In this document: positions 1-64,000 of the stretch, piece after piece
Layout: the number at the start of each line of letters is the position of its first letter
Position numbering within the stretch: position 1 is the first letter of the stretch
Assembly (NCBI GenBank): GCA_009783265.1
Contig: WRHM01000009.1
Location: 29,339-93,338, forward strand
DNA: 64,000 nucleotides
Reading direction: 5' to 3'
From: Oscillospiraceae bacterium
GTDB lineage: Bacteria > Bacillota > Clostridia > Oscillospirales > WRJC01
Position numbers and translations under genes: made by a program
The notes under the pieces: model-generated
The model's database searches: none
What the model saw: the letters and a program-made list of their open reading frames with translations, nothing else
Told to the model about the DNA's origin: nothing

Positions 1-1
1 G

Positions 2-460
2 TTTATTTATGAAGACATGGGATTTAAAGGCGCGCCGTTTATGTCTCCGGCAATGTACAGGCAGTTTATCATGCCCAGCCATAAAGCCACGCTTGACTAC
101 GCTCACAGCAAAAATCTGAAAGTTATGATGCATTCATGCGGATTTATCGAGCCGTTATTGCCGCATATAGTAGAGGCAGGGATTGACGGCTTGCAGGTCA
201 TAGAAGTTAAAGCGGGCATGGATCTGCTCAGGATTTTCAAAAACTTCGGCGATAAGATAGCTTTGATGGGCGGTATCGACGTGAGAACGTTATACTCAAA
301 CGACAAAAAAATAATCGACGCCGAACTTGAAAGCAAAATCCCAGTAGTTAAAGAAGGCTTCGCGTATTTTCTGCACTCGGATCATTCGATTCCCAAAACC
401 GTCGAATATGAAACATATAAATATTTTATAGAAAAAGGGTTTGAACTTGGGAAATATTAG
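2..460 (+). CDS. Uroporphyrinogen decarboxylase (URO-D) family protein, MtaA/CmuA-like methyltransferase; 5' end cut by window edge
   Basis: Frame is open to base 2 (FIYEDMGFKGAPFMSP...). The HSCG...GIDGLQ...GGID...LHSDHSIP pattern is typical of the URO-D/MtaA family C-terminal half. Confidence 0.75.
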   Translation, partial: FIYEDMGFKGAPFMSPAMYRQFIMPSHKATLDYAHSKNLKVMMHSCGFIEPLLPHIVEAGIDGLQVIEVKAGMDLLRIFKNFGDKIALMGGIDVRTLYSNDKKIIDAELESKIPVVKEGFAYFLHSDHSIPKTVEYETYKYFIEKGFELGKY

Positions 461-514
461 AATTGAATTGTGGTATAGAATAGCGTAAAAATTTTATATA
501 ATGTGCAGAAGCAC

Positions 515-545
515 AAAAAAAGAGAACATAGCGTTCTCTTTTTTA
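515..545 (+). terminator. Intrinsic terminator after URO-D family gene
   Basis: agagaac-atagc-gttctct stem-loop followed by a T-run. Confidence 0.7.
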
Positions 546-621
546 ATAATGGTAAGGCAGGAAATGTTTTTGATTATTCTATGGTGTATAATAATATTAC
601 CGTGCGGAAGGAGAAACAACC

Positions 622-1881
622 ATGCAGAACGACTATATAAAACCGTCGCTTGATTATATTGAGCAAAACTTAAAAACTGATATAAAAACAGCAGAACTCG
701 CGAATATGACGGGTTATTCCGTCACGCATTATTATCGTTTATTTAATAAAGCGACAGGGTTGTCGGTTGCCAACTACATTTCTAAAAAACGTATAAATCA
801 TGCGCTGTTTGAAATATTAGCCGGACGAAAAGCGATTGATGCGGTTTTGGAATACGGTTTTGATACTTACGCGGGATTTTATAAAGCGTTCGTAAAAATG
901 CATGGCTGTTCTCCGATGAAATATTTAACTATATACAAAAATTTAACGCCAAAAGAGTTGGAGGATATACTCATGGAATATAATTTAACAGAAACACAAA
1001 AAAATGCAATAATAGAGAGCAAGGGAGACGGTTTTTATTTAAAAGTCTTACAGGATTATGAATTATACTCAGAAAAATGGAAATTGATCGATTTTGAGTT
1101 TGACGAAAATTATCATTGGTTCGTTACGTTTTACTGCAAGTCCGAACTGTACGGGGACTGCGTTTTAAAAATATACGACGACGATGAAATCGTGCGCGAA
1201 TATAACGCCCTGCTTGAATATGAAAATAACGGCGGGTACTGTGTTAAGGCTTTAGGGTATGAACCAAACGACCATACAAACGGAGCCATGCTTACCGAGC
1301 GTATTTTTCCGGGGGAAAAATTGGGAGAAGACCCGTCGCTTGAAAAAAAACTGGCGGTATATTCGGAAATTTTTAATAAATTGCATATTGAGCCAAAAAA
1401 TCCTGAAATATACGGTTCTTACGCAGACGGGATTATTGATAGTTTAGATTACACGATAGACAGACGAGAAGATAACAAAGAATTGTATTTTCACGCATTG
1501 AAAGCAAAAGAGATATGTTTAGAAATAGCGTCCGTTTATAATAAAAAGCTGTTGCTTCACGGAGGTTTGCATTTCGGAAATATCTTATCGTGCGAAAACG
1601 GAAACTATAAAATAGTAAACCCTGCCGGAATTATCGGCGACCCTGTATTTGAAACGGGCGCGCTTATGTATCATGAATGTTTGTGGCATGGCAGAGACCC
1701 CGAAAAAACAGAAACAGTCATAAATTATTTAGAAAAAAGTTTGAATATCCCGAATAAAATCATAAGGCAATGCGCTTATATCACCGTCGTCTCAGATCAA
1801 TGCTCCTGGGTCAGATGGCATTCGGGTTATGACGTTGAAAAATCAAAATTTGCGGAAAGTATTATGAATAAAGCGAAATAA
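622..1881 (+). CDS. AraC-type HTH (N-terminal) fused to aminoglycoside/streptomycin-6-kinase-like (APH) domain with degenerate catalytic motifs
   Basis: N-terminus matches the AraC double HTH (TAELANMTGYSVTHYYRLF...AVLEYGFDTYAGFYKAFVKMHGCSP). C-terminus has APH(6)-type landmarks (VLKIY, LLLHGGLHFGNIL, IVNPAGIIGDP). RBS ggaagGAGaaac lies upstream. Confidence 0.7.
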   Translation: MQNDYIKPSLDYIEQNLKTDIKTAELANMTGYSVTHYYRLFNKATGLSVANYISKKRINHALFEILAGRKAIDAVLEYGFDTYAGFYKAFVKMHGCSPMKYLTIYKNLTPKELEDILMEYNLTETQKNAIIESKGDGFYLKVLQDYELYSEKWKLIDFEFDENYHWFVTFYCKSELYGDCVLKIYDDDEIVREYNALLEYENNGGYCVKALGYEPNDHTNGAMLTERIFPGEKLGEDPSLEKKLAVYSEIFNKLHIEPKNPEIYGSYADGIIDSLDYTIDRREDNKELYFHALKAKEICLEIASVYNKKLLLHGGLHFGNILSCENGNYKIVNPAGIIGDPVFETGALMYHECLWHGRDPEKTETVINYLEKSLNIPNKIIRQCAYITVVSDQCSWVRWHSGYDVEKSKFAESIMNKAK

Positions 1882-1907
1882 GCGTTTTTTAGCAAGAATA
1901 ATAAAAC

Positions 1908-1933
1908 GGGCGGCCGCAAAGGTCGCCCCTATG
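1908..1933. terminator. Bidirectional terminator; member of the TAGGGGCG palindromic repeat family (reverse orientation)
   Basis: gggcggcc-gcaaa-ggtcgccc stem (8 bp, one G-U), with an A-run before and a T-run after. Lies between convergent genes. Confidence 0.7.
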
Positions 1934-1936
1934 TTT

Positions 1937-3316
1937 TTATTTTACCGGCGTTTGCCCGGCTTTGACAAGAGAGTTAGTATAATCCGGATACAGCCATTCT
2001 AAATTATTTCTGTCAAGCAATTTAAAGCTGCCGCCGTCGTCCCATATAATAGACGGTATTCCCAGTTCTTTTAATTTGACTATATAATAATCCGCCCATT
2101 TTATTATTTCGGCTTCGTTTGAATTACCGTCGGGCATAGTCCTGAATATCGCTCCTGTTTCACCCATAATAGTTGGAATATTATTTGATACAAAATATTT
2201 ATCTAAAATTTTCAGGACATTATTGAGATTAGAAGAAACGCTCCCGACTTTTAAATCAAAATACCAACTGAACCATTCGGAATCGTCGGGCGCGGTCACA
2301 AATCCCCACGGCTCGTAATAATGCACAGATGCGATTAATCTGTCTCTCGGGTCGTTGATTTTTAATTTTCCCGTTTCTTTATCTACAAACAATCCTATCC
2401 TGCCCTCTCCGTCGTTTGTATCCATTCCAACGCTCGCAAAATACGGCGTTACCATTAAGTGCCTGTCGGGATTTTTGCCTCTGCCCGCCCTTATTGTATC
2501 AACAAATGTCTGCTGTATAGCATTTAAAAAATTGCACTGTTCAGCCCAGATTTCTTTGGTTATATTATTTAGTCCCTCTGTTCTCGGTTCGTTTAGAGCC
2601 TCAAAAATCAAATGCTCGTCATAATCTTCAAACCGTTTGGCGATCTGCTCCCAGAGCTTTCCCATACGGTTTTTGAATTCCTGCTTTTCAGAATCCGTAA
2701 ACGGCCTGCTGCCGCCATCTTCTTCTATATGATAAAGCGTGAGCCAGCCACATTCCCAATTATCGCCGCTTTTGTAATCGTCATGATGAATATTTAAAAT
2801 ACAGAACATGCCGTTTTGTATCACATAATCCACAACTTCCTGCACTCTATCAAGCAATTCACCGCCGATTTTATAATCCGGTCCGGGCCCTGTGAATATA
2901 TACCATGTGACGGGGATTCTTACTGTATTGAATCCCGATTCTTTTATCTTGTCAATCATTTCTTTGGTCGTAACGGGATTACCCCACATTGTTTCCTGCT
3001 CCTGAGGGGAATTTATTGTTCCCCACGGGCGGCCGTTCCAGTGCGCGTCAAAAGTATTGCCGAGATTCCAGCCGGCAGATATTTTATGAACAAGTTCAAG
3101 CGAAGTGAGACTTCCGACATCTTCTCCGCCGGCTTTTTCAATTTCAGCTTCAATTATATTCCCGGTTTCTTTTGGTTTTTCTTTTTCCATATTATCAGTT
3201 TCCTCCGTTTCAGATTTTTCAATTTCGCCGTTAATATCGCATTTAGCCGCCGCCGTTACTGTGATTACGGCTAAAAGTATCAGTGACATAATAAATTTGA
3301 TTTTTTTGATTTTCAT
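1937..3316 (-). CDS. Glycoside hydrolase family 5 (cellulase/endoglucanase-like), secreted
   Basis: N-terminal signal/anchor. Motifs GWNLGNTFDA, VRIPVTW, FEALNEP (acid/base Glu) and GETG (nucleophile Glu). Confidence 0.85.
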   Translation of the reverse strand: MKIKKIKFIMSLILLAVITVTAAAKCDINGEIEKSETEETDNMEKEKPKETGNIIEAEIEKAGGEDVGSLTSLELVHKISAGWNLGNTFDAHWNGRPWGTINSPQEQETMWGNPVTTKEMIDKIKESGFNTVRIPVTWYIFTGPGPDYKIGGELLDRVQEVVDYVIQNGMFCILNIHHDDYKSGDNWECGWLTLYHIEEDGGSRPFTDSEKQEFKNRMGKLWEQIAKRFEDYDEHLIFEALNEPRTEGLNNITKEIWAEQCNFLNAIQQTFVDTIRAGRGKNPDRHLMVTPYFASVGMDTNDGEGRIGLFVDKETGKLKINDPRDRLIASVHYYEPWGFVTAPDDSEWFSWYFDLKVGSVSSNLNNVLKILDKYFVSNNIPTIMGETGAIFRTMPDGNSNEAEIIKWADYYIVKLKELGIPSIIWDDGGSFKLLDRNNLEWLYPDYTNSLVKAGQTPVK

Positions 3317-3439
3317 ATAACATCTCCAAACTTGCGCTTATCAATTTATTCCAGATAATAATTATACGCTTTTTAAAACGCATAAAATATGAACTGTTTG
3401 TTAAATTATATTAATCAAAAGTTTTTTTGCCCGCCCCTC

Positions 3440-3468
3440 TTGACAAGCTGAAATTTTTGTGTTAATAT
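3440..3468 (+). promoter_or_regulatory. Sigma-A type promoter (TTGACA-17-TAATAT)
   Basis: Exact -35, 17-nt spacer and near-consensus -10, about 30 nt upstream of the small ORF at 3499. Confidence 0.65.
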
Positions 3469-3498
3469 ATCCTACAATAATTATTCGGGAGGCGCAGA

Positions 3499-3591
3499 AT
3501 GTTGACTGATTTTGTTAAAGTTAATTCTGTTATTATAATAATCAGCATTATTGAGATTAGCAATAGTGCCGTTTTGCGTTGTGCTGAATAA
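3499..3591 (+). CDS. 30-aa Ile-rich small ORF (MLTDFVKVNSVIIIISIIEISNSAVLRCAE); leader peptide or small hydrophobic peptide
   Basis: GGGAGG RBS 6 nt upstream of the ATG, a consensus promoter upstream and an intrinsic terminator 24 nt downstream. Too short for the supplied ORF track. Confidence 0.45.
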   Translation: MLTDFVKVNSVIIIISIIEISNSAVLRCAE

Positions 3592-3614
3592 GGGTGTGTG
3601 TGAAACTTCAGGAA

Positions 3615-3645
3615 CCCTTGCGGCAAACGCCGCAGGGGATTTTTT
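3615..3645 (+). terminator. Intrinsic terminator/attenuator between small ORF and XRE-cupin gene
   Basis: cccttgcggc-aaac-gccgcagggg stem (one bulge) followed by TTTTTT. Confidence 0.6.
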
Positions 3646-3711
3646 AGTTTATATAGATTTATAATATTATAAAACAACAACAACAAAATTAAAAGTTTAG
3701 GAGGAATAATT

Positions 3712-4269
3712 ATGACAGAGCAATTATCAGAAATCGGCGGCAGGCTTGCGGCTCTCAGGGATATTATGGATATTCCGGCTGAAAAGATGGCGGCGGATAT
3801 GAAAACTGACGTCGGGGAATATATTGCGTACGAACGCGGCGAACGTGATTTTTCGTTTAGTTTTTTGCAGAACGCGGCGAATATCCTCGGCGTGGATATT
3901 GTGGATATTATCAGCGGCGAATCGCCGAAACTGACAAAATGCACGCTTGTGAGAAAAGGCAAAGGCTATGATATAATGCGCCGCGAAGCGTATGATTATA
4001 AACATCTGGCTTTTACGTTCAGGGATAAAAAATCCGAGCCGTTTATGGTGACGGTGGAACCGAAAGAAGAAGAGCTTAAACCTACGCTCCATTCGCATGA
4101 GGGGCAGGAGTTTAACTATATGGTATCAGGCAAAATGGAATTTTATCTTGACAATAATATTTACGAACTCGATGCAGGCGACAGCGTATATTTTGATTCG
4201 GGTATTCCCCACGCAATGAAAGCTGTCGGGGGACAGCCGGCAAAATTTATCGCCGTTGTGATAAAATAA
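3712..4269 (+). CDS. XRE-family HTH + cupin domain transcriptional regulator
   Basis: N-terminal HTH_3-like segment (IGGRLAALRDIMDIPAEKMAADMKTDVGEYIAYERGE). C-terminal cupin (HSHEGQEFNYMVSGKMEF...GDSVYFDSGIPH). AGGAGG RBS. Confidence 0.85.
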   Translation: MTEQLSEIGGRLAALRDIMDIPAEKMAADMKTDVGEYIAYERGERDFSFSFLQNAANILGVDIVDIISGESPKLTKCTLVRKGKGYDIMRREAYDYKHLAFTFRDKKSEPFMVTVEPKEEELKPTLHSHEGQEFNYMVSGKMEFYLDNNIYELDAGDSVYFDSGIPHAMKAVGGQPAKFIAVVIK

Positions 4270-4271
4270 TA

Positions 4272-4298
4272 TGTAGGAGAGATTAGTAATCGCCCGTG
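4272..4298 (+). repeat. GC-rich palindromic element, copy a (tgtaggagagattagtaatcgcccgtg)
   Basis: Imperfect hairpin. Left member of an inverted pair with 4357-4382. Confidence 0.6.
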
Positions 4299-4356
4299 AA
4301 AAATATAAAATGTTTTTCGAATAAATAAAACAAATAGTTTTGATTTCATCAGATTT

Positions 4357-4382
4357 GCGGGCGATTGGTAATCGCCCCTACA
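4357..4382 (-). repeat. GC-rich palindromic element, copy b (rc: tgtaggggcgattaccaatcgcccgc)
   Basis: Its reverse complement matches copy a at about 21/25 positions. It is also self-palindromic (gggcgatt-gg-taatcgccc). Confidence 0.6.
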
Positions 4383-4411
4383 AAAATACGAAAAGAGGTT
4401 AATTTAATATT

Positions 4412-6103
4412 ATGCTTATGTATGAAAAATATATAGGGAAAAACAGGGATGATTTCACGTCATACGACGATGTTATGCAAAACTTTAAAATCAAATATAA
4501 CGACGATTTTAATTTCGCGTATGACGTACTTGACGAACTGGCGCGAACACAACCGGATAATTTATGCATGATGTGGATCTCAAACGAGGGCGAAGAAAAA
4601 GCTATATCGTTTGCCGAAATGGCGAAATATTCAGATAAAGCCGCGAATTATTTTAAGTCTCTCGGGATTCGCAAAGGCGATTTTGTAATGCTCGTACTAA
4701 AAAGAAGCTATCTTTTCTGGTACTGCATGATGGGTCTGCATAAAATCGGAGCGGTCGCGGTTCAGGCGGCGCACTTGCTGACAAAAGACGATTATATATA
4801 CAGGTGCAACGCGGGCAATATAAAAATGGCGGTGATTACCGGAGATAATAACTGCACAGAGGCTTTCGACGGAGGAGAATCAGAATATGAAACAGTCGAA
4901 ATAAAAGCCGTGACAAAACATAAAAAAGCCGGAAGCGGCTGGCTGGATTTTGAAGCGGGGCTTGAAGCCGCGTCAGAAATATGGAAACGTCCGGCGGGAG
5001 AAAATAACACCAAAGCGACGGATATGATGATTATGTCGTTTTCGTCCGGCACGACGGGTTATCCCAAAATGGTAGCGCATGATTATACTTATCCGTTAGG
5101 ACATATAGGAACGGGAATATTCTGGCACAGAGTTATAAAAGGCGGCCTGCATTTCACTATTTCAGATACAGGCTGGCTTAAATCGCTCTGGGGCAAGATG
5201 TACGGCCAGTGGCTCGGCGAGTCCGCTGTCCTGACTTATGATTTTGAAAAGTTTAACGCAAAAGATATACTTGGCGTTATGGAAAAATATAAAGTCACTA
5301 CTTTTTGCGCGCCGCCAACTATGTACAGGCTTATATTAAACGAAGACGTGGCTTATTATGATTTATCAGGGCTTAAACACTGCTGCGCGGCTGGGGAGGC
5401 GTTGAGCCATGATCTGTTCAGCAAATGGCAGGCGCTTACAGGGCTTAATATATACGAGGGGTTCGGGCAGACCGAAACGACTTTGTGCTGCGCGACTTTA
5501 TACCCGTTCACCGAGCCTCGCCCAAGCGCGATGGGCATGACTGTTCCGGGATATGACATGATAATAGCAGATGCCGAAGGCAACAGCGTCGCCGCAGGCG
5601 TAACGGGAGAAATCTGTATCAGGGCTGAGTCGCACGAAAACCGTCCGGTCGGGTTATATATGGGCTATCACAAAAACGAAGAAGCCACGCAAAATTCATG
5701 GCACGACGGACTGTTTCATACCGGAGACACGGCATATCGCGACGAGCAGGGATATCTATGGTATGTCGGGCGCAACGACGATATTATAAAATCCTCAGGT
5801 TATCGTATAGGGCCTTTTGAAGTCGAGAGCGTATTATTAAAACATCCGGCGGTCGCCGAAGTCGCTGTAACAGGTGTGCCCGACGAGATACGCGGATTCA
5901 GCGTAAAAGCTACGATAGTTCTTGCGAAAAATTACACGCCGTCGAAAGAACTAATAAAAGAATTGCAAGATTTTGTGAAAAAGACCACCGCGCCTTATAA
6001 ATATCCGCGGGTTATCGATTTTATCGACGAATTGCCCAAGACTATAAATGGCAAAATCCGCAGGGTTGAGATACGCAATAAAGATATGAGTAGCGTGAAA
6101 TAA
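4412..6103 (+). CDS. AMP-forming acyl-CoA synthetase (medium-chain/ACSM-like, AMP-binding family)
   Basis: AMP-binding signature MSFSSGTTGYPKMV, plus YGQTE-like EGFGQTET, GDTAYRDEQGYLWYVGRNDDIIKSSGYRIGPFEVE and the C-terminal PKTINGKIRR. Confidence 0.9.
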   Translation: MLMYEKYIGKNRDDFTSYDDVMQNFKIKYNDDFNFAYDVLDELARTQPDNLCMMWISNEGEEKAISFAEMAKYSDKAANYFKSLGIRKGDFVMLVLKRSYLFWYCMMGLHKIGAVAVQAAHLLTKDDYIYRCNAGNIKMAVITGDNNCTEAFDGGESEYETVEIKAVTKHKKAGSGWLDFEAGLEAASEIWKRPAGENNTKATDMMIMSFSSGTTGYPKMVAHDYTYPLGHIGTGIFWHRVIKGGLHFTISDTGWLKSLWGKMYGQWLGESAVLTYDFEKFNAKDILGVMEKYKVTTFCAPPTMYRLILNEDVAYYDLSGLKHCCAAGEALSHDLFSKWQALTGLNIYEGFGQTETTLCCATLYPFTEPRPSAMGMTVPGYDMIIADAEGNSVAAGVTGEICIRAESHENRPVGLYMGYHKNEEATQNSWHDGLFHTGDTAYRDEQGYLWYVGRNDDIIKSSGYRIGPFEVESVLLKHPAVAEVAVTGVPDEIRGFSVKATIVLAKNYTPSKELIKELQDFVKKTTAPYKYPRVIDFIDELPKTINGKIRRVEIRNKDMSSVK

Positions 6104-6120
6104 AAATATTTCATATCCGC

Positions 6121-6149
6121 TTGACATCTATGAATAAATATGATATAAT
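6121..6149 (+). promoter_or_regulatory. Consensus sigma-A promoter (TTGACA-17-TATAAT) with no protein gene downstream
   Basis: Perfect -35 and -10 with a 17-nt spacer. Drives the candidate sRNA. Confidence 0.7.
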
Positions 6150-6155
6150 AGGGTC

Positions 6156-6290
6156 ACAAATAATTGAGAGGGTATGCAACACCCTCTCGCGTACACTGGC
6201 GGTACGGCTAAACTCGATTAAACTAAAATAGTCTAATGCGAAAAAATAGACAGCACCTTTAGCTCGGGCGGTCTATTTTTTCTTGTTTTT
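6156..6290 (+). ncRNA. Candidate about 135-nt sRNA (antitoxin-like), 3' end antisense to the small ORF 6273-6365
   Basis: Bounded by a consensus promoter and a bidirectional terminator (atagacagc...gcggtctat + T-run). Contains the internal hairpin gagagggt-atgcaac-accctctc. No ORF with an RBS. Confidence 0.5.
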
Positions 6291-6365
6291 TATCGTTACG
6301 TAAATTGATATTCCGGTAACGACTATTGAAACAATAGTCAAACAGAGTGTCAATACTTCCAACAT
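6273..6365 (-). CDS. 30-aa hydrophobic peptide MLEVLTLCLTIVSIVVTGISIYVTIKNKKK (type I toxin-like)
   Basis: GGGGG RBS 7 nt upstream of the ATG and its own consensus promoter. Single predicted TM helix with a polybasic C-terminus. Stop codon lies inside the shared terminator. Confidence 0.55.
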   Translation of the reverse strand: MLEVLTLCLTIVSIVVTGISIYVTIKNKKK

Positions 6366-6435
6366 CGACCAACCCCCTTCCGGCTTTCAGCCTTTAGAGT
6401 TCAGCCTTTGTCCACCGCCCCGTGTACTTAGTTAA

Positions 6436-6464
6436 ATTATACCAGAAGTTATAATAAAAGTCAA
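6436..6464 (-). promoter_or_regulatory. Consensus sigma-A promoter (TTGACT-17-TATAAT) for the small hydrophobic ORF
   Basis: Read on the minus strand as ttgact-tttattataacttctgg-tataat. Gives a 5' UTR of about 64 nt. Confidence 0.7.
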
Positions 6465-6495
6465 CTATAAGTTATATGTTTTTGAATATATTGCC

Positions 6496-6545
6496 AACGC
6501 CCGCAAAAGTTTACAAATATTTTTGCAGGCGTTGTTTTTTATTTT
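6496..6545 (+). terminator. Second plus-strand intrinsic terminator beyond the toxin promoter
   Basis: aacgcccgcaaaa...ttttgcaggcgtt 13-bp stem (one mismatch) plus a long T-run. No plus-strand gene precedes it except the sRNA unit. Confidence 0.55.
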
Positions 6546-6823
6546 ATTTTTTATGCTATAATATCTACGAAAAGAATTATTATGTACGCAGTTTGATTTA
6601 AGGCATAGTGCGAAACGAATTTATATAATGAACGGTATAGTTTTGACAATTTTTGGGGTGTTTTTACGGTTCTCTTTTATATTACAGCCTATGTTATATT
6701 AGCAGGATTTTTCGTTATCGAAAAATTTTTGCGTAAAAAGAGTGGAATATATCATTAAAAATGCCGACGAAACCGGATTATATATAGTTTCGCAATCGGC
6801 TAAAATAAAAATTTAATAGTGAG

Positions 6824-6833
6824 GGAAATTTAT
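6824..6833 (+). repeat. Cassette 5' core motif GGAAATTTAT (copy overlapping the SBP start codon)
   Basis: Same 10-mer as at 11156, 59355 and 30050 (rc). Confidence 0.5.
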
Positions 6834-8331
6834 GTTAATTAAAAAACTTATTTTTGCGATTATAGTTGCTTGTATAATTTTCACAGTATCATGCGGCGAT
6901 TCGAATAATCAAAATGTCAATGGCGATTCAATATCTAAAACTGATAATACGAATCCTGAAGAAAAAAACGAAGAAACAGGGGAGATTGCCGAAGCGCGCG
7001 TACTGCCCGATTTGCCGGAGCAAAACTACGGCGGATATAAATTCACATGGCTGGCATTTGATTACGGAGTCAGTCATCCCGGCTCTGTCAGTCAATTCCC
7101 GCGTGAACTTGTGGCAGAAGAAGGAGACGGCGATATTATAATCGACGCTACATACAGAAGAAATCTGACTATATCCGAAAAATACGGCGTGGAATTTGAA
7201 ATGATTACAACGACTAACGAAAAAACCACTCTTAATAAAGCGGTCAAAGCGGGTGACGATATTTATGACGCGGCGATGATTTTCAACAATAATGCGCCGG
7301 GCGTTATGTCAGCCGACCTGCTTCTCGACACAAGCAAGCTGACATATGTAGACTGGGACAAACCATGGTGGGATTCCGCAATAAAAGCAATATCAATAGC
7401 CGGCAAAAACTTTTTTCTCGCCGGAGATATAATGATATTGGACAAAGAAGCCATTAACGTTCTGTTTTTCAATAAAAAACTGATGGCGGACAACAACATG
7501 GAACTTCCGTATCAATCGGTTTTGGACGGGAAATGGACGTTTGACAAATTAGACAGCTATATCAAGGATTTTTCGAAAGATTTAAACGGCGACGGAGTAA
7601 TAGGCAAAGGCGATATGCTGGGGCTTTATATTATGAGCGACGCGTTTCATGCGTTTTATGTCAGCGGAGGCGGGCTTCTCGCGGAGAACGACAGGAACGG
7701 CATACCTCAGCCGACGTTTGGTTCGGAGCAGAGCATTTTGGTCATGGATAAAATAGCCGACGTTCTATTCGGAAAAGAATATGTCACGAATTTTCATACA
7801 AACCAGTGGGGTACGGAATGGGATATGTACGCATCGTTCAACGAAGGCAGAATGCTTACGATGTGGGGGCGTCTGTACGTCCTTGATTCTCTTAGAAATA
7901 TGGACGACGATTTCGGGATACTGCCGCTGCCGAAATACAGCGAATCTCAGGAAAAATATTACAGCGATGTAAATTCTTATTCAGGATACATGATAGGGAT
8001 TCCCAAAAGCGCGTCAAACCCCGAAAGGACAAGCGTAATACTCGAAGCGCTCGCGGCTGAAAGCAGATATACCCTGCTCCCGGCGTATTATGACATTACT
8101 TTGCAGAGGAAATTTACCCGCGACGAAGAATCCGGGGCAATGCTTGATATATTATTCAGCACTACAGTATACGATTCTGGCGGAGCGTACAATTTCGCGG
8201 ACACATGGATTCAAATGTCTGGTTTATGCGGTAAAGAAGACAGGAATTTTGCTTCGTGGTGCGAAAAATACGAATTAAAAGTACAGCAGGCAATAGATAA
8301 AATGGTCGCACAGGTCGAAGCTATGGAATAA
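6832..8331 (+). CDS. ABC-type extracellular solute-binding lipoprotein (carbohydrate type), orphan
   Basis: Lipobox IFTVSC. Size and composition are typical of sugar SBPs. No permease or ATPase genes are adjacent. Confidence 0.7.
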   Translation: MLIKKLIFAIIVACIIFTVSCGDSNNQNVNGDSISKTDNTNPEEKNEETGEIAEARVLPDLPEQNYGGYKFTWLAFDYGVSHPGSVSQFPRELVAEEGDGDIIIDATYRRNLTISEKYGVEFEMITTTNEKTTLNKAVKAGDDIYDAAMIFNNNAPGVMSADLLLDTSKLTYVDWDKPWWDSAIKAISIAGKNFFLAGDIMILDKEAINVLFFNKKLMADNNMELPYQSVLDGKWTFDKLDSYIKDFSKDLNGDGVIGKGDMLGLYIMSDAFHAFYVSGGGLLAENDRNGIPQPTFGSEQSILVMDKIADVLFGKEYVTNFHTNQWGTEWDMYASFNEGRMLTMWGRLYVLDSLRNMDDDFGILPLPKYSESQEKYYSDVNSYSGYMIGIPKSASNPERTSVILEALAAESRYTLLPAYYDITLQRKFTRDEESGAMLDILFSTTVYDSGGAYNFADTWIQMSGLCGKEDRNFASWCEKYELKVQQAIDKMVAQVEAME

Positions 8332-8407
8332 ATTAAGTATATCCCCGATATTAAGGAAATTAATCCCATTCATTTATTAAATATTACATTATTCAAAGAG
8401 TTATAGT

Positions 8408-8422
8408 ATAAGCATTTTCTTC
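8408..8422 (+). repeat. Cassette 3' motif ATAAGCATTTTCTTC (copy 1)
   Basis: Exact 15-mer shared with 11978, 60732 and 29530 (rc). A 20-nt stretch is identical to copy 2 (agtataagcattttcttcag). Confidence 0.85.
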
Positions 8423-8464
8423 AGCTCCTATAAAATCAAATTAACCGTAACAAATATATATTTT

Positions 8465-9607
8465 CTACGGCAGCATATTTATCATTTCCAGACATAAGCG
8501 GCCGTTATGATACGGGCATTTCCACGCGCCGCATAAACCGCCTGAATTTTTAACTGCCTCGCCGTTTTCGTTTACGTAAACATACCATTCGCCGTAAGGC
8601 GAGATAAAATAATTTTTGACGTAATTCCATAGATTTTCAGCGAGAATCATAGATTTATTATTGCCGTATAAATTATACTGATGAACGAGAGCGACTATCG
8701 CTTCAGCCATTACCCACCACGAACGCGCTTTATTTTCGATGCCGTCTGTGCAGTCATAATAAACGCCGTTTCTGCCCTCGTCCACAAATCCTTTTGATAT
8801 TACGTTTTGCGCGACTTTTTCAAGTTTCGGCGATAAATTATTTGTTATATAAGCATTGCCCAAAACTTCGCAGGCCCTGTAAATCAGCCATGATATTTCT
8901 ATGTCATGCCCATAAGAGAGCATATCCCCAACCGGGTTCATAAATTTGTCAAAATAGCATTCAAGACGGCATAATTTATCGTTATACGCTTTATCTATAA
9001 CAAGATTAATCGAATATTCCAGCGCGTTTCGCGCTTCTTCTGATTTTACAGCCTGATAATATTCCGTATATGCCTCGATTATGTGCAATAAAGTATTCAT
9101 CGTTCGGGTGTATTTAAAATCGCGCCTGTCGAAGTTATATAATTCAAGATAACCGTATTCGTCTCTGAATTTATTTTCGATTAAATCAAATATTTTATTG
9201 GCGGCATTCAAAGCCGGTTCGTGTTTGCTTATTGAATAATACGCGCTGATCGAATATAACGCAAACGCCAAAGCATAAGTGTGTTTTTGATTATCGTCGA
9301 TTTTGCCGTCGTATTCGACCGACCAGTAGATCCCGCCGTCGGCTGGATCGAGCATATATTTTTTTATAAATTCAAATTGCAGTCTGGCAAAATCAAATAA
9401 TTTTTCATCTTTTAAAATTTTATAGCATGAACTGTAATACCATAGTATTCTTGTCTGTAAAACTGCCGCCTTCGGAGCTTTTTTGCTGATTTTATTATCG
9501 CTGTCAACGCTGCCGTAAAACCCGCCGTATTGAGTATCGTATAAATTATTCCAGAACGGCAGCAAATCATTTGTCAGATGATTTTGAAATTCTGATTTGT
9601 TGAGCAT
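8465..9607 (-). CDS. N-acylglucosamine 2-epimerase (AGE) superfamily protein (cellobiose 2-epimerase / mannose isomerase-like)
   Basis: N-terminal LTNDLLPFWNN...GGFYGS. Alpha/alpha-toroid-like repeat pattern. C-terminal KCPYHNGR motif. Confidence 0.8.
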   Translation of the reverse strand: MLNKSEFQNHLTNDLLPFWNNLYDTQYGGFYGSVDSDNKISKKAPKAAVLQTRILWYYSSCYKILKDEKLFDFARLQFEFIKKYMLDPADGGIYWSVEYDGKIDDNQKHTYALAFALYSISAYYSISKHEPALNAANKIFDLIENKFRDEYGYLELYNFDRRDFKYTRTMNTLLHIIEAYTEYYQAVKSEEARNALEYSINLVIDKAYNDKLCRLECYFDKFMNPVGDMLSYGHDIEISWLIYRACEVLGNAYITNNLSPKLEKVAQNVISKGFVDEGRNGVYYDCTDGIENKARSWWVMAEAIVALVHQYNLYGNNKSMILAENLWNYVKNYFISPYGEWYVYVNENGEAVKNSGGLCGAWKCPYHNGRLCLEMINMLP

Positions 9608-9771
9608 ATTATTATTCTCCTTTTGAATTTTAATTGTTCAGATATATGCAAAAAATATCGCACTCTTATGCAAGACCCTCTTTAAAAAAGAGGGCTTTGG
9701 CAAAAATTTTTAAGTTGCAATTATTATATCATAAATTTTTAGATTAAAACACAAGAAAGGAAAAAATATTT

Positions 9772-11136
9772 ATGTCAAATATAGAAATACCGTCCTCGGT
9801 CAATACTAACTCAAAACCGTCGCAGCTCAAAATCACCGATGTAAGATTCACGGATATTGTCGGCGCGCCTATGCCATGCACATTGATGAAAATTTATACA
9901 AATCAGGGGCTTGTTGGTTTAGGCGAAGTTCGCGACGGAGCTTCGAGAACTTATGCCGAAATTCTCAAAAGCCGCATACTCGGCGAAAATCCGTGCGAGA
10001 TAGATAAAATTTTCAGGAGGATAAAACAATTCGGCGGGCAGGCGCGTCAAGCCGGAGGCGTCTGCGGCGTTGAAATCGCCCTGTGGGATTTAGCGGGCAA
10101 AGCCTACGGAGTGCCTGTATATCAGATGCTCGGCGGTAAATTCAGGGATAAAATCAGGATATACTGCGATACTGACGTTTCGGGTAAACATACCGGAAAA
10201 GACATGGGCGAAGCTCTTAAAAAACGCATGAATATGGGATTTACGTTTTTAAAAATGGACTTGGGAATCGGGATTTTATATCACGAAAAAGGAGCGTTGA
10301 ATGCGCCTCTGGGATTTTTGCAGGAACCGCAGGAAAACTGGGAAAAAAACAAAGGCGACGATCCGTCAATTAAAAGATACGCCCGCAACAGAAATTATGA
10401 TTATTATAATATAGCGCACCCATTCACGGGAATACATATAACAGAACACGGATTTGATATTCTTGAACAGTATGTCTCGGACGTAAGGTCAATTATCGGC
10501 TATGAAATTCCGCTGGCGATAGACCATTTCGGGCATATCTGCGTTGAAGACTGTATAAAACTCTGCCGCCGCATAGAAAAATATAATATAGCGTGGGCTG
10601 AGGATTTGATACCGTGGCAATATACGGACCAGTATGTCCGCCTGAGGAATTCTACGACTGTGCCGATTTGCACGGGGGAAGATATATATTTAAAAGAAAA
10701 TTTCAAGCCGTTGTTTGAAAAAGGCGGCGTTGCTGTGATTCACCCGGATTTGCTGTCAAGCGGCGGGATATTCGAAAACAAAAAAATCGGCGATATGGCG
10801 CAGGATTACGGCGTTGCGATGGCTGTGCACATGGCTGAGTCCCCTGTGACATGTATGGCGGCGGTTCACTCAGTCGCGGCTACCGAAAACTTTTTAGTCC
10901 TCGAAAATCACTCTGTCGACGTTGACTGGTGGGACGATATTGTGATAAAAAGCGAGAATAATAATCAAAAACTCGTGCAAAACGGATATATCGAAGTACC
11001 GGATAAGCCGGGTCTCGGAATCGATGATTATAACGATGAAATTATAAAAGAACATCTGCACCCGAGATTTCCCGAATTATGGGCTTCGACTGATATTTGG
11101 AACGACGAGTGGAGCCATGACAGGCTCTGGAGCTAA
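9772..11136 (+). CDS. Enolase-superfamily (mandelate racemase/muconate lactonizing family) sugar-acid dehydratase-like protein
   Basis: KITDVRF...YTNQGLVGLGE N-terminal capping domain. Barrel motifs AIDHFGH, WAEDLIP, GEDIY. Confidence 0.8.
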   Translation: MSNIEIPSSVNTNSKPSQLKITDVRFTDIVGAPMPCTLMKIYTNQGLVGLGEVRDGASRTYAEILKSRILGENPCEIDKIFRRIKQFGGQARQAGGVCGVEIALWDLAGKAYGVPVYQMLGGKFRDKIRIYCDTDVSGKHTGKDMGEALKKRMNMGFTFLKMDLGIGILYHEKGALNAPLGFLQEPQENWEKNKGDDPSIKRYARNRNYDYYNIAHPFTGIHITEHGFDILEQYVSDVRSIIGYEIPLAIDHFGHICVEDCIKLCRRIEKYNIAWAEDLIPWQYTDQYVRLRNSTTVPICTGEDIYLKENFKPLFEKGGVAVIHPDLLSSGGIFENKKIGDMAQDYGVAMAVHMAESPVTCMAAVHSVAATENFLVLENHSVDVDWWDDIVIKSENNNQKLVQNGYIEVPDKPGLGIDDYNDEIIKEHLHPRFPELWASTDIWNDEWSHDRLWS

Positions 11137-11153
11137 AAGTGATTTCATTAACG

Positions 11154-11167
11154 TAGGAAATTTATAT
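11154..11167 (+). repeat. Cassette 5' motif TAGGAAATTTATAT (copy upstream of GNAT-1)
   Basis: Exact 14-mer also found at 59353-59366 and 30046-30059 (rc). Confidence 0.85.
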
Positions 11168-11190
11168 TATGAACAGGAGAGAAAATTTAA

Positions 11191-11967
11191 ATGGATATTA
11201 ATAAAATACGCAGACAAATTATAAAAGAAGAAATGGAATTTCCTAAATCGTTCACGTTTTATGAGGAACGCGATTACGGTATATTGTATCATAATATTGA
11301 AAATCCAAATTCGGGCGACAGTAACCATTCTGTGATATATCCCGAAAGAATAACGGATTTGCGTTATGTGCTGAATGATATAGCAAATTTTTATGAAAGC
11401 AAAGGTAGCTCTTATTTATGTATTTATCACCCTTTTGTTGCGGATTATTTCATTGACAATGCGAAAATATTGAAGGAGTGCGGTTATGAATTTACTATCA
11501 GTCCCGATACTCCCGTTATGCTATTGACAGAAAAAAATAAAATAGACCTCCCAAAACGTCTTGATATACGTCATATCGCAAATTGGGATGAAAGCATCAA
11601 TAATGACGTATTAACGTGTGTAGCCAATAAAGAACATTTTACAACCGTAATAAAAAACAGCATGGGTGAGAACAACTATTTATTCATTGGTTATATTGAA
11701 AATGAAGCCGCCTCTTTGTTAGCCTTTCATGTATCAAAACATGGCGTTACAAGATTTGATGAAATGGGAACGGCTGAAAAACATAAAAATAAAGGTTATG
11801 CCCGTGAAATGAACAGATATGCGGCGGATTTTGTGCGTAACCATAATTTGCCGATAGCGTATCAATGGCCCGCCCATAAGACGTCCGAACGGATTACTAC
11901 TGAAGCGGGATTCAAGATAGCTTTCACTATACCGTCAGGTTCTGCAACGCTTGCCGAATATAGATAA
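11191..11967 (+). CDS. GNAT-family N-acetyltransferase (cassette gene G1)
   Basis: C-terminal acetyl-CoA motif region (FDEMGTAEKHKNKGYAREMNRYAADF). Own RBS cAGGAGag. Confidence 0.65.
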   Translation: MDINKIRRQIIKEEMEFPKSFTFYEERDYGILYHNIENPNSGDSNHSVIYPERITDLRYVLNDIANFYESKGSSYLCIYHPFVADYFIDNAKILKECGYEFTISPDTPVMLLTEKNKIDLPKRLDIRHIANWDESINNDVLTCVANKEHFTTVIKNSMGENNYLFIGYIENEAASLLAFHVSKHGVTRFDEMGTAEKHKNKGYAREMNRYAADFVRNHNLPIAYQWPAHKTSERITTEAGFKIAFTIPSGSATLAEYR

Positions 11968-11977
11968 ACCACGCAGT

Positions 11978-11992
11978 ATAAGCATTTTCTTC
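11978..11992 (+). repeat. Cassette 3' motif ATAAGCATTTTCTTC (copy 2)
   Basis: Exact 15-mer, 10 nt after the GNAT-1 stop codon. Confidence 0.85.
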
Positions 11993-12042
11993 AGTTCATT
12001 GTATTTTAACGCCACTGGCGCGCCGTGAAAGGAATTAATGGT

Positions 12043-12744
12043 ATGCCCGAAAAATTTGTATATTTTAATAATACTCCGGATATTGTTTCGTCAAATGTTG
12101 CGGAGCATATAAAAACTATTGGTTATACGCCTGTTTTTAGTGATAATAATATTGATTTAACGTCGGCAGAATGCGTAAATAATTTTCTTGAGCCGTATAA
12201 AGATAATCTTGTCGGGGCGGTATTGTCAAACCCTCCCGTGGCTGGGATGCGCGGCGGGATAGAAGATACAACCGATGAAATGTGGAATAACGCACGAGAT
12301 ATTTTTGTTGTGCCTATGTTAAATATAACGCAGGCCGTCGGGAAGATATTTATGGAAAATAAAAAAGGCAGTATTATATATTTAAATTCGGTTCACGCCG
12401 AAAAACCAATCGGCAACGGATTTTTATATACTACAGCCTGCGCCGCAGTGCAGGCGTTGTGCCGTGAAGCCGCTTTGATATACGGAAGATATAATATCGG
12501 CTGTTATAATATTATGAGAGGGATTGTCGAAGGCGAAGAAAAATATTTTACAAGCGATTATTCCCCGATACATCATAACAGCGAAATCAGATTCCCGAAA
12601 GAAAAATTGCCGGAAGCAAACAGTTTAAACGAATTATGCGCTTTTTTACTCGGCGGCGGAGCGTATATATTAAACGGGTCGGATTTGCGCGCCGACGAGG
12701 GATTCACGCTGTTTTACGGCAAATCGGGATATTATAAAAATTAA
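12043..12744 (+). CDS. SDR-like protein with degenerate cofactor and catalytic motifs
   Basis: Aligns to the SDR core (NSV...YTTACAAVQALCRE...YNIGCYNIMRG), but TGxxxGIG is absent (FNNTPDIVS) and YxxxK reads YTTAC. ATG at 12043 has an AAAGGA RBS. The track's GTG at 12025 is less likely. Confidence 0.6.
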   Translation: MPEKFVYFNNTPDIVSSNVAEHIKTIGYTPVFSDNNIDLTSAECVNNFLEPYKDNLVGAVLSNPPVAGMRGGIEDTTDEMWNNARDIFVVPMLNITQAVGKIFMENKKGSIIYLNSVHAEKPIGNGFLYTTACAAVQALCREAALIYGRYNIGCYNIMRGIVEGEEKYFTSDYSPIHHNSEIRFPKEKLPEANSLNELCAFLLGGGAYILNGSDLRADEGFTLFYGKSGYYKN

Positions 12745-12779
12745 TTTAAAAATACATAAGTCAGGGATATTTTATAAAT

Positions 12780-13559
12780 ATGGATTTAAAAGATAACAAC
12801 AAAGTTGCGATAGTTACCGGAGGCAACAAAGGCGTAGGCAGGGGAATTGTTTACAGTCTTGTAAAGGCCGGGATAAAAGTATGTATCTGTTATAACAGTT
12901 CTGAGGATTTCGCGCTTGAAACTCTCAAAAAAGCAAACGAAATATTTGATAATCACGCGTTTTTGTATAAATGCGATGTTTCTGCCCGGGATAACGTAAA
13001 AGCTATGGCTGAAGAAACTTTCAGGCGTTTCGGCAAAATAGATATACTCGTCAACAATGCCGCGTTGCAGCCAAACCTGCCTGTCGGATTTTATGATACA
13101 GAAATGTTTAAGAAAATATGGGACGTAAATATCGGGGGGTATTTTTTATGCTTGCAGGAATGCCTGCCGTATTTAAAGCAATCTGATTGTGCGAGGGTAA
13201 TAAATATTACGTCGATTCACGCAAAACGCCCTTCTGTATTTGACGCGGGATATTCGATGACGAAAAACGCGATCAAAATGTTTACGAGGGAAGCCGCAAT
13301 CGAGCTTGCGAAATATAAAATTACTGTAAATTATATAATATTAGGCGCGTGCCATATAGAAAGAAAAACAAATTTGCCAAATTCCGGCATGTTTAATCTT
13401 CGTATGCCGGAGAAAGCAAGAACGAAAACATCGTTTCCATTGGGACGTATAGCCGTGCCGAAAGACGTCGGCGATTTAATAGTATATCTGTCAGGCAAAG
13501 AAAGCGAGATAATCACGGGAACAGGCATAAGAATAGACGGCGGAAGCGTGTTATTGTGA
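12780..13559 (+). CDS. Short-chain dehydrogenase/reductase (classical SDR)
   Basis: VAIVTGGNKGVGRGI, NNAA and S...YSMTKNAIKMFTRE motifs are intact. Confidence 0.9.
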   Translation: MDLKDNNKVAIVTGGNKGVGRGIVYSLVKAGIKVCICYNSSEDFALETLKKANEIFDNHAFLYKCDVSARDNVKAMAEETFRRFGKIDILVNNAALQPNLPVGFYDTEMFKKIWDVNIGGYFLCLQECLPYLKQSDCARVINITSIHAKRPSVFDAGYSMTKNAIKMFTREAAIELAKYKITVNYIILGACHIERKTNLPNSGMFNLRMPEKARTKTSFPLGRIAVPKDVGDLIVYLSGKESEIITGTGIRIDGGSVLL

Positions 13560-13606
13560 TATAATATAATAAATTTAATAAAATTAAAAAGAAAGGAATA
13601 AAATTT

Positions 13607-14506
13607 ATGAAATTTAACTGTAAAGAAGATATTATTCAGCTTACGGGAGAATGGCAGGGCGAACGCTTTGAGGACGGCAGGCCCAAAGTATCTGACGATA
13701 TACTGCGAAGAATAAGAAATATCACTTTTGAGGAGGCATGGGGGCCTCTTTGGGGCAAAGGCTATAAATATCAGTGGGAATGCTCGTTTAAAATGACCCA
13801 CCCGACAAGAAAACTCGTGGGCAGGGCTGTAACTTCGGTTATGGTCCCGATGCGCCCGGATCTGCATAATTATCTGTTAAAATACGGGCATGAAGAAGAA
13901 AATCGCAAAGGATTTTTTAATCAGTGGGTAATAGATAATTTAGTCGAAAACGACGTGGTTGTCGTAGATTTATTCGAAAAAATATATCAGGGAACTTATG
14001 TCGGCGGCAATTTATCGACAGCTATCGCGACGCGCACCAAAAACGGCGGGAGCGTTATCTGGGGCGGGATACGCGACCTTGAACAGGTCGTAAATATAGA
14101 TAATATCCAGACATTTTATAAAGGCGTTGACCCGACCGGTATAGGCGACGTTACTATGACTGGATATAACGTGCCGTGCAGGATAGGCGGCGCTATCTGT
14201 ATGCCCGGGGACGTAGTGCTCGGCACGATTTCAGGGGTTATATTTATTCCGCCCCAGCATGCCGAAGAAGTTGCAACAAACGCTGAAAAAAGCCATATCA
14301 GGGATATTTTCGGGTTTATCCGGCTCAATGAAAAAATATATACGACAGCTCAGATCGACACCGCATGGACAAAAGAAATGATGGACGATTTTATTAACTG
14401 GTTTAAAACAGACCCGCAGGCGAAAGAATACAGTCACTTAACTTGGGACAAAGAAATCGAGAACGCCGCCAAAACATCTGAAAATAATTCGCAGGTAAGG
14501 CTATAA
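13607..14506 (+). CDS. RraA-family protein (RraA / 4-hydroxy-4-methyl-2-oxoglutarate aldolase-like), extended form
   Basis: DVVVVD...GGNLSTAIATRTKNGGSVIWGGIRD core typical of the RraA/HMG aldolase fold. Confidence 0.7.
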   Translation: MKFNCKEDIIQLTGEWQGERFEDGRPKVSDDILRRIRNITFEEAWGPLWGKGYKYQWECSFKMTHPTRKLVGRAVTSVMVPMRPDLHNYLLKYGHEEENRKGFFNQWVIDNLVENDVVVVDLFEKIYQGTYVGGNLSTAIATRTKNGGSVIWGGIRDLEQVVNIDNIQTFYKGVDPTGIGDVTMTGYNVPCRIGGAICMPGDVVLGTISGVIFIPPQHAEEVATNAEKSHIRDIFGFIRLNEKIYTTAQIDTAWTKEMMDDFINWFKTDPQAKEYSHLTWDKEIENAAKTSENNSQVRL

Positions 14507-14516
14507 AATAAAAAAT

Positions 14517-14557
14517 AAAGGCGGGGTAACCCCCCCACCCCCCGCCTTTATTTTTTT
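14517..14557. terminator. Bidirectional GC-rich terminator
   Basis: aaaggcgggg...ccccgccttt stem with flanking A and T runs, between convergent genes. Confidence 0.75.
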
Positions 14558-14828
14558 ATCTCCACGAACCGCTATGCGTTATTACCCTGAATAAAATAAT
14601 CAGGATAATCAAAATAATAAGCACTATGACCGCTCTCACAAGAACTTTGTGGAATGAAATTTTTTTCTTTCCGGTAACAGGGTCCGTAACAAATTCGTCC
14701 CCGTGGGATTCAATTCCAAAGATTCCCGATCTTTTGTATCTCCTGTCCCTTTGGTCGCCTTCGACATGCACGTAAATATTAAGAAAATCTTTGATAATAT
14801 TTTTTATGAATTTAGGCATAGTCTTCAC
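14556..14828 (-). CDS. Hypothetical small protein with C-terminal TM anchor
   Basis: 90-aa ORF with hydrophobic tail AVIVLIILIILIILF. Follows 14852-15664 after a 23-nt gap, with GGGGAGGG upstream. Confidence 0.5.
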   Translation of the reverse strand: MKTMPKFIKNIIKDFLNIYVHVEGDQRDRRYKRSGIFGIESHGDEFVTDPVTGKKKISFHKVLVRAVIVLIILIILIILFRVITHSGSWR

Positions 14829-14851
14829 CCTCCCCGTATTATTATAAAATT

Positions 14852-15664
14852 TCAGATATTTTCGTCCATTTCATATTCGTCGAGTTTGCGTATATGTTCT
14901 TTTATAAAAATCTGCTTGCCTCTCTTATACGCAAAACAGGAGACCGCCGTCTGTGCCGCAAATGTCAAAAGAATTGTGACGGCAACTAGTATAATATTAA
15001 AATCTTTGTTTATTTCTTTTGGCACGCCGAACTCCATAATATATTTGTCAACGTTCGGGCTTAAAACTGTCTGGACGTTTACAATAAACGTATCTAACGC
15101 GGCAGTATAGAACATGCTGTCATAAACGGCGTTGGGAATCATAAATATCAACGAAGCAATAACTGTCAGAAATTTAAAATTAAAATTATATATTTTCTTT
15201 TCGCAATCAATAAATCCGTAACGCACATACATTTTGTAAATAAACGAAAGATATATAATAAACATAGGCAGTTTTAATAAAAATCCCCTGAGAAATAAAC
15301 TGTCTGTATTATTGTTCAGCATCCCTGTAAAAATCGCGCTTGCGAACGTGCCTATAAAAGAAACGCCCATACTCATGAGAAAAGTCATCAGGACTGCAAA
15401 ACCCATGCGTTTGAGATAATAAAACGTATCTCTCGGAGGATTAAAAGCGTCGGGGTTTTTGATCTTGTTTGCCTTTGCGTATCGGATACAGACCAAAAAT
15501 ACGCACATTAAAGCCATAATAAACGAAGCCGTAAGCACTAATGGAAAAAAAGACATTCCTCCGACAGTATTAAATACTATAATACAAAATAAAAACGATA
15601 TAATAAATAAAATCCCCGCAGTGATAAAAGAACCGTTAAAACTGATATTATTTTTGTTGTTCAT
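14852..15664 (-). CDS. Hypothetical polytopic membrane protein (about 6 TM)
   Basis: 270-aa ORF with AAGGAGGG RBS and multiple hydrophobic segments. No recognisable family motif. Confidence 0.6.
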   Translation of the reverse strand: MNNKNNISFNGSFITAGILFIISFLFCIIVFNTVGGMSFFPLVLTASFIMALMCVFLVCIRYAKANKIKNPDAFNPPRDTFYYLKRMGFAVLMTFLMSMGVSFIGTFASAIFTGMLNNNTDSLFLRGFLLKLPMFIIYLSFIYKMYVRYGFIDCEKKIYNFNFKFLTVIASLIFMIPNAVYDSMFYTAALDTFIVNVQTVLSPNVDKYIMEFGVPKEINKDFNIILVAVTILLTFAAQTAVSCFAYKRGKQIFIKEHIRKLDEYEMDENI

Positions 15665-15712
15665 GACTAACCCTCCTTTGTTAAATAAATTAATAAATAA
15701 ATTTGAATTTCT

Positions 15713-15774
15713 AAATGTAAATTACATTTACATTTATTATTTATTATAATATCACAAACGGAAACGAATGTCAA
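15713..15774 (-). promoter_or_regulatory. Promoter (TTGACA-17-TATTAT) with an operator-like palindrome just downstream of the -10
   Basis: Minus strand reads ttgaca-17-tattat, then AAATGTAAATGTAATTTACATTT (8-bp arms AATGTAAA/TTTACATT) covering roughly +4 to +26. Confidence 0.55.
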
Positions 15775-15924
15775 TAGTTTTTCCCGAAGAAAATATATTT
15801 TTGCCAAAAATCGCCGAATATTTATAAAGTGCCAAACGCAACAATAAAATATTGGTAAATAAATATATAGATGGGGACTAAATATCAAAAAAGAGGGAGT
15901 TCACCCTCTTTTTGTTTTTATTTT

Positions 15925-17289
15925 TTATTTTTTCGCCTCATATTCGTCAACTAATTTAACAAGTTCGTCGTCGCTTATAACGGTGGTGCGTCCGTTTTTG
16001 TATTCTTCGTCGACCCATTCTTTTATATACACGCATATCCCGTCGCGCTTGTCTATTTTACTTTCTCCGGTTAAATTATAATATCCGTTCAGCCAATAAG
16101 CAATACCTGCAAGCCCTGACATATCGCTTACAGTAACGCTCGCGGGCCTTTTTAAAATTGTCTCGGTGTCAAAAATATTATATATCTCTTCGTCTTTTAA
16201 AAGCCCGTCTGCATGTATCCCGGCCCTTGTCACATTGAAATTTTTTCCGATAAACGGGGTTTGCTGGGGTATTTTGTAATTTAGCTCTTTTGAATAATAT
16301 TCTGCTATTTCAGTTATGACCGAGGCGTTCATGCCGTCTAAAGTCCCTCTCAGCGACGCGTATTCTATAACCATTGCCTCAAGCGGCACGTTTCCCGTCC
16401 TCTCGCCGATTCCAAGCAGTGAACAGTTGACCCCCGAACAACCGAACAGCCATGCGGTCGCCGCGTTTACAACGCCTTTGTAAAAATCATTGTGGCCGTG
16501 CCATTCTATAAGTGAACTCGGCACTCCGCAGTATTTTTTCAGTCCGTAAATTATTCCGGGAATACTTCTGGGCAGAGACGCGCCTGTATATCCAACGCCG
16601 TAACCCATAGTGTCGCATGCGCGTATTTTTATCGGGATTTTGGCCTCTTTTGACAGTTTCATAAGCTCGGTCACAAACGGCAGTACAAACCCATAAATAT
16701 CCGCTCTTGTCACGTCCTCAAGATGACACCTCGGCTTCAGCCCCATCTCAAGAGCCTGCTTAACTATAGAAATATACTGGTCTATAGCTTGTTTCCTGTT
16801 TATTTTGAGTTTATTGAATATATGATAATCAGAGCATGACGTCAATATACCGGTTTCCTGTATCCCTATGTCTTTCACAAGTTTAAAATCATTTTGCGTC
16901 GCCCTTATCCATGTCGTTATCTCCGGGAATTTATATCCTCTATCCTGACAAAACTCCAAGCCTTTTCTGTCTTTATCTGAGTATATAAAAAACTCTGTCT
17001 GTTTTATAATCCCGTTGTCTCCCCCAAGCCTGTGGAGCATATCAAATATATCGAGAATCTGATCTGGAGTGTAAGGCTCCCTTGATTGCTGTCCATCTCT
17101 GAAAGTAGTGTCGGTTATCCATATTTCGTCGGGCATGTCCATTGGCACGCGCCTGTGATTAAACGAAACTTTAGGGATTTCAATGTACGGGAAAAGATCT
17201 CTGTATAAATTCGGCTCCTCTACATTTTGCAGAGTATAGTTATATATCTCCTGTTCCAGTAAATTACTTTTTTTGTTGATTTCTGGCAT
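15925..17289 (-). CDS. 2-isopropylmalate synthase/homocitrate synthase family protein (HMGL-like; Re-citrate-synthase-type architecture)
   Basis: ITDTTFRDGQQS motif and HGHNDF metal site. Start chosen at MPEINKK (AAAGGGG RBS). The track's upstream ATG at 17349 lacks an RBS. Confidence 0.8.
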   Translation of the reverse strand: MPEINKKSNLLEQEIYNYTLQNVEEPNLYRDLFPYIEIPKVSFNHRRVPMDMPDEIWITDTTFRDGQQSREPYTPDQILDIFDMLHRLGGDNGIIKQTEFFIYSDKDRKGLEFCQDRGYKFPEITTWIRATQNDFKLVKDIGIQETGILTSCSDYHIFNKLKINRKQAIDQYISIVKQALEMGLKPRCHLEDVTRADIYGFVLPFVTELMKLSKEAKIPIKIRACDTMGYGVGYTGASLPRSIPGIIYGLKKYCGVPSSLIEWHGHNDFYKGVVNAATAWLFGCSGVNCSLLGIGERTGNVPLEAMVIEYASLRGTLDGMNASVITEIAEYYSKELNYKIPQQTPFIGKNFNVTRAGIHADGLLKDEEIYNIFDTETILKRPASVTVSDMSGLAGIAYWLNGYYNLTGESKIDKRDGICVYIKEWVDEEYKNGRTTVISDDELVKLVDEYEAKK

Positions 17290-17451
17290 AATAACGCCCC
17301 TTTCTCGCCGCGTTGAATAATTATTGAATATTAATAAGTAAATTTTCATAATTATACACTGTTGATTTTAAAAAGTCAAATAATTTTTTCTTATATCAGC
17401 TATATTTATTTCTTATATCAGATTTTATCATACATCACACTTTTTTATTTA

Positions 17452-18708
17452 TTAATCTAAATCTATTAATCCAGACTCATATTTTACCGCCAATATTCTT
17501 TTAACTGATCCGTTAATTTGTTCTTCCGGTATTTCCCCCGATTTAACGGCGTTTATCACGCCATGATACGCGCTGTTGAAATCTTCGGGCATCAACAGCA
17601 TATCTACTCCGGATAAAATTGATTTGACCGCTGTTTCTTCTGACGTATAATAATTTATTATCGCGCCCATAGAAAGCGAATCAGTTATAATTATCCCGTT
17701 AAACCCCAATTTATCGCGTAAAATATCCCGCAGCAAAAAATCTGAAAATATAGCGGGCAAATTATTATTTTCAATATTAATATTTGGCGTTGCGATATGC
17801 CCTGCCATAACAAAAGGCACATTAGTTTCTATCCCTGTTTTAAACGGTATAAATTCGCACTCATATAATTCGTCAAGAGATTTTTTGGTTATTGCCGTAC
17901 CGTAATGCGAATCTTCGCTTGTGTCACCGTGACCGGGAAAATGTTTTAACACAGGCAAAATCCCGTTATCAAGTAAGCCCTGCGAAAAATATTTCACCAT
18001 TTCAGCCGCAGTATCAGGTTCAGTCGAAAACGCCCTATCGCCGATAACTGTATTTGACGGATTAGTAAATACGTCCGCAACCGGCGCAAAATCAAGATTA
18101 AACCCAAGCGGCTTTAAATAACCGGCGACTGTTTTCGCGGAATCATAAGCCTTTTGAGCGTCTCCTGAACTGCCGGTACTAAGAGCAGACGCTATTCGCG
18201 GCACATTGAGGGAGTCCGTTCTCAGCACCCGGCCGCCTTCTTCGTCGATTCCGATAAATAAAGTTATACCTGCCTCGTTTTGTAAGTCGCGTATATACTC
18301 CGTTACCTGATTAATATCTTTTATATTCTCCGAAAATAAAACAACCCCGCCGATACCGCAATCTTTTATTATATTTTTAATATTTTCGTCAATTTCAACA
18401 ATATCATTTCCCGCATTATCCTGTCTGAACGCGCAAAAAAACATCTGCCCCACTTTTTGTTCCAAAGTCATATTTTCAATTAACGCCTCGATTTTTTGTT
18501 CCGTATTTAAAATTATTTCTGTTGTATCAGGTATCCCGGCGTTTAATATTTCGCTTTCCTTTTGTGTCGTATTTATATTTAAAACCGGTTCAGGAGTTGA
18601 CGCCATTGAAGATTCGGAAGAAAATTTTATAATTATAAAAATACATAACTGAAAAATTAATATTCCCGATAAAACAAATAATACGGCAATCCTTTTTTTA
18701 TTCATCAT
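17452..18708 (-). CDS. Glycoside hydrolase family 3 N-terminal-domain protein (beta-N-acetylhexosaminidase NagZ-like), membrane-anchored/secreted
   Basis: KHFPGHGDTSEDSH motif, GIDEEGG and ITDSLSMGA. N-terminal signal anchor. Confidence 0.85.
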   Translation of the reverse strand: MMNKKRIAVLFVLSGILIFQLCIFIIIKFSSESSMASTPEPVLNINTTQKESEILNAGIPDTTEIILNTEQKIEALIENMTLEQKVGQMFFCAFRQDNAGNDIVEIDENIKNIIKDCGIGGVVLFSENIKDINQVTEYIRDLQNEAGITLFIGIDEEGGRVLRTDSLNVPRIASALSTGSSGDAQKAYDSAKTVAGYLKPLGFNLDFAPVADVFTNPSNTVIGDRAFSTEPDTAAEMVKYFSQGLLDNGILPVLKHFPGHGDTSEDSHYGTAITKKSLDELYECEFIPFKTGIETNVPFVMAGHIATPNINIENNNLPAIFSDFLLRDILRDKLGFNGIIITDSLSMGAIINYYTSEETAVKSILSGVDMLLMPEDFNSAYHGVINAVKSGEIPEEQINGSVKRILAVKYESGLIDLD

Positions 18709-18857
18709 TTCCTTTTATTTTCTTTCAGAATAAATATTAATAATATTGCTTATTATTATATAACATAATTGCGTATATTGCAATATACAAAAAACCTGAG
18801 GACGGGAAACCCCCGCCCTCGCATGTTTTTAATATTATAGCAATTATTATGTTTATT

Positions 18858-19280
18858 TTATCTCCATCTCCAGAAAGGGCGGCGTCTGCCGAAAATCCTA
18901 TTCAAGAATAAAATACCGGCAATATCCGAAAGAGCCCCGCGGTCATAACGTCTCCAGTGATCCCTGCCGTAACCGCCGTGTCTGCCGAACTCATATATTG
19001 TCTGGACTGCGTCTCCGTCCTTTTTTGAATACGGGTCCGGATCCATATTATTTTTATAATTATCGTCCATTCCCGAACGGCGGATTGCCTCGTCTGTCAT
19101 TTGATTCAGCAATTCTTCGGATAAATATATATTCCCGTATTTGTGCTCCATTTCTTTTATCATCTGATCGCATATCGGGGCAAACGTTTTATACACTTCG
19201 GGATACATGTGTTCTTCGGTTTCATGCGGCATATTCATGTTATTTTGGTTATATCCTTTATTCATTTTTATATCTCTCAC
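18858..19280 (-). CDS. Hypothetical protein (Arg/Trp-rich C-terminus)
   Basis: 140-aa ORF followed by an intrinsic terminator at about 18800-18840 (minus). No recognisable motifs, and the start is uncertain (GTG 19280 or ATG 19265). Confidence 0.4.
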   Translation of the reverse strand: MRDIKMNKGYNQNNMNMPHETEEHMYPEVYKTFAPICDQMIKEMEHKYGNIYLSEELLNQMTDEAIRRSGMDDNYKNNMDPDPYSKKDGDAVQTIYEFGRHGGYGRDHWRRYDRGALSDIAGILFLNRIFGRRRPFWRWR

Positions 19281-19412
19281 TTTATATTTATTTTATGTTA
19301 ATTTTATGTTAATTTTAACTGAATACTGGATTTAATTCAGTTATTAATATAATATGCGGGCTATGATAAAAAAGATAAAACGGGAAAAGTTAATTTATAG
19401 TTAAAAATTCCG

Positions 19413-19441
19413 TTGACAAAATATGAATTATATGTTACAAT
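19413..19441 (+). promoter_or_regulatory. Sigma-A promoter (TTGACA-17-TACAAT)
   Basis: Exact -35, 17-nt spacer and near-consensus -10, upstream of the 20-aa ORF. Confidence 0.65.
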
Positions 19442-19514
19442 AATTTTTGTTAAATTTTATTTTTATTTATAATATAAAAAATATAAAGAAAAAAGAAAGC
19501 AGAGGTGTGCTATC

Positions 19515-19577
19515 ATGAAAAATATTATAAGTATATTATTATTCAGATATCTAAAGCGCACTGCTGTTTTATATTAA
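19515..19577 (+). CDS. 20-aa small ORF MKNIISILLFRYLKRTAVLY (leader peptide or small peptide)
   Basis: AGAGGTG RBS 7 nt upstream, a promoter about 75 nt upstream and a terminator about 30 nt downstream. Confidence 0.35.
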   Translation: MKNIISILLFRYLKRTAVLY

Positions 19578-19604
19578 TTTATTTTAATTAAACAGTTATT
19601 ATTT

Positions 19605-19635
19605 TAACGCGTCTGAATAAGGCGCGTTTTTTTAT
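19605..19635 (+). terminator. Intrinsic terminator/attenuator upstream of the ABC-class ATPase gene
   Basis: aacgcg-tctgaataagg-cgcgtt stem followed by TTTTTTT. Confidence 0.55.
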
Positions 19636-19677
19636 TTTATTTTTTATTTAAAATTATTCAGGAGTATTTATTAATTT

Positions 19678-19930
19678 ATGAAAAGATTAAAAGATTATCT
19701 ATTGAACATGAATCCAAATTCAACGACTTACGAAGAATTATATGAGGGTAAAATGTTAGTCTGGCCCGTTCCGCTTGATTCTGACCCCGAATATATATAC
19801 GACAGCACATATTGGTATACAGTATCTGAACAGGTTATTTTACACAAGGAGAATTCTATGAAAAGATTAAAAGATTATTTATTGAACATGAATCCAAATT
19901 CAACGACTTATGACGAGATATATGAAGGGC
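19678..19930 (+). repeat. Tandem duplication of the 5' 60-codon module of the ATPase gene (period 180 nt)
   Basis: 19678-19737 and 19858-19917 are about 58/60 identical (both encode MKRLKDYLLNMNPNSTTY). Similarity decays afterwards (DSTYWYTVSEQ vs DSTYLYETLEHEQ). Confidence 0.85.
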
Positions 19931-21777
19931 TGATGGCTATTCCGGGTCAACCCCCGACACCGGTAAACGACAGCACATATCTTTATGAAACATTAGAGCA
20001 TGAACAAATAGCGTTTAAAATTGACAGGACACATAAACTTGCACTCGATAAACCTACTATCACGATAAGCATACCTATAAAAATGTTAGATTTAACTCCG
20101 AAAGATTGCAGTCATGTAGCGGCAAGCGATTATATTTTACGGTCTGCAAAAAAATATTTCGACGAGTTAAACGAAGAAATCATAAACCGAAAACGTCCCG
20201 CGAAAGAAACCGGAAGATATTATATTTATTCGCCCGGCGGCGAAGTTTTAAAACGAAACTGCGTATATTTTCAGGACGTTGAGAGAAAATATTACAGGCT
20301 TCTCGGATATAGAAAAGATAAATCAAAAGTAAACAATCATTATTTAATATCAATCCCGTCGATGTGGGACGACGTTCCTGAACTGCAAAGACTGCCCGAA
20401 TTCTGCGTGAATATTATGATACAGGTGCAATTACCCAATAAGCAGTTCAAAAAAACGATAAAAATGCTCACGCGTGATTTGCCGGACGCTGTTGACAGAT
20501 TTATTTTAGAATTTAACGTACAGAAACTTCGCGCAGCAGTCGCGTTAAACAAAAAACAGGAAGAAATACGCGAATGGCTCAGACAAAGCGATTACTGCGC
20601 GTTTATCGCTAACGGCGCGATATTGCCCAGAAAAGGCAACTCTCCCCTGCCTGCCGAAAACGCAGTCCCGTTTAAGTCTCCCGAATGTGACGAAATTACA
20701 GTCTGCGGACTTTTGGGCATGGGAATAAAAAAAGGCGTGACGGTTGTCACGGGAGGGGGTTATTCCGGCAAAAGCACTTTACTCGACGCAATCTCAGCCG
20801 GAATTTATAATCATATAAAAGGCGATGGCAGGGAATTTGTCATAACTGATGATACCGCGATAAAAATTTCGGCTGAGGACGGTCGGAGCGTAAAAAACAT
20901 AAATCTTTCCCAGTTTATAAAATGGCTGCCAAACAACGGTGACGTTTCACATTTTTATACAGAACACGCGTCGGGTTCAACGTCTCAGGCAGCGAACATA
21001 ATCGAAGCCGTGAATTTCGGTGCGAAACTGTTTCTGATAGACGAAGATAAAAGCGCGACGAATTTTATGATACGCGACGACATGATGAAAGAGTTGATAA
21101 AACGCGAGCCGATTACGCCGTTTACAGACAGGGTCCGGCAGTTATACGGCGAAGCCGGAATATCGACGATACTTGTTGTCGGGGGCAGCGGCGAATATTT
21201 ATCAGTTGCGGACAATGTTATCATGATGGACGAATTTCACGCGTTAAACGCAACGGAGCAGGCGAAAGAAATTTATAAAAACGTGAAAAATATCAACGGT
21301 TCTGTAGGGGCGCGCATTGCGCGACCGCAAAATATTCCGGAAACGGACGACCAATGGTCGCCCCTACAATCAAATAAATGCGAATGGTTCTCTGAGCGCA
21401 GATTAATCACAGAAAAATTTACTTCATATCCCAAAGAGAGCGAAGACGCTTACAGCGGCACGGAACGCCTTGAGATTTCAGACATGGGATTTATAATAAT
21501 CGGCGACGAAAAAATAGACGTAAGAAATCTGCACAATTTTATCTCGTTCGCGCAGATTAACGCCGTCGGATATATGCTGAGATATTTGGAACTGTCGAGT
21601 AGAGAAGCAGTCAGCGACATACAAAAAATCGTCGATGATTTATATGACATAATCGAAAAAAAAGGGGTAGAGTCTATTCATTCGACGTTTTTTAATTGTG
21701 AACGCTGGCTTGATATGCCGCGAAAATGCGAGCTTTACGCCGTAATCAACCGAATGAGGTTTGTTGATTTTATATAA
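19678..21777 (+). CDS. ABC-class ATPase domain protein (COG3044-type 'predicted ATPase of the ABC class')
   Basis: Walker A VTGGGYSGKSTLLDAI, Walker B LFLIDEDKSATNFM, and GDGREFVITDDTAIKISAEDGRSV typical of the family. Alternative start at 19858 has a better RBS (AAGGAG). Confidence 0.75.
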   Translation: MKRLKDYLLNMNPNSTTYEELYEGKMLVWPVPLDSDPEYIYDSTYWYTVSEQVILHKENSMKRLKDYLLNMNPNSTTYDEIYEGLMAIPGQPPTPVNDSTYLYETLEHEQIAFKIDRTHKLALDKPTITISIPIKMLDLTPKDCSHVAASDYILRSAKKYFDELNEEIINRKRPAKETGRYYIYSPGGEVLKRNCVYFQDVERKYYRLLGYRKDKSKVNNHYLISIPSMWDDVPELQRLPEFCVNIMIQVQLPNKQFKKTIKMLTRDLPDAVDRFILEFNVQKLRAAVALNKKQEEIREWLRQSDYCAFIANGAILPRKGNSPLPAENAVPFKSPECDEITVCGLLGMGIKKGVTVVTGGGYSGKSTLLDAISAGIYNHIKGDGREFVITDDTAIKISAEDGRSVKNINLSQFIKWLPNNGDVSHFYTEHASGSTSQAANIIEAVNFGAKLFLIDEDKSATNFMIRDDMMKELIKREPITPFTDRVRQLYGEAGISTILVVGGSGEYLSVADNVIMMDEFHALNATEQAKEIYKNVKNINGSVGARIARPQNIPETDDQWSPLQSNKCEWFSERRLITEKFTSYPKESEDAYSGTERLEISDMGFIIIGDEKIDVRNLHNFISFAQINAVGYMLRYLELSSREAVSDIQKIVDDLYDIIEKKGVESIHSTFFNCERWLDMPRKCELYAVINRMRFVDFI

Positions 21778-22579
21778 AATTTATCTCACCGCTTTGAATT
21801 ATTGTCTCTTCGCCGTTATCCTGTTTGACGATAAGATTTCCGGTTTCGTTTATATCAAGAATTTTGCCTTTGAATATCCCGCCGCCCTGCGAAAACGATA
21901 TATCTATTCCGGTCAAAAGCTTTTTTCTGTATTCATCAAGCAGTAATCTGCGCGGCATGAATAAAAACTGCGTAAAGTTATTTACGGTTTCGCAGATAAT
22001 ATCTGCGCGGCCGTATTTTTTATTTTGGTTCGAGATAATTTTTAGAGATGACGCCGTATTTTTTATATCGTCCGGGAAATCCGTTATATTTTGATTGACG
22101 TTTAACCCTATGCCGACAATAATATAAGATACACCGCAATTTTCACTTTCGTCAGCTTTGACTGACGCTTCGGTCAGTATCCCGCATACTTTTTTATATT
22201 TATAGCCGGTATCGGATTTATAAAGCAAATCGTTTGGCCATTTTATAATTAATTCTATCCCGCATAAATCAGATACTGTCCGGCTTACAGCCAACGCCGC
22301 AATAAGCGGGAAAAAATTTATATCGCCGATATTTAATTTTATATTCTCCCGATTAAGTTTTACAGTAAAATATATCCCGTTTTTATTCTCAGAATAGAAA
22401 TTCCTGCCGTACCTGCCTTTTCCGGCGGTTTGCTTTTCGGCGATAATTAAAAGATTGTTTTTACTGATATATTTTTTTGCGTCGCCGTTAGTTGACTCCG
22501 TAGATTTTTTATAAATGACTTCATAATCTAATTTTATTTTTTTTTGCCGCATAAGGCTCAGGATTTCCCGTTTGTTCAT
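21770..22579 (-). CDS. birA: Biotin--[acetyl-CoA-carboxylase] ligase
   Basis: GKGRYGRNFYS (GRGRxGRxW-type) motif, KWPNDL, and a C-terminal SH3-like tail. Its 3' end overlaps the convergent ATPase gene by 8 nt. Confidence 0.85.
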   Translation of the reverse strand: MNKREILSLMRQKKIKLDYEVIYKKSTESTNGDAKKYISKNNLLIIAEKQTAGKGRYGRNFYSENKNGIYFTVKLNRENIKLNIGDINFFPLIAALAVSRTVSDLCGIELIIKWPNDLLYKSDTGYKYKKVCGILTEASVKADESENCGVSYIIVGIGLNVNQNITDFPDDIKNTASSLKIISNQNKKYGRADIICETVNNFTQFLFMPRRLLLDEYRKKLLTGIDISFSQGGGIFKGKILDINETGNLIVKQDNGEETIIQSGEINFI

Positions 22580-22672
22580 AATATAATTAACCTGACACTT
22601 GAATTTTTAAAAATTATGATATATAATGTATTTATATTTAACATGACGATGGAAAATAAACGGAGAAACTAA

Positions 22673-23446
22673 ATGATTGGTATATTTTCTGTAATCGAAA
22701 AAAGATTTCTGGATTATATTAGCTCTATTTCATTCACGAAAGAACAGGACAATATTTTAAATATCCTGAAACTTGAGCATACGAACAGGGTTGTAAATTT
22801 GTCCGAAATATTGGCTGAATCGGTTTTTAATACTCAAGAAGATTATATTATTCTTTCTAAAATCATAGCCGTTTTGCACGATATTGCGCGTTGGGACCAA
22901 ATGAAAACTTACGGCGGATTCACGGATATACAGGGCGACCACGGCGAAACCGGCGCGGCTATAATATCCCGGAACGATATGCTGAACGGCATTGAGACAA
23001 AATATAAACAGATAGTCCTGACCGCAATACGCGAACATAACAAAAAATATTCGGGGAAATACGACAAATTTACGCAAATGTTTGTCGATATAATAAGAGA
23101 CGCGGACAAAATAGATAATTTATATATCGAAGTTGAAAATTATAATAACAGCGATAAGTCTTTAAAAAATATCCTGCCGTTTTCCGGAGAACACAGGCTG
23201 TCGCAAAAAATTTATGACAATATAATGAGCGAAAGCGTGTCGGATTCAAAAGACAGGGAGACGATTATAGATTTTAAATTTTTTAAAATGTCATGGTGCT
23301 ATGAGATAAAAATTCCCAAAAGTATCGAAATAATACGCGAAAGCAAATATATCGGGGATATATATAGCGATATATCAAATCCCGACGATATGATGATAAA
23401 AGCTTATGAAAAAATATGCGAGTATCTTGAAAATCGTATAACATAA
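22673..23446 (+). CDS. HD-domain phosphohydrolase
   Basis: H...HD motif (VLHDIAR) and downstream RDADKIDN. Confidence 0.75.
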   Translation: MIGIFSVIEKRFLDYISSISFTKEQDNILNILKLEHTNRVVNLSEILAESVFNTQEDYIILSKIIAVLHDIARWDQMKTYGGFTDIQGDHGETGAAIISRNDMLNGIETKYKQIVLTAIREHNKKYSGKYDKFTQMFVDIIRDADKIDNLYIEVENYNNSDKSLKNILPFSGEHRLSQKIYDNIMSESVSDSKDRETIIDFKFFKMSWCYEIKIPKSIEIIRESKYIGDIYSDISNPDDMMIKAYEKICEYLENRIT

Positions 23447-23498
23447 AAAATTATATAAAAAATATAAAATAAAATTATAAACAAAGGAGAAAAATATC

Positions 23499-24323
23499 AT
23501 GAATTTATCGTCAACATTAAAATTAAACAACGGAGTTGACATCCCGGTTCTCGGCCTCGGAGTTTTTAAATCCAACGAAGGGGACGAAACTTATAACGCC
23601 GTAAAATATGCAATCGAGGCAGGTTACAAGCATATCGACACGGCGGCGATTTACGGCAATGAAAAAAGCGTGGGAAAAGCAATCAAAAACAGCGGCGTAA
23701 AACGCGAAGATATTTTCATCACGACTAAACTCTGGAACGAAAACCAGCGTCAGGGCAATCAATATCAGGCATTCGAAGAAAGCCTCGAGCGTCTCGGAAT
23801 TGACTATGTCGATTTATATCTTATTCACTGGCCGGTTAAAGGCAAATACGTAGAATCATGGAAAATCCTCGAAAAGATATACAAAGAAGGCCGGGCAAAA
23901 GCAGTCGGCGTGAGTAATTTTCATATACATCATTTAGAAGATATTTTCGCAGAGGTTGATTTAATCCCCGCTGTAAATCAGGTCGAGTGCCACCCGTGGC
24001 TGACGCAAGTCGAACTTGTGGATTTCTGCCAGAAAAAAGGCATAATATTCGAGCCGTGGAGTCCTCTTGGAGCAGGCGCGCTTATCGAAAACGAAACTTT
24101 AAAATCAATCGCGCAGAAATATAACAAATCAACGGCGCAGCTGATTTTGAAATGGGGATTGCAGAGGGGATTTATAAATATCCCGAAATCAGTCCACAAA
24201 GACAGGATCATACAAAATTCCGAGATTTTTGATTTTACAGTAACAGACGAAGATATGGCTGAGATATTTAAGTTAAATATCGGCAAAAGAGTCGGCGCAG
24301 ACCCTGAAACATTCACGTTTTGA
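23499..24323 (+). CDS. Aldo/keto reductase (2,5-diketo-D-gluconate/glyoxal reductase-like)
   Basis: GYKHIDTAAIYGNE, LWN, DYVDLYLIHWP and IPKS motifs. Confidence 0.9.
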   Translation: MNLSSTLKLNNGVDIPVLGLGVFKSNEGDETYNAVKYAIEAGYKHIDTAAIYGNEKSVGKAIKNSGVKREDIFITTKLWNENQRQGNQYQAFEESLERLGIDYVDLYLIHWPVKGKYVESWKILEKIYKEGRAKAVGVSNFHIHHLEDIFAEVDLIPAVNQVECHPWLTQVELVDFCQKKGIIFEPWSPLGAGALIENETLKSIAQKYNKSTAQLILKWGLQRGFINIPKSVHKDRIIQNSEIFDFTVTDEDMAEIFKLNIGKRVGADPETFTF

Positions 24324-24353
24324 TTTTAAAATATATATTATGCAATCAAATTC

Positions 24354-24380
24354 AAGGGCGGGTTACCCCCGCCCTTTTTG
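24354..24380. terminator. Bidirectional terminator
   Basis: gggcggg-ttacc-cccgccc stem followed by a T-run, between convergent genes. Confidence 0.75.
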
Positions 24381-24396
24381 TATTACGCTTTATGTT

Positions 24397-25032
24397 TTAT
24401 TTAAGAAACTCAACAGCCAAATCAGCAGCCGACGCAGCGTCAGCTGTATATCCGTCAGCTCCGATTGATTCGCAGTAAGCGTCGGTTATCGGCGCGCCGC
24501 CTATCATGATTTTAACTTTGTCTCTTATGCCTTCTTTTACAAATATATCTACGACGTCTTTCATTACGCCCATAGTAGTCGTGAGCAGGGCAGAGCAGCA
24601 TACTATCTGGCAGCCCTGTTCTTTGACAGCCGCAAGAAATTGTTCAGGCGAAACGTCAACGCCTAAATCAACTACTTCGATGCCTTTGCCTTCCATCATC
24701 ATTTTGACAAGATTTTTGCCTATGTCGTGCAGGTCGCCCTTGACTGTCCCGATACAGATTTTGCCCAAAGGCTGTACGTTTGCGTCCGCGAGATACGGTT
24801 TAAGCAAATCAGTTCCGGCTTTCATAGCCCTCGCCGAAATCAATACTTCGGGGACATATACTTCGTTGTTCTTAAACTTGTCGCCTATTATGCTCATACC
24901 CGGGAGAAGTCCTTCTTCGAGTATCGCCTTTGCTCCCAGTCCGTCTGCCAGAGCCTGCTCTATAAGAGCTTTTACTTCTTTTGCTTTGCCTTTCTGTAAC
25001 TGTTCTGATATTTCGTTTAAGATTGCTGACAT
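24397..25032 (-). CDS. Cobalamin (corrinoid)-binding protein of methyltransferase systems (MtaC/MtbC-like)
   Basis: B12-binding DxHxxG motif (GDLHDIGKNLV) preceded by a helical cap domain. Confidence 0.85.
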   Translation of the reverse strand: MSAILNEISEQLQKGKAKEVKALIEQALADGLGAKAILEEGLLPGMSIIGDKFKNNEVYVPEVLISARAMKAGTDLLKPYLADANVQPLGKICIGTVKGDLHDIGKNLVKMMMEGKGIEVVDLGVDVSPEQFLAAVKEQGCQIVCCSALLTTTMGVMKDVVDIFVKEGIRDKVKIMIGGAPITDAYCESIGADGYTADAASAADLAVEFLK

Positions 25033-25063
25033 GATAATAGTTCCTCCTGTAAATTTAAAATTT

Positions 25064-26581
25064 TTAATTATATAAATTTTTTTTGAACGCCGGTTTTTCT
25101 TTAGGGGGGATCTGCCCGTTGCACTCTTTGAATTTTTTTGGCGTGACTCCGGTTATTTTTTTGAAAACTTTATTAAAATAACTCTGGTCGTAAAATCCCA
25201 CGTTTGCCGCTATATCGACAAGGCTTATCCGTTCTGTCAGTAATAAAACCTTGCTTTTTTCTACCCTGACAAAATTCAAATAATCGTTAAAATAATAATT
25301 CATTTCTTCTTTGAAGATTTTTGAAAAATACGACGGGGACAAAAACACATATTCAGCGACTTCGTTTAAAGTCAGTTTGCGCATATAATTTGTTTTAACG
25401 TAAGAGACTGCCTTTGAGATCAAATCCACATGTTTTACGTGTGAAAACTCAAAAGTCTCTTTTGTGAATTTTCTTAATATATCAGTCAAAGCCCAGCAGA
25501 CTTCCTCGATTGTTTTATAATTAAAAAATTCGCTTAAAAATTTTATGTTTATATCAAAAATCTTTGACTGGTCAGCTCCTCCGTCGAGCGCGGCCCTTGA
25601 AATCATCACCGAAAGTTCCATTGCCCTGACTTTTATAACATCGGGATTATTCGCCGACGAGAAAAATATATGCCCCAGTATCTCGTTAAGATATTTTCTC
25701 GTGTTTGCCAAATCGTTGCTTATTATAGCGTAAGCAAGCTGTTTTTCTTTATCATACGGATATGATATATAACTCTGGCTTTCTTTAATAAGCGCGGCTT
25801 TGACGTTTTGAATATACTCGCCGATTTGCTTCTGCTGCTCGTATATCTCATTGTTTTTTATAAATCTCGGCATATCGGCTTCTTCAGATAATTGCCTTGA
25901 GCAGACATATAATAAATTCGCGATATGCGTTATCAAGTCAGACGCGATAACCGGGACTTCTTTTACGGTTTCCAGAGTTTGGCTAAAATTTATATTAAGA
26001 TTTAACGCGCCGATCAATTCGTCAACGTCGAAATCTTCGGCATAAACCGGGGAAATCGGGCCCGCCGCAAGATACCGAACGTCTTCGCCTCCGTTAAGAG
26101 TGACGGGGCATACTATAAAAACAAATCCGGCAGGACAGAAATAAATATATTTTCCCCCGAAGCGTTCGCTCTGTTCACCCGCGTATACGTGAACACCGAA
26201 GCAATAATTATCTTCGATTGTTTTAGTTTTAATTGATTCGATTTTATCAGACAAACCGGATAAATCAGGGTTATTAGCCGTCATAAATTTAGAATTTTTT
26301 ATTATTTTACAGGCGCATCCGCATGAATTTACGTCGCATATCGCAGAGTTTTTCTTATCGATACACATAACCCCGCATTTTATGCTCTTTGAAAAAGACT
26401 CCATGAGTTTTTTTTCGCTCATATCGTCTATATCCGTTATATTTATATCATCGTTTTTATTATCTGCATCTGTCTTGGTGGTTTCAATATGCATCTGTTC
26501 GACGATTTTGACATCGGCATTTTTAGAATCCTGTAATTTATCCAATTTATCGCTTTTACCGCTCACAGTTTTCTTACGCAT
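25064..26581 (-). CDS. AraC-family transcriptional regulator with Cys-rich PocR-like sensory region
   Basis: C-terminal AraC HTH (LTLNEVAEYVFLSPSYFSKIFKEE...GFYDQSYFNKVFKKITGVTPKKF). N-terminal half carries CGVMCID...CGCAC. The true start may be internal. Confidence 0.75.
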   Translation of the reverse strand: MRKKTVSGKSDKLDKLQDSKNADVKIVEQMHIETTKTDADNKNDDINITDIDDMSEKKLMESFSKSIKCGVMCIDKKNSAICDVNSCGCACKIIKNSKFMTANNPDLSGLSDKIESIKTKTIEDNYCFGVHVYAGEQSERFGGKYIYFCPAGFVFIVCPVTLNGGEDVRYLAAGPISPVYAEDFDVDELIGALNLNINFSQTLETVKEVPVIASDLITHIANLLYVCSRQLSEEADMPRFIKNNEIYEQQKQIGEYIQNVKAALIKESQSYISYPYDKEKQLAYAIISNDLANTRKYLNEILGHIFFSSANNPDVIKVRAMELSVMISRAALDGGADQSKIFDINIKFLSEFFNYKTIEEVCWALTDILRKFTKETFEFSHVKHVDLISKAVSYVKTNYMRKLTLNEVAEYVFLSPSYFSKIFKEEMNYYFNDYLNFVRVEKSKVLLLTERISLVDIAANVGFYDQSYFNKVFKKITGVTPKKFKECNGQIPPKEKPAFKKNLYN

Positions 26582-26786
26582 TTTTTTTACCCTATCAAAA
26601 AATTATCCGAATAACAAAATTATAACAAAAAAAACGCGCATTTAATTGTAAAAAAACGCTTTTTTTTGTATTATTGCGAAATTATTAGATAAAATTTATT
26701 ATATCATATTTATAATATTAAATCCACAGTTAAATTTTTTATGTAAAATAAACGCAAAAAAATTAAAAAATTTTAAAAACAAACGC

Positions 26787-26815
26787 TTGACAAATAAGCG
26801 CATACATGATATATT
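26787..26815 (+). promoter_or_regulatory. Sigma-A promoter (TTGACA-17-TATATT) for the amino-acid ABC operon
   Basis: Exact -35 and a 17-nt spacer. Confidence 0.6.
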
Positions 26816-26889
26816 ACAGTAAAGCGTTAATGCGGCAAAAGAATAAATTCCGCGTTAAAATAATATATAATTAAGGAGAAATACATAAA

Positions 26890-27681
26890 ATGAAAATGCA
26901 AAATTTAAAAAAGATTCTGGCGGTCGCTTTGCTCTGCGTGATGTTTTTGGCAATTTTGTCGGCCTGCGGTGAGAAAGAAACGCTGATAATCGGCATTACG
27001 GATTATCCTCCGATGAACTATCAGGACGACAACGGCAAATGGATAGGCTTTGAATCGGAATTTGCTGAAGAAGTCGGCAAAATATTGGGCATGAATGTGG
27101 AATTTCAGGTCGTAACAGACTGGGGCAATATTGTAATGGAACTTAATTCGGGCAATGTGGACCTGATTTGGAACGGCATGACGATAAACGCGGAACGTTC
27201 GGAAAACATGGCTATTTCAACGCCGTATATGTACGACGCTCAGGCTATCGTAGTCCGCGCCGCAGACAAGGATAAATATCTTGCGTCAGCCGATTTAACA
27301 GGTGTGGCCCTTGTCGCGGAGACAGGCTCTACTTTAGAAGAGACTATAAAAACAATCGCGCTATTCAATAACGCGGACTACACAGCGGTTGATTCGCAAC
27401 TTAAAGGTATTATGGAAGTTAACGCGGGCAACGCCGATATGACGGTCGTGGATATGATTATGGCGGCGGAACTTATAAATGTCGGAGGGGATTTTTCAGG
27501 TCTTGTTTTCTTCGACAGAGAAGAATTACCCAAAGACGCAAAATACGGTATAGGCGTTAAAAAAGACAGAGACGACGGTTTGCTGAAAGATTTGAACGAC
27601 GCTATCAAAAAATTGCAGGATAACGGCAAGCTTGAAGAAATCGCAAAAAAATACGGACTGGCCGACTGGCTCATCAAATAA
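26890..27681 (+). CDS. Amino-acid ABC transporter substrate-binding lipoprotein
   Basis: Lipobox LSAC. Type-3 SBP pattern (GITDYPPMNY..., DLIWNGMTI). Confidence 0.85.
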   Translation: MKMQNLKKILAVALLCVMFLAILSACGEKETLIIGITDYPPMNYQDDNGKWIGFESEFAEEVGKILGMNVEFQVVTDWGNIVMELNSGNVDLIWNGMTINAERSENMAISTPYMYDAQAIVVRAADKDKYLASADLTGVALVAETGSTLEETIKTIALFNNADYTAVDSQLKGIMEVNAGNADMTVVDMIMAAELINVGGDFSGLVFFDREELPKDAKYGIGVKKDRDDGLLKDLNDAIKKLQDNGKLEEIAKKYGLADWLIK

Positions 27682-27754
27682 AAATTAAGTCGCTATTTAT
27701 TTTAGGGGCGGGGTTTTCCCGCCCTAAGTTTATAATTTACGAGGTATTTTACCA

Positions 27755-28414
27755 ATGTCGTCAAATACAACATTATGGGATGTAACGCTGAATTTACTTG
27801 ACGGGTTTAAACTGAACGCTGTGATATTTTTTGTCACGTTGACTATTTCTCTGCCTCTTGGCATGATTGTCACATTCGGGCTGACGTCAAAAATCTACCC
27901 GGTGAAATGGCTGTGCAAATTTTTAGTATGGATAATACGCGGAACTCCCCTTTTGCTTCAGCTTTATATAGTATTTTATATTCCGGGAATGCTTTTCGGT
28001 ATGCCAATGCGCAACAGAATGCTGGCGACCCTGATTGCGTTCGTTATAAATTATTCAATGTATTTCGCGGAAATCTATCGGGGCGCGCTTGAAAACATCC
28101 CTAAAGGACAGTTTGAAGCCGGAAAAGTTCTCGGATTGTCAAAAACGCAGATTTTTTTTCACGTTATTTTATTTCAGGTGATAAAACGCATAACAGCGCC
28201 TATCGGCAACGAGGTCATAACGCTTGTAAAAGACACGTCTCTGGCAAGGGTCATAGCGGTACAGGAAATACTGATGGTAGCCGGAAGATATATCGGGTAC
28301 GCTCTTATATGGCCTCTGTTTTATACGGGAGTATTTTTTCTGTCGGCGACGGCTGTCGTCACTTTTGTTTTCGGACGCTTGGAAAGGGGGCTGAATCATG
28401 CTACGGGTGAGTAA
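27755..28414 (+). CDS. Amino-acid ABC transporter permease (His/Glu/Gln/Arg/opine family)
   Basis: EAA-loop region (EAGKVLGLSKTQIFFHVILFQVIKR) and RGTPLLLQL. Confidence 0.85.
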   Translation: MSSNTTLWDVTLNLLDGFKLNAVIFFVTLTISLPLGMIVTFGLTSKIYPVKWLCKFLVWIIRGTPLLLQLYIVFYIPGMLFGMPMRNRMLATLIAFVINYSMYFAEIYRGALENIPKGQFEAGKVLGLSKTQIFFHVILFQVIKRITAPIGNEVITLVKDTSLARVIAVQEILMVAGRYIGYALIWPLFYTGVFFLSATAVVTFVFGRLERGLNHATGE

Positions 28415-29015
28415 TTTATGCAAGTCTTACGGGCCGGTCAAAGCTGTTGACAACGTGTGCTTTGAATTGGAAAAAGGCAAAATACTGGCGATAATCGGAC
28501 CGTCCGGCGGCGGTAAATCCACTGTTCTGAGATTGCTTAACGGGCTTGAAACTCCCGACAGCGGCAGTATATATTTTATAAATTCTCAGGGATACATAGA
28601 AAACGGCACGTTCGGTCTTGTGTTTCAGGAATATAATTTATTTCCGCAATATACTGTTCTGGGAAATTTGACTCTTGCGCCAAAACTTCTTAAAAAAAAT
28701 TATTCTCAGGCCATAGAAATACTCGAAAAAGTGGGATTGACTGATAAAAAAAATAATTATCCGTCGCAGTTAAGCGGCGGACAGAAACAGCGCACGGCTA
28801 TAGCCCGCGCGCTTATGCTCAAACCTGATATATTGTGTTTTGACGAGCCGACTTCGGCTTTGGACCCAAAACTGACAGAAGAAATCGTGAATATAATAAA
28901 CCAGTTAAAAGGCGAGCAGACAATTATAATAGTAACCCACGACATGGACGTTATGCGCGGAACTGCGGATATAACCGCAATTATGGACAACGGGAAACTT
29001 AGACTGGATATATAG
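28398..29015 (+). CDS. Amino-acid ABC transporter ATP-binding protein (short form)
   Basis: Walker A GPSGGGKST, signature LSGGQKQR and Walker B ILCFDEPTSALD. Overlaps the permease gene by 17 nt. Confidence 0.85.
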   Translation: MLRVSNLCKSYGPVKAVDNVCFELEKGKILAIIGPSGGGKSTVLRLLNGLETPDSGSIYFINSQGYIENGTFGLVFQEYNLFPQYTVLGNLTLAPKLLKKNYSQAIEILEKVGLTDKKNNYPSQLSGGQKQRTAIARALMLKPDILCFDEPTSALDPKLTEEIVNIINQLKGEQTIIIVTHDMDVMRGTADITAIMDNGKLRLDI

Positions 29016-29032
29016 ATATATAGTAAATCAAA

Positions 29033-29101
29033 AAAACCACCCCGTCAGGCTAAAGCCTGCCACCCCTCCACGGAGGGGTGCCCGAAGGGCGGGGTGGTTT
29101 T
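29033..29101 (+). terminator. GC-rich branched stem structure acting as terminator of the ABC operon
   Basis: Outer stem aaaaccaccccg/cggggtggtttt encloses three hairpins (caggc-taaa-gcctg; cacccctc-cacg-gaggggtg; ccc-gaa-ggg). Confidence 0.6.
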
Positions 29102-29130
29102 CAAGTAGAATTACTATATATAAATTATTT

Positions 29131-29151
29131 GTAGGGGACGCCGTCCCCTAC
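29131..29151. repeat. GC-rich palindrome gtaggggacg/ccgtcccctac (TAGGGG family-like), overlapping the DUF2493 stop codon
   Basis: Near-perfect 10-bp-arm palindrome with no T-run on either side. Confidence 0.6.
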
Positions 29152-29492
29152 AAAAATATTTCCACAGGTTTATTTAACTGATAGCATTTTATAACCGTAT
29201 CGGCCGTCCCCTTTGATTTACCGTCCCAGAAAGCCAGAACCATGTGGGCATACCTGACGATTTCAGAGTTTCTGATAAACGCGGCGGATTTGCCGTATCT
29301 TTTATATTCGGGCAAAAATTCTTTAAATAATAATCCGTGTTCTTTTGCGTAACGGTGCGCGAGAGTATCTATCCCCTCTGCGCCGCCGCTGACTATTTCG
29401 GTGCAGTTTTTGGGGATACTCCCGCATATTTTATCATACCAGTACTCTTCTTTGTTTTGTATATCTCTTGACCCGACTATCGCAACTCTCAT
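29148..29492 (-). CDS. DUF2493/SLOG-family protein
   Basis: MRVAIVGSRD...IVSGGAEGIDTLA...AFWDGKSKGT pattern of the DprA-like SLOG/DUF2493 family. No recognisable SD upstream. Confidence 0.65.
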   Translation of the reverse strand: MRVAIVGSRDIQNKEEYWYDKICGSIPKNCTEIVSGGAEGIDTLAHRYAKEHGLLFKEFLPEYKRYGKSAAFIRNSEIVRYAHMVLAFWDGKSKGTADTVIKCYQLNKPVEIFL

Positions 29493-29529
29493 AATTTTTT
29501 ATTTGTTTTTGTTATTTATTGTATCAAAT

Positions 29530-29544
29530 GAAGAAAATGCTTAT
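29530..29544 (-). repeat. Cassette 3' motif ATAAGCATTTTCTTC (copy 3, minus strand)
   Basis: Exact 15-mer on the minus strand, overlapping the last base of the GNAT-2 stop codon. Confidence 0.85.
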
Positions 29545-30044
29545 TAGTGGGTGTTGTCAAAAATAAAACCAACCCATTCATCATTTTCTGTTCCGCACTC
29601 TTGAAAATCATCTTCTGTATATTCAGAAATTATAGACTTCCAAAATTTTCTGGCAGGAAAATTATTTGGTAATTGACACACTTCCCATTTCCCCCTGAAC
29701 ATATCAAAAGTAGCTTTTGCCGCAAAACTGCCTACTCCTTTTCGACGGTACTTTTTCATAATGAAAAATTCATTGATGGTGTGAGCATTTACATAGTGAC
29801 CGCTATTTTCTTTTACCAATACAAATCCGGCCAATTTTCCATCTACACGGATAAAGAAAGGGTGTCGGTTACTATCAGTCCATAAATAGTCTGTGTATGA
29901 ATAATTGAAATAACCATATTCATTAATATCTTCATTTTCAAATTCTGTAAAGTCATAATTGTATAAATTCATCAACTGAATAAAAACAGATTTTTGTTCA
30001 ATCAAGATAGGTTCAATTTTTATTTCCACATTAATACCTCGCAT
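29544..30044 (-). CDS. GNAT-family acetyltransferase (COG5628-like; cassette gene G2)
   Basis: FFIMKKYRRKGVGSFAAKATF acetyl-CoA motif. Alternative start GTG at 30029 is preceded by GAGGT. Confidence 0.75.
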   Translation of the reverse strand: MRGINVEIKIEPILIEQKSVFIQLMNLYNYDFTEFENEDINEYGYFNYSYTDYLWTDSNRHPFFIRVDGKLAGFVLVKENSGHYVNAHTINEFFIMKKYRRKGVGSFAAKATFDMFRGKWEVCQLPNNFPARKFWKSIISEYTEDDFQECGTENDEWVGFIFDNTH

Positions 30045-30045
30045 T

Positions 30046-30059
30046 ATATAAATTTCCTA
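30046..30059 (-). repeat. Cassette 5' motif TAGGAAATTTATAT (copy upstream of GNAT-2, minus strand)
   Basis: Exact 14-mer on the minus strand, immediately 5' of the ATG at 30044. Confidence 0.85.
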
Positions 30060-30082
30060 CAATATATAAACTATTTGAATCC

Positions 30083-31384
30083 CTACATCACAACAACAGC
30101 GCCGTCATTTCGCACGAACAACTCCAAACACGAATCTTCGCCGAATATCGGCCTGATTTTCTCGAAATATTCCCCGACAAATCTTTTCGGGATAAATGCC
30201 TGTATAGTCCCCGCAAATCCCCCTCCGTGAACTCTTGCAGCCGCCTGTTTATTTACTAAAATTTCTTCGGATAACGCAAGCGCAAGCGGCAATCCCTGAC
30301 TTTGAGGTTCTTTTGGGACATACAAATTTTGCAGATACTTAAACGAAGAATTGCCCGATGAAGTTATTAATTGTAAAAAACCCTCAAAATTGCCGTCTTT
30401 AAGAGCGTCTGCGCCTGCGCGTACTCTTATGTTTTCGGCAAAATAGTGCATCGATCTTAATATCGCCCTGTCGCCGTATAATTGCCTGAGTTTATCTATA
30501 TTATTGTTAAACTCAGCTTTGTCAACGTCTCTCAGAACTTCTTTTCCGAAATAAGCGGCGACCTGTTCCATTTCCTTTCTTATATCGGCATACTCCTGAT
30601 TTAAATTATCATGAGAACCTCCGGGTGATACAATGCATAAACTATATCCTGATTTAGTCAAATCAAAATCGAGTTTTTCGACCGCAGGCTCAGCGGGATT
30701 TTTAAAATCTATCGCGACAAACCCTCCGACCGAACACGCAGTCTGGTCCATAAGACCGCACGGTTTTCCGAAATAATTATTTTCGGCGTACTGCCCGATT
30801 TGCGCGATTTCGAGAGGCGTAATTTTATCTTCGTTATATAAATAATTTAAAATAAACCCGACTAATATTTCAAATGCCGCAGACGAAGAAAGCCCTGAGC
30901 CTTTTAAAACATCAGACACAGTATAAGCGTCAAATCCGCCTATTTCATGCCCAAGTTCCACAAATCTATTACAAGTCCCGCGTATTATAGCAGAAGAAGT
31001 AAATTTTTCTCTCTCGGCAGACGCAAGATTTTCAGTATTGCTTATATCCACGTCGTCGGGGTCAAATCCCTCGCTTTGGATTCTTATATGCGATTTTCTT
31101 CCGCCGGGTATAAGACTTTTTGAGACAACGGCAATAACATCTAAATTTATAGCCGCAGCTAAAACGCAGCCGTGATTGTGATCCGTATGATTTCCTAAAA
31201 TTTCGCTCCTTCCGGGGACAGATATAATTTCTATATCCCTGTTTCCGTAGAGGCTTTCAAAATTTTCAACTGCTTTAAGATAGCGTGCTTTTGCAGATTC
31301 AATTTTATTATCCCCGTATAATTTTCTCAATTTTTCGTTATATACGCCGTTTTTTAAATTCTCGGCCAATATCGCCAATTCCAT
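30083..31384 (-). CDS. galK: Galactokinase (GHMP kinase)
   Basis: Galactokinase signature GRSEILGNHTDHNHG and GHMP ATP motif GSGLSSSAAF. Confidence 0.9.
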   Translation of the reverse strand: MELAILAENLKNGVYNEKLRKLYGDNKIESAKARYLKAVENFESLYGNRDIEIISVPGRSEILGNHTDHNHGCVLAAAINLDVIAVVSKSLIPGGRKSHIRIQSEGFDPDDVDISNTENLASAEREKFTSSAIIRGTCNRFVELGHEIGGFDAYTVSDVLKGSGLSSSAAFEILVGFILNYLYNEDKITPLEIAQIGQYAENNYFGKPCGLMDQTACSVGGFVAIDFKNPAEPAVEKLDFDLTKSGYSLCIVSPGGSHDNLNQEYADIRKEMEQVAAYFGKEVLRDVDKAEFNNNIDKLRQLYGDRAILRSMHYFAENIRVRAGADALKDGNFEGFLQLITSSGNSSFKYLQNLYVPKEPQSQGLPLALALSEEILVNKQAAARVHGGGFAGTIQAFIPKRFVGEYFEKIRPIFGEDSCLELFVRNDGAVVVM

Positions 31385-31628
31385 AATTTTTAATTGCCTT
31401 TCTTTAATATAAAAATATAAATATCATGGTTTTTTCTGATTTTTTTATTATATCACAATCAATAAAATTTTTCAATAATATAAACTCACAAAAATTTTTT
31501 GGATTTTCTTTAAAAAATTTATATAATTTACTAAAAACCCCTTGCAGAAAATTATTTTGTGTGATATAATAATATACAACGTATAATAATAAAACAAAAT
31601 TAAAATTCTCAAGGAGTTGAATTATAAA

Positions 31629-31976
31629 ATGGGCAGTGAAAAAAACACGGAAAACAAACCGGTTTTTAAATCATTTAACTGGTATGCGTTTCCATATCCG
31701 ATTTTAGTAGTTTTTGTATATCTTGCGGTGGGATTCTGGCTTAATACATGGCACCCGACATGGCTTATGTTTATGACAGTTCCCATATATTACGAAATGA
31801 TAGCCATGAGCCGCGCCAAAAGTTTAAGAGCCAAGGCAAATATTTTCCCTTACCCGATTATATGCGTAATAGTCTATCTTGCTTTAGGATTTGATTACAA
31901 CTGGTGGCATCCGGCGTGGATGTTATTTCTGACAATACCTATTTATTATATGTTTGTCAACAGCATTAAATCTTAA
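31629..31976 (+). CDS. Small membrane protein with internally duplicated 2-TM module
   Basis: Two copies of FPYPI..V.VYLA.GF..N.WHP.W..F.T.PIYY. The ATG at 31629 follows AAGGAG. Confidence 0.6.
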   Translation: MGSEKNTENKPVFKSFNWYAFPYPILVVFVYLAVGFWLNTWHPTWLMFMTVPIYYEMIAMSRAKSLRAKANIFPYPIICVIVYLALGFDYNWWHPAWMLFLTIPIYYMFVNSIKS

Positions 31977-32083
31977 AAAGCTTAAATCGCTGATTCTTCC
32001 TCTTTAAAATTTTTATTTTTAATACAAATAGCGGGATTCGTGCAAAATCCCGCTATTTTGTTTTATATTATATATATTAAATT

Positions 32084-32755
32084 TTAAATTGACTTTTTTA
32101 TTCCGAATAATTCTAAGATTTTATCTTTTAAAATTTCCATAGAGTCGATATATTTTATATTTCTAAATTTCACTGTAGATAATTCAGTACAGCCGAGAAT
32201 ATTTAATTTATCATAATGCCGGGCGATTTCTTCAAGTTTGCTTAAATCAGGATTTACGCCGGCTTTTATTTTATAGATTACGCGCATCATTTCTTTTGTT
32301 TCTTCATCAGTCGGCGAAATTATCTTAATATTTTTTTTGCCGAGATATTTTTGATATACTCCGGTTTTGACAGTTCCTTCAGTAGCCATAAGATAAGTTT
32401 GGGTAACGCCCAAATTTTTTAAGATTTCGGCAGTCAGATCAATCATGTTTAATATTTTTATTTTACAATTATTCTGCAATTCGTCAAAATAATAATGCGA
32501 GGTGTTGCACGGTATCGCGATTAAATCGCAGCCGCAATTTTCAAGCGTTTTAAGCGCGTTCAAAAGATAAGGCAACGCGGATTCCCCTTTGTGCAGTATT
32601 GCCTCAGTTCTGTCGGGGATATAAGACGCGTTTAAAATAACCATATCTATGTGATCCTGATCTCTTTTCACACGGGAGCTTTTTATTATTTCAGAATAAA
32701 GCCGGGATGTGGCAAGAGGCCCCATTCCCCCGAGTATGCCTAATTTTTTATACAT
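32084..32755 (-). CDS. Aspartate/glutamate racemase family protein (aspartate racemase-like)
   Basis: GILGGMGPLAT, the two catalytic-Cys motifs (PCNTSH, GCTELS). Confidence 0.85.
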   Translation of the reverse strand: MYKKLGILGGMGPLATSRLYSEIIKSSRVKRDQDHIDMVILNASYIPDRTEAILHKGESALPYLLNALKTLENCGCDLIAIPCNTSHYYFDELQNNCKIKILNMIDLTAEILKNLGVTQTYLMATEGTVKTGVYQKYLGKKNIKIISPTDEETKEMMRVIYKIKAGVNPDLSKLEEIARHYDKLNILGCTELSTVKFRNIKYIDSMEILKDKILELFGIKKSI

Positions 32756-32772
32756 TTATATGCCTCCTGATA

Positions 32773-33774
32773 TTAAAACAGACATTCCAGTAATTCATCG
32801 CGCGTTACGCCGCCCAAATAAAACTTTATATCAATTTTAGATAAAATATCTGACAATAAATTAAAATCATAAATTTGATTTATTAATTTTTCTTCAAGTC
32901 CTTCAACGGGAAAAACCCCCAGAAAATCCCCGAATATTTTACACGAATTTATAATACCATACTCGACGTTTAAAAATATCTCGATTTTTCCGGCGTGAAA
33001 CCGTTTGGCATTATGAAAAGAAAAACGCGGCGTTGCGCCGTTTATCCATTCGGGATTGGCGTATTTTTCTGTTTTGATAATATTAATTTTTTCTATGTCC
33101 TGCTTTGTAAAATTATAATTTTCTGTGTTTATTTCGTCAAATAAATTAGATTTAAGCCAGTCAAAAAATTCAGCCGCAGATATTTTAGGATTAAAATAAT
33201 CACATAAATTAACTACCCTCGCCCTGACTGACTTCAGTGCTTTAGAACTGATTTTTTCAGGGTCTGTTTTCAGAACCTGCGTTAATAGATCCAGATTAGT
33301 ATTATACAATAAAGACCCGTGGGTGCATAATCTGTCTTTTATCGCGTACTGAGCCAAACCCGAAATTTTTCTGCCGTTTACAGTAATATCGTTTCTGCCT
33401 TCGGCTATCGCCGGGATTCCCATTCTTCGCAGGGCCTTAGCCATAGGTTCAATTAATTGCGCGTACTCGATTTTTTTAGAATCATTAGAATTATCAGATT
33501 TATTAAACGAAGAAATAAAACTCTGCATAATATTTCCGGGATCAGAAAAAACCGCCCCGCCACCGCTTGATCTTCTGACTATTTTAATTCCAAGCGAGTG
33601 AGCAGCCTGCAAATCGATTTCGGCGGCGGCGATTTGATTTCGTCCGATAACGACGCATTTTTCCGTGCGCCAAAGCATAAAAACCGGATTTTCCAGCGGG
33701 AAATTCCGCATAACATATTCTTCAGCGGCAAGATTAAACATGACATCGGGTGAATTAAGTTCTATATAAATCAT
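32773..33774 (-). CDS. lplA: Lipoate--protein ligase
   Basis: RRSSGGGAVFSDPGN motif, K in GRKISG and a C-terminal accessory domain. Confidence 0.85.
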   Translation of the reverse strand: MIYIELNSPDVMFNLAAEEYVMRNFPLENPVFMLWRTEKCVVIGRNQIAAAEIDLQAAHSLGIKIVRRSSGGGAVFSDPGNIMQSFISSFNKSDNSNDSKKIEYAQLIEPMAKALRRMGIPAIAEGRNDITVNGRKISGLAQYAIKDRLCTHGSLLYNTNLDLLTQVLKTDPEKISSKALKSVRARVVNLCDYFNPKISAAEFFDWLKSNLFDEINTENYNFTKQDIEKINIIKTEKYANPEWINGATPRFSFHNAKRFHAGKIEIFLNVEYGIINSCKIFGDFLGVFPVEGLEEKLINQIYDFNLLSDILSKIDIKFYLGGVTRDELLECLF

Positions 33775-33908
33775 GGATTACAACCTTTAAACAAATTTGA
33801 TTTTATTATATCACATATTTTGTGTTTTTCAATAAAAATTTATATAATTTTTTGAGGAATTAGATAAAACTACGGATTTACTTTTTTGTAACCGGACAAA
33901 AAAGTAAC

Positions 33909-33951
33909 AAAAAAACCGGCTTAGAGATGGGAACGCTTTCCCCTCTCTAAG
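33909..33951 (-). terminator. Intrinsic terminator after the ABC exporter pair
   Basis: cttagaga...tctctaag stem with an inner gggaa/ttccc pairing, followed (minus strand) by a T-run. Confidence 0.65.
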
Positions 33952-34080
33952 AACTCACCTCTTCTTATATAGAGATTGTTCTGTGTTTTAAATTTTATTG
34001 AGAGTTTTTACATACGAAATTATTCCGGCGTGATGAATTTGCAAACTGATTTACGTTATATTTATGGGTATGCGGCCGCC

Positions 34081-35964
34081 TCACAAATTTTCGTTTGTCT
34101 CAAACTGGTTAAACTGGCTGTAATACATTTGCGCATACAGACCATTTTTCGCAATTAATTCGTCATGAGAACCACTTTCTTCTATTCCGCCGTCTTTGAC
34201 GACCATTATAATATCTGCGTCGCGTATAGTTGAAAGGCGATGTGCTATGACAAAAGAAGTACACCCAGAGGTAAGCCGTAATAACGCTTCCTGTATATTT
34301 AATTCAGTCCGCGTATCGACGCTCGAAGTAGCTTCGTCCAGAATCAATATCGGGGCGCGGCATAACGCCGCCCTTGATATAGCCAGAAGCTGCCTTTGAC
34401 CCTGAGAAAGCGAATCAGTATCGCCTTTTACAGTAGTATTATAGCCGTTTTTGAGCCGCCTGATAAACATATCGGCATTAGCGGCTTTCGCAGCTTCGGC
34501 GATTTCGCCGTCGGTCGCTTCAGGGCGGCCGTAACGTATATTATCGGCGATTGTCCCTGTAAACAGGCAGGTATCCTGTAAAACCACCGAAAAAGCACGG
34601 CGCAGGCTTTCGCGTTTATAATCTTTTATGTCAACGCCATCTATATAAACAATACCCGAAGTCGCATCGTAAAAACGCGTGAGTAGATTTACAATAGTAG
34701 TTTTCCCCGCTCCGGTAGCCCCGACCAGCGCTATTTTTTGTCCCGCTTTTACTTCAAAACTTACGTTTTTTAATACGTTTATCCCCGGAACGTAAGCAAA
34801 CGTCACGTTGTCGAATTTGACGTCGCCTTTCGGTATGCCGATGTCAACGGCATTATCGACATCGTCAGGTTCTTCGGCTTCGGCAAGTATTTCAAATACG
34901 CGTTCAGCGCCCGCTAAAGCCGACTGCAAAGTATTAAACATACCCGCGATATTATTCAACGGGAACGTGAACTGTCTTGAATATGCCACAAAGCTGCCGA
35001 TTACGCCGACAGTAATTAACGGCGGGGTCTGCGCCGCCAAAATCCCGCCTACAAAAGCAACGCATACATATCCGAGATTTGTGATCACATTCATAAACGG
35101 CATTAAAATCCCCGACCAGATATTTGCGCTTATAGAATAATTTAATAATTTTTTATTTGTCCCGTCGAATTTATCTATAATTTTTTGTTCCATGTTAAAC
35201 GCCTTGATTATTTTTTGCCCGCCTATTGCCTCTTCAATTTCGCCGTTTAATATGCCAAGTTCTTTTTGTTGCCCTTTGAACATTTTTCTCGATTTGCCTG
35301 AAATAAATTTAGTGAGCAGAAACACTAAAGGCACAGTAATAAGAGCGGCAAGCGTCATATAAACGCTTAGTATCAGCATCATGATAAAAGAACCTATAAT
35401 TGTAATCACTGCGCTTACAAGCTGTGTCGTTGACTGCGCGATTGTCACGCTTATATTATCAATATCGTTAGTCAGACGGCTCATCAGTTCACCGTGAGTA
35501 TGGGTATCGTGATAAGTCAGCGGCAGTTTTTGCAGTTTGTCAAACAGAGATTTACGCATAGTCCGCACAATTCTCTGTGAGACGACGTTCATTATAATTC
35601 CATTTACAATAGTCAACGCCGAAATTCCGATAAGCAGCGCAACATGAATAATAACAAGCGTGTAAACTAAATCGAAATTAACCCCGTTACTCAGCGCGTC
35701 TATCGCTTTTCCTATTATATACGGTATAAATACGTTTATAACAGTTTCGGCAAGTAATAAAATAATCACCACAAAAAGCGATTTCGCTTCTTTGAAATAA
35801 AATTGCAGGAGTTTTCTGAATGTTCCTTTAGCGTCCCTGGCTTTTTCGCCCGGCGCAAATCTTCCTCCCGGCCCGCCGCCCATTCCACCCGGTCTTCCTA
35901 TAGACGGCGGAATGACTTCGGTTTTTCCTCTGGGTGTTATTGGTGTTATTGGCTGATTATTCAT
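34081..35964 (-). CDS. ABC exporter, fused permease/ATPase (type I exporter, heterodimer partner B)
   Basis: Six-TM domain plus Walker A GATGAGKTT, LSQGQRQ and ILILDEATS. Start ATG at 35964 overlaps the upstream stop by 8 nt (ATGAATAA). Confidence 0.9.
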   Translation of the reverse strand: MNNQPITPITPRGKTEVIPPSIGRPGGMGGGPGGRFAPGEKARDAKGTFRKLLQFYFKEAKSLFVVIILLLAETVINVFIPYIIGKAIDALSNGVNFDLVYTLVIIHVALLIGISALTIVNGIIMNVVSQRIVRTMRKSLFDKLQKLPLTYHDTHTHGELMSRLTNDIDNISVTIAQSTTQLVSAVITIIGSFIMMLILSVYMTLAALITVPLVFLLTKFISGKSRKMFKGQQKELGILNGEIEEAIGGQKIIKAFNMEQKIIDKFDGTNKKLLNYSISANIWSGILMPFMNVITNLGYVCVAFVGGILAAQTPPLITVGVIGSFVAYSRQFTFPLNNIAGMFNTLQSALAGAERVFEILAEAEEPDDVDNAVDIGIPKGDVKFDNVTFAYVPGINVLKNVSFEVKAGQKIALVGATGAGKTTIVNLLTRFYDATSGIVYIDGVDIKDYKRESLRRAFSVVLQDTCLFTGTIADNIRYGRPEATDGEIAEAAKAANADMFIRRLKNGYNTTVKGDTDSLSQGQRQLLAISRAALCRAPILILDEATSSVDTRTELNIQEALLRLTSGCTSFVIAHRLSTIRDADIIMVVKDGGIEESGSHDELIAKNGLYAQMYYSQFNQFETNENL

Positions 35965-37717
35965 AAATATCACCCCTTTTCCCAATCTGCGATATATAAA
36001 TATCATAATAAACAGGGCATGATTTTATTAATTCGTCATGCGGGCCGAATCCTGCCTGACTGCCGCTGTCCAATACAAGAATTTTATCACAGGTCATAGC
36101 AGTATTTACGCGCTGCGTGATTAAAACACAGGTCATATTATTTGAAAACTGTCTTATAGCGCGCCTGACTTTTGCCTCGGTCATTACGTCAAGCGCGCTT
36201 GTGCAGTCGTCAAGAACCAAAATCTCAGGTTCGCGTATCAACGCCCGCGCAATAGATAAACGCTGTTTTTGCCCTCCGGATAAATTCACGCCGCTCTGGC
36301 CGATAATTGTCCCGTAACCGTCCGTAGTTGCCAAGATAAATTCGTGAGCTTCGGCGGCTTTGGCGGCTTCTTCTATTTGAGCGTCCGTTGCGTCTGCTTG
36401 ACCCCACAATATATTTTCTTTGATCGCGCCGGTAAAAAGAGACGCAGTCTGCGGAACGATTGCGATTTTACTGCGCAGGATTGCCTCGGGCATTTTATCA
36501 ACAGGCGTATCTGATATGCGGATTTCCCCGTGCGACGCGTTATAAAACCTCATAAGCAAAGCGGCGAGAGTGCTTTTTCCCGAACCTGTCGGACCTATAA
36601 TACCAAGAGTTTCGCCTCTTTTGACAGAAAAATTCAATCCAGAAAGAGCCGCCTGTCCCGTTGAGCCTCTATATTCAAATCCGACGTTGTCAAAAATTAT
36701 ATGCGAGTCTGACGTTTTGTAAAATTCCCCTCCGGGGAGGGGTGGCAACGCGCCAGCGTTGACGGGGTGGTCCGAAATGTCAACGTCAAAAACTTCGCGT
36801 ATGCGTTCGTGCGAAGTTTTTACCCTTACAAACATATTGAGCACATTTGAAATCATTCCCAGACTGTTAAGTATTTGCGTCATATATGTAACAAACGCCA
36901 TAATTTCACCAACGTGCATATTATTCATGTCAATCCAGTTAGCCCCAAGAAATATAATCGCGGCAATGCCGAAATTTACGAATAATGCCATGCAGGGCGA
37001 TAATATCGCGAGAACTTTTCCTGCTTTTATAGTATTATCCGCAAGTTTATCATTGGAATCCGAGAAGCGTTTTTCTTCTTCGTCAAAACGCCGGAACGCT
37101 TTGACTAATCTTATGCCCGCGAGATATTCGCGCATTGTAGTATTGAGTTTGTCTAACGCCCGCTGTACTTTGGCAAATCTGGGATATGTCATTTTCATGC
37201 TCAGCGCAATCACAAATCCGACAAGCACGATAACCGGGGCTATAACAGGCATTGTCCTGTAATTTAAAGTCGCCGCCATGATAACCGCGCCGACGCACAT
37301 AATCGGGGATTTAAAGAAAACGCGCATCATTCCGTTTGTGAAATTCTGCATTTGGGTTATATCGTTTGTCATACGCGTCACAAGAGAGCCGCCCTCGAAT
37401 TTATCCATTTCTTCGACTGATAGAGACTGAATCTTGGCAAACATATCGTGTCTTAAATCCGCGCCGAAATTCTGCGAGGCGACAGACGCAGATATATTTC
37501 TGGTAAGCGCGAAAATTGCCCCGGCTCCTGTTATTGCGAGCATTATAAGCCCTGTGGTTATAACATAATTCAAGTCCTGTTTTACCGCTCCGTTGTCAAT
37601 TAACCGCGACATAAACCGCGGCTGCAGCAAATCGCATACCGCTTCGCACGAAACACAGAATACCGACAGGAAAAACAATAATTTATATTTTTTCCAGTAT
37701 TTTTTTAAATACCCCAA
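35957..37717 (-). CDS. ABC exporter, fused permease/ATPase (heterodimer partner A)
   Basis: GPTGSGKST, LSGGQKQR and ILVLDDCTSALD, with an N-terminal 6-TM domain. Confidence 0.9.
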   Translation of the reverse strand: MGYLKKYWKKYKLLFFLSVFCVSCEAVCDLLQPRFMSRLIDNGAVKQDLNYVITTGLIMLAITGAGAIFALTRNISASVASQNFGADLRHDMFAKIQSLSVEEMDKFEGGSLVTRMTNDITQMQNFTNGMMRVFFKSPIMCVGAVIMAATLNYRTMPVIAPVIVLVGFVIALSMKMTYPRFAKVQRALDKLNTTMREYLAGIRLVKAFRRFDEEEKRFSDSNDKLADNTIKAGKVLAILSPCMALFVNFGIAAIIFLGANWIDMNNMHVGEIMAFVTYMTQILNSLGMISNVLNMFVRVKTSHERIREVFDVDISDHPVNAGALPPLPGGEFYKTSDSHIIFDNVGFEYRGSTGQAALSGLNFSVKRGETLGIIGPTGSGKSTLAALLMRFYNASHGEIRISDTPVDKMPEAILRSKIAIVPQTASLFTGAIKENILWGQADATDAQIEEAAKAAEAHEFILATTDGYGTIIGQSGVNLSGGQKQRLSIARALIREPEILVLDDCTSALDVMTEAKVRRAIRQFSNNMTCVLITQRVNTAMTCDKILVLDSGSQAGFGPHDELIKSCPVYYDIYISQIGKRGDIYE

Positions 37718-37874
37718 ATATTTTCAGCCGCCTTTCCCGTTTATAAAAACTAAATTTATTTTATCATATAAAAATATTAATAAATATATATAAAATTAAA
37801 ATTTATTTGAATTTTTACAAGCACAACAAAAAAAGGCGAGCCATATTTATTTATAGCCCGCCATATAATATTAT

Positions 37875-39248
37875 TTATTTACCAAAGGCTTCCGCCCTGT
37901 CAAGCGTTACAAATATCCTGAGCATGTCGTCGCTTAATTGCAGATTGCCGCTTTCGTTGCCTTTTAAATAGCCTTTTTTTGTCATTTTATTTATAGTCGC
38001 TCTCGCCCATTCCGGCATATTGCCGTCGACCCAGCCGTATTTGACTTTTGAGTTATTCGTCCATTTGTCTAAATTTGTCTTTATGCTACTTATTTCTTTT
38101 TTCAGCTCGTCATATTCTTTACTCACCAAATCCACCCCGTTCTGTTCTGAATTTATAATTTTTTTACCCTCTAAATACGGCATAGGGTCAACATAATATC
38201 CGTTATCCCATGCCATGCTGTTTTCTTTCACGGCAAAATGCAGGTGTATGCCGGTGCTGTCACCTGTCGTACCCATTACGCCGAGTATATCGCCTTTTTT
38301 TATTTTTTGCCCTTCTTTGACCCTTACGCTGCCCGCTTTCATGTGAAAATACCGCGTCAGTATTTTATTTGCATGGGATATTGACACGCTATAGCCGATA
38401 AGAGACCCGACTAACGTGCTTGTTACAGTGCCGTCTGCGGCAGCCTTTATATATACATCCTGAGTTTTTTGTTTCCCGTCCCTGTCAATTAAATCAACAC
38501 CGTCGTGCGCCGGACGCTGAGGCGTTCTGAAAGCGTTCCCCGCGCCTGACAGTATTTCGCTATCTGTCGAAATTACATGATTTATTATTTTATTGCCGAT
38601 TATATTCGTTGCAATATTAACAGTATTATTCGCGTTATTATTCACAACAACCGGTTTAGCTAAATCTATATAGCCCCAGTTCATATCGACATTGCCGGAT
38701 ATCCCGTTTATTTTGCCTGTGCACGAATGCTGCCACACGGCGACGCGGCTGTCTATCGCAGAGGGCTTTGCCGAAGTATAATGCGCCTGCCATAATAAAT
38801 ACGGCACCCTTGCCATATCGACATAATTATTTCGCCAGTTGGTGTTTATATATAACATCGGCGTATGCCCTGCTGATTTTATAGCCTCGCAAAAATTTAT
38901 TATCATATCCGTTATGATTTTTTTGCCGAGTGCAGTCTGGCTGTTATCTTCAACGTCAAAAGCCGCCGGATAATCCAATTTTTTGTTTTTTAATAAATTC
39001 AGCATAAAATCGGCTTCCTGTTTTGCCTGCTGGGCGTTTAAAGCATAACTGTAATGATACGCGCCGACTTTTATCCCAGCCGCTTTTGCGTTATTATAAT
39101 TTTTCTCAAAATACGGGTCTGTATAATTCGTCCAGTATCCCGTGCGTATAAAAGCAAATTCAACCCCGTCGGACTTTACTTTTTTCCAGTCGATTTCGCC
39201 CTGCCATTTGCTTACGTCAATCCCTTTTATCTGTGTTATCTGCGCCAT
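37875..39248 (-). CDS. Bifunctional cell-wall hydrolase: GH25 muramidase + M23 peptidase + C-terminal SLH-like motif (endolysin-like)
   Basis: GH25: GIDVSKWQGEIDW...FAFIRTGY. M23: HDGVDL...GDSTGIHLHFAV. Tail: WARATINKMTKKGYLKG. Start MAQITQ has a GGAGG RBS. Confidence 0.8.
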   Translation of the reverse strand: MAQITQIKGIDVSKWQGEIDWKKVKSDGVEFAFIRTGYWTNYTDPYFEKNYNNAKAAGIKVGAYHYSYALNAQQAKQEADFMLNLLKNKKLDYPAAFDVEDNSQTALGKKIITDMIINFCEAIKSAGHTPMLYINTNWRNNYVDMARVPYLLWQAHYTSAKPSAIDSRVAVWQHSCTGKINGISGNVDMNWGYIDLAKPVVVNNNANNTVNIATNIIGNKIINHVISTDSEILSGAGNAFRTPQRPAHDGVDLIDRDGKQKTQDVYIKAAADGTVTSTLVGSLIGYSVSISHANKILTRYFHMKAGSVRVKEGQKIKKGDILGVMGTTGDSTGIHLHFAVKENSMAWDNGYYVDPMPYLEGKKIINSEQNGVDLVSKEYDELKKEISSIKTNLDKWTNNSKVKYGWVDGNMPEWARATINKMTKKGYLKGNESGNLQLSDDMLRIFVTLDRAEAFGK

Positions 39249-39576
39249 TTTGATTATTACCTCCGTTTTTATCAATTTCATTAATATCATTTTTTAATCC
39301 TGTCATTTTCACAAAAATCCTGCTTATTATATCAATTCCTTTCGCCCCGAAATTACCCGCAATCCCGGCAAAACAAAACGCCACGTAAGCATTTAATCCC
39401 TGCCATTCGTAAATGCAAAATATCAACGCTCCCGAAAATGCCGCGCTTACCGCTTCGATAACCAGCGCGGAAAGATTCAGCGATTCGCCTGTTTTCGTAT
39501 TCAGCCATTTGACGCATGAGCCAAACATCGCAAACAAAGCGAGCCCGACCGCTATAAATATATCCTGTTGTTCCAT
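39217..39576 (-). CDS. Holin-like small membrane protein (3 TM, charged C-terminus)
   Basis: Start MEQQDIF is preceded by GGAGGGGAGGG. Has 3 hydrophobic helices and an acidic/basic tail. Its 3' end overlaps the endolysin start by 32 nt. Confidence 0.6.
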   Translation of the reverse strand: MEQQDIFIAVGLALFAMFGSCVKWLNTKTGESLNLSALVIEAVSAAFSGALIFCIYEWQGLNAYVAFCFAGIAGNFGAKGIDIISRIFVKMTGLKNDINEIDKNGGNNQNGADNTDKRD

Positions 39577-39617
39577 TATTCTAAAAACCCTCCCCTCCTT
39601 TTTTACAGGGTCTGTTA

Positions 39618-40256
39618 TTAATATTTTCGTCTGCATAATAACGTCACAGTACTGACAATAAATACCGCGGATATAATTATAAGCGAAACCGCGCCATAAG
39701 TTATCCATGAGCTTATTCCGGTATTTACCGAATATTTTGACACGCCGATTACGGCAAGAAACCTGCCGCTCAGATTTTTATCCGTCGGGACCCACCGGTA
39801 ATATATATAAAAATCATGCGCGTCCGTGCCGTCTTTGTCAAAGCATACCCATATTTCCCCGCTCTCGTTTGTTTTGACTTCACGGATAAATTCCGGGTAG
39901 CTTTCTATATTAAAATTAAACGAATTATCGTCAGATACCGACGTCTGTTGCTCATATTTGGATATACTTTCTAAATTTTCGTCGAACAACTCTGCATAAA
40001 TACCATCTGTCGAATCCATTTGCATTATAACGCCCGACAGAATTTTTCCGTAGTTATGCACTTCCCAGTTATTTTCCAGTTCGACAAACCTGTCGATTTC
40101 ATCGCAGATCAAATCAACGTCGAATCTTTTATCTATAATTTTTTCCTGCATAAGCATATCGTTGACGTGTTCTATCGCAAAATAAAAATAGCCGCAGAAT
40201 GCGGCAAGCACCGCGAGCGCGGCGGCAAATAAATATTTTCTCCAGCCTTTTAACAT
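39618..40256 (-). CDS. Hypothetical bitopic membrane protein (TM - about 150-aa extracytoplasmic domain - TM), sensor-like, no output domain
   Basis: N-terminal TM (LFAAALAVLAAFCGYFYFAI) and C-terminal TM (ITYGAVSLIIISAVFIVSTVTLL). AGGAGGGG RBS. Lies directly upstream of the holin. Confidence 0.55.
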   Translation of the reverse strand: MLKGWRKYLFAAALAVLAAFCGYFYFAIEHVNDMLMQEKIIDKRFDVDLICDEIDRFVELENNWEVHNYGKILSGVIMQMDSTDGIYAELFDENLESISKYEQQTSVSDDNSFNFNIESYPEFIREVKTNESGEIWVCFDKDGTDAHDFYIYYRWVPTDKNLSGRFLAVIGVSKYSVNTGISSWITYGAVSLIIISAVFIVSTVTLLCRRKY

Positions 40257-40440
40257 ATATGTTTTCCCCTCCTTTCAAATATAATAAAAAATAATTCAAA
40301 ACAAAAAAAGGCAGTCCGCGACTACCTTTTCATATTTTTTCATGATACTATTATATCACGTTTCGAATAAACATACTATTACATTTATAATCATCTTTTT
40401 TAAAATCATCAAAAAATTTTTAATATTCTAATAAATAAAA

Positions 40441-41460
40441 TTATAAATTATATACGCTTCCGACATTGTCTTTAATCACAGAATTTATATGCCCGCCCCA
40501 GTCGTCGATAAGCCCCGTCATGCCGCCGCTGTGAAACACGTTTGACGTTACGGCGCTGTTTTCTAAATTCGCAAGCCTCAGAGCGTAATTCGGAGTCCAT
40601 TCGCCTTTGCCCCCGTCGTCGCGGCCGACGTTCATAGTGTTCCCCGTAAAAGTCAGGCCTTTGCACCCGTCGAGAATGCACTGCGCAGAATCGGCGATGC
40701 CGCCCTCGAATTTGCCGCTCCTGTAAATCACGTTGCCCGTGCATGAAACAACCGAAGTGCCTTTTAGATTTATAGCCGCCGAACCCGACCTGTCAATATA
40801 ATTCCCGGTTATATTATAGTGGTTCCCGCCGTCAAGAACAATTCCGCCGCGTTTGTTCCATTCTATCCTGTTGCCTGTCATCGTGACTGCCGCGTTTGGA
40901 CCCTGAGAGCCGAATCCTGCCCCGCTGTTGCCTGAAAACCAGTTATCTATGACAAAACCGTCCCAGCCATTTATTGCAAGTCCGTCGCCGCCGCTATACG
41001 CAAACATACAGTGCCTTACACTAAAACACCATACAAAATCAAGAAATACGGCATGAGAATCAAAATGCGCGATGCGGCAGTTTTCTATTCTGTATGCGTC
41101 TTCTTCTTTGCCGTAGTCTTTTTTACGCGAAAGTATCCCGGCGCAGTTGCCCTTTCCGAGACCTTTCATCGACAATCCGTCAATCGTTGCGCCGTTTGCC
41201 TCTGTTATATCAAATATGCATCTCTGATTTTCGTCTTTTTGAATAATAACGGCATTGCCCGGCCTGTCAAGCCTGTATCCCCATGAATAATCTGATTTTA
41301 TGTAAACTTCGGGCTTGATAAATATTTCGCCGCACAAATATTTTCCCTCGCTTATATAAAGAGTCTCGCCTGTCTCGTGGGCTTTGTCAACGGCTTTTTG
41401 AAACGCAGTAGTATCATCGGATATTCCGTCGCCTTTTGCAAAAGTTTTTATATCAAACAT
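40441..41460 (-). CDS. Right-handed parallel beta-helix protein (pectate-lyase-3 / polysaccharide-depolymerase-like)
   Basis: N-terminal GDGISDDTTAFQKAVD motif and repetitive G/N-rich beta-helix rungs. Confidence 0.7.
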   Translation of the reverse strand: MFDIKTFAKGDGISDDTTAFQKAVDKAHETGETLYISEGKYLCGEIFIKPEVYIKSDYSWGYRLDRPGNAVIIQKDENQRCIFDITEANGATIDGLSMKGLGKGNCAGILSRKKDYGKEEDAYRIENCRIAHFDSHAVFLDFVWCFSVRHCMFAYSGGDGLAINGWDGFVIDNWFSGNSGAGFGSQGPNAAVTMTGNRIEWNKRGGIVLDGGNHYNITGNYIDRSGSAAINLKGTSVVSCTGNVIYRSGKFEGGIADSAQCILDGCKGLTFTGNTMNVGRDDGGKGEWTPNYALRLANLENSAVTSNVFHSGGMTGLIDDWGGHINSVIKDNVGSVYNL

Positions 41461-41502
41461 GAGTTTATCCTCCCTTAAATTAATTTTATATATTTTTATA
41501 TT

Positions 41503-42636
41503 TTATATATTATACATTTTATCATAATATTCTTTGATTTTATCCAGACGGTTTTTAAACGCGTTATATAATCCATCAGAATTTTCGCGCATTGTTCTTT
41601 GGGTGTTCGTGAATGGGTTTACTTTTGTCGCAGAGTCCACTTGTTCTATCCATTTTGCCGGAATAGACAAAGTTCCGGTCAGCGCGCCCGAAATCCCCGC
41701 CGCTATCGCCGTGACGCAATCCGTGTCGCGCCCAAGATTTACACCCGCGATTATTGCCTGTTTTAAATTTCCGTTGACTAACTTAAATATACACACAGCT
41801 TTTGTCACGACTTCGTTTGCGTAACTCATGCAATACGGCATTCCCGTACCGTTATATACAGAATCAAAAGCCTTGCGTAAATCCTTGAAATCTTTGCATT
41901 TTTCAGTTATTCTAAGCCCCGCTTCTATTTCATCGATTATATTTATACCCGCATAATCCGCATACCAGTTTTCGCGCCCCTCTACGACTGCACGGGAATC
42001 GCAATATTTAAAAATATCAGCAATTACGCTGTCAACCGTAGCGTTTGATTTAGTTGCGGCGGCAATTCCCACAGCCGTGACGCACGCCCATTTCAGCCCT
42101 CTGCTGTTTGACGTCTGATATAACTGCCCGACTTCAAATATATCCTCAGCCGCAGACGCGGGATCGCCGGCGTTTATTAACCCGATAGGGTGACATGCGC
42201 GGGCAAAACTGTTAAGCCCGGCGTAATCGCAGTATTTGCCTATGTCCCTTGCGGGGATTTTTGATTTTGCTATGGCGAGAAGCTCACCCTCAAAAGGCTC
42301 GGAAACATTTCCCGGAGCTTTGGGATTTATCTCTGTGCGCCATACTGCCCTTACGTCTTCGGCATTCACCCTGCCGCCTTTTTTAATAATTGCCGTAATC
42401 ATCAGTTTCTGGCGTTCTATGCCATCCTCTGTCGTACCAGCGTCGCGCACCCAGCCGTTGTTATAATGTTCATAAGGCAATAACTCTTCGAGAGTTCCGT
42501 ATTTTTTCTCCACAGATTCATAAGGCCAGCCCTCAACAACCGCGCCCATAGACGAGCCGATATGCGCCCCGCATATACACCCGTAAAATTTTTCTCTTAA
42601 TTTAATTAATTCAATACCCGAATTATTTTCCGCCAT
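41503..42636 (-). CDS. ADP-ribosylglycohydrolase family protein
   Basis: GAHIGSSMGAVVEG..., TTEDG and GRDTDCVTAIAAGISGAL motifs. Confidence 0.8.
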   Translation of the reverse strand: MAENNSGIELIKLREKFYGCICGAHIGSSMGAVVEGWPYESVEKKYGTLEELLPYEHYNNGWVRDAGTTEDGIERQKLMITAIIKKGGRVNAEDVRAVWRTEINPKAPGNVSEPFEGELLAIAKSKIPARDIGKYCDYAGLNSFARACHPIGLINAGDPASAAEDIFEVGQLYQTSNSRGLKWACVTAVGIAAATKSNATVDSVIADIFKYCDSRAVVEGRENWYADYAGINIIDEIEAGLRITEKCKDFKDLRKAFDSVYNGTGMPYCMSYANEVVTKAVCIFKLVNGNLKQAIIAGVNLGRDTDCVTAIAAGISGALTGTLSIPAKWIEQVDSATKVNPFTNTQRTMRENSDGLYNAFKNRLDKIKEYYDKMYNI

Positions 42637-42680
42637 AATATAATCCCTCCTAAAATTAATATATAAATAAAATATTTATA

Positions 42681-43586
42681 TCATATAATAAATCTCACGG
42701 CGTCTTTAATTATCTCAAATGTCATCGGGCTTTCAAACTCAACAAGATTGCCGTCAAGATTTATTATTTTTTTGCCGTCGAATTCCAGTTTTAAAGACGA
42801 GCAGTTGACAAACGAAACTTCTTTTAGTTTTGAGTGCTTCCCTGACTTGACTTTTGGGAACATCGCAATAACTTTAAATTTCGGCATCTTTTTTATTTTG
42901 CATAAAGTCATATAGCCGTCGTTTATAATTGCGGGAGGACAGATACGCATATTTCCCCCGTAATACGCTCCGTTGCAAATAGCAAGCAATACATATTTGC
43001 CCGTTTCAGATTCGCCGTCCACAGTCATTGTCATTTCCATTGGCTTATAAGTAAAAACATTTTTAATCAGCGAAATAAAATACGCCCCTCCGCCCATAAA
43101 TTTTTTCAGGGGGAGCGCGTCTTTTAAAACCTGAATGTCTATGCCTGTGCCTCCTATATTAAAAAAATAATTTTCGCCGTTTACGCTTACAGCGTCAACA
43201 TGAATAATTTCTTGTTTAATAATTTTTTCCGTGTAAAAAATTATTTTTTTTTCAAAATCAGAAAACTTTTTTGCGTTTTCCGGCATTGTCATAGGGATTG
43301 AAAGTATCAGGTCGTTTCCGCTGCCTGCGGGAATAACGCCGAAATTTATATTTTTATTTATAACCAAACTGACATATTCCTGAATAGTCCCGTCACCGCC
43401 GACGCAAATTACAGTTTTCGCAATATCAAAATCAATAAGCCCGGAGACCCGCTCCAAATCTCCCGGAGATTCCGTATAAATAAACGAATATTCTGCGTTA
43501 TGCCCGTTCATGATTCTTTCTATAACCGGGATCGCTACCTTGGCTTTGCCGTTGCCGGCTTTGGGATTTACGATAAAATAAATCAC
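42681..43586 (-). CDS. Diacylglycerol/lipid kinase family protein (YegS/DagK-like)
   Basis: NPKAGNGKA, GGDGT and GSGNDL motifs. Confidence 0.85.
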   Translation of the reverse strand: MIYFIVNPKAGNGKAKVAIPVIERIMNGHNAEYSFIYTESPGDLERVSGLIDFDIAKTVICVGGDGTIQEYVSLVINKNINFGVIPAGSGNDLILSIPMTMPENAKKFSDFEKKIIFYTEKIIKQEIIHVDAVSVNGENYFFNIGGTGIDIQVLKDALPLKKFMGGGAYFISLIKNVFTYKPMEMTMTVDGESETGKYVLLAICNGAYYGGNMRICPPAIINDGYMTLCKIKKMPKFKVIAMFPKVKSGKHSKLKEVSFVNCSSLKLEFDGKKIINLDGNLVEFESPMTFEIIKDAVRFII

Positions 43587-43701
43587 GCGTTTGTCCCCTT
43601 AATTTTATTATATTGCGATTATTTTAGCATATAATAAATTAATATTCAACATTAAAAAATTAAAAATATAAAAATTATATAAAAAAATTTTCAAATACCC
43701 C

Positions 43702-43730
43702 TTGACAAATAATATTATATGATATATAAT
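43702..43730 (+). promoter_or_regulatory. Consensus sigma-A promoter (TTGACA-17-TATAAT)
   Basis: Perfect hexamers with a 17-nt spacer. It contains the ATG that the ORF track used as the start. Confidence 0.7.
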
Positions 43731-43790
43731 ATTATTGCAAAAAGAATAATAATTATAAAAACAAAATTAAGAAAGGCAGGGCATATAAAT

Positions 43791-44555
43791 TTGAACACTA
43801 AAAATATTATTTTAACCACAAAAGATTTATGCAAAAATTTTCGTGCGGGAACTCAGGAACAGCAGGTACTGAAAAACCTGAACATCAACGTATATGAAGA
43901 AGATTTCACAGTCATTATGGGAGCGTCGGGCGCGGGAAAATCTACACTGTTGTATGCGCTTTCGGGTATGGATAAAATAACCGGCGGCTCGGTCAGCTTT
44001 TTTGATACGCCAATAGAAAATTTAAGCGCGGACAAACTGGCGGTCTTTCGCAGAAAAAATTGCGGTTTTGTATTTCAGCAGATGTTTTTGCTCGACAATA
44101 TGAGCGTACTTGACAATATTCTGGCTTGCGGACTTTTGGCAAGCAGGGACAAAAAAACAATTGTTTCATACGCGAAAGAAATGCTCGAAAAAGTAGGGCT
44201 GACCGAAACTATCTGGAGAAAATTCCCCACGCAGCTTTCAGGCGGCGAAAACCAGCGCGCCGCAATCGTGCGCGCGTTAATCAACAAACCAAGAGTAGTA
44301 TTTGCAGACGAGCCTACAGGTTCACTGAATTCTGCGTCAGGTAAATCAGTCCTTGATGTTCTGACAGAAATAAATAACGGCGGTCAAAGCATTATAATGG
44401 TAACTCATGATTTAAACTCGGCAAGAAGGGGCAATAGAATATTATACATACGCGACGGGGTTATATGCGGCGAATGCCTGCTGGGCAAATATGTGAGCGG
44501 CGATGAAGAACGTCATGAAAAATTACAGGCGTTCTTATCTGAAATGGGGTGGTAA
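43791..44555 (+). CDS. ABC transporter ATP-binding protein (MacB/FtsX-type partner)
   Basis: GASGAGKST, LSGGENQR and VVFADEPTGSLN. Start reassigned to the in-frame TTG at 43791 after GAAAGGCAGGG, because the ATG at 43719 lies inside the promoter. Confidence 0.85.
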   Translation: MNTKNIILTTKDLCKNFRAGTQEQQVLKNLNINVYEEDFTVIMGASGAGKSTLLYALSGMDKITGGSVSFFDTPIENLSADKLAVFRRKNCGFVFQQMFLLDNMSVLDNILACGLLASRDKKTIVSYAKEMLEKVGLTETIWRKFPTQLSGGENQRAAIVRALINKPRVVFADEPTGSLNSASGKSVLDVLTEINNGGQSIIMVTHDLNSARRGNRILYIRDGVICGECLLGKYVSGDEERHEKLQAFLSEMGW

Positions 44556-44556
44556 C

Positions 44557-46941
44557 GTGAAAAAACTTTGGATGATTGCGTCGGCTAATATTAAAAAACA
44601 CAAATCTGTGTCGATAACGCTGGTTATAATGTTTGTAGTTGCGGCGTTGTTGTTAAATGCCGGATTGCTTGTCGTTTTGAATTACGGCAGTTTTTTTGAA
44701 AACCTGAAAGAAGAATTAAATCCGTCGGATGCTTATTTTTTACTTCCCGACGCTATTTACAGCGAAAAAACAGAACGTTATTTTAACGAAAACGAGCATG
44801 TCAAAAAAGCGCAGCATAACGACGCTTTATTGATAAACTGCGATATTTTATCGCAGGGCAAAGACAAAGGCTATACTGTTATATTCAGGAATATGGACGA
44901 ACAGTTAGAAATGACAAAATGGAAATTTATAGGCTCTCATCTGCCCGCTGAAGATATGGCGGTGTATCTGCCCGACGTTTTCAAGGCTGTGAGCGGTTAT
45001 GACTTAAACGATAAAATAAAACTTAATTATAAAGACGAGCAGGGCGAAGAAAAAACGCTTGAATTCACTGTCAAAGGATATACCGAAGATATATTTTTCA
45101 GTTCGACAGATACGGGGCTTTTAAGTTTTTATTTGCCGGAGGATATATATAATCAAGTATCTGAAATCCTGAATGACCCTGTATATAAAATACATCTGGT
45201 TTTTACTGATTTGGACGAGATTGCAAGCGCGGCAAAAGTCGAGAACAGCCTGCGCGAGCTTTTGGGGTTAAGCTCCGCGTCTTTAATGGCGGCAGATGTT
45301 TCAGAACTTTTAGTTATGATAGACGTCGAGCTTGTCGAAATGTCACGGGTGATGATGGCTTCTATGATTGCTGTCATGATGGTCGTTTTCGCGTTTATTA
45401 TCGTAATTGTATGTTTACTGGTCGTGCGTTTCAGGATTGTGAATAGCATAGAAGAAGATATGATAAAAATCGGATCGATGAAATCGGCGGGATACACAAG
45501 CCGTCAGATTATTATTTCTCTGCTGATGCAGTTTGGCTTGGTTGCGGCTTTGGGAAGTCTAATCGGCATTGCGCTGTCTTATCCTGTATTGCCCGCAGTT
45601 TCGAGAGTTTTTGAGCAGCAGTCCGGGTTAAAATGGGAACAGGGTTTTGACGCAATCATAAGTTCTGTGACATTTGCGGTTATTTTGGTTATAGTTGCGG
45701 CAGTGGCTTTGTTAGCAGCGCGCAAAGTAAAAAAACTGACCCCGATTCACGCGCTGCGCGGGGAATCTTCTTCCCGAAAATATAAGAATAATTACCTGCC
45801 GCTCGAAAAAACTTCAACAAATCTTTCGTTAAGATTAGCGTTTAAATCAACCCTGCAAAATTTCAGGCAGAGCGTTATGATATTAATTATTGTCGCGGCT
45901 GTGGCTTTTGCCGGTTCTTACGGCATAATCATGTATTATAACACATCTGTCGATACTAAAGCGTTCGCGGAAGTTCCGGGTATGGAAATCTGCAACGTTA
46001 TGGCTGTTTTAAATCCGCAAATGGACCATGAAGAAATTATCGGCGAGATAAAAAACATGGCAAATGTGCGCAAAGCGCAGTATTTGGACGAAGTAAAGCT
46101 AAAAGTGGACGGCAATGATGTGTCAGGTTATGTGATGGACGATTACGCGGGCAAAGAATCAAAATTGGTTTATGACGGCCATTATCCCGAAAAGAGCGGC
46201 GAAATTGTGCTTGCGGGAATTTTAGCCGGGCGGCTGGATAAAAAAACAGGCGATACAGTCACTGTTGCGTTTAACGGCAATAAAGAAGAAATATTTACAG
46301 TTTCGGGATTATCCAACGGGTCGTCTATGGGCGGCATGAACACATGCATACTGGCAGAAGATTTTATCAGGCTTAACCCGGATTTCAAACCTCAGATTCT
46401 GGATATTTATTTAGACAAAGGGACTGACGCCGCAGAATTTGTGAAAATTCTTGAGAATAAATATGACAAAGAACTTCTCAGAAGCGTGATGGATTTTGAC
46501 AAGGGGCTCGCCGAGGGAATGGCTTCTTATCAGAATATTGTCGCAATTATGGGAATTACTATGCTTATAATTACATTAACAGTTATAGCTCTTGTTTTAT
46601 ATTTTGTCATCGGGTCTTCAGTAATACGCCGCAAACGCGAGCTGGGTATTCAAAAAGCAGTCGGCTATACTACTGTTCAGTTGATGAATCAGATTGCCGC
46701 GGGTTTTGCAATTCCGGTGAGTTTAGGGGTTATAGCGGGAAGTTTTCTCGGCGCGGTTTATACCAATCCGTTAATGTCCGTGGCTATGCAGGGCATGGGC
46801 GTAATGAAAGCAGGATTTATCATAAATCCTGTATGGGTTATTATATTCGGAGCGGGAACGTTTGTATTCGCTTATTTGTTATCTTTGGCTGTCACGTGGC
46901 GAATCCGTAAAATTTCGGCTTATGCGCTGGTGACTGAGTGA
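44557..46941 (+). CDS. ABC transporter permease with two FtsX domains (10-TM, MacB/BceB-like)
   Basis: Two FtsX-type 4-TM bundles separated by large extracytoplasmic regions. GTG start sits right after the upstream stop, with a GGGGTGG RBS. Confidence 0.8.
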   Translation: MKKLWMIASANIKKHKSVSITLVIMFVVAALLLNAGLLVVLNYGSFFENLKEELNPSDAYFLLPDAIYSEKTERYFNENEHVKKAQHNDALLINCDILSQGKDKGYTVIFRNMDEQLEMTKWKFIGSHLPAEDMAVYLPDVFKAVSGYDLNDKIKLNYKDEQGEEKTLEFTVKGYTEDIFFSSTDTGLLSFYLPEDIYNQVSEILNDPVYKIHLVFTDLDEIASAAKVENSLRELLGLSSASLMAADVSELLVMIDVELVEMSRVMMASMIAVMMVVFAFIIVIVCLLVVRFRIVNSIEEDMIKIGSMKSAGYTSRQIIISLLMQFGLVAALGSLIGIALSYPVLPAVSRVFEQQSGLKWEQGFDAIISSVTFAVILVIVAAVALLAARKVKKLTPIHALRGESSSRKYKNNYLPLEKTSTNLSLRLAFKSTLQNFRQSVMILIIVAAVAFAGSYGIIMYYNTSVDTKAFAEVPGMEICNVMAVLNPQMDHEEIIGEIKNMANVRKAQYLDEVKLKVDGNDVSGYVMDDYAGKESKLVYDGHYPEKSGEIVLAGILAGRLDKKTGDTVTVAFNGNKEEIFTVSGLSNGSSMGGMNTCILAEDFIRLNPDFKPQILDIYLDKGTDAAEFVKILENKYDKELLRSVMDFDKGLAEGMASYQNIVAIMGITMLIITLTVIALVLYFVIGSSVIRRKRELGIQKAVGYTTVQLMNQIAAGFAIPVSLGVIAGSFLGAVYTNPLMSVAMQGMGVMKAGFIINPVWVIIFGAGTFVFAYLLSLAVTWRIRKISAYALVTE

Positions 46942-46960
46942 TATATCTCTTGCATAATTA

Positions 46961-46998
46961 AAAATAATGTTCCGGTGTTGACCGGAACATTATTTTTG
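46961..46998 (+). terminator. Intrinsic terminator after the FtsX-type ABC operon
   Basis: aataatgttccggt-gttg-accggaacattatt stem followed by a T-run. Confidence 0.8.
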
Positions 46999-47042
46999 TG
47001 ATATAATTTATTAAATAAATAAAACCCGAAAGGCATAAAAGC

Positions 47043-48236
47043 ATGTCGATAAAAAACAATTACAGCCATACAATTTACGCAAGCTATATAGGATATATCA
47101 CTCAGGCGATCATAAATAATTTCGCTCCCCTGCTCTTTTTGACATTCCAGAAATCTTATGATATACCCATAGAGCAAATAACCCTGCTTGTCACAGTTAA
47201 TTTTGCCATTCAATTAATTATAGATTTTCTGTCGGCGAAATTTGCCGATAAAATCGGCTATAAGCCTCTGGCTGTGGCTTCTCATATATGCGCCGCCGCA
47301 GGGCTTGCGGGGCTTGGGATATTTCCCGTGTTATTGCCGCCTTATACCGGGATTTTTCTCGCTGTTGTTCTATATGCCGTAGGCGGCGGCCTGATAGAAG
47401 TCTTGATAAGCCCGATTGTTGAGGCATGCCCTACGGATCAGTCAAAAAAATCCGCGAATATGAGCCTTTTACATTCGTTTTATTGCTGGGGCCATGTATT
47501 TGTAATTATCGGGTCTACTTTGTTTTTTATTGTTTTCGGCATAGATAACTGGCGGATACTCGCTTTTATATGGGCGGTTATCCCGTTAATTAACGCTTTT
47601 TATTTTTCCCGCGTGCCTATCGCTACGTTGACAAACGGCGGTGAAAGCATGCCTGTCAAAAATCTTGTAACGTCAAAACTGTTCTGGCTCCTGATGATTT
47701 TGATGATATGTTCGGGAGCTTCTGAGCAGGCTATGATACAGTGGGCGTCGGTTTTTGCCGAAGCGGGGCTTAAAGTATCGAAAACTGTGGGCGATTTGAC
47801 AGGCCCATGCCTGTTTGCCGTGCTTATGGGCATATCGAGACTGGGATATTCAAAATTCAGCGGCAGGATAAATTTAAAAATTTTTATGACAGTCAGCGGC
47901 TGCCTGTGCGTGATAAGTTATTTGCTTGCATCGCTTTCGAATAATCCGGTATTATCTCTTATCGGGTGCAGCCTGTGCGGATTGTCAGTAGGCATTATGT
48001 GGCCCGGAACGTTTAGCCTTGCGGCTGAGAAGTGCCCGAAAGGGGGAACGGCTTTGTTTGCTTTACTGGCTCTGGGCGGTGATTTAGGATGTTCGGGAGG
48101 ACCGACGCTTGTCGGCATTGCTTCGGCTATATCGGGCGGAGGCATAAAAACGGGAATTTTAGCCGGTATTATATTTCCGGCATTATTGATTTTCGGGCTT
48201 ATTTTATTGTCAGGAACTCATAAGAACAAAACATGA
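47043..48236 (+). CDS. MFS transporter
   Basis: 12-TM pattern of 397 aa, with an extended -10 (TGATATAAT) upstream. Confidence 0.8.
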   Translation: MSIKNNYSHTIYASYIGYITQAIINNFAPLLFLTFQKSYDIPIEQITLLVTVNFAIQLIIDFLSAKFADKIGYKPLAVASHICAAAGLAGLGIFPVLLPPYTGIFLAVVLYAVGGGLIEVLISPIVEACPTDQSKKSANMSLLHSFYCWGHVFVIIGSTLFFIVFGIDNWRILAFIWAVIPLINAFYFSRVPIATLTNGGESMPVKNLVTSKLFWLLMILMICSGASEQAMIQWASVFAEAGLKVSKTVGDLTGPCLFAVLMGISRLGYSKFSGRINLKIFMTVSGCLCVISYLLASLSNNPVLSLIGCSLCGLSVGIMWPGTFSLAAEKCPKGGTALFALLALGGDLGCSGGPTLVGIASAISGGGIKTGILAGIIFPALLIFGLILLSGTHKNKT

Positions 48237-48431
48237 CCTGTTAATATTATCAGAAAAAGTTGGGTTTACTCCGGTGACTGCGTTAAAAACAGACTTAAAA
48301 GAAAAAAGTATCGCAGCACATATAAGCGCGCAGTATGCGGCTAAAATAATTATTTTAAAAACAGCTATGACTTTTGGAGACTTGAATATTTTAAAAATTG
48401 ATTTGATTTTCATGTTCGTTTTCGTTTTCAT
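48210..48431 (-). CDS. Hypothetical small membrane protein
   Basis: GGAGGT RBS 9 nt upstream. Basic N-terminus plus one TM (VIAVFKIIILAAYCALICAAILF). Overlaps the MFS 3' end by 27 nt. Confidence 0.4.
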   Translation of the reverse strand: MKTKTNMKIKSIFKIFKSPKVIAVFKIIILAAYCALICAAILFSFKSVFNAVTGVNPTFSDNINRSCFVLMSS

Positions 48432-48576
48432 TTAAGATTTACCTCCGGAACATATAATATATAAAAACAATATTATTATTTTATCTATATTTTTGGTATT
48501 TATACTGTTTTTTGGATATTTTGCATATATTTAGATTATAAATTCAAATACAGAAAATAAGGCGGGACTATATAGT

Positions 48577-49617
48577 ATGGATAAAATAAAAAATAATATA
48601 ATATTATTTGCGTTTATATGCGTATCGGTGATAATATCCGGTATTCTTTTTATAAACTACGGCGCGGCGAAAGCCATAAATTCTGAATCGAAAGCCGATT
48701 ATGTAAAATGGATGGAATTTGACGTCAGGCTCTCGACTTTGCAGAAATCCCTGAAATATGATATAGATTCTTACGGAACCGAAACCCCGCTGAACTGGAT
48801 AGAGCTTTTATCTTATGCGGCGGCAAAAAACTGGGGCAACGTAAAAGAAGAAAAAAAAGTAAATAAATATATCGACGATTTGGTGAAAGAGCTTAGAAAC
48901 GGAAAAACGATGGAAGAACTCACGGAAAATAATAAAAACATGAAATTATATAATTATTATTACGAGACGTTTTATTCGGTATTAAACGGATTTGTCGGCG
49001 AATATGAAATTATCGAGCCTGACCCGGAAAATCCTGAAAAAGAAGCCGTGACAAAAAAATACGGTTTGAAGGCCTTTTCGCCGATTGCTAAAAATTACGG
49101 ATATTCGCACTACGACGATTTCGGAAATTCGCGGTCTTACGGTTACAGGCGCAAGCATTTGGGCAATGATTTACTGGGCAGCGTCGGCACGCCGGTTATC
49201 GCGGTTGAGGACGGGTATATCGAGGCGATAGGCTGGAATCAGTACGGCGGGTGGAGAATCGGGATAAGAAGCCATGACACGAGAAGATATTATTATTACG
49301 CGCACCTGAGAAAAGACCACCCGTTTGTTTCCGGATTAAAAGAAGGCGATAATATATGCGCCGGCGATGTTATCGGCTATCTTGGCATGACGGGTTATAG
49401 TTCAAAAGAAAATACGAACAATATAAAAATCCCGCACCTGCATTTCGGGTTGCAGGTAATATTTGACGAAGTTCAGAAAGACGGGATAAACCAGATATGG
49501 GTCGACGTTTATAATATAGTAAATCTACTCGAAAAAAACAGAATGCCCGTTGAAAAAAATCCTGACGGAACGGATTATCAACGGACAAAAAATATAAATA
49601 ATATAATAACGGATTGA
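48577..49617 (+). CDS. M23-family metallopeptidase, membrane-anchored
   Basis: HLGNDL...GTPVIAVEDGYI...PHLHFGL motifs and an N-terminal signal anchor. Confidence 0.85.
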   Translation: MDKIKNNIILFAFICVSVIISGILFINYGAAKAINSESKADYVKWMEFDVRLSTLQKSLKYDIDSYGTETPLNWIELLSYAAAKNWGNVKEEKKVNKYIDDLVKELRNGKTMEELTENNKNMKLYNYYYETFYSVLNGFVGEYEIIEPDPENPEKEAVTKKYGLKAFSPIAKNYGYSHYDDFGNSRSYGYRRKHLGNDLLGSVGTPVIAVEDGYIEAIGWNQYGGWRIGIRSHDTRRYYYYAHLRKDHPFVSGLKEGDNICAGDVIGYLGMTGYSSKENTNNIKIPHLHFGLQVIFDEVQKDGINQIWVDVYNIVNLLEKNRMPVEKNPDGTDYQRTKNINNIITD

Positions 49618-49636
49618 AAAATCAAATAACTAATAT

Positions 49637-50563
49637 TTAATGCTCCTGTGGGTTCACATGAACCATGCAGTGCTTTACTCTGGGATTTACTTTTTCCACT
49701 GCGTCATGAATATTTTCGGCTATATCATGAGTTTGATTTAAACTCAGATTACCGTCTGCGCTGATTTCTATGTCAACGTATATTTTATCGCCAAAAAGCC
49801 TCGTCTTTAACTGGTCGATCTTAAAATCTCCCTGATTTTGTATTGCCTCGCGTATTTCTTCGATTGTTTCGTCGCTTGCAGTTCTATCAGTCATTTTGCC
49901 TATAGCGTCCATAAAAATATTATACGCCGCTTTTACTATAAATACACAGATAATAATACATGCCGCCGAATCCAGTATAGGAAACCCCAATCGCGCGCCG
50001 AGTATCCCCACAAAGCTGCCCACTGATGATAAAGCGTCGGAACGGTGGTGCCATGCCCCAGCCATCAACGCAGTCGAATTTATTTTTTTCGCGAAAATTT
50101 TCGTATACCAGAACAAGCCTTCTTTGACCGCAATCGAAACCACAGCCGCAATCAGTGCAAGCAGACCGGGTATAGCCAAACTTTGATAATCGCCTGAAAA
50201 AATATTTTTTGCTCCGCCGTATCCGATAACAAATCCGGTAGCGGCAAGAATTGCCGCGAGAATAATCGCCACAACGCATTCAAACCGTTCATGACCATAA
50301 GGATGCTCTTTGTCTGATTTTTTATTTGACAGTTTTATGCCGACCAAGACAATCGCCCCGCCTAAAATATCTGACATAGAATGGACCGCGTCTGATACCA
50401 TCGCCATCGAGCCGGCAATAATTCCGGCTGATAATTTAAAAGCTGTTAAAATTATATTGAACAAAATGCCGACAAAACTCACCTGTACGGCAATTTGTTC
50501 ATTGCTTTTACTGCTTTTATTTTTTTCGTTTGTATTTTTTGTATCGTTTATATCGTTTGTCAT
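49637..50563 (-). CDS. Cation diffusion facilitator (CDF) family metal efflux transporter (CzcD/FieF-like)
   Basis: Six TM with HSMSD and HHRSD metal-site motifs and a C-terminal cytoplasmic domain. GGAGGT RBS. Confidence 0.85.
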   Translation of the reverse strand: MTNDINDTKNTNEKNKSSKSNEQIAVQVSFVGILFNIILTAFKLSAGIIAGSMAMVSDAVHSMSDILGGAIVLVGIKLSNKKSDKEHPYGHERFECVVAIILAAILAATGFVIGYGGAKNIFSGDYQSLAIPGLLALIAAVVSIAVKEGLFWYTKIFAKKINSTALMAGAWHHRSDALSSVGSFVGILGARLGFPILDSAACIIICVFIVKAAYNIFMDAIGKMTDRTASDETIEEIREAIQNQGDFKIDQLKTRLFGDKIYVDIEISADGNLSLNQTHDIAENIHDAVEKVNPRVKHCMVHVNPQEH

Positions 50564-50671
50564 AATACTACCTCCGTTAAACGCTTTTCAGCGTGTTTTT
50601 AAGATAGCTCTATGGCACTTTAATAACCCAGTAATTAATATTAATATGTTATGTCCCGGATTTCAGCGTAC

Positions 50672-50735
50672 AAAAATAAAAAAAGCACACCAATAATGGA
50701 ACAATATTACTGTCCCACAGATGTGCGTGTAAATC
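50672..50735 (-). terminator. Intrinsic terminator forming the expression platform of the riboswitch-like leader
   Basis: GCACAUC...GGUGUGC stem followed by U7AU5. Its 5' arm overlaps the 3' strand of leader helix P4. Confidence 0.55.
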
Positions 50736-50805
50736 ACCTGCTGCCGCATTATCGCGACCCAGCCCCATAAACATTAAAATTAAAAGTTTATCGCCTGATC
50801 AGTTT
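50709..50805 (-). promoter_or_regulatory. Candidate NiCo (czcD-motif) riboswitch aptamer
   Basis: Four helices can be drawn: P1 ACUG/CAGU; P2 AUAAAC/GUUUAU; P3 GUCGC/GCGGC; P4 CAGGUG/CAUCUG. Junction strings are CUGGG, GCAGCAGG and CUGUGGGACAG. It sits between a consensus promoter and a CDF gene. Confidence 0.55.
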
Positions 50806-50855
50806 ATTTTGTACTGTAATTTATATGCAGTGCAAATAGTAGCCCTATATTTATT

Positions 50856-50884
50856 ATTATATTATATTTTAAGCAATTTGTCAA
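50856..50884 (-). promoter_or_regulatory. Consensus sigma-A promoter (TTGACA-17-TATAAT) for the riboswitch-CDF unit
   Basis: Perfect hexamers on the minus strand. Confidence 0.7.
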
Positions 50885-50942
50885 CCCAAAAATCAAGAAA
50901 AAATAATTTATATTACTAACAAAAATTTTACATGTTTTACTA

Positions 50943-50971
50943 TTGATTTTTTTTTGGTATGGGTGTATAAT
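50943..50971 (+). promoter_or_regulatory. Sigma-A promoter (TTGATT-17-TATAAT) for the V-ATPase operon
   Basis: Near-consensus -35 and perfect -10, about 37 nt upstream of the first ntp gene. Confidence 0.6.
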
Positions 50972-51007
50972 AAACAATCATGTTTGTTGGAAAGGCGGGG
51001 ATTTATA

Positions 51008-51358
51008 ATGCAGTATAACACTGTGAACTCCATGAAAAACGTAGAGATAATCAACAGGATTATCGAAATAGAAGCCAGCGCGCAGGAACTGATAAAAAAC
51101 GCGGGGCGCGAACAATCTGAACTCCCGCTGAAAATATCTGAAATACTTGACGCGTATAAAACCCAGCAGCATGAAAAAGCGCTTGACAAAATAAAAAACA
51201 TCCGGATTGCCGAAGAAAAATCCGCTGAAGAAAAAATAGAGCGGATCCGCAAAGAACACGAAGAAAAACTGGGCAAATTAAAAAGAATAGTGGACGAAAA
51301 TATAGATTCATGGGTCGAAAAAATATATTGTTTTATAATAAAACCTACTGAAATTTAG
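51008..51358 (+). CDS. V-type ATPase small coiled-coil stalk subunit (G/H-like)
   Basis: Charged heptad-rich 116-aa protein in the first position of the ntp operon. Start at 51008 follows AAAGGCGGGG. Confidence 0.5.
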   Translation: MQYNTVNSMKNVEIINRIIEIEASAQELIKNAGREQSELPLKISEILDAYKTQQHEKALDKIKNIRIAEEKSAEEKIERIRKEHEEKLGKLKRIVDENIDSWVEKIYCFIIKPTEI

Positions 51359-51408
51359 AAAATACCCAATCAATTATAAAATAAATACAGAAAGAAGGTC
51401 TTATATTT

Positions 51409-52539
51409 ATGCCGCTTTTTAAATATGAGGCGGTCACGGCAAAATGCAGATGCCTTTACGGTAAACTTCTCGGGCCGAAAGACTACGAGAATCTGCTGAA
51501 ATGCCCGGACGTCTCAGATATAGCGGTTTATCTTCAGGACAATACTGCTTATCATGAATTTCTCAATGGGTCTGATCTGAGAAGGATCAACAGAAATAAA
51601 CTTGAGTATTATATCAAAAAGAGTATGCTCAACGATTATTTAAAAATGTATAAATTCACTTTCGGAAACGAGAGATATTTTATAAATTTGCTTATGGCTA
51701 AATATGAGCTTGAATATATTTTAAGGGCATGGCGTGAATATGTCCTTAAAAATATCGAAAATAATAATAATTCTGTATCAAAACCGAACGAATCAGAAGA
51801 AGATTATTTTTTGGGCAAGGGGATTCTTGAAATACAGATGATTTATCAGAATAATCCCCGAATTGACATAGAGGCGCTGAAAAATATCACAAATGCCGAG
51901 CAGTTTATAAACGCGATAAAAAACAGCGACTTTTTTTATATTTTTGAAAAGCATATAAAAGACGATATATCAAAAAATTATACTGAAATAGAAACTGCGG
52001 TTTACGACGATTATTATAAAATTTTATACGACAGCGCGGAAATATTTGAAAAAGAGACAAGAAAAAAAATTCAGGATTCTATAAGCACGCACGCGGATTT
52101 GCTGAATTTGTGCAGAATATCAAGAATGCTTTTTAATTTCAAAGCCGGTCCGGAAGAAATCATGCCGCTGCTTGTTCCGCTTCGCAACAGGCTTAAACCG
52201 GATAATATAAACGCACTTCTCAAATCAAATGACAGGGAAAAATTTTTATTATACTGCCAGTCTAATTTATCATACGGCGAAAAGCAGTCTTTTTATGCTT
52301 ATGATTCTATGTCGTCGTATATGAATTCTTTTTTGTATAAATATTATAAATCAAAGATAAAAGTATCGTCGTCGGGATTTGAAGTTATAGTCCGTTATTT
52401 TCACGTCAAGGAATTTGAAGTTATGAATCTGTTTTATCTGACAGAGGGGATAAGATATAAAATGACTCCGGATTATATAAGAAAAAATATATACGGGCTT
52501 GATTATGACCCTAACAAATCATCAAGGGGGGCGGTATAA
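51409..52539 (+). CDS. ntpC: V-type ATPase subunit C (V0 d-type)
   Basis: Size, operon position and all-helical composition. Contains an Asn-rich insert. Confidence 0.65.
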   Translation: MPLFKYEAVTAKCRCLYGKLLGPKDYENLLKCPDVSDIAVYLQDNTAYHEFLNGSDLRRINRNKLEYYIKKSMLNDYLKMYKFTFGNERYFINLLMAKYELEYILRAWREYVLKNIENNNNSVSKPNESEEDYFLGKGILEIQMIYQNNPRIDIEALKNITNAEQFINAIKNSDFFYIFEKHIKDDISKNYTEIETAVYDDYYKILYDSAEIFEKETRKKIQDSISTHADLLNLCRISRMLFNFKAGPEEIMPLLVPLRNRLKPDNINALLKSNDREKFLLYCQSNLSYGEKQSFYAYDSMSSYMNSFLYKYYKSKIKVSSSGFEVIVRYFHVKEFEVMNLFYLTEGIRYKMTPDYIRKNIYGLDYDPNKSSRGAV

Positions 52540-52540
52540 T

Positions 52541-54508
52541 ATGTCTGTAATAAAATTAAAATTGATGAGCATATCCGGCAGTATGAGCGATTTCGATTCT
52601 GTTTTATATTATTGCGTGACTGACCCGTATCTTCATGTCGAGGACGCTTCGTCTGTGATACACGGACTAAAAGAGATTACGCGCTCAAACGGGAACAATC
52701 CGTATAAAGATTTATCGTCAGGAATCGAAAGCCTCGCCGCCGCCGCTAATATCGACCTTCATGAAAAACTGAAAACCGCTGTCAGGTCTGAAAAGTTTGA
52801 TAAGCCTGATATGCGTGAAAAATCTGATATGCCTGATTTTATGAATAATTTTGATGTAAATATAGAAAAAGCTCAGAACTGGATAAAAACCCAAACAGAA
52901 AAAATAAACATCCAGAATGACGAGATAAGCAAGGCTAATAATCTCGTCAAAGAAAACCAGAAAATTTTGGCGCAGCTTGAGCATATCGGCGACATATCAG
53001 CTAATTTAGACGCTCTTTTTAATTTTGAGTTTTTCAAGTTCAGGTTCGGGCACATGCCGCGCGAAGCGTATGATTCTATAACAATGTACGGGATGGCTGA
53101 TACAGATGATGTGTTTTTTATTCCGTCGTCTCTCGAGAGAAACGAAGTATGGGGAATATATTTTACCCCGAGGACAAAAAGTGTAAAAGTAGATTCGATG
53201 TTTTCGGTCCTGCATTTCGAGAGGGTAAGAATATCTGAAAAAGCTCACGGGACTCCCGAAAACGCAAAACGCGAACTCATAAAAGAAATAGAATCTATAA
53301 AAAATAAAATAAATGAATTAAATGCCGGGCTTTTTGATATTATAACTGAGACCAACGAACTGATAGACAGGAATTATAAAAAAATATATCTGCTTTTTAA
53401 TATATACGAACTGAGAAAAAAGACTGTTCAGGCAAATTCGGAATTTCAGATGCTTGTTTGGCTTCCGGAAAATCACGTTGGTAAATTTTCGGAAAAACTT
53501 TCGTGCCTGCCGACTGTTGTCTCATCTGTGAATTCCCCCTCGGATATACCGTCGATAAAACCGCCGACGCTGCTTAAAAATTTTATTTTATTCAGGCCGT
53601 TTGAGCAGTTTGTGAAAATGTACGGGCTGCCGTCCCATAACGAAATAGACCCGACGCCGTTTTTAGCCCTGACTTATATATTATTTTTCGGAATTATGTT
53701 CGGGGACGTCGGTCAGGGTTTGGTTATATCTCTTGCGGGATTTCTGGTATGGCGGCTAAAAAAGATAAATCTTGGCAGGATTGCGGGAGTTTTAGGACTT
53801 TCATCAGTTATATTTGGATTTATATTCGGCTCGGTCTTCGGGATGGAAAATATAATTGGGGGATATAATCCGTTAGAGCATATCAATACAGTTCTGATTG
53901 CCGCCGTCGGCTTGGGAATTGCGACTGTGTCCTGCGCGATTATATTAAATATATTAAACGGCATAAAACAAAAAAATATCGAAAAGATTTTCTTTTCCCA
54001 AAACGGGTTTGCGGGGCTTATATTTTACTGGGGCGTGATTACCGCGGGTCTTGTGATGATGAAATTCGTGGCTTTGAATATACCGGTTTCAACTATTGTT
54101 TCACTTGTTTTAATATGCGTTGTTTTAATATATTTAAGAGAGCCGCTGGCAAATATAATAGTTCGTAAACCTAAGATAATACCTCATAGTCCGGTGGAAT
54201 TTTTTGTAGCTAATTTATTTGAGATATTCGAGATTATTTTATCGTTTCTCACAAATACGGTTTCGTTTATCAGGGTCGGGGCTTTCGCATTAAATCATGT
54301 GGGAATGATGAGCGTAGTCATGCTTCTTGCGGAGAACGCGTCCGGCGGGAAAAATCCTGCGGTTTTAATTTTGGGCAATATAATAGTAATCGCGCTTGAG
54401 GGGTTGATTGTGGGGATACAGTGTTTAAGATTGCAGTATTACGAAATATTCGGCAGGTTTTTTGAGGGCGACGGACGAAGTTTTGAGCCGAGTGAATTTT
54501 CAAAATAA
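52541..54508 (+). CDS. ntpI: V-type ATPase subunit I (a-type membrane subunit)
   Basis: N-terminal soluble coiled-coil half plus a C-terminal multi-TM half with the conserved R in FIRVGAFALNH. Start at 52541 follows GGGGGG. Confidence 0.85.
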   Translation: MSVIKLKLMSISGSMSDFDSVLYYCVTDPYLHVEDASSVIHGLKEITRSNGNNPYKDLSSGIESLAAAANIDLHEKLKTAVRSEKFDKPDMREKSDMPDFMNNFDVNIEKAQNWIKTQTEKINIQNDEISKANNLVKENQKILAQLEHIGDISANLDALFNFEFFKFRFGHMPREAYDSITMYGMADTDDVFFIPSSLERNEVWGIYFTPRTKSVKVDSMFSVLHFERVRISEKAHGTPENAKRELIKEIESIKNKINELNAGLFDIITETNELIDRNYKKIYLLFNIYELRKKTVQANSEFQMLVWLPENHVGKFSEKLSCLPTVVSSVNSPSDIPSIKPPTLLKNFILFRPFEQFVKMYGLPSHNEIDPTPFLALTYILFFGIMFGDVGQGLVISLAGFLVWRLKKINLGRIAGVLGLSSVIFGFIFGSVFGMENIIGGYNPLEHINTVLIAAVGLGIATVSCAIILNILNGIKQKNIEKIFFSQNGFAGLIFYWGVITAGLVMMKFVALNIPVSTIVSLVLICVVLIYLREPLANIIVRKPKIIPHSPVEFFVANLFEIFEIILSFLTNTVSFIRVGAFALNHVGMMSVVMLLAENASGGKNPAVLILGNIIVIALEGLIVGIQCLRLQYYEIFGRFFEGDGRSFEPSEFSK

Positions 54509-54559
54509 ATAATAAATTAAAAATAAATAACAAAAAAACAAAGGGGATTTAGATGTTTT

Positions 54560-55048
54560 ATGAATAGCATATTTTCTGTTGTATTTATAATTATTTTATT
54601 TGTGGCGGCGTTTTCGCCGTTGATTTTAGCCGGGAAAAATATTATCAAAAAAAAATCGTCTAAAAAAACCGCGCTTATTATAAACATAGTTTCGGTTTTT
54701 TCGCTGTGCGTTTTGATTTTCGCAGCATCGGCGTTAAACGTCGTTTTTGCCGCCGATGAACCCGGCGAAAACACAGTCCAAGAAGATTCTGCTGAAGCTG
54801 TCGGATCTGTTGAAACCGGAGCGGGGGTAAGCATGGGAGCAGGGATAGGAATGCTGGCGGCTGCGCTTGCGACCGGATTAAGCGGTTTAGGCGGGGGCAT
54901 TGCGGTCGCGTCGTCGGCTTCGGCGGCAGTAGGCGCAATATCTGAAAACCCGAAAGTTTTCGGTCAGGCATTGATATTTGTCGCGCTTGCCGAGGGAGTC
55001 GCGCTTTACGGGCTTATTATATCGTTGCAGATTTTAGCGAAATTATAA
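54560..55048 (+). CDS. ntpK: V-type ATPase proteolipid subunit K (c-type) with non-homologous N-terminal extension
   Basis: C-terminal hairpin GIGMLAAALATGLSGLGGG...ENPKVFG...FVALAEGVALYGLI (ion-binding Glu). The N-terminal 80 aa are two hydrophobic segments plus an acidic linker. Confidence 0.8.
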   Translation: MNSIFSVVFIIILFVAAFSPLILAGKNIIKKKSSKKTALIINIVSVFSLCVLIFAASALNVVFAADEPGENTVQEDSAEAVGSVETGAGVSMGAGIGMLAAALATGLSGLGGGIAVASSASAAVGAISENPKVFGQALIFVALAEGVALYGLIISLQILAKL

Positions 55049-55090
55049 GGTGTGCCAAGCTTTTTTATGAAAGAGAGGGTTCTCGATAAA

Positions 55091-55405
55091 ATGAAAATGT
55101 TCTTGCTGAGCGACAACAGCGACACATGGGAGGGCATGAGGCTTGCCGGAGTTGACGGGGTTATACTTCATTCCCATCAGAAAGAAGAAATCGAAGCGAA
55201 AATAAAAGAACTTATAAAATCCGATGATACAGGTATTATTTTAATAACTGAGAAACTGAGAATTTTATGTCAGGATTATATAGATAATATAATGCTCAAG
55301 TATAAAAAGCCCCTGTTTCTGGAAATACCGGACAGGCACGGTTTCGGACGCTCAAAAACGTCGATTACGGATTATATAAAAAAATCTATAGGTTTGAAAT
55401 TGTAA
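55091..55405 (+). CDS. ntpF: V-type ATPase subunit F
   Basis: About 104 aa, with the MKMFLLSDNSDT...GIILITE pattern and operon position. Confidence 0.75.
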   Translation: MKMFLLSDNSDTWEGMRLAGVDGVILHSHQKEEIEAKIKELIKSDDTGIILITEKLRILCQDYIDNIMLKYKKPLFLEIPDRHGFGRSKTSITDYIKKSIGLKL

Positions 55406-55432
55406 AATAACAGAAACGGCGGTGATATTTAA

Positions 55433-56056
55433 ATGCCTTTGAGCGCTGAAGAAAAACTTGATAACTTCGCGAAAGAAGCCATAACCGACGCAAAGCATAT
55501 AAGCCAAGAAATAGACCGGCAGACAAAATTTGAATTTCAGGAAAAAACTAAAGACGGCAGGAAAAAAATCTTTGCCCAGACACAGGACTATATTCAAAAA
55601 GAGACAGAAAAGATAAAAAAAGAAAAAAGTATGGAGACATCGCAGGCTAATATAAAAACAAGACAGGATTATTTTAAATACGCAGACTCTATATCGTCCC
55701 GCGTGTTTGAATCTGTGAACACAAAACTCAAAAATTTCACAGAATCAAATGATTACGAAGATTATCTTTTTCAGTCCTGCAAAAATGTCATAGAAAAAAA
55801 CGGGGTGACCTTAGGCATATTTTATATGCCCGGAGACGAAGAGATTATGACTGTGAAAATCAAAAATAAACTTGACGGATTATTTGATATTTCGCAGGTT
55901 GAATTTATAAAAGACGAAACTATAAAAACCGGCGGGCTGCGCTTTTTTGACCATGTAAAAAATATATTGATAAACGATGTATTCGACGAAAAGACAGAGC
56001 GTGCAAAAGAATTATTGAATTCTATAATCGGCCCGCACTTTACGGCTGTGAGATAG
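55433..56056 (+). CDS. ntpE: V-type ATPase subunit E
   Basis: 207 aa with an N-terminal long charged helix and a C-terminal globular domain. Operon position supports it. Confidence 0.75.
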   Translation: MPLSAEEKLDNFAKEAITDAKHISQEIDRQTKFEFQEKTKDGRKKIFAQTQDYIQKETEKIKKEKSMETSQANIKTRQDYFKYADSISSRVFESVNTKLKNFTESNDYEDYLFQSCKNVIEKNGVTLGIFYMPGDEEIMTVKIKNKLDGLFDISQVEFIKDETIKTGGLRFFDHVKNILINDVFDEKTERAKELLNSIIGPHFTAVR

Positions 56057-56078
56057 AAAATAAATAATAGAAATTAAT

Positions 56079-56105
56079 ATAGGGGTGACCCTTGCGGTCG
56101 CCTTA
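56079..56105 (+). repeat. TAGGGGCG-family palindromic element (ataggggtgacccttgcggtcgcctta)
   Basis: ggtgacc-cttgc-ggtcgcc hairpin. Inverted partner lies at 56156-56182. Confidence 0.65.
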
Positions 56106-56131
56106 TTAACAAACATAAGAGGTGCAATAAC

Positions 56132-57934
56132 TTGAACAATGAAAGTGAAAGCAACGGCGGGCGGCCGCAAGGGTCTCCCCTGCGAATATATGGGATAAAC
56201 GGCCCTGTCGTGACTATATCCGGGCATACGGATCTGAGTATGCAGGAAATGGTGTTTGTCGGGGGGAAAAAACTGATAGGGGAAGTTATAAATATATCAG
56301 ACGATAAAACTACTATACAGGTTTACGAAAATACGACGGGGCTTTATTCGGGCGAGCCTGTGGAATCGACAGGTTATCCGATACGCGCTACTCTGGGCCC
56401 CGGTATGCTGTCGAATATTTATGACGGAATCCAAAGGCCTTTAAAAGCTATAGAAAATATATCGGGATATTATATTAAAACAGGGATAGATGTCTCCAGC
56501 ATAGATTATGAAAAAAAATGGGATATAAAAATTTTAGCAAACGAGGGGCAAAAAGTAAATCCCGGAGATATATACGCCGAATGCGACGAAACGTCTGTGA
56601 TAAAACATAAATTTATGATACCCGGCAATATTTCCGGTATTATAGAATCGGTTGTTTTAAACGGCAAATATTGCGTAAACGACGAGATTTTAAAAATAAA
56701 AACAGAATCCGGCGAAATTGCGAGTATTAATTTAACCGAAAAATGGGCGATAAGAAAGCCCCGGCCGGTTAAAGAACGTCTGGAGCCTAAAACTCCGTTG
56801 ATTACCGGGCAAAGGGTAATAGATACTCTTTTCCCGATAGCTAAAGGCGGAGCCGCCGCAATCCCCGGCGGATTCGGCACGGGCAAAACTATGCTCCAGC
56901 ATCAACTGGCGAAATGGAGCGACGCGGATATAATAGTATATGTCGGCTGCGGTGAGCGGGGCAACGAGATGACGCAGGTATTAGAAGAATTTTCTGAGCT
57001 TGTTGACCCGAAAACCGGCAAAAGTATGCTTGAGCGGACTGTTTTGATTGCAAACACTTCAAATATGCCTGTCGCGGCACGCGAGGCATCGATTTATACG
57101 GGGATAACGATAGCCGAATATTACAGGGATATGGGTTATCATGTTGCGATAATGGCGGATTCTACGTCAAGATGGGCTGAGGCGTTGAGGGAAATATCGG
57201 GACGGCTTGAAGAAATGCCCGCCGAAGAAGGATTCCCGGCTTATCTGCCGTCGAGATTATCGGCGTTTTATGAGAGAAGCGGGATAGTCGAAAATCTGAA
57301 CGGCAGTATCGGTTCTCTGACAATAATCGGGGCTGTGTCCCCTCAGGGCAACGATTTTTCGGAGCCTGTCACCCAGAATACAAAAAGATTTATCAGATGT
57401 TTTTGGGCATTAGAAAAATCTTTGGCTTATTCGCGGCATTACCCCGCGATAAACTGGACTACAAGTTACAGCGAATATCTTGTTGAATTAGACGGCTGGT
57501 TCACTGAAAACGTAAATCCTGAGTTTAACAAATGCCGCGCGATAATAAAAAATATACTGAACGATGAAAATCAATTAATGGAAATCGTAAAATTAATCGG
57601 CAGCGATTTGCTTGCCGACGACCAGAAATTGATTTTGGAGACTGCGCGGGTTATAAGATCGGGATTTTTACAGCAGAACGCCACGCATCAGAACGATTCA
57701 TATTCACCTATCGAAAAACAGTATCTCATACTTGAAGTTATAATAAAATTATACGACAGGGCAAAAGAATTAATATCGCGCTCAGTTCCTGTTTCGCAAT
57801 TAAAAGAGAGCGGTGTGTTTGACATGATAATACGCGCGAAGTACGAGATACCCAACGATAAATTGGAGATGTTCGGCGAATTGTTGGATAGTATAGAGAA
57901 GAAGATAAAAGAAATCGAGGATAGATATAATTGA
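56132..57934 (+). CDS. ntpA: V-type ATPase catalytic subunit A
   Basis: Walker [16 protein letters not shown] and [16 protein letters not shown] start with an AGAGGTG RBS. Codons 9-17 are encoded by a palindromic repeat copy. Confidence 0.9.
56156..56182 (-). repeat. TAGGGGCG-family palindromic element inside the 5' end of ntpA (21/23 identical to 1908-1930)
   Basis: gggcggccgcaagggtctcccct vs gggcggccgcaaaggtcgcccct. Its reverse complement is 19/21 complementary-compatible with 56082-56102. Confidence 0.7.
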
Positions 57935-59337
57935 TTATGAACAACATAGAATATATAGGATTATCACAGATAAACGGGCCGCTGATTGTTATCGACGGGA
58001 TAGAAAACGACTGTTATGAAGAACTCGTGGAAATCATAAGCAAAGACGAAAAACGTCTGGGAAGAATAATACAAATAGAGGGAAACAGAGCCGTTATTCA
58101 GGTTTTTGAAGGGACGAACGGCCTCTCCCTCAACAATACAAGAACGAGATTGCTCGGCGAGCCTATGAAATTTGCGGTAAGCAGGGATATATTGGGCAGG
58201 ATTTTCGACGGGGTCGGGCGGCCTATCGACGGCTACGGGGAAATATTCGCCGAAGCTAAGCTCGATATAAACGGCAGCTCGATAAATCCTGTGTCAAGAG
58301 ATTACCCGAGAGATTATATAAGAACGGGAATATCTTCGATTGACGGCTTGGCGACATTGATAAAAGGGCAGAAACTGCCGATATTTTCAGGGTCGGGCAT
58401 GAGCCATAACGAGCTTGCGGCTCAGATAGTAAGCCAAGCTAATGTCGAAGGCTCGGACTACGCGATAATTTTCGCCGCTATGGGCGTAAAAAACGACGTG
58501 GCGCAGTATTTCAGGCGTTCTTTTGAAGAAACGGGGGTTTTATCAAGAGTCGTGATGTTTATGAATCTTGCCAACGACCCTATAATCGAGAGAATCACAG
58601 CCCCCCGCTGCGCGCTGACTGCCGCTGAATTTCTCGCCGCGCAATACGGCATGGACGTTCTTGTGATTATGACCGACATGACTTCTTACGCCGAGGCACT
58701 GCGCGAATTTTCATCGGCGAAAGGCGAAATCCCGGGAAGAAAAGGCTATCCGGGATATTTGTATTCGGATCTGGCTTCGCTTTATGAAAGAGCGGGGAAA
58801 ATAAAAAATATAAATGGCTCTGTCACGCAAATCCCAATTTTAACTATGCCAAACGACGATATTACGCACCCTGTACCGGACTTGACGGGATATATAACCG
58901 AGGGTCAGATAGTTTTGTCGCGTTCGCTTGAACAAAAAGGGATTTATCCGTCGGTTTCGGTATTATTATCTTTGTCAAGGCTGATGAAAGACGGCATAGG
59001 GACAAAATATACGCGGGAGGACCATTCGGCAGTCTCAAACCAGCTATATTCTTCTTATGCCAAAGTCGAGGACGCGCGCTCTTTAGCATCAGTTATCGGC
59101 GAAGAAGATTTGTCCCCGATTGATAAATTATATATAGAATTCGGGCGCAAATTCGACAGTATATTTTTAAACCAGTCCAAATCCGACAACAGGACGATTG
59201 ATACTACGCTTGATTTAGGCTGGCAGCTTTTATCGCTTTTGCCAAAAGAAGAATTAGACAGGTTAGACCCGAAGCTTTTGGAGCAAAAATACGGCAAAGT
59301 CAATGTTATCGAGGATAATACGGATAGTATGAATTGA
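57931..59337 (+). CDS. ntpB: V-type ATPase subunit B
   Basis: [19 protein letters not shown] and the degenerate P-loop typical of B subunits. Confidence 0.9.
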
Positions 59338-59352
59338 TGTAAAGATTAAACT

Positions 59353-59375
59353 TAGGAAATTTATATTTTCTTCGT
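59353..59375 (+). repeat. Cassette 5' motif TAGGAAATTTATAT fused to left copy of 11-bp direct repeat ATTTTCTTCGT
   Basis: 14-mer identical to 11154 and 30046 (rc). ATTTTCTTCGT (59365-59375) recurs at 60738-60748. Confidence 0.85.
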
Positions 59376-59391
59376 AAAAAAAGGAGAACAA

Positions 59392-60714
59392 ATGAAGTAC
59401 AATCTTGAAATTAAAATAGTGCCGAAAGAACATTATATAAAAGTTAGCGGAAATATAAAAAATATAGAAAACGATATAAATTTATTTTATCTCAACGAAA
59501 ATTTTACGCTTAATAAATTAACAAACGGGCAAAACGATATTAAATATATACATGATAAAAATAAACCTCACCCTTTATATGACTTGACCTCGCGCCCTGT
59601 AATTTTGCAAACTGCTGTAAAAGAATTAGAGTTTGAATATGACGGGTATATTCCTGAAATAACAAACGATATAAACCAAATTGACGAAGATATTGTAGAG
59701 CTTTCAGGTTATTCAGGCTGGTATCCGAAAGATATTATATATACAGAAAATACCGAAACGCTTGAACCTCACATTAAAAACGGAGATTTTGCGTTTGAAT
59801 TGAATATCGAATTGCCAAACGAGTATATTTTTGCGGCTAACGCGGAAATAAAAAATATTGAAAAATCATCAAATATTACAATATATAATATTTCTTCATA
59901 CGGTGACGATTTTGATATTGCTCTTTTTGCCTCGAATAAAGTAGTAAAGATTGAAAAAAGCTTAAACGGAATTTATTTTTCTTCGATATGCCCATTTATT
60001 ATGGAAAAGAAAAACACGCTTAAATTAGATAATTTAATTGAGGGGCAAAAAATAATAACAGAGTTATTAGGCGAGCCAATCAAAAAGCAACCAACTTGTT
60101 TTATTAATCGTCCACGCGGCGGCTGGGGGTATGCACGAACTGCATTTGTTTCAATGCCCGGAATAACAGACGAGAATGACGAAAACTTAAAAGATTTGTC
60201 AGAAAAATCCATGATACTTAGTATCGGCGGAGATTTACACGAACTTTCTCATTTTTGGTGGGGCATTGCTTCGGGAATTGAGCCGGAAGATTGGATAAAC
60301 GAAAGCGGTGCGGAATTTACAATGCTTGCTGTTTTGAAAGATATGATTAAACTGGATGATTATAAAACTTTAATAGAAAAAAACGGATATATTAAACATA
60401 TAAATGAACTTGAATCAGAAGCTGCCATTTGCGAAACTAAAACAGACGAATGGGACGCAAGATATGTAAACAGATATGAAAAAACCGCAATTATGTATAT
60501 TGGCGCGGAAATTCGTTTCGGCAGAAAAAATCTTTTTGAATTTTTAAAAGAATTTTACAATCAGAATAAAACAGAATGTAATGCGACTACTGATAAATTT
60601 TTAGATATATGCGAAAAAGTTTTAGGAAAAGACTCAAGAGAATATTTTAATTGGCTATTATATGCAAAAGGCTGGAAAAATATTGATATAGAAAAAGATA
60701 TATTAAAATATTAG
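59392..60714 (+). CDS. M1-like gluzincin metallopeptidase (cassette gene P) inserted between ntpB and ntpD
   Basis: HELSHFWWG...WINESGAEF (HExxH plus a downstream WxNE Glu ligand). Own RBS AAAGGAG. Confidence 0.65.
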   Translation: MKYNLEIKIVPKEHYIKVSGNIKNIENDINLFYLNENFTLNKLTNGQNDIKYIHDKNKPHPLYDLTSRPVILQTAVKELEFEYDGYIPEITNDINQIDEDIVELSGYSGWYPKDIIYTENTETLEPHIKNGDFAFELNIELPNEYIFAANAEIKNIEKSSNITIYNISSYGDDFDIALFASNKVVKIEKSLNGIYFSSICPFIMEKKNTLKLDNLIEGQKIITELLGEPIKKQPTCFINRPRGGWGYARTAFVSMPGITDENDENLKDLSEKSMILSIGGDLHELSHFWWGIASGIEPEDWINESGAEFTMLAVLKDMIKLDDYKTLIEKNGYIKHINELESEAAICETKTDEWDARYVNRYEKTAIMYIGAEIRFGRKNLFEFLKEFYNQNKTECNATTDKFLDICEKVLGKDSREYFNWLLYAKGWKNIDIEKDILKY

Positions 60715-60731
60715 ATTTATTTATGTTCAAA

Positions 60732-60748
60732 ATAAGCATTTTCTTCGT
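60732..60748 (+). repeat. Cassette 3' motif ATAAGCATTTTCTTC (copy 4) + right copy of direct repeat
   Basis: Exact 15-mer, 17 nt after the peptidase stop codon, flanked by GTTCAA on both sides. Confidence 0.85.
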
Positions 60749-60781
60749 TCAACCAAAATTTATTACAGGTATTATAAATTT

Positions 60782-61393
60782 ATGGAAACAAATATATTCC
60801 CGACAAAAAGCAATTTATTGCAAACCAAACGCTCACTTGATCTTGCGAGAGTGGGCTTTGAACTTCTGGATAAAAAAAGAGTTATCATGCTGCGCGAAAT
60901 GATGTCGCTCATGCACGATATAGAAGGCGTTCAGGAACAAATCGATATAACTTTTGCCGATGCTTACGCGTCTTTGCAGAAAGCGAATTTTACTGTCGGG
61001 CAGAGCGAAATTTTGAATATCACTAATTATAATATTTTCCCCGACGATATAAATATCCAGTTTAAGTCAGTTATGGGAGTTGAGATACCTGTTGTATATT
61101 ATGACGAGAAGCCCCCAAAATTAAATTACGGGTTCGCGTTCACTAATTCTGATCTTGACGACGCGTATATAAAATTTCTTAAAGTAAAACATCTGACAGC
61201 AATGCTCGCCGCAATCGAAAACAGCGTTTACAGGCTTGCGTTCGCGATAAAACAGGCGCAGAAAAGGGCGAACGCTTTAAGAAATATAGTTATCCCAAGA
61301 CTTGAGCAGACAGTATATTTTATTACCGGCTATCTGGAAGAAAAAGAGCGTGAATCGTTTACGGTGCTTAAAGTTATAAAACATAAAAAATAA
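60782..61393 (+). CDS. ntpD: V-type ATPase subunit D (central stalk)
   Basis: N-terminal PTKSNLLQTKRSLDLARVGFELLDKKR and C-terminal coiled coil typical of subunit D. Confidence 0.85.
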   Translation: METNIFPTKSNLLQTKRSLDLARVGFELLDKKRVIMLREMMSLMHDIEGVQEQIDITFADAYASLQKANFTVGQSEILNITNYNIFPDDINIQFKSVMGVEIPVVYYDEKPPKLNYGFAFTNSDLDDAYIKFLKVKHLTAMLAAIENSVYRLAFAIKQAQKRANALRNIVIPRLEQTVYFITGYLEEKERESFTVLKVIKHKK

Positions 61394-61423
61394 AAATTTA
61401 ATATTAAATGTAAAATTATATAC

Positions 61424-61452
61424 TACAGGGGCGATTAATAATCGCCCCTACG
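61424..61452. repeat. TAGGGGCG-family palindrome (ctacaggggcgattaataatcgcccctacg); probable terminator of the ntp operon
   Basis: aggggcgatta-a-taatcgcccct perfect arms. Same arm sequence as 4272-4382. Confidence 0.7.
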
Positions 61453-61485
61453 TAATTAAATTTTTTATATTATGCGAAAAAATTG

Positions 61486-61514
61486 TTGAAATTTTCATAA
61501 ATTAAGGGTATAAT
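61486..61514 (+). promoter_or_regulatory. Sigma-A promoter (TTGAAA-17-TATAAT) for glyA
   Basis: Near-consensus hexamers with a 17-nt spacer. Confidence 0.6.
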
Positions 61515-61552
61515 ATTTTATATTATTTGTTTAATTAAAGGAGAATATAACT

Positions 61553-62806
61553 ATGAATTTTGTAGAAGATAATCTTGACTTTTTAAAATCATACGACCCG
61601 GAGCTTGCAGGCACTGTCGAAAAAGAAATCAAACGCCAGAAACGCAATATCGAGCTTATAGCGTCTGAAAATTTTGTCTCGCCCGCAGTTTTAGCCGCCG
61701 CCGCGACTGTCCTGACGAATAAATATGCCGAGGGTTATCCCGGCAAAAGATATTACGGCGGATGCGAATGCGTGGACGAAGCCGAAACTCTGGCGATAAA
61801 CAGGGCAAATAAATTATTCGGATCTAATTTTGCCAATGTTCAGCCCCACAGCGGAGCTCAGGCCAATACAGCCGTTTATTTCGCGCTTTTGCAGCCGGGA
61901 GATACTGTTTTGGGCATGAGCCTTGCCAACGGCGGGCATCTGACGCACGGCAGCCCGGTAAATATATCGGGTATGTATTATAATTTTATCTCTTACGGAG
62001 TCGAGGACGACACGCATGTTATAAATTATGAAAAAGTCGAGGAGCTGGCAATGCAGCATAAGCCGAAATTAATAGTCGCGGGGGCGTCGGCTTATCCGAG
62101 GGCGATTGATTTTGAAAAATTCGGGCGGATAGCAAAAAAATGCGGCGCGTATTTGATGGTCGATATGGCGCATATCGCCGGGCTTATCGCGGCGGGACTT
62201 CACCAGAACCCTGTTTTATATGCCGACGTTGTAACTACTACTACGCATAAAACTTTAAGGGGTCCCAGAGGCGGCATGATTCTCATGAACGACGAAGAGA
62301 TCGCGAAAAAGATAAACAAAGCCGTATTCCCCGGAATACAGGGCGGCCCGCTGATGCATATAATCACGGCAAAAGCAGTATGTTTCGGCGAAGCGTTAAA
62401 ACCTGAGTTTAAAGTTTATCAGAGGCAGATAATAAAAAACGCAAAGGCTTTAGCCGAAAGCCTGACAGCCGAAGGCTTTAAATTAATATCCGGCGGGACG
62501 GACACGCATTTAATGCTTGTGGACTTGAGGGATTTTAATATTACGGGCAAAGAAATGGAAAAGAAACTTGACGAAGTATATATAACCGTAAATAAAAACG
62601 CGATACCGAACGACCCTCAGAAGCCCGCTTTCACAAGCGGTATAAGAGTGGGAACTCCGGCGGCGACGTCAAGAGGTTTTGTTGAAGAAGACATGCCGGT
62701 CATCGCGAATTTATTTAGGCTTACGGCAACGGAATTTGACGCAAAAGCCGATTATATCAGGGACGAAGTGGGCAAATTATGCGAAAAATATCCATTATAT
62801 GAATAA
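61553..62806 (+). CDS. glyA: Serine hydroxymethyltransferase
   Basis: [10 protein letters not shown], the PLP-Lys motif [14 protein letters not shown], and [10 protein letters not shown]. Confidence 0.95.
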
Positions 62807-62831
62807 GTAATTTAACGCTTGAATTTATTTA

Positions 62832-62858
62832 TGTAGGGGCGGATTTTGCGGTCGCCCG
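62832..62858 (+). repeat. TAGGGGCG-family element (tgtaggggcggattttgcggtcgcccg)
   Basis: Shares TAGGGGCG...TTGCGGTCGCC with 56079-56105 and with the reverse complement of 1908-1933. Confidence 0.6.
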
Positions 62859-62888
62859 ATATTTAATTAAATTGCGGGAGGATATTAA

Positions 62889-64000
62889 ATGCGGAGAAGA
62901 TTGCTATTAATTATTTTAATAATATTAACAATTCTTTCGGGATGCGCAAAAACTAATGATTTAAGCAATATCGGAGATATTCATGTCGGGCAATTACAGA
63001 GACCAAATAATTTAGATTTAGATTCGGATTCAGATGCAACTGTAAACGCAAACGCAGAAACAAAAGATACAATATCAGATATTGATTTAAATACTGATAC
63101 TCATACTGATATTAATAATGAAATTGACGAAACTGAAAATCCGGAACCGGATTCGACTGATAATTCAAAAAGTTCAAAAAATACTGAAAATACTGAAGAT
63201 ACTAAGAATACTAAGAATACTAAGAATTATGAAACAACGCCTGAGCCAATTCAGGAATCGAAAAAGCCAACGGAAACTCAGGCAAACACAGAAGCTACAA
63301 CTGAAATTAAAAATATCACGGAAACGACTGTAAGAATTACCGAAACGCCAACCCGTCCAATTCAAACTCAGGAACCCACAAAACCGGCAACTACAACGCC
63401 TACACCTACGCCTACCGCTCCTCCGCCAGTAACAGTAGTCGAAGTTTCTTCGGTAAATATATCCGAAAACGCGCTCTCTATGAATAAAAACGGCACATAC
63501 TTTTTGACAGCATCTGTGAGCCCGTCAAACGCCACAAATCAAACTTTGGCATGGGAATCAAGCAATTCGTCGGTGGTATCCGTAAAAAATGGCAAGTTGA
63601 CTGCATTGTCGGCAGGTTCGGCTGTAATCACAGTTAAAAGTAACAACGGGAAAACCGCTCAGTGCAACGTGACCGTAACAGTCCCCGTCCAGTCGATAAC
63701 AGTTAAAGTAAATCAAAAAGAAGTAAACAAAGGCACAGAATTTGAAGCTGTTATTGAAATATTTCCATCAGATGCGACCGATAAATCGTTTACTGTTTCT
63801 TCAAGCAACGAAAATATTTTAAGAAAATCCGGAAGCAAATGGCTTGCTTACGGTGCGGGGACTGCGAAAATTACTGCGAGTTCGTCCAACGGAATCACTG
63901 GAAGTTTTGAAGTTGCAGTAGTTGTTCCGGTCGAATCAGTTAAATTTGAAACGGCGCAAAAAACCGTAAAACGTTATGATACCTTCACACTTAATCCTAC
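62889..64000 (+). CDS. Lipoprotein with low-complexity acidic/Thr-Pro linker and bacterial Ig-like (Big_2) repeats; 3' end beyond window
   Basis: GGGAGG RBS and lipobox ILSGC. Big_2-like units follow (VSPSNATNQTLAWESSNSSVVSV.NGKLTALSAGSAVITV). Frame is open to base 64000. Absent from the ORF track because there is no stop in the window. Confidence 0.75.
   Translation, partial: MRRRLLLIILIILTILSGCAKTNDLSNIGDIHVGQLQRPNNLDLDSDSDATVNANAETKDTISDIDLNTDTHTDINNEIDETENPEPDSTDNSKSSKNTENTEDTKNTKNTKNYETTPEPIQESKKPTETQANTEATTEIKNITETTVRITETPTRPIQTQEPTKPATTTPTPTPTAPPPVTVVEVSSVNISENALSMNKNGTYFLTASVSPSNATNQTLAWESSNSSVVSVKNGKLTALSAGSAVITVKSNNGKTAQCNVTVTVPVQSITVKVNQKEVNKGTEFEAVIEIFPSDATDKSFTVSSSNENILRKSGSKWLAYGAGTAKITASSSNGITGSFEVAVVVPVESVKFETAQKTVKRYDTFTLNP
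63180..63224 (+). repeat. In-frame 9-bp tandem repeat (AATACTGAA x2, GATACTAAG, AATACTAAG x2)
   Basis: Encodes NTENTEDTKNTKNTK within the lipoprotein linker. Confidence 0.85.

Follow-up and report, generated by a model that had tools for sequence, protein, structure and literature searches.

A GNAT gene inserted beside galK, and shared cassette ends that suggest a possibly undescribed kind of mobile single-gene cassette in a termite-gut bacterium

Genes and features at the galK locus

On the minus strand of the window (by which we mean the whole 64-kb stretch of DNA that was analysed), galK is followed by a 5' motif, TAGGAAATTTATAT, then by a GNAT gene that we call GNAT-2, by a 3' motif, (A)TAAGCATTTTCTTCA, and finally by a DUF2493 gene whose start has no Shine-Dalgarno (SD) sequence. 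This order of genes and motifs had already been proposed in an earlier note on the same DNA, and both the coordinates and the Pfam matches agree with it. The features are the following (G2 designates the cassette that carries GNAT-2):

31384..30083, minus strand: galK (galactokinase), the resident upstream core gene (PF10509, 2e-18; PF00288, 1e-15)
30046..30063, minus strand: 5' end motif of cassette G2, ATTG-TAGGAAATTTATAT, left inverted repeat (exact 14-mer at 30059..30046)
30027..30044, minus strand: in-frame ATG at 30044, SD GAGGT at 30040-30036, and probable true start GTG at 30029
30044..29544, minus strand: GNAT-2 open reading frame read from the ATG, 166 aa (PF00583, 1.7e-10)
29544..30029, minus strand: GNAT-2 cargo read from the GTG, 161 aa, predicted acetyl-CoA N-acetyltransferase (PF00583; AlphaFold)
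29529..29544, minus strand: 3' end motif of cassette G2, ATAAGCATTTTCTTCA, right inverted repeat (the 15-mer TAAGCATTTTCTTCA is 29543..29529)
29493..29528, minus strand: A-rich, SD-less leader of the DUF2493 gene, resident (conserved in the related lineages L003, L339 and L340)
29148..29492, minus strand: DUF2493/YAcAr SLOG protein, 114 aa, the resident downstream core gene (PF10686, PF02481)
29128..29154, minus strand: terminator-like hairpin TTTGTAGGGGACGGCGTCCCCTACAAA containing the DUF2493 stop, a member of the GTAGGGG...CCCCTAC palindrome family

Some spacings given earlier need a slight adjustment: galK is separated from the 5' motif by 23 nt (and not 22), and the 15-mer from the DUF2493 ATG by 36 nt (and not 37). 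Similarly, the GNAT-2 stop codon, which had been described as overlapping the 15-mer, abuts it (TAA, 29546..29544), and it is only the 16-mer ATAAGCATTTTCTTCA that shares its last A. At the other end of the cassette, the 14-mer is followed by an A and then by the ATG at 30044. Both GNAT-2 junctions are reproduced exactly in an independent assembly (Logan SRR6220664, L002), so that the arrangement is not an assembly artefact.

The GTG at 30029 had been suspected to be a better start than the ATG, and homologue N-termini, the NCBI call (a 161-aa product) and anti-SD pairing all agree on this point: of the 30 nearest homologues listed, almost all have an MxIxIEP start aligned to this GTG, GAGGT precedes it by 6 nt, and the pairing energy is -7.3 kcal/mol for the GTG versus -4.2 for the ATG at 30044. 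We consider it likely that GNAT-2 is translated from the GTG. If the TATAAT of the 5' motif is a -10 box, the upstream ATG would moreover lie outside the transcript made from that promoter.

The GNAT-2 product exceeds the Pfam gathering score by a wide margin (PF00583, 41.6 bits versus a cut-off of 20.7). Its AlphaFold model (pLDDT 88) has the GNAT alpha/beta fold, and Foldseek matches this model with probability 1.00 to many GNAT structures, the nearest being uncharacterised GNATs and the polyamine acetyltransferases SpeG and PaiA (TM ~0.65, 13-20% identity). Judging from the model, the cargo is a generic GNAT acetyltransferase, and the nearest structures do not point to a particular substrate. 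PADLOC found no defence-system match for any of the cargo genes.

The 114-aa protein encoded downstream was assigned to DUF2493/SLOG in the earlier note, and an HMM search places it above the cut-offs of both PF10686 (37.5 bits versus 28.2) and PF02481 (DprA; 45.6 bits versus 29.6, E 6e-12). The reported lack of a Shine-Dalgarno is borne out as well, this start pairing more weakly with the anti-SD than any other of the 42 that were scored (+1.6 kcal/mol), and the palindrome seen around the stop TAG corresponds to a stable predicted hairpin at 29128-29154 (-11.5 kcal/mol, z -5.9).

The galK-DUF2493 junction in related lineages

The window corresponds to JGI contig 3300002505/JGI24704J35079_10000025. 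The nearest genome is that of the termite-gut Oscillospiraceae MAG Th196P3bin6 (L003), whose galK is 76% identical at the amino-acid level. In this genome, 19 nt (gtcagaaacaaaaaaattt) separate the galK stop from the ATG of the DUF2493 homologue, with neither GNAT nor motif; the same is true of L340/L341, where the spacer between galK and the DUF2493 ATG is 12 nt long. Other relatives have filled the interval differently: it contains a vapB (DUF2281)-vapC (PIN) pair and a 170-aa membrane protein in L338, and DUF2127, DUF433 and a GTAGGGCG...CGCCCTAC palindrome in L339. The junction is thus found in five states across related lineages, with GNAT-2 in the lineage of the window only. We looked for conservation of the galK-GNAT-DUF2493 order across the family and found this order in the window's lineage alone; among the galK loci of the other 79 species, none has DUF2493 or GNAT-2 within 4 kb of galK.

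This insertion polymorphism, with relatives either empty or differently filled, strengthens the earlier idea of GNAT-2 as a discrete cassette between galK and DUF2493 that has its motifs in common with another cassette (G1, see below). Because related lineages have galK next to DUF2493, or next to other genes at this position, GNAT-2 is almost certainly a horizontally acquired insertion. The interval between galK and DUF2493 is a transfer hotspot in the usual sense: the accessory genes enclosed by this one pair of core genes change from lineage to lineage.

A broader reading, implied in the earlier note, is that GNAT-2 and DUF2493 jointly belong to a mobile or conflict island beside galK. DUF2493/SLOG and DprA-like domains are known in conflict systems, and several observations go in this direction: the DUF2493 protein has partial PADLOC matches to the DprA-like parts of ShosA and PsyrA, and the sequence on either side of its gene varies, L003 and L339 lacking the ABC transporter operon and L341 having an integrase fragment downstream. 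However, DUF2493 homologues with 81-89% amino-acid identity adjoin galK in L003 and in L338-L341, that is, in at least five related lineages and in every one examined, whatever insert is present. The GC and GC3 (0.478) of the gene are host-like, its A-rich SD-less leader is kept in L003, L339 and L340, no Shosta/PsyrTA partner gene is present, and the PADLOC matches span only about 50 residues. The joint island is largely refuted by these conservation data, and we consider it very improbable. Because it is retained in related lineages, has a host-like GC3 and a conserved leader, DUF2493 is, by these comparisons, a resident chromosomal neighbour of galK and not cargo.

Shared ends of the cassettes in the window and in other genomes

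The earlier note had recognised the motif pair and its presence in both G1 and G2, and this part of the description stands. It had overlooked a third cassette located inside the V-ATPase operon (C3), as well as the fact that the two motifs are inverted repeats of each other and halves of one palindrome, and the hotspot status of both the galK and the V-ATPase junctions. The other motif-bounded features of the window are these:

11150..11996, plus strand: cassette G1, with AACG-TAGGAAATTTATAT, a gene for a 258-aa probable GNAT (11191-11967) and ATAAGCATTTTCTTCAGTT
59351..59374, plus strand: intact 24-nt imperfect palindrome CTTAGGAAAT-TTAT-ATTTTCTTCG in the leader of cassette C3
59392..60749, plus strand: cargo gene of cassette C3 (440 aa) and its 3' motif ATAAGCATTTTCTTCGTT (60732-60749)
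8352..8424, plus strand: ORF-less mini-copy C0, with a degenerate 5' motif TAAGGAAATTAAT, 43 nt, and an exact 3' motif TATAAGCATTTTCTTCAG

G1 has an MR_MLE enolase-family gene on one side and an SDR gene on the other, its exact 5' motif lying at 11154 and its 3' motif at 11979; the 258-aa product is probably a GNAT, from sub-threshold GNAT matches. C3 is preceded by the gene for V-ATPase subunit B (57931-59337) and followed by that for subunit D (60782-61393); it has an exact 5' motif at 59353 and a 3' motif at 60733 that ends in G, and its 440-aa cargo is weakly M1-peptidase-like. C0, about 73 nt long, is found after an SBP_bac_1 gene. Each gene-bearing cassette has one open reading frame, none of which is transposase-related, and all copies are co-oriented with the host genes, either inside or at the end of operons. 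The composition of the cargo genes is foreign: among the 54 genes scored (mean GC3 0.428, sd 0.054), the lowest three values are those of C3 (0.263, the lowest), GNAT-2 (0.281, z -2.7) and G1 (0.324).

Two minor observations may be mentioned here. Part of the SDR 5' end may be present a second time downstream of G1, but too weakly to be interpreted, and AAATATATTTTCTTCG at 15786-15800 resembles the motif; as it lies in an ordinary promoter region, we set it aside as chance.

The exact 14-mer TAGGAAATTTATAT occurs three times in the window (0.005 expected) and ATAAGCATTTTCTTC four times (0.0007 expected). With its flanks, the left end has the consensus A[A/T][C/T]G-TAGGAAATTTATAT, and the right end the consensus ATAAGCATTTTCTTC[A/G](G)TT. 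When the 5' and 3' ends are compared as inverted repeats, 14-17 of 25 positions match (15/25 for the G2 pair), versus 9.65 +/- 1.54 for random pairs, with a maximum of 16 in 5000 such pairs. The cassettes are thus bounded by terminal inverted repeats in the sense in which this term is used for mobile insertion cassettes (MICs) and MITEs, albeit short and imperfect ones (about 13/18). Each motif is in fact one half of a 24-nt palindrome. An intact copy of this palindrome is present at 59351-59374, where the 5' motif runs directly into the outer half of its 3' counterpart, and this gives C3 the anatomy IRL-IRR-gene-IRR (left and right inverted repeats).

Neither the motifs nor the palindrome form a stable hairpin (-1 to 0 kcal/mol, z >= 0). 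Because the motifs do not fold stably, sites of the attC type and of the IS200/605 type are disfavoured, and it may be suggested from the sequence that the ends are double-stranded protein-binding sites. We found no consistent target-site duplication by inspection of G1, G2, C3, C0 and of the homologous locus L326 (see below); G1 only has a short direct repeat, CATT/TTCATT, which may be due to chance. No recombinase or transposase is encoded in the 64-kb window, and the only Rfam match in the whole window, a NiCo riboswitch, lies elsewhere. All in all, we think that the motif pair very probably marks the ends of a family of insertion cassettes.

The ends are also found in other genomes. A metagenome scan with GNAT-2 gave 9 loci, and there are GNAT-2 homologues with 66-77% amino-acid identity that have homologous 5' (AACG.A..AAA.TTTATAT) and 3' (ATAAGCA...) ends. 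In L326, a homologue with 66% identity follows pyrG, with the 5' end AACGCAGAAAACTTTATATT and the 3' end ATAAGCATTTCCTACAG; the reverse complement of the latter contains GTAGGAAAT, of which the ATAAGCATTTCCTAC at this 3' end is a perfect inverted copy. Both AAATTTATAT and ATAAGCA are kept in L323/L324 (77%, after murB) and in L337 (68%), where the ATG-(5 codons)-GTG arrangement with GAGGT is retained too. The L323 leader contains a palindrome, CGAACAAAAT-TTAT-ATTTTATACG, with the same architecture as that at 59351-59374. Blocks homologous to the 5' motif are present ahead of other cassettes in L326, L323, L337 and L338, and in four contexts the GNAT-2 homologues are accompanied by ATAAGCA directly 3' of the stop codon. 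The motifs are absent from the GNAT-2 homologues of L325, L327, L328, L334 and L487. In all eight other host contexts examined, the GNAT-2 homologues are AT-richer than their flanks. The small co-directional genes arrayed around the homologue in L334 were considered as a possible integron, and this was rejected, no repeated attC-like sites being found there. A tblastn search with GNAT-2 gave nothing above 44% identity in plasmids and no match in phages, and a search of viral contigs with the 15-mers and the longer degenerate motifs gave only single chance-level matches, no locus having both motifs exact.

The V-ATPase junction, ntpB-ntpD, is likewise variable, with four states across lineages: besides the window, it contains an ECF sigma factor and DUF4097 in L343, a methyltransferase and a 148-aa GNAT in L344/L345, and another open reading frame in L346. 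Since inserts at the same hotspots, or of the same gene family, are without the 3' motif in L338, L343, L344 and L487, both junctions also turn over without a mechanism based on the motifs.

This last point may be taken to mean that there is no dedicated mobility at all, the hotspots turning over by homologous recombination in the flanking core genes and the motifs being portable expression modules (the 5' one a weak promoter or AU-rich leader ahead of the SD, the 3' one a 3' UTR). Both junctions differ in content by lineage, mostly without the motif pair, which agrees with what is known of transferred genes, namely that they cluster at hotspots flanked by core genes (Oliveira et al. 2017, PMC5635113). 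The inner part of the 5' motif holds a TATAAT-like hexamer, and there is a promoter-like match at 30070-30043 (TTTATA-16-TATAAT, 10/12). Across genomes, the -10-like AAATTTATAT[T/A] is the sole invariant block, located 14-25 nt upstream of every cargo start and followed by a variable SD, and L338 has two consecutive AAATTTATAT-type leaders without any 3' motif. However, expression modules leave unexplained the exact identity over 14-16 nt on both sides of three unrelated genes with different SD regions, the inverted-repeat relation of these ends, and the existence of both C0 (8352-8424) and the abutted-ends copy (59351-59374); the 3' motif, for its part, has neither a hairpin nor any other recognisable expression role. 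The comparison with known hotspots (PMC5635113) also goes both ways: as in these, different accessory genes occupy the same core interval without mobility genes, whereas the intervals studied here lie in tight operons (V-ATPase B-D; spacers of 12-19 nt when empty) and the inserts of one genome share sequence-specific ends. We regard turnover without dedicated mobility as unlikely on balance, albeit worth serious consideration. If the motifs turned out to be only portable expression signals, this would still be a clean, though ordinary, case of operon-internal transfer hotspots.

Two further promoter readings of the 5' end were tried by inspection against consensus sequences and rejected: a sigma-70 promoter TTAACG + TATATT would have a spacing of 9 nt, and a sigma-H-like -35 (RNAGGAWWW, which matches GTAGGAAAT) has no conserved -10 at 11-12 nt.

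Possible modes of mobilisation

MICs (such as MIC231 of Bacillus cereus and the qnrD and qnrS2 MICs) and MITEs have short terminal inverted repeats and one or a few passenger genes, with no transposase inside. The hypothesis that we tentatively prefer, while giving it somewhat less than an even chance, is that the cassettes described here are non-autonomous elements of this MIC-like kind, bounded by inverted repeats and mobilised in trans. GNAT-2 would then be the passenger of a small cassette extending from about 30063 to 29529 on the minus strand, in which a short private leader, provided with its own SD, and a single gene with a weak promoter or none are enclosed between a left and a right end. 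The ends would be binding sites for one dimeric DNA enzyme (a putative transposase or recombinase) encoded elsewhere in the genome; they look like double-stranded sites of a dimeric enzyme because they combine into a 24-bp palindrome, half from each end. G1, G2 and C3, whose cargo is unrelated, as well as the ORF-less C0, would have landed in short spacers between co-directional core genes, where read-through transcription would express them and leave the operon unbroken. The IRL-IRR-gene-IRR anatomy of C3 suggests, moreover, that new cargo might be captured by the use of an alternative right end. We infer both of these last elements, the mobilisation in trans through the inverted repeats and the capture of cargo by an alternative right end, from the arrangement of the copies.

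The resemblance to MICs and MITEs is real in several respects: inverted repeats bracket a passenger gene without transposase, varied cargo and ORF-less copies coexist in one genome, and mobilisation is presumed to occur in trans, as for MICs. The size series, from abutted ends (59351-59374) to the ORF-less copy of about 73 nt (8352-8424) and to the gene-bearing copies, is itself MIC/MITE-like and thus fits a MIC model. Unlike MICs and MITEs, the cassettes of the window have no cognate IS in the window and no clear target-site duplication, their repeats are about 12-18 nt long and imperfect, all copies are co-oriented in or at the end of operons, and C3 is made of abutted left and right ends, a gene, and a second right end. 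The lack of a consistent target-site duplication and the short, imperfect repeats count against a MIC model, as does the fact that the best-conserved block, AAATTTATAT, also fits an expression signal; the set of cassettes behind this model comprises only 3-4 copies in one genome.

One could also think of site-specific recombination of an integron-like type, at simple double-stranded sites, which we consider unlikely. In this scenario, the intact palindrome (..GGAAATTTAT|AT|TTTCTTCR..) would be a docking site and ATAAGC|AT|TTTCTTCR the site borne by the cassettes, a recombinase encoded elsewhere would exchange strands in the central AT, and G1 and G2 would each occupy a docking site that has been split in two. 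For C3, one would assume an earlier excision by recombination between two 3' sites, which would account for the TTTCTTCG at the 5' end of this cassette. The attraction of the idea is that one crossover point explains every junction: TTTATAT|WATG at the 5' ends of G1 and G2, TTTATAT|TTTCTTCG at the 5' end of C3, and ATAAGCAT|TTTCTTCR at all 3' ends. The intact palindrome in the L323 leader, and the ATAAGCA that moves after the stop codon with GNAT-2 homologues in four contexts, may be counted in its favour too, and the cargo of the hotspots (GNATs, vapBC, DUF433, methyltransferase) is typical of integron cassettes. On the other hand, the palindrome is absent from the empty sites of L003 and L340/L341, the window contains neither an integrase nor a cassette array, an attC-like hairpin (-1 kcal/mol, z +1) and a GTTRRRY core are both missing, the docking sites would be three and dispersed, unlike a single attI, and a palindromic AT crossover would leave orientation free, yet all copies are co-oriented. 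More generally, the cassettes are like those of integrons in being single, mostly promoterless, co-oriented open reading frames with typical cargo (GNATs, toxin-antitoxin pairs), in that one conserved crossover point could explain their junctions, and in the presence of a hybrid site at the first position. They are unlike them in having no attC hairpin and no GTTRRRY/RYYYAAC cores in their flanks, in that the 64 kb contain no intI/attI/Pc platform and no tyrosine recombinase, and in being single and dispersed, without an array.

Other known systems were compared as well. There are no stable subterminal hairpins at the cassette ends, unlike in IS200/IS605 or REP/RAYT elements. Phage morons resemble the cassettes in being single AT-rich accessory genes between conserved co-directional genes, possibly with their own promoter; unlike morons, the cassettes are not in a prophage, have no flanking terminator but conserved inverted-repeat ends, and have no relatives in the phage collection, the motif matches in viral contigs being at chance level. 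Xer/dif (pdif-type) modules are flanked by inverted 28-bp dif-like sites (11-6-11). By eye, and compared with the Firmicutes dif consensus, only the non-conserved upstream region of G2 resembles a XerC arm and spacer; this context shows no XerD arm, and G1 and C3 are without the XerC-like resemblance.

To return to the preferred hypothesis of cassettes mobilised through their ends, the data suggest a possibly undescribed kind of mobile single-gene cassette in a termite-gut bacterium, GNAT-2 belonging, as read from sequence, to a small family of single-gene cassettes that are bounded by end motifs, lie in operon-internal hotspots and are of either MIC/MITE-like or integron-like nature. Should the ends indeed delimit a mobile unit, bacteria would have in it a compact means of slotting single accessory genes into essential, tight operons without polar damage. 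Such a system would work without folded attC sites and without an on-board transposase, and thus add a mechanism to the catalogue of gene cassettes; it would also help to explain how hotspots are filled without mobile-element genes in uncultured gut Firmicutes. Because genomes that have the motif would be expected to encode the enzyme too, the short, defined ends offer a direct means of finding it.

A bolder version of this proposal, which we find doubtful, is that uncultured termite-gut Oscillospiraceae have a new cassette system in which single promoterless genes are docked in, or bounded by, the halves of a 24-bp double-stranded palindrome, CGTAGGAAAT-TTAT-ATTTTCTTCG, needing neither an attC-type hairpin nor a linked integrase. 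Many intra-operonic spacers, including V-ATPase B-D, would then have been colonised, and conserved operons would serve as distributed cassette platforms. The GTAGG...CCTAC ends might, finally, be linked to the GTAGGGG...CCCCTAC palindrome family, which is abundant in the same clade.

Variable region 3' of DUF2493

The amino-acid ABC transporter operon of the window lies between the resident SLOG gene DUF2493 and a PocR/AraC regulator, in the opposite orientation. It is present in L338, a related lineage with DUF2493 beside galK, and absent from both the sister termite-gut MAG (L003, Th196P3bin6) and the related L339, in which DUF2493 is followed directly by the regulator; a further relative, L341, carries an integrase fragment on this same side. 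This makes a second variable region of the 3' side of DUF2493. The operon and a neighbouring structured element lie at:

26890-29015, + strand: amino-acid ABC transporter operon, three genes (SBP_bac_3, permease, ATPase)
29016-29130: 115-nt element, bordered by the terminator hairpin of DUF2493 on one side and by the convergent ABC ATPase gene on the other

The element has inverted TATATAGTAA/TTACTATATA on either side and folds, as RNA, into a three-hairpin multiloop with a 13-bp closing stem, which is very stable (minimum free energy -58.1 kcal/mol, z -8.35); the Rfam search of the whole window gave no match for it. Its core, CCCCGCCCT[T/G]CGGGCACCCC, is found again at L344:16081, in a relative compared at the V-ATPase B/D junction, within a similar long palindromic element.

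Palindrome family and accessory genes

The palindromes of the form GTAGGGG(C)G...C(G)CCCCTAC are a REP-like family spread across the clade, with a short (21-29 nt) and a long (64-100 nt) form, and have the bracket GTAGG...CCTAC in common with the cassette ends, the motif pair that flanks GNAT-2:

Window: 4359-4388; 21304-21367; 29131-29151; 61429-61458
Relatives: L339:4833; L344:5424 and 18853; L487:2378 and 2499

The copy at 21304-21367 lies within an ORF of 699 aa (ABC_ATPase, 19678..21777), between its two Pfam domains, and is reminiscent of palindromic elements inserted in frame. At the very start of this ORF there is also a 72-nt direct repeat (family D3), the copies of which (19677-19748 and 19857-19928) are 92% identical and 180 nt apart.

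In L334, a homologue of the acetyltransferase gene GNAT-2 (68% aa) belongs to an extended series of small accessory genes that all point the same way (L334:300-14000), together with several GNATs, UPF0175/DUF3368 toxin-antitoxin pairs, NUDIX, AAA_33 kinases and a HAD hydrolase. The series looks like an integron cassette array, but attC-like repeats were not detectable in it.

Leaders, riboswitch and a possible phage-lysis remnant

The regions upstream of the SHMT gene were compared:

Window: 61394-61552
L343: 10613-10847
L344: 10613-10874

In L343 and L344 the gene is preceded by a structured-looking leader containing ...CCGACCGTCTGGGCA, a possible ZTP/pfl riboswitch by its resemblance to that class; the window has no leader of this type, and carries a GGGGCGATTAATAATCGCCCCTAC hairpin instead. 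The sole Rfam match in the whole window lies upstream of a cation-efflux (CDF) gene (49637..50563), and a group of genes elsewhere looks like the remnant of a phage lysis module:

50708-50812, - strand: NiCo riboswitch (Rfam, 71 bits, E 1.7e-14)
37875-40256, - strand: GH25-M23 lysin, LydA-type holin and unknown 212-aa gene, grouped

What the first reader, a model, noticed from the sequence alone, without database searches (positions are those of the whole stretch)
56079..56182. Inverted pair of GC-rich palindromic elements brackets the RBS and start codon of ntpA; one copy is translated
The two copies are element f (56079-56105, ataggggtgacccttgcggtcgcctta) and element g (56156-56182). Element g is 21/23 identical to the terminator element at 1908-1930. 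They are in inverted orientation, 50 nt apart.

The interval between them holds the AGAGGTG RBS and the TTG start of the catalytic A subunit. Copy g lies inside codons 9-17 (GGRPQGSPL) of an N-terminal extension of about 19 aa, which typical A subunits lack (they start near ...G.I..V.GPVV).

Each copy can fold on its own. Alternatively, f can pair with g (about 19/21 bp) to enclose the translation-initiation region in a loop.

This suggests either a repeat-element insertion that re-created the 5' end of ntpA, or a translational control element setting the A-subunit stoichiometry.
Basis: partly seen in the sequence, partly recalled or inferred. Interest (0 to 1): 0.55.

Follow-up and report, generated by a model that had tools for sequence, protein, structure and literature searches.

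The report
REP repeat pair straddling ntpA start
Two copies of a small, probably mobile GC-rich hairpin repeat (a REP-type element) flank the ribosome-binding site and start codon of the V-type ATPase A-subunit gene, and one copy is read as eight extra amino acids in a dispensable N-terminal tail; this looks like a tolerated hitch-hiker, not a purpose-built control switch.

Summary
A third copy lies at 1908-1932 and a degenerate fourth at 62833-62857. Three matches were found where none is expected by chance.

They belong to a GTAG-tagged REP-like family, about 12 units in this window. Units are usually paired head-out, like REPINs, and every such pair tested folds into one long hairpin.

The RBS (AGAGGTG) and TTG start are ancestral. 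Relatives without the repeats have the same RBS, spacing and start codon. g lies in a 36-nt in-frame insertion in a hypervariable N-terminal tail. No canonical in-frame start follows g before the conserved first beta-strand, so g is almost certainly translated (GRPQGSPL).

The f+g pair recurs in a relative whose NtpA is 89% identical; g alone recurs at 85%. g drifts at a near-neutral rate, while f is better conserved. The predicted 23-bp f:g helix leaves the RBS and start in an open loop.

A RAYT-like transposase gene carrying the same repeat in frame exists in an AT-rich metagenome contig, but it is not linked to this genome.

Verdict: a new member of a known kind, of modest interest.

The parts
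56079..56104 (+). Element f: a REP unit (ATAG head, degenerate from GTAG; stem GGGGTGACC / GGTCGCCTT; loop CTTGC) in the ntpE-ntpA spacer. Its stem starts 25 nt after the ntpE stop.
   Evidence: The L081 orthologue is a perfect GTAGGGGCGACCCTTGCGGTCGCCC. No T-run follows it, and the terminator scan does not flag it.
56159..56183 (-). Element g: the same REP in inverted orientation (head GCAG on the - strand, degenerate from GTAG). It lies in frame in ntpA codons 10-17 and is read as GRPQGSPL.
   Evidence: Orthologous copies in L081 (GRPQGLPL) and L082 (GRTQGTPL) keep CTAC, which is GTAG on the other strand.
56105..56158 (+). Spacer of the head-out pair. It holds the RBS AGAGGTG (56118-56124), the TTG start (56132-56134) and codons 2-9. 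It becomes the loop if f pairs with g.
   Evidence: The RBS and start are orthologous to those of relatives that lack the repeats.
56144..56179 (+). A 36-nt (12-codon) in-frame insertion relative to the short-N-terminus relatives ([12 protein letters not shown]). Its right part is element g. L083 and L087 keep only the left 21 nt.
   Evidence: DNA alignment A2; N-termini.
56132..57934 (+). ntpA, the V/A-type ATPase catalytic subunit A, 600 aa, TTG start.
   Evidence: Gene callers on three other assemblies call the same 600-aa product. NCBI PGAP called M37 (564 aa).
55433..56056 (+). ntpE (subunit E), the upstream gene in the same operon.
1908..1932 (-). Third copy of the same REP subfamily. 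It lies between convergent genes, with T-rich tracts on both sides, so it is a likely bidirectional terminator.
62833..62857 (+). Fourth, degenerate copy of the subfamily (GTAGGGGCGGATTTTGCGGTCGCCC), 27 nt after the SHMT gene stop.
21304..21367 (.). Head-out pair from the same GTAG superfamily with different cores. It lies in frame inside an ABC-class ATPase gene and is read as VGARIARPQNIPETDDQWSPLQ.
4272..4382 (.). Head-out pair from the same superfamily (GATT/AATC cores) in an intergenic spacer.
61429..61451 (-). Single GTAG hairpin unit between ntpD and the SHMT gene.
29131..29151 (.). Short 'double-foot' unit, GTAGGGGACGCCGTCCCCTAC, in an intergenic spacer.
27703..27726 (.). TTAG-headed palindromic unit between two ABC-transporter genes. 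Family membership is weaker.

Best explanation
f and g are two copies of a GTAG-tagged repetitive extragenic palindrome (REP). They are arranged as a head-out ('HH') dimer, i.e. a REPIN-like doublet.

**Shown**
- The family is dispersed through this genome and its relatives, mostly as such doublets.
- f occupies the usual REP position just downstream of a stop codon (that of ntpE).
- g sits in frame inside a 12-codon insertion in the hypervariable tail that precedes the first beta-strand of NtpA.
- The RBS and TTG start between them are ancestral.
- g is shared with two related lineages and is drifting.

**Inferred**
- The units were seeded on single-stranded DNA by a RAYT-type HUH tyrosine transposase that recognises GTAG plus the hairpin.
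- The two arms arrived separately around a pre-existing initiation region.
- g is translated as GRPQGSPL and is harmless because the N-terminus is exposed and unconstrained.
- In the mRNA, f folds first as a local hairpin. The f:g helix can form only on untranslated transcripts and is melted by ribosomes.
- The net effect on NtpA output is small. If f does anything, it acts as a 3' hairpin that buffers the upstream ntpI-K-F-E segment against exonucleases. It is not a switch for A-subunit stoichiometry.
For: **Family identity**
- 3 matches against 0 expected.
- 9 stringent TAGGG+GC-hairpin units in the window against 0.8 expected, with a maximum of 4 in 200 simulations.
- Relatives' loci are full of GTAG+hairpin units, mostly as inverted head-out pairs 20-130 nt apart.
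- In a metagenome scan, 124 of 128 matches to the core are preceded by GT, so the GTAG tag is conserved although it was not part of the query.
- The architecture matches the HH dimers described in PMC3733652.
- Every doublet tested folds as one long hairpin, z -4 to -10.

**Ancestral start**
- RBS, spacing and start codon align with relatives that lack f and/or g.

**Translation of g**
- TTG at 56132 is the first ATG/GTG/TTG after the preceding in-frame stop, and reading the sequence shows the next canonical in-frame start is the GTG at V27, so it is the only canonical in-frame start upstream of the conserved core.
- Homology to solved A subunits begins at residue 18.
- The frame stays open through length-variable copies in three lineages (600, 599 and 597 aa).

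**Age and drift**
- f+g are present in L081 (89% aa identity) and g in L082 (85%).
- The first 18 codons are 65/65/41% identical by codon position, against 90/95/64% gene-wide.
- g is 18/24 identical, with 4/8 at its third positions. f is 22/24 identical.

**No occlusion**
- Mean unpaired probability over positions -20 to +15 is 0.64 (window) and 0.73 (L081), against 0.42-0.57 in relatives without the pair.

**Tolerance of in-frame REPs**
- A second doublet is translated inside an ABC-class ATPase linker. Orthologues carry other REP-coded inserts, or none, at the same spot.

**Candidate mobilising enzyme**
- L124 ORF 951-1562 matches NCBIfam REP_Tyr_transpos (E = 7e-19), and E. coli TnpA-REP 4er8 is its only PDB hit.
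- It carries the exact f-type REP in frame between its HUH and Y motifs. PMC6006769 reports this trait for one RAYT subclass.
Against: - No RAYT gene was found in the 64-kb window (Pfam on 50 ORFs) or in the relatives' loci (precomputed Pfam; phmmer). The L124 RAYT is not linked to this genome and scores below NCBIfam's curated cut-off (68 vs 80 bits).
- Copy number in the whole genome is extrapolated from one window.
- The heads of the window's own copies are degenerate (ATAG, GCAG), not GTAG.
- g is patchy on an unbootstrapped NJ tree. Either several losses or more than one gain must be assumed.
- L082's copy shows one apparently compensatory stem change (C-G to A-T). This could mean the hairpin is maintained.
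- The f:g helix is very stable and is retained in two lineages. A regulatory role is therefore not excluded.
- No expression data of any kind were available.
Confidence: 0.75

Rival explanations
1. The pair is an exapted RNA control element. The 23-bp f:g helix loops out the initiation region, or creates an RNase III site. It would tune NtpA synthesis or uncouple the ntpI-K-F-E and ntpA-B mRNA segments.
For: - The helix is the predicted minimum-free-energy structure in the window (-55.7 kcal/mol, z = -5.2) and in L081 (-52.5, z = -3.75).
- In L081 the local g hairpin has decayed (-7.3, z = -0.15) while f:g pairing persists.
- The pair is kept in two lineages 11% apart in NtpA protein sequence.
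- REP dimers are proposed to be endoribonuclease substrates in PMC3733652.
Against: - Most close relatives lack the pair, including the sister of L081.
- g evolves at about the synonymous rate, and no compensatory f/g changes are seen between the window and L081 (sequence comparison).
- The same fold is generic to all doublets of the family at unrelated sites.
- The RBS and start stay unpaired in the model.
- An attenuator in front of the subunit needed in three copies runs against the stoichiometric requirement (inference).
Confidence: 0.12
2. The repeat insertion supplied a new 5' end (RBS and/or start codon) for ntpA.
For: - The RBS and start lie exactly between the two arms.
- NtpA is 12 aa longer than in its nearest relatives.
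Against: - The same AAGAGGTG, 7-9 nt, (G/T)TG, AAC arrangement is present in relatives without g (L085, L086) or without either element (L088).
- Spacers of other doublets of the family are unrelated in sequence.
Confidence: 0.03
3. g is not translated. The true start lies downstream: PGAP's ATG at M37, GTG at V27, or a non-canonical CTG/ATA right after g. Both arms would then be 5'-UTR elements.
For: - NCBI's pipeline called a 564-aa product starting at M37.
- PMC3733652 warns that many N-terminal REPs reflect start misannotation.
- An AAGGG inside g lies 6 nt before CTG at 56180 (read from the sequence).
Against: - Starts at V27 or M37 would delete the conserved first beta-strand (IYGINGPVV). 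This strand aligns to all solved A subunits from residue 18 and is conserved in all homologues.
- CTG is replaced by CTA in L081 and L082.
- The strong RBS with correct spacing is conserved upstream.
- The frame is kept open across g despite indels in three lineages.
Confidence: 0.05
4. The elements are ordinary stem-loops that arose independently (terminator-like hairpins), not copies of a mobile family.
For: - The 1908 copy looks like a bidirectional terminator.
- GC-rich hairpins are common at gene ends.
Against: - 21-23 of 23 positions are identical among copies, including loop bases.
- The GTAG tag is conserved.
- The doublet architecture recurs.
- Copies lie inside coding regions.
- f has no T-run.
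Confidence: 0.02

Closest known systems
GTAG-tagged REPs, HH dimers and REPINs (Di Nocera et al. 2013, PMC3733652; Bertels & Rainey 2011, PMC3116915; Nunvar et al. 2010, PMC2817692)
   Same: - A 20-40 nt GC-rich imperfect palindrome with a 5' GTAG tag.
- Dispersed copies, mostly just downstream of stop codons or between convergent genes.
- Inverted head-out pairs 20-100 nt apart that fold into one long hairpin.
- G-U pairs on the transcribed strand.
- Several stem variants per genome.
- Occasional intragenic copies.
   Different: - The host is an AT-rich Oscillospiraceae (Clostridia) MAG. The 2013 survey lists GTAG REPs only in Proteobacteria, Cyanobacteria, Chloroflexi and the PVC superphylum.
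- The cognate RAYT is not demonstrated for this genome.
- The pair brackets a functional RBS and start, with one arm coding.
- The window's own copies have degenerate heads.
Rickettsia palindromic elements (RPE) and intragenic REPs of Opitutus terrae (as summarised in PMC3733652)
   Same: Palindromic repeats inserted in frame into protein-coding genes, including N-termini. They add short peptide segments at tolerant surface positions. N-terminal RPE-1-decorated proteins are reported to be expressed.
   Different: - RPE-1 is much longer and belongs to the CGTC or other families, not the GTAG family.
- Here the insert is a 23-25 nt unit plus a 12-nt tail, and its partner arm is intergenic.
REP/BIME hairpins in E. 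coli and Salmonella operons (mRNA stabilisation and differential expression within operons; cited as background in PMC3733652 and PMC6006769)
   Same: An intercistronic REP hairpin inside a polycistronic operon, positioned after an upstream stop codon. It could protect upstream mRNA from 3'-5' decay.
   Different: - No expression data exist here.
- f lacks a T-run and is not followed by a known processing site.
- This proposed function is inference only.
RAYT / TnpA-REP subclass with REPs inserted in its own gene (Quentin et al. 2018, PMC6006769)
   Same: L124 ORF 951-1562 has HUH (NHIH) and Y (YIISNP) motifs. It matches NCBIfam REP_Tyr_transpos and PDB 4er8. [quoted passage not shown]
   Different: - It was found on a 2.1-kb metagenome contig that is not linked to the window's genome.
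- It scores below the curated equivalog cut-off.
- Its activity is untested.

Membership tests
REP (repetitive extragenic palindrome), GTAG super-family | Short (20-40 nt) GC-rich imperfect palindrome able to form a stem-loop | tested here: met
   8-9 bp stems with 5-nt loops. Energies: f -13.6, g -14.7, the 1908 copy -17.4, L081 f' -17.3 kcal/mol.
REP (repetitive extragenic palindrome), GTAG super-family | Unpaired GT[AG]G tetranucleotide 0-2 nt 5' of the hairpin foot | tested here: met
   - GTAG is present in both L081 copies, in L082, and in most units of the relatives.
- 124 of 128 metagenome matches have GT before AGGGG.
- The window's own f, g and 1908 copies are degenerate (ATAG, GCAG, ATAG).
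REP (repetitive extragenic palindrome), GTAG super-family | Many dispersed copies per genome, predominantly extragenic and near 3' ends of genes | tested here: inconclusive
   - About 12 units in 64 kb: 9 by the stringent scan against 0.8 expected, plus g, the degenerate 4272 arm and the 29131 unit.
- 4 are of the f/g subfamily.
- 3 of the 12 are intragenic.
- The whole genome was not available, so the total copy number is extrapolated.
REPIN / HH dimer | Two REPs in inverted orientation with GTAG ends outside, separated by a short spacer, folding into one long hairpin | tested here: met
   f-g has a 55-nt spacer and a 23-position helix. The same holds for five other doublets.
REPIN / HH dimer | The doublet is the replicating unit (the spacer is conserved among copies) | tested here: not met
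   The f-g spacer is the ancestral RBS/start region. Spacers of other doublets are unrelated in sequence.
REP-RAYT system | A cognate single-copy RAYT (TnpA-REP) gene in the same genome, typically flanked by the REPs | not testable with these tools
   - None among 50 window ORFs or in the relatives' loci.
- A RAYT homologue carrying the identical REP in frame exists on metagenome contig L124, but it cannot be assigned to this genome.
In-frame intragenic palindromic elements (RPE-like) | Insert length is a multiple of three, the frame is kept, and the host protein's homologues lack the segment | tested here: met
   A 36-nt insert relative to L085, L086 and L088. The frame is open in three lineages.
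In-frame intragenic palindromic elements (RPE-like) | The insert-encoded peptide is actually present in the protein | not testable with these tools
   Inferred from the lack of any other canonical start before the conserved core. No proteomic or ribosome-profiling data were available.
Intrinsic terminator | GC-rich hairpin followed by a T-run | tested here: not met
   f is followed by TTATTAACAAAC and the scan does not flag it. The 1908 copy does have T-rich tracts on both sides.
Known cis-regulatory RNA (Rfam) | Match to a curated covariance model | tested here: not met
   No match at gathering score in the region. The only match below it is RsaJ at 15 bits against a threshold of 100.

The most novel reading that the evidence does not exclude
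The f:g helix has been co-opted. On transcripts not yet engaged by ribosomes, it forms a 23-bp double-stranded stem that either presents the ntpA RBS and start in an insulated open loop or serves as an RNase III processing site. Either way, a selfish REP doublet would set the ratio of catalytic A subunit to the upstream stalk and membrane subunits. Retention of the pair in two lineages, while g's own hairpin decays, would be the footprint of that selection.
Probability: 0.1. Interest if true: 0.55.

Novelty: new member of a known kind. Interest (0 to 1): 0.3.

Why it matters
- **Host range.** It documents GTAG-type REP/REPIN-like repeats in an uncultured, AT-rich Oscillospiraceae lineage. In the two surveys read here, one listed GTAG REPs only in other phyla, the other never uses the word Firmicutes, and two of my three further literature searches on REPs in Firmicutes/Clostridia returned nothing relevant.
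- **Coding insertions.** These repeats repeatedly land in frame inside essential or conserved genes. Examples are the NtpA N-terminus and an ABC-class ATPase linker.
- **Annotation.** The repeat at the 5' end coincides with a mis-set start in NCBI's annotation: a 564-aa product that lacks the conserved first beta-strand. REP-encoded peptides ([25 protein letters not shown]) are a recurring source of odd N-termini, odd linkers and probably spurious small ORFs in metagenome-derived proteins.
- **Test case.** The locus is a clean natural experiment. Relatives with both arms, one arm or none could show whether a REP doublet around an initiation region affects expression.

Tried and rejected
- **Genome-collection scan** with NtpA. 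Close relatives were recovered instead through the protein database and exact-protein contig look-ups.
- **Third protein search** with the N-terminal 112 aa. It returned only short fragments and no further g-bearing NtpA. Covariation statistics on f:g were therefore impossible, with only two lineages carrying both arms.
- **Crude HUH/Y regular expression** for RAYT. It found nothing and missed the L124 gene because its HUH motif is NHIHG. phmmer with E. coli RayT found it.
- **Pfam scan of 50 window ORFs**. No Y1 transposase was found.
- **Literature searches** for the repeat sequence or its peptides and for REP/RAYT in Firmicutes or Clostridia. Nothing relevant turned up; one apparent sequence hit was a PCR primer.
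- **Rfam**. No family covers the region.
- **f as an intrinsic terminator.** Rejected because it has no T-run.
- **Assembly artefact.** Rejected because the region is identical in four assemblies.
- **Insertion of the doublet as one unit carrying its own spacer.** Rejected because the spacer is the orthologous RBS/start region.
Full report
**1. The observation**

- A search with the 23-nt consensus GGGCGGCCGCAAGGGTCGCCCCT, allowing 3 mismatches, finds exactly three sites: 1908-1930 (+), 56081-56103 (-, element f) and 56159-56181 (+, element g). None is found in 100 dinucleotide-preserving shuffles.
- AGAGGTG (56118-56124) lies 7 nt before TTG at 56132, which opens a 600-aa ORF. This ORF is a V/A-type ATPase catalytic A subunit.
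- g occupies codons 10-17 (GRPQGSPL).
- The segment 56000-56260 is identical in three further independent assemblies, one JGI and two ENA. It is therefore not an assembly artefact.
- The source is an uncultured Oscillospiraceae bacterium (NCBI protein MCL1859590.1).

**2. What the elements are**

- Scanning the window and eight loci from close relatives shows many units of one design: GTAG, then GG(G), then an 8-9 bp GC-rich stem with a 3-7 nt loop. A loosely conserved tail (about GCAAATTTGATG..CGTTGG) often follows.
- A stringent scan (TAGGG plus a stem of at least 7 bp with at least 5 G-C pairs) finds 9 units in the window. First-order Markov simulations give 0.8 on average and at most 4 in 200 runs.
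  - g, a degenerate arm at 4272 and a short double-foot unit at 29131 bring the total to about 12.
  - A degenerate fourth copy of the f/g subfamily lies at 62833-62857.
- Units mostly occur as inverted pairs with the GTAG ends outside, 20-130 nt apart. This is the 'HH dimer' of Di Nocera et al. (PMC3733652) and the REPIN of Bertels and Rainey.
- Five such pairs, from the window and from relatives, each fold into one long hairpin with z-scores of -4 to -10. The f:g helix is therefore a generic property of the family, not a feature of the ntpA initiation region.
- Singletons sit where REPs usually sit:
  - the 1908 copy between convergent genes, with T-rich tracts on both sides;
  - 62833 at 27 nt after a stop codon;
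  - f at 25 nt after the ntpE stop.
Their GC content ranges from 34 to 70%.
- 124 of the 128 matches are preceded by GT, which was not part of the query. The GTAG tag is thus a real, conserved part of the element.

**3. The start codon is ancestral and g is an in-frame insertion**

- Junction DNA was recovered for eight relatives.
- AAGAGGTG, 7-9 nt, (G/T)TG, AAC is present in the window, L081, L082, L085, L086 and L088. Among these, L085 and L086 lack g and L088 lacks both elements.
- In the MAFFT alignment the window carries 36 extra nucleotides (56144-56179, [12 protein letters not shown]) after codon 4, relative to the short forms ([16 protein letters not shown]).
- L081 (NtpA 89% identical) has both arms in the same layout: f' is a perfect GTAGGGGCGACCCTTGCGGTCGCCC, and g' is read as GRPQGLPL.
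- L082 (85% identical) has g only (GRTQGTPL). Its flank is homologous, and it has no intergenic spacer at all.
- L083 and L087 keep only the left 21 nt of the insertion (MNQKSENNSGG-LK..., MNRENRIGNG-ELK...). They look like partial deletions that removed the loop and one arm.
- Other relatives have REP-free extensions of other lengths (P0012, P0018, P0019, P0241). The N-terminal tail is hypervariable in this clade.
- On an NJ tree without bootstraps, g-bearing lineages are interspersed with g-free ones. Either one old insertion was lost several times, or the site was hit more than once. I cannot decide between these.

**4. Is g translated?**

- TTG at 56132 is the first ATG/GTG/TTG after the preceding in-frame stop.
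- After g, the next canonical in-frame starts are GTG at V27 and ATG at M37. NCBI's pipeline chose M37, giving 564 aa.
- Both would remove the strand IYGINGPVV. This strand is conserved in all homologues, and alignment to every solved A subunit begins there, at query residue 18. Prokaryotic structures have only 2-6 residues before it.
- A CTG right after g is CTA in L081 and L082.
- The reading frame stays open through g in three lineages despite indels (600, 599 and 597 aa).
- I therefore infer that g is translated. No proteomic or ribosome-profiling data exist to show it directly.

**5. Constraint**

- Between the window and L081, ntpA is 90/95/64% identical at codon positions 1/2/3. The first 18 codons are only 65/65/41% identical.
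- g is 18/24 identical, with 4 of 8 third positions conserved. That is no better than the synonymous background.
- In L081 the synonymous changes have wrecked g's own hairpin (-7.3 kcal/mol, z = -0.15).
- f is 22/24 identical. The binomial probability of this at the 64% background is about 0.003 (my own calculation).
- The two stem substitutions in the window's f are C-to-T changes. They turn G-C pairs into G-U pairs on the mRNA strand.
- The intergenic arm thus looks maintained as a hairpin, either by selection or by homogenisation within the family. The coding arm is decaying. If the f:g duplex were the selected structure, g should be conserved too.
- One caveat: L082's copy has one apparently compensatory stem change (C-G to A-T).

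**6. RNA level**

- The f:g helix is the predicted minimum-free-energy fold in the window (-55.7 kcal/mol, z = -5.2) and in L081 (-52.5, z = -3.75).
- It leaves the RBS and start in a loop of about 55 nt.
- Mean unpaired probability over -20 to +15 is 0.64 (window) and 0.73 (L081), against 0.42-0.57 in four relatives without the pair.
- f has no T-run and is not terminator-like.
- No Rfam family matches the region.
- My reading, which is inference:
  - f folds locally as soon as it is transcribed.
  - Ribosomes starting at 56132 keep g single-stranded.
  - The long helix forms only on idle transcripts.
  - The effect on expression is small.

**7. Tolerance of in-frame copies is a pattern**

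- The doublet at 21304-21367 lies inside an ABC-class ATPase gene. It sits in the linker between the P-loop domain (ending at residue 538) and the MRB1590_C domain (starting at residue 602), and is read as VGARIARPQNIPETDDQWSPLQ.
- Orthologues at 70-80% identity differ at the same place:
  - the same insert (P0121);
  - different REP-like inserts (VGDGVLDVP in P0123 and P0124; VGDAAHGVPL in P0126 and P0136);
  - no insert at all (P0122, P0127).

**8. Mobilising enzyme**

- No Y1/RAYT gene is present among 50 window ORFs or in the relatives' loci.
- phmmer with E. coli RayT against all ORFs of the held loci found one hit, L124 ORF 951-1562. L124 is a 2.1-kb contig with 36% GC.
- The protein has NHIH and YIISNP motifs. 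It matches NCBIfam REP_Tyr_transpos over nearly the whole model (E = 7e-19; 68 bits, below the cut-off of 80). E. coli TnpA-REP (4er8) is its only PDB match.
- Between its HUH and Y motifs it carries, in frame, the exact f-type REP (VGATLAVAP) and a second unit in opposite orientation (RAGASPAPT).
- Quentin et al. (PMC6006769) report this trait for one RAYT subclass.
- This makes RAYT-mediated spread the most plausible mechanism. The contig cannot be assigned to the window's genome.

**9. Comparison with what is known, and verdict**

- Everything tested fits GTAG REPs in HH-dimer arrangement.
- In-frame intragenic REPs are known from Rickettsia RPEs and Opitutus terrae.
- What is new is the host lineage. 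The 2013 survey did not list Firmicutes, and the 2018 RAYT survey never uses the word Firmicutes and mentions Clostridia only for IS200-type transposases. Two further literature searches on REPs in Firmicutes/Clostridia returned nothing relevant. It is also new to see a doublet that straddles a working initiation region with one arm coding.
  - 're-created the 5' end' is contradicted;
  - 'translational control element' is unsupported but not excluded (about 0.1).
- I classify the finding as a new member of a known kind, of modest interest.

Noticed in passing
window 21304-21367 (inside ORF 19678-21777): A second head-out REP pair is translated in frame (VGARIARPQNIPETDDQWSPLQ) in the interdomain linker of an ABC-class ATPase. 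At the same spot, orthologues carry the same insert, different REP-like inserts (VGDGVLDVP, VGDAAHGVPL) or none.
   Followed up: yes
window 19677-19748 and 19857-19928: A 180-nt tandem duplication (72-nt cores 92% identical) at the 5' end of the ABC-class ATPase gene. It repeats the N-terminus MKRLKDYLLNMNPNSTTY... in frame, so the ORF has two candidate starts 60 codons apart.
   Followed up: partly
window 50708-50812 (-): A NiCo (nickel/cobalt) riboswitch (71 bits, gathering score 37), just upstream of a cation-efflux (CDF) gene at 49640-50563 (-) and next to the start of the V-ATPase operon.
   Followed up: no
window 59392-60714; L081, L084, L085, L086, L088: A 440-aa ORF with no Pfam match sits between ntpB and ntpD. 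Relatives carry unrelated cargo at the A/B/D junctions: methyltransferase plus GNAT; sigma-70 plus DUF4097; HTH proteins; PIN plus zeta-like kinase plus phosphofructokinase. The V-ATPase operon of this clade is a hot spot for gene insertion.
   Followed up: partly
window 56132-56242; NCBI MCL1859590.1: NCBI's annotation starts NtpA at M37 (564 aa). This cuts off the conserved first beta-strand. Three other assemblies' gene calls use the TTG start (600 aa).
   Followed up: yes
L089-L208 (metagenome contigs): The identical 25-mer GTAGGGGCGACCCTTGCGGTCGCCC occurs in at least 120 contigs with 34-70% GC. Judging from the contig names and my memory of JGI sample identifiers (only the human-gut contig, L168, is labelled as such), these come from soil, sediment, termite-gut and human-gut samples. 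Flanks are conserved within each lineage, and other GTAG hairpins (e.g. GGGCAGGGGCAAGCCCTGCCCCTAC) lie nearby. One REP core is shared across very different genomes.
   Followed up: partly
L124 951-1562: A RAYT-like (TnpA-REP) gene next to a tRNA-Leu on a 36%-GC contig. It carries two REP units in frame between its HUH and Y motifs, one of them identical to the f-type REP.
   Followed up: yes
L081 6686-6710 vs L085 9577-9604 and L086 9922-9947: The orthologous site in the ntpE-ntpA spacer holds REP units with completely different stem-loop cores in different relatives, while GTAG and parts of the flanks are kept. L087 has four units in a 360-nt spacer. L084 has unrelated hairpins and a different RBS and ATG. 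Turnover at this site is rapid.
   Followed up: partly
L082 2474-2505: In this relative the ntpE stop codon is lost. ntpE runs on through the RBS and overlaps the ntpA start (TTGA), leaving no intergenic spacer and no f element, although g is retained.
   Followed up: no
window 1908-1932: The REP copy between the convergent AraC/APH-like gene (622-1881, +) and the GH5 cellulase gene (1937-3316, -) has T-rich tracts on both sides. It probably serves as a bidirectional terminator.
   Followed up: partly

Follow-up and report, generated by a model that had tools for sequence, protein, structure and literature searches.

Why does a gene for a zinc metallopeptidase lie between ntpB and ntpD in a V/A-type ATPase operon, and how did it get there? 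The window, the 64,000-nt stretch of DNA that we analysed, comes from a termite-gut Oscillospiraceae lineage and carries this operon on its + strand, with the upstream part (51409–59337) identified by Pfam and NCBIfam matches. Genes for subunits C/d (51409–52539), I (52499–54508), K (54560–55048), F (55052–55405), E (55433–56056) and A (56132–57934) are followed by ntpB (57931–59337; NCBIfam V-type subunit B, 706 bits) and, after a gap of 1444 nt, by ntpD, for subunit D (60782–61393; PF01813, E=1.4e-48). The subunit genes share one strand with tight spacing, their products match PF01992, PF01496, PF00137, PF01990, PF01991, PF00006 (twice) and PF01813, and the A-B junction is compact and empty; B is not directly followed by D. 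The identical arrangement, at 100% identity, is present in three separate assemblies (JGI, ENA and Logan), and is therefore no assembly chimera.

A foreign peptidase gene in the ntpB-ntpD spacer

The intervening gene (59392–60714, + strand) encodes a 440-residue, two-domain M1-like zinc metallopeptidase. The initial annotation had called it a HExxH...WxNE gluzincin, and the protein indeed has HELSH at residues 283–287 and WINE at 301–304. H283, E284, H287 and E304 are invariant across 13 homologues, giving the M1 zinc ligands of a HExxH and a downstream Glu, with 16 residues from the second His to the Glu as against the usual 18. PF01433 scores 19.7 bits, below the 27.7 cut-off for membership of the M1 profile, and neither an NCBIfam profile nor a PDB sequence matches. 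The AlphaFold model (pLDDT 85) has the M1 fold, with an N-terminal beta domain and a thermolysin-like catalytic domain, and its best Foldseek match is a two-domain M1 peptidase of D. radiodurans (6ifg, E=5e-18, TM ~0.6). The GxMEN exopeptidase motif is missing; GGWGYAR (243–249), in a low-confidence loop of the model, lies roughly where GxMEN would presumably fall relative to HExxH.

This gene is of foreign origin and entered the ntpB-ntpD spacer in a single lineage of termite-gut Oscillospiraceae. The premise that B normally leads into D in V-type operons held in the ~125 more distant genomes or contigs examined, with gaps of at most 375 nt in 69 GTDB genomes and at most ~205 nt in ~56 metagenome contigs, and in 13 close relatives, whose spacers are compact (0–30 nt); the closest relatives vary. 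Homologues of the peptidase, 59–88% identical, occur in unrelated contexts and in hosts of very different GC content. Its closest copies (L001 and L158) share 88% nucleotide identity with the window gene, and in L001 the host genes have a GC3 of 0.59–0.68 versus 0.27 for the peptidase copy. The window gene itself (31% GC) has a GC3 of 0.26, the lowest in the window. It is horizontally acquired and, as had been proposed, a non-native insertion. The insertion point lies directly upstream of a conserved ~25-nt ntpD leader, AAATTTATTACAGGTATTATAAATTT (60756–60781, + strand), found before ntpD in relatives whether the junction is empty or filled.

Could the peptidase instead be a functional V-ATPase accessory, for example a processing or quality-control protease, kept by selection? 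Its shared strand, tight spacing, lack of a terminator and intact catalytic residues would suit such a role. None of the other genomes examined has it at the B-D position, not even relatives whose ntpB and ntpD are 94% identical, and its homologues lie in those unrelated contexts. As no relative carries it at the junction it is no conserved accessory subunit, and the accessory reading, close to refuted, is highly improbable.

The insert would probably be expressed with the operon. The left spacer (59338–59391, + strand, 54 nt) holds a 5' motif, one copy of a direct repeat and a strong Shine-Dalgarno sequence, AGGAG, at 59382–59386; the right spacer (60715–60781, + strand, 67 nt) separates the peptidase gene from ntpD. 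The left spacer has no + strand promoter-like site, and neither spacer has a terminator-like site; the initial annotation had likewise seen none between the peptidase gene and ntpD. With its strong ribosome-binding site, the peptidase gene would most likely be read through from the ntp promoter, with no polarity on ntpD.

Recurrent insertion at two junctions of the operon

The A-B and B-D junctions are recurrent insertion sites in this termite-gut Oscillospiraceae clade. Cargo at these junctions is on the operon's strand and differs among close relatives, and most of it was found in at least two independent assemblies. Between B and D lie ECF sigma and DUF4097 genes (sigma/anti-sigma genes; L078, L162), a methyltransferase with a GNAT gene (L163, L079, L164), or an HTH-XRE gene (L166) that is also found directly upstream of ntpD in L081 and L167. 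The A-B junction holds an HTH-XRE gene in L080 and L165, a gene for 239 residues in L166, VapBC with a kinase and PFK in L168, and a solute-binding protein gene in L091. REP-like GTAGGG...CCCTAC doublets occupy the B-D junction in L085, L098 and L168, and a REP-like palindrome also lies in the window at 61429–61458. Defence-system profiles (PADLOC) gave generic HTH and methyltransferase matches only on the cargos, and a literature search on V-ATPase operon insertions found nothing relevant.

Foreign and ORFan genes are known to insert into existing operons, as with the zinc protease gene ptr inserted into recC-recB, and such internal insertions are much rarer than additions at operon ends (Price, Arkin and Alm, 2006; PMC1480536). 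As in those cases, the new gene here is predicted to gain expression from the native promoter. Unlike that pattern, two internal junctions of one operon have been hit repeatedly within one clade.

The direct repeat and the boundary motifs

The peptidase gene had been described as bracketed by an 11-nt direct repeat, and ATTTTCTTCGT occurs without mismatch only at 59365–59375 and 60738–60748 (both + strand), 1373 nt apart from start to start. GTTCAA, at 60725–60730 and 60747–60752, flanks the right-hand 15-mer on both sides, again as described. An exact match of at least 11 nt between the 54-nt and 67-nt spacers arises in 0.66% of mononucleotide shuffles, a p-value (0.007) from a local shuffle, uncorrected for the many gene flanks open to a reader. 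As 11 nt is reached in 2 of the window's 35 gene-flank pairs, the repeat by itself is only suggestive. What strengthens the case is that each copy lies inside or next to a motif that recurs elsewhere: 2 nt of the left copy also belong to a 5' motif, and the right copy forms the end of a 3' motif, an arrangement that the initial annotation had recognised.

The 5' boundary motif, TTAGGAAATTTATAT (59352–59366, + strand), has the core GTAGRAAAT, which reads TTAGGAAAT here. The 14-mer TAGGAAATTTATAT precedes three window genes, namely the peptidase gene and those at 11191–11967 and 29544–30044 (− strand), and variants of the 5' motif occur in L168, L002 and L159. The 3' motif, the 14-mer TAAGCATTTTCTTC, follows four window genes (at 8409, 11979, 29530 on the − strand, and 60733) and is also found in L160; beside ntpD it occupies 60733–60746, within a 27-nt block, AAAATAAGCATTTTCTTCGTTCAACCA (60729–60755, + strand).

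Two further genes in the window have both motifs. Cassette C1 (11153–11992, + strand), between an enolase-superfamily gene and SDR genes, consists of a 5' motif (11153–11167), a gene for 258 residues with no Pfam family and a GC3 of 0.32 (11191–11967), and a 3' motif (11979–11992). Cassette C2 (29530–30060, − strand), between galactokinase and a SLOG/DprA-like gene, has its 5' motif at 30060–30046, a GNAT acetyltransferase gene with a GC3 of 0.28 at 30044–29544, and its 3' motif at 29543–29530. A solo pair in a convergent spacer (8409–8468, + strand), with no gene between the motifs, comprises a 3' motif (8409–8422) and an inverted 5'-type core, ATTTTCTAC (8460–8468). When 50 genes are ranked by GC3, those with both motifs take the bottom three places, a result with 1 chance in 19,600. 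The peptidase gene is thereby a member of a small group of low-GC, single-gene cassettes that have a (G)TAGGAAATTTATAT element at the 5' end and a TAAGCATTTTCTTC element at the 3' end, and L002 has a possible array of four such genes. The 8-mer TAAGCATT has 19 matches in 237 kb, 12 of them intergenic versus 12% intergenic DNA, and 8 of the 19 lie at most 80 nt after a same-strand stop codon. The suggestion that peptidase homologues elsewhere might be flanked by the same motifs stood for variants in L159, L160 and L002, and failed for the closest copies, L001 and L158, which have none.

Several uses to which the repeat had been put fared less well. A 70-nt empty B-D site, predicted by deleting one repeat with the intervening DNA, was seen in none of the 201 loci fetched; the attB-like 22-mer (TTTAT-ATTTTCTTCGT-TCAACC) was absent from these loci, and the relatives' empty junctions are much shorter and lack the 11-mer, of which an identical core stands at both junctions in the window. 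A target-site duplication is not what the 11-mer demonstrates, as it belongs to the motif found after four genes. The 27-nt block that holds the right copy matches the last part of the B-D spacer of L168 at 24/27 positions (p<1/3000); L168 has no peptidase gene, and the block therefore did not simply travel with that gene. No flanking repeat of at least 10 nt is present at C1, C2 or four other inserts in relatives. We infer that the 3' core was duplicated to give the 11-nt repeat, which is no random target duplication. Overall, the initial observation is confirmed and its interpretation partly supported.

The motifs might also be the conserved untranslated ends of donor genes with no role in recombination, the insertion having occurred by non-specific illegitimate recombination, or a relative having supplied the whole B-D interval by homologous exchange, and the repeat being a coincidence. 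We consider this less likely than not. The genes would in that case have come from one and the same low-GC donor lineage together with these ends, a translation-initiation region and a 3' tail. In keeping with this, 11-nt matches arise by chance at the rate seen among the flank pairs; the 5' element includes the Shine-Dalgarno sequence, abuts the start codon in C2 and resembles the genome's usual AGG plus AT-rich start regions; in L002 it follows a TATAAT box, like a transcript start; most ntp-junction cargos have neither motif nor repeat; and the ~40 annotated window genes include no recombinase. Against it, the left copy exactly abuts the 5' motif and the right copy forms the tail of the 3' motif, which is unlikely by chance, identical 14-mers surround unrelated genes and occur in genomes of very different GC, and the 27-nt block stands at the same junction in the peptidase-free L168.

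Since most junction cargos of relatives lack the boundary motifs, the hot spot and the motif-bounded cassettes may be separate phenomena. We also aligned the left spacer with gene starts, as a decayed start of ntpD (5' end, p=0.0125 versus L078) or of the peptidase gene (p 0.004 to <0.0005 versus L001, L158 and L002). Neither reading is relied on, because start regions in these genomes share the AGG plus AT-rich pattern. Compared by eye with the consensus sequences of dif/Xer sites, CodY boxes, cre and sigma-H sites, the motifs showed no convincing fit.

Possible routes of insertion and known mobile systems

Our preferred explanation is that a foreign insert, one of the motif-bounded cassettes, entered a hot-spot junction by a Campbell-type crossover at a short core, and we hold it tentatively, giving the whole slightly less than an even chance. 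Such a single crossover would leave the 11-nt repeat. The incoming partner would probably be circular DNA with a short identical core, TAAGC-ATTTTCTTCGT-AAAAAAAGG, and the resident partner, present at the junction beforehand, another copy of that element, TTTAT-ATTTTCTTCGT-TCAACC. Because short flanking repeats are also found at the L091 (14 nt) and L168 (23/25 nt) inserts, the sequences point to recombination at short shared sequences rather than fixed-length transposase duplication; the L163 insert has a 10-nt flanking match only, with one copy inside ntpB. Several observations count against the explanation: the 11-nt repeat is found only at the peptidase cassette among the cassettes compared, the predicted empty site was not seen, the ~40 annotated window genes include no recombinase or transposase, the shuffle p-value for the repeat is uncorrected, and the closest peptidase copies, like most junction cargos of relatives, lack both motifs.

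A quite unlikely alternative is that the insert resembles mobile insertion cassettes and is a non-autonomous transposon: its passenger gene would lie between short, imperfect inverted repeats at the termini (GTAGRAAAT ... ATTTTCTWC) and would be moved in trans by a transposase or HUH/Y1 enzyme encoded elsewhere, which might be the mover of the GTAG-headed REP palindromes in these genomes. The 5' and 3' cores are indeed imperfect inverted repeats (matching at 7/9 positions in the window and at 8/9 in L168), the core 9-mers favour spacers (9/13 matches versus a 12% intergenic fraction), cassettes occur in hosts differing in GC content, and the REP-like doublets share the B-D junction and occur in the window. 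A 7/9 match in AT-rich sequence is weak evidence, however, and transposons combine terminal inverted repeats with a fixed-length target-site duplication; none lies beside the inverted cores of C1, C2 or C3, and the 11-mer is itself part of a motif. There are no subterminal hairpins, and no transposase was found among the ~40 annotated window genes. Both spacers and the L002 inter-gene elements form attC-like or other hairpins no better than shuffles (z −1.1 to +1.4), as is true of RNA pairing between the 5' and 3' motifs. An Rfam scan of the window found only a NiCo riboswitch, elsewhere in the window, no tRNA genes were found as possible integration targets, and IMG/VR, scanned for the motifs as well as for the predicted empty site, gave zero or chance-level single matches.

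Known systems resemble these cassettes only in part. MIC231 of Bacillus cereus is a mobile insertion cassette that also has a peptidase gene. Like such cassettes (a term used in PMC6199540 and PMC5444012) and passenger-carrying MITEs, ours have a passenger gene, no transposase and short inverted repeats at their bounds; unlike them, they have no target-site duplication by the inverted cores and no ends recognisable as those of an IS, and no cognate transposase was found for them. The GTAG-headed elements inserting in spacers, with REP doublets at the same B-D junction, also recall REPINs. In such elements GTAG precedes a palindrome, and inverted doublets are the usual form. REPINs and REP elements are reportedly moved by RAYT transposases (Bertels and Rainey, 2011). 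The peptidase flanks differ from them in having no palindrome or hairpin, and the cassette in having a full-length gene.

Integron gene cassettes are likewise promoterless, mostly single-gene, co-directional and expressed from an upstream promoter (here predicted), with a short core repeated at both ends, diverse cargo and, possibly, an array, that of four genes in L002. The peptidase-cassette flanks form no attC-like imperfect palindrome, however; there is no GTTRRRY core site (GTTCAAC fits RYYYAAC but lacks a GTTRRRY partner) and no integrase or attI among the annotated window genes, insertions are scattered inside ordinary operons and not at one platform, and the host is a member of the Bacillota. 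The dif modules of Acinetobacter plasmids, genes flanked by XerC/D sites (PMC7399989, PMC6160057), offer another parallel in their discrete genes, their short, inversely oriented, recombination-site-like bounds and the lack of a dedicated recombinase nearby. In contrast to dif sites, the motifs have no 11-6-11 architecture or conserved XerD arm, as judged by eye against a consensus, and the modules are chromosomal and inside operons.

A broader proposal, which we think unlikely, is that these are previously undescribed mobile cassettes of gut Clostridia: promoterless, low-GC, mostly single-gene units with a 5' (T)AACGYAGRAAATTTATATT... element (~30 nt), a 3' TAAGCATTTTCTWC element and inverted 9-nt cores, which would move between genomes of very different GC and be inserted co-directionally into operons by a recombinase, with the internal V-ATPase junctions as recurrent landing pads.

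Operons that encode multi-subunit machines are supposed to resist insertions inside them. In a narrow clade, many insertions have opened this V-ATPase operon at two of its junctions, apparently without destroying it, and the operon offers a natural system for how foreign genes gain expression by riding a core operon. Should the motifs prove to be recombination sites, they would point to a system of cassette exchange in uncultured gut Bacillota that falls outside the integron paradigm; if they are only donor-derived untranslated ends, the locus is still a clear, documented case of an operon-internal hot spot.

A peptidase gene between ntpB and ntpD

The V/A-type ATPase genes lie on the + strand, those for subunits C/d, I, K, F, E, A and B at 51409-59337 and ntpD, for subunit D, at 60782-61393 (Pfam and NCBIfam). 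Between B and D, as the initial annotation had described, sits a 440-aa HExxH...WxNE gene, an ORF at 59392-60714 (+) with HELSH and WINE motifs. An assembly artefact is excluded, as three independent assemblies (JGI, ENA and Logan) carry the same B-peptidase-D layout. Neither spacer beside the peptidase gene contains a terminator-like site, which bears out the annotated lack of a terminator before ntpD, or a + strand promoter-like site; read-through expression from the ntp promoter, also proposed, is probable.

B is indeed normally found directly before D. In 69 species-representative genomes having a related ntpD, ntpB ends no more than 375 nt before ntpD, with no gene between them in any of the 69, and B likewise adjoins D in ~56 more distant metagenome contigs carrying both genes. 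In 13 close relatives (ntpD 75-89% identical) the spacer is 0-30 nt and is made up almost entirely of a conserved leader of approximate sequence AAATTTATTWCAGGWTTTAWAATT-ATG. This leader is whole in the window at 60756-60781, with the peptidase gene upstream of it. These comparisons show that the peptidase gene is an insertion into the B-D junction. The specific empty site that had been predicted is absent from the 201 fetched loci, which does not settle the matter given a nucleotide divergence of ~12-15% from the nearest relatives.

Among 50 window genes (mean GC3 0.43, sd 0.05), the peptidase gene is lowest in both GC (31%) and GC3 (0.26); it has 13 relatives in total among 5.8 billion proteins. 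Relatives at 59-87% identity occupy unrelated genomic settings. In locus L001 the neighbours are a zinc-type ABC ATPase gene on one side and, on the other, a URO-D-like gene that is itself followed by the permease gene of the same transporter; in L002 the copy belongs to a four-gene low-GC block downstream of valyl-tRNA synthetase; in L004 it separates chorismate mutase from enoyl reductase; in L158 it adjoins a PD-(D/E)XK transposase fragment; in L159 it has an amidohydrolase gene on one side and a GNAT gene on the other; and in L160 it is found with a phospholipase-C-like gene. Host genes in L001, L002 and L160 have GC3 of 0.57-0.72, against 0.27-0.33 for their peptidase copies, and the window gene shares 88% nucleotide identity with the L001 and L158 copies, as close as window ntpB and ntpD are to their own nearest relatives; given the GC3 contrast and this identity, the gene has crossed between clearly different hosts. 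The suggested foreign origin is thus supported by both composition and the unrelated contexts and hosts of the homologues, which mark the gene as foreign and mobile.

Zinc ligands are invariant across the homologues, and the predicted structure (pLDDT 85) matches two-domain M1 peptidases (6ifg at E=5e-18); the Pfam score is under the cut-off, and another sequence stands in place of the GxMEN motif. The protein looks functional from sequence and model, and the proposal that it is a functional accessory, set beside the 69 genomes and the scattered homologues, is highly improbable.

Boundary motifs and the direct repeat

The annotated 11-bp direct repeat around the insert is present: ATTTTCTTCGT occurs without mismatch at 59365-59375 and 60738-60748 and nowhere else in the window, and GTTCAA flanks the right-hand 15-mer on both sides. 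When the two short spacers are shuffled, they share an exact match of at least 11 nt in 0.66% of trials, but 2 of 35 window gene-flank pairs also match over this length, so the repeat on its own is only suggestive.

Each copy is joined to a boundary motif, as had been noted. The right copy is the tail of a 14-mer, TAAGCATTTTCTTC, with four occurrences in the window, all shortly past a gene on the same strand (8409, 11979, 29530 on the - strand, and 60733); it is present in L160 too, with variants in L168. The 8-mer TAAGCATT has 19 matches in 237 kb of close-relative DNA, 12 of them intergenic where the intergenic share is only 12%, and 8 no more than 80 nt after a same-strand stop codon. The left copy shares 2 nt with the end of a second motif, TAGGAAATTTATAT, whose three window occurrences all lie shortly before a gene (11154, 30046 on the - strand, and 59353); variants in L168 (three copies), L002 and L159 jointly give a ~30-nt consensus. 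The motif cores, GTAGRAAAT and ATTTTCTWC, are imperfect inverted repeats. Three window genes bear both motifs, encoding an unknown 258-aa protein, a GNAT and the peptidase, and these have the three lowest GC3 values of the 50 (1 chance in 19,600). The recurrence and this trio show that the proposed 5' and 3' cassette motifs are real, and indicate that they mark foreign single genes placed between co-directional host genes.

The other two cassettes are also of very low GC3: the 258-aa gene (11153-11992, +), without a Pfam family, lies inside a sugar-acid gene cluster, and the GNAT acetyltransferase gene (29530-30060, -) between galactokinase and a SLOG/DprA-like gene. A convergent spacer at 8409-8468 holds the 3' motif and, ~40 nt on and without an intervening gene, an inverted 5'-type core; this pair may be an empty or decayed cassette. 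L002 has a possible cassette array (1090-4700) between valyl-tRNA synthetase and yajC, with four same-strand genes (184 aa, the peptidase homologue, 188 aa and 166 aa) of GC3 0.33-0.37 versus a host GC3 around 0.7; TAAGCATT follows three of them and the related TACGCATT the fourth, and a 55-nt promoter-like block with the 5' motif at its end is repeated twice.

The direct repeat is found at the peptidase cassette only; the other two have other sequence after the 5' motif. The right copy falls within a block of 27 nt (60729-60755) that is 24/27 identical to the final part of the L168 B-D spacer (p<1/3000). In L168 nested REP doublets, and no peptidase gene, lie between a 5'-type motif and this block, so the block is not peptidase-specific; on this comparison it is either resident at the junction or a common landing element.

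REP-like GTAGGG...CCCTAC doublets occupy the B-D spacer in L085, L098 and L168, and are of the same REPIN-like type as window palindromes headed by GTAGGGG (GGGCGATT..AATCGCCCCTAC) downstream of genes at 4277-4306, 4359-4388 and 61429-61458; further palindromes of this kind lie just past the stops of genes 29148-29492 (-) and 61553-62806. Elsewhere in the window, a NiCo (nickel/cobalt) riboswitch (50708-50812, -; 71 bits, gathering score 37) immediately precedes a cation-diffusion-facilitator transporter gene (49637-50563, -); gene 19678-21777 (ABC_ATPase P-loop protein) starts within a 72-nt segment (19677-19748) that is duplicated 180 nt downstream at 19857-19928 with 92% identity; and the 12-mer TGTGATATAATA, found four times in spacers (13555 (-), 31446 (+), 31560 (-) and 33804 (+)), looks like an extended -10 promoter box.

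Insertions at the A-B and B-D junctions of relatives

The main unexpected result is that the A-B and B-D junctions are, on comparison of close relatives (ntpD 79-94% identical; most layouts in at least two separate assemblies), insertion hot spots. B and D are separated by ECF sigma and DUF4097 genes (L078, L162), by SAM methyltransferase and GNAT genes (in full in L163, with the same GNAT-D junction on short contigs L079 and L164), or by an HTH-XRE membrane-protein gene (in full in L166, and directly before D in L081 and L167). A and B are separated by the HTH-XRE membrane-protein gene (L080, L165), by a 239-aa gene (L166, where B-D is also filled), by VapB, PIN, kinase and phosphofructokinase genes (L168), or by a solute-binding protein gene (L091). 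Other genes lie directly upstream of D in L082, L083 and L087, where B is off the contig. Every cargo lies on the same strand as the operon and is lower in GC3 than the flanking ntp genes. As in the window, D is followed by SHMT in L162 and L166, and in L162 the Big_2/CAP gene comes next as well; the cargos are therefore alternatives at a single locus. Since insertions inside operons are much rarer than additions at operon ends (Price et al., PMC1480536), it is unusual for a single operon to be hit repeatedly at two internal junctions.

The same HTH-XRE gene (L080 1402-2309 and L165 4684-5547, both A-B; L166 7177-8000, B-D; ~80% nucleotide identity, estimated by eye from the alignment) brings its own promoter and operator palindrome, GGCAACCGATAGTTGCC. 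A window solute-binding protein gene (6832-8331), with a solo 3' motif 78 nt downstream, is homologous over its full length to the L091 cargo (1035-2558), at 29% identity. Downstream of the operon, the interval from SHMT to an MgsA-like gene (L162 9128-11029; L163 9149-10222) holds a Big_2/CAP protein gene in the window and L162 and an aminotransferase gene in L163, so gene turnover is not restricted to the ntp junctions.

Mode of insertion

Short flanking repeats, of differing sequence, occur at two other inserts. That of L091 is flanked by 14 nt duplicating the ntpB start; the left copy, at the left edge of the insert (1000-1037), opens a 12-codon mini-ORF whose stop overlaps the cargo start codon (ATGA), an arrangement that would keep translation coupled. 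The L168 insert is flanked by a 23/25-nt repeat of the 5' element. Flanking repeats of at least 10 nt are absent at four other inserts in relatives, and the L163 insert has just a 10-nt match, with one copy within ntpB. The initial annotation's insertion, foreign origin and probable read-through stand, but neither the specific empty site nor the repeat as a target-site duplication is upheld, the 11-mer being part of a recurring motif. Repeat length and sequence vary among inserts. This variability argues against a transposase making fixed duplications, and no integrase or transposase is found among ~40 annotated window genes; a passenger-carrying non-autonomous transposon, for which the inverted cores would serve, is quite improbable. 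Nor did we find an attC-like fold at the boundaries, or a tRNA target or an Rfam element that could explain the insertion in the window.

The varying repeats fit the leading, if tentative, reading that incoming DNA would integrate by single crossover at any short identity to the target, often supplied by the conserved cassette ends. Untargeted insertion, with the motifs merely donor untranslated ends, is possible though rather unlikely. The cassettes with these boundary motifs have a modest chance of representing a recombination system not described so far; the case fits the known themes of gene cassettes and insertion hot spots, as a variant.
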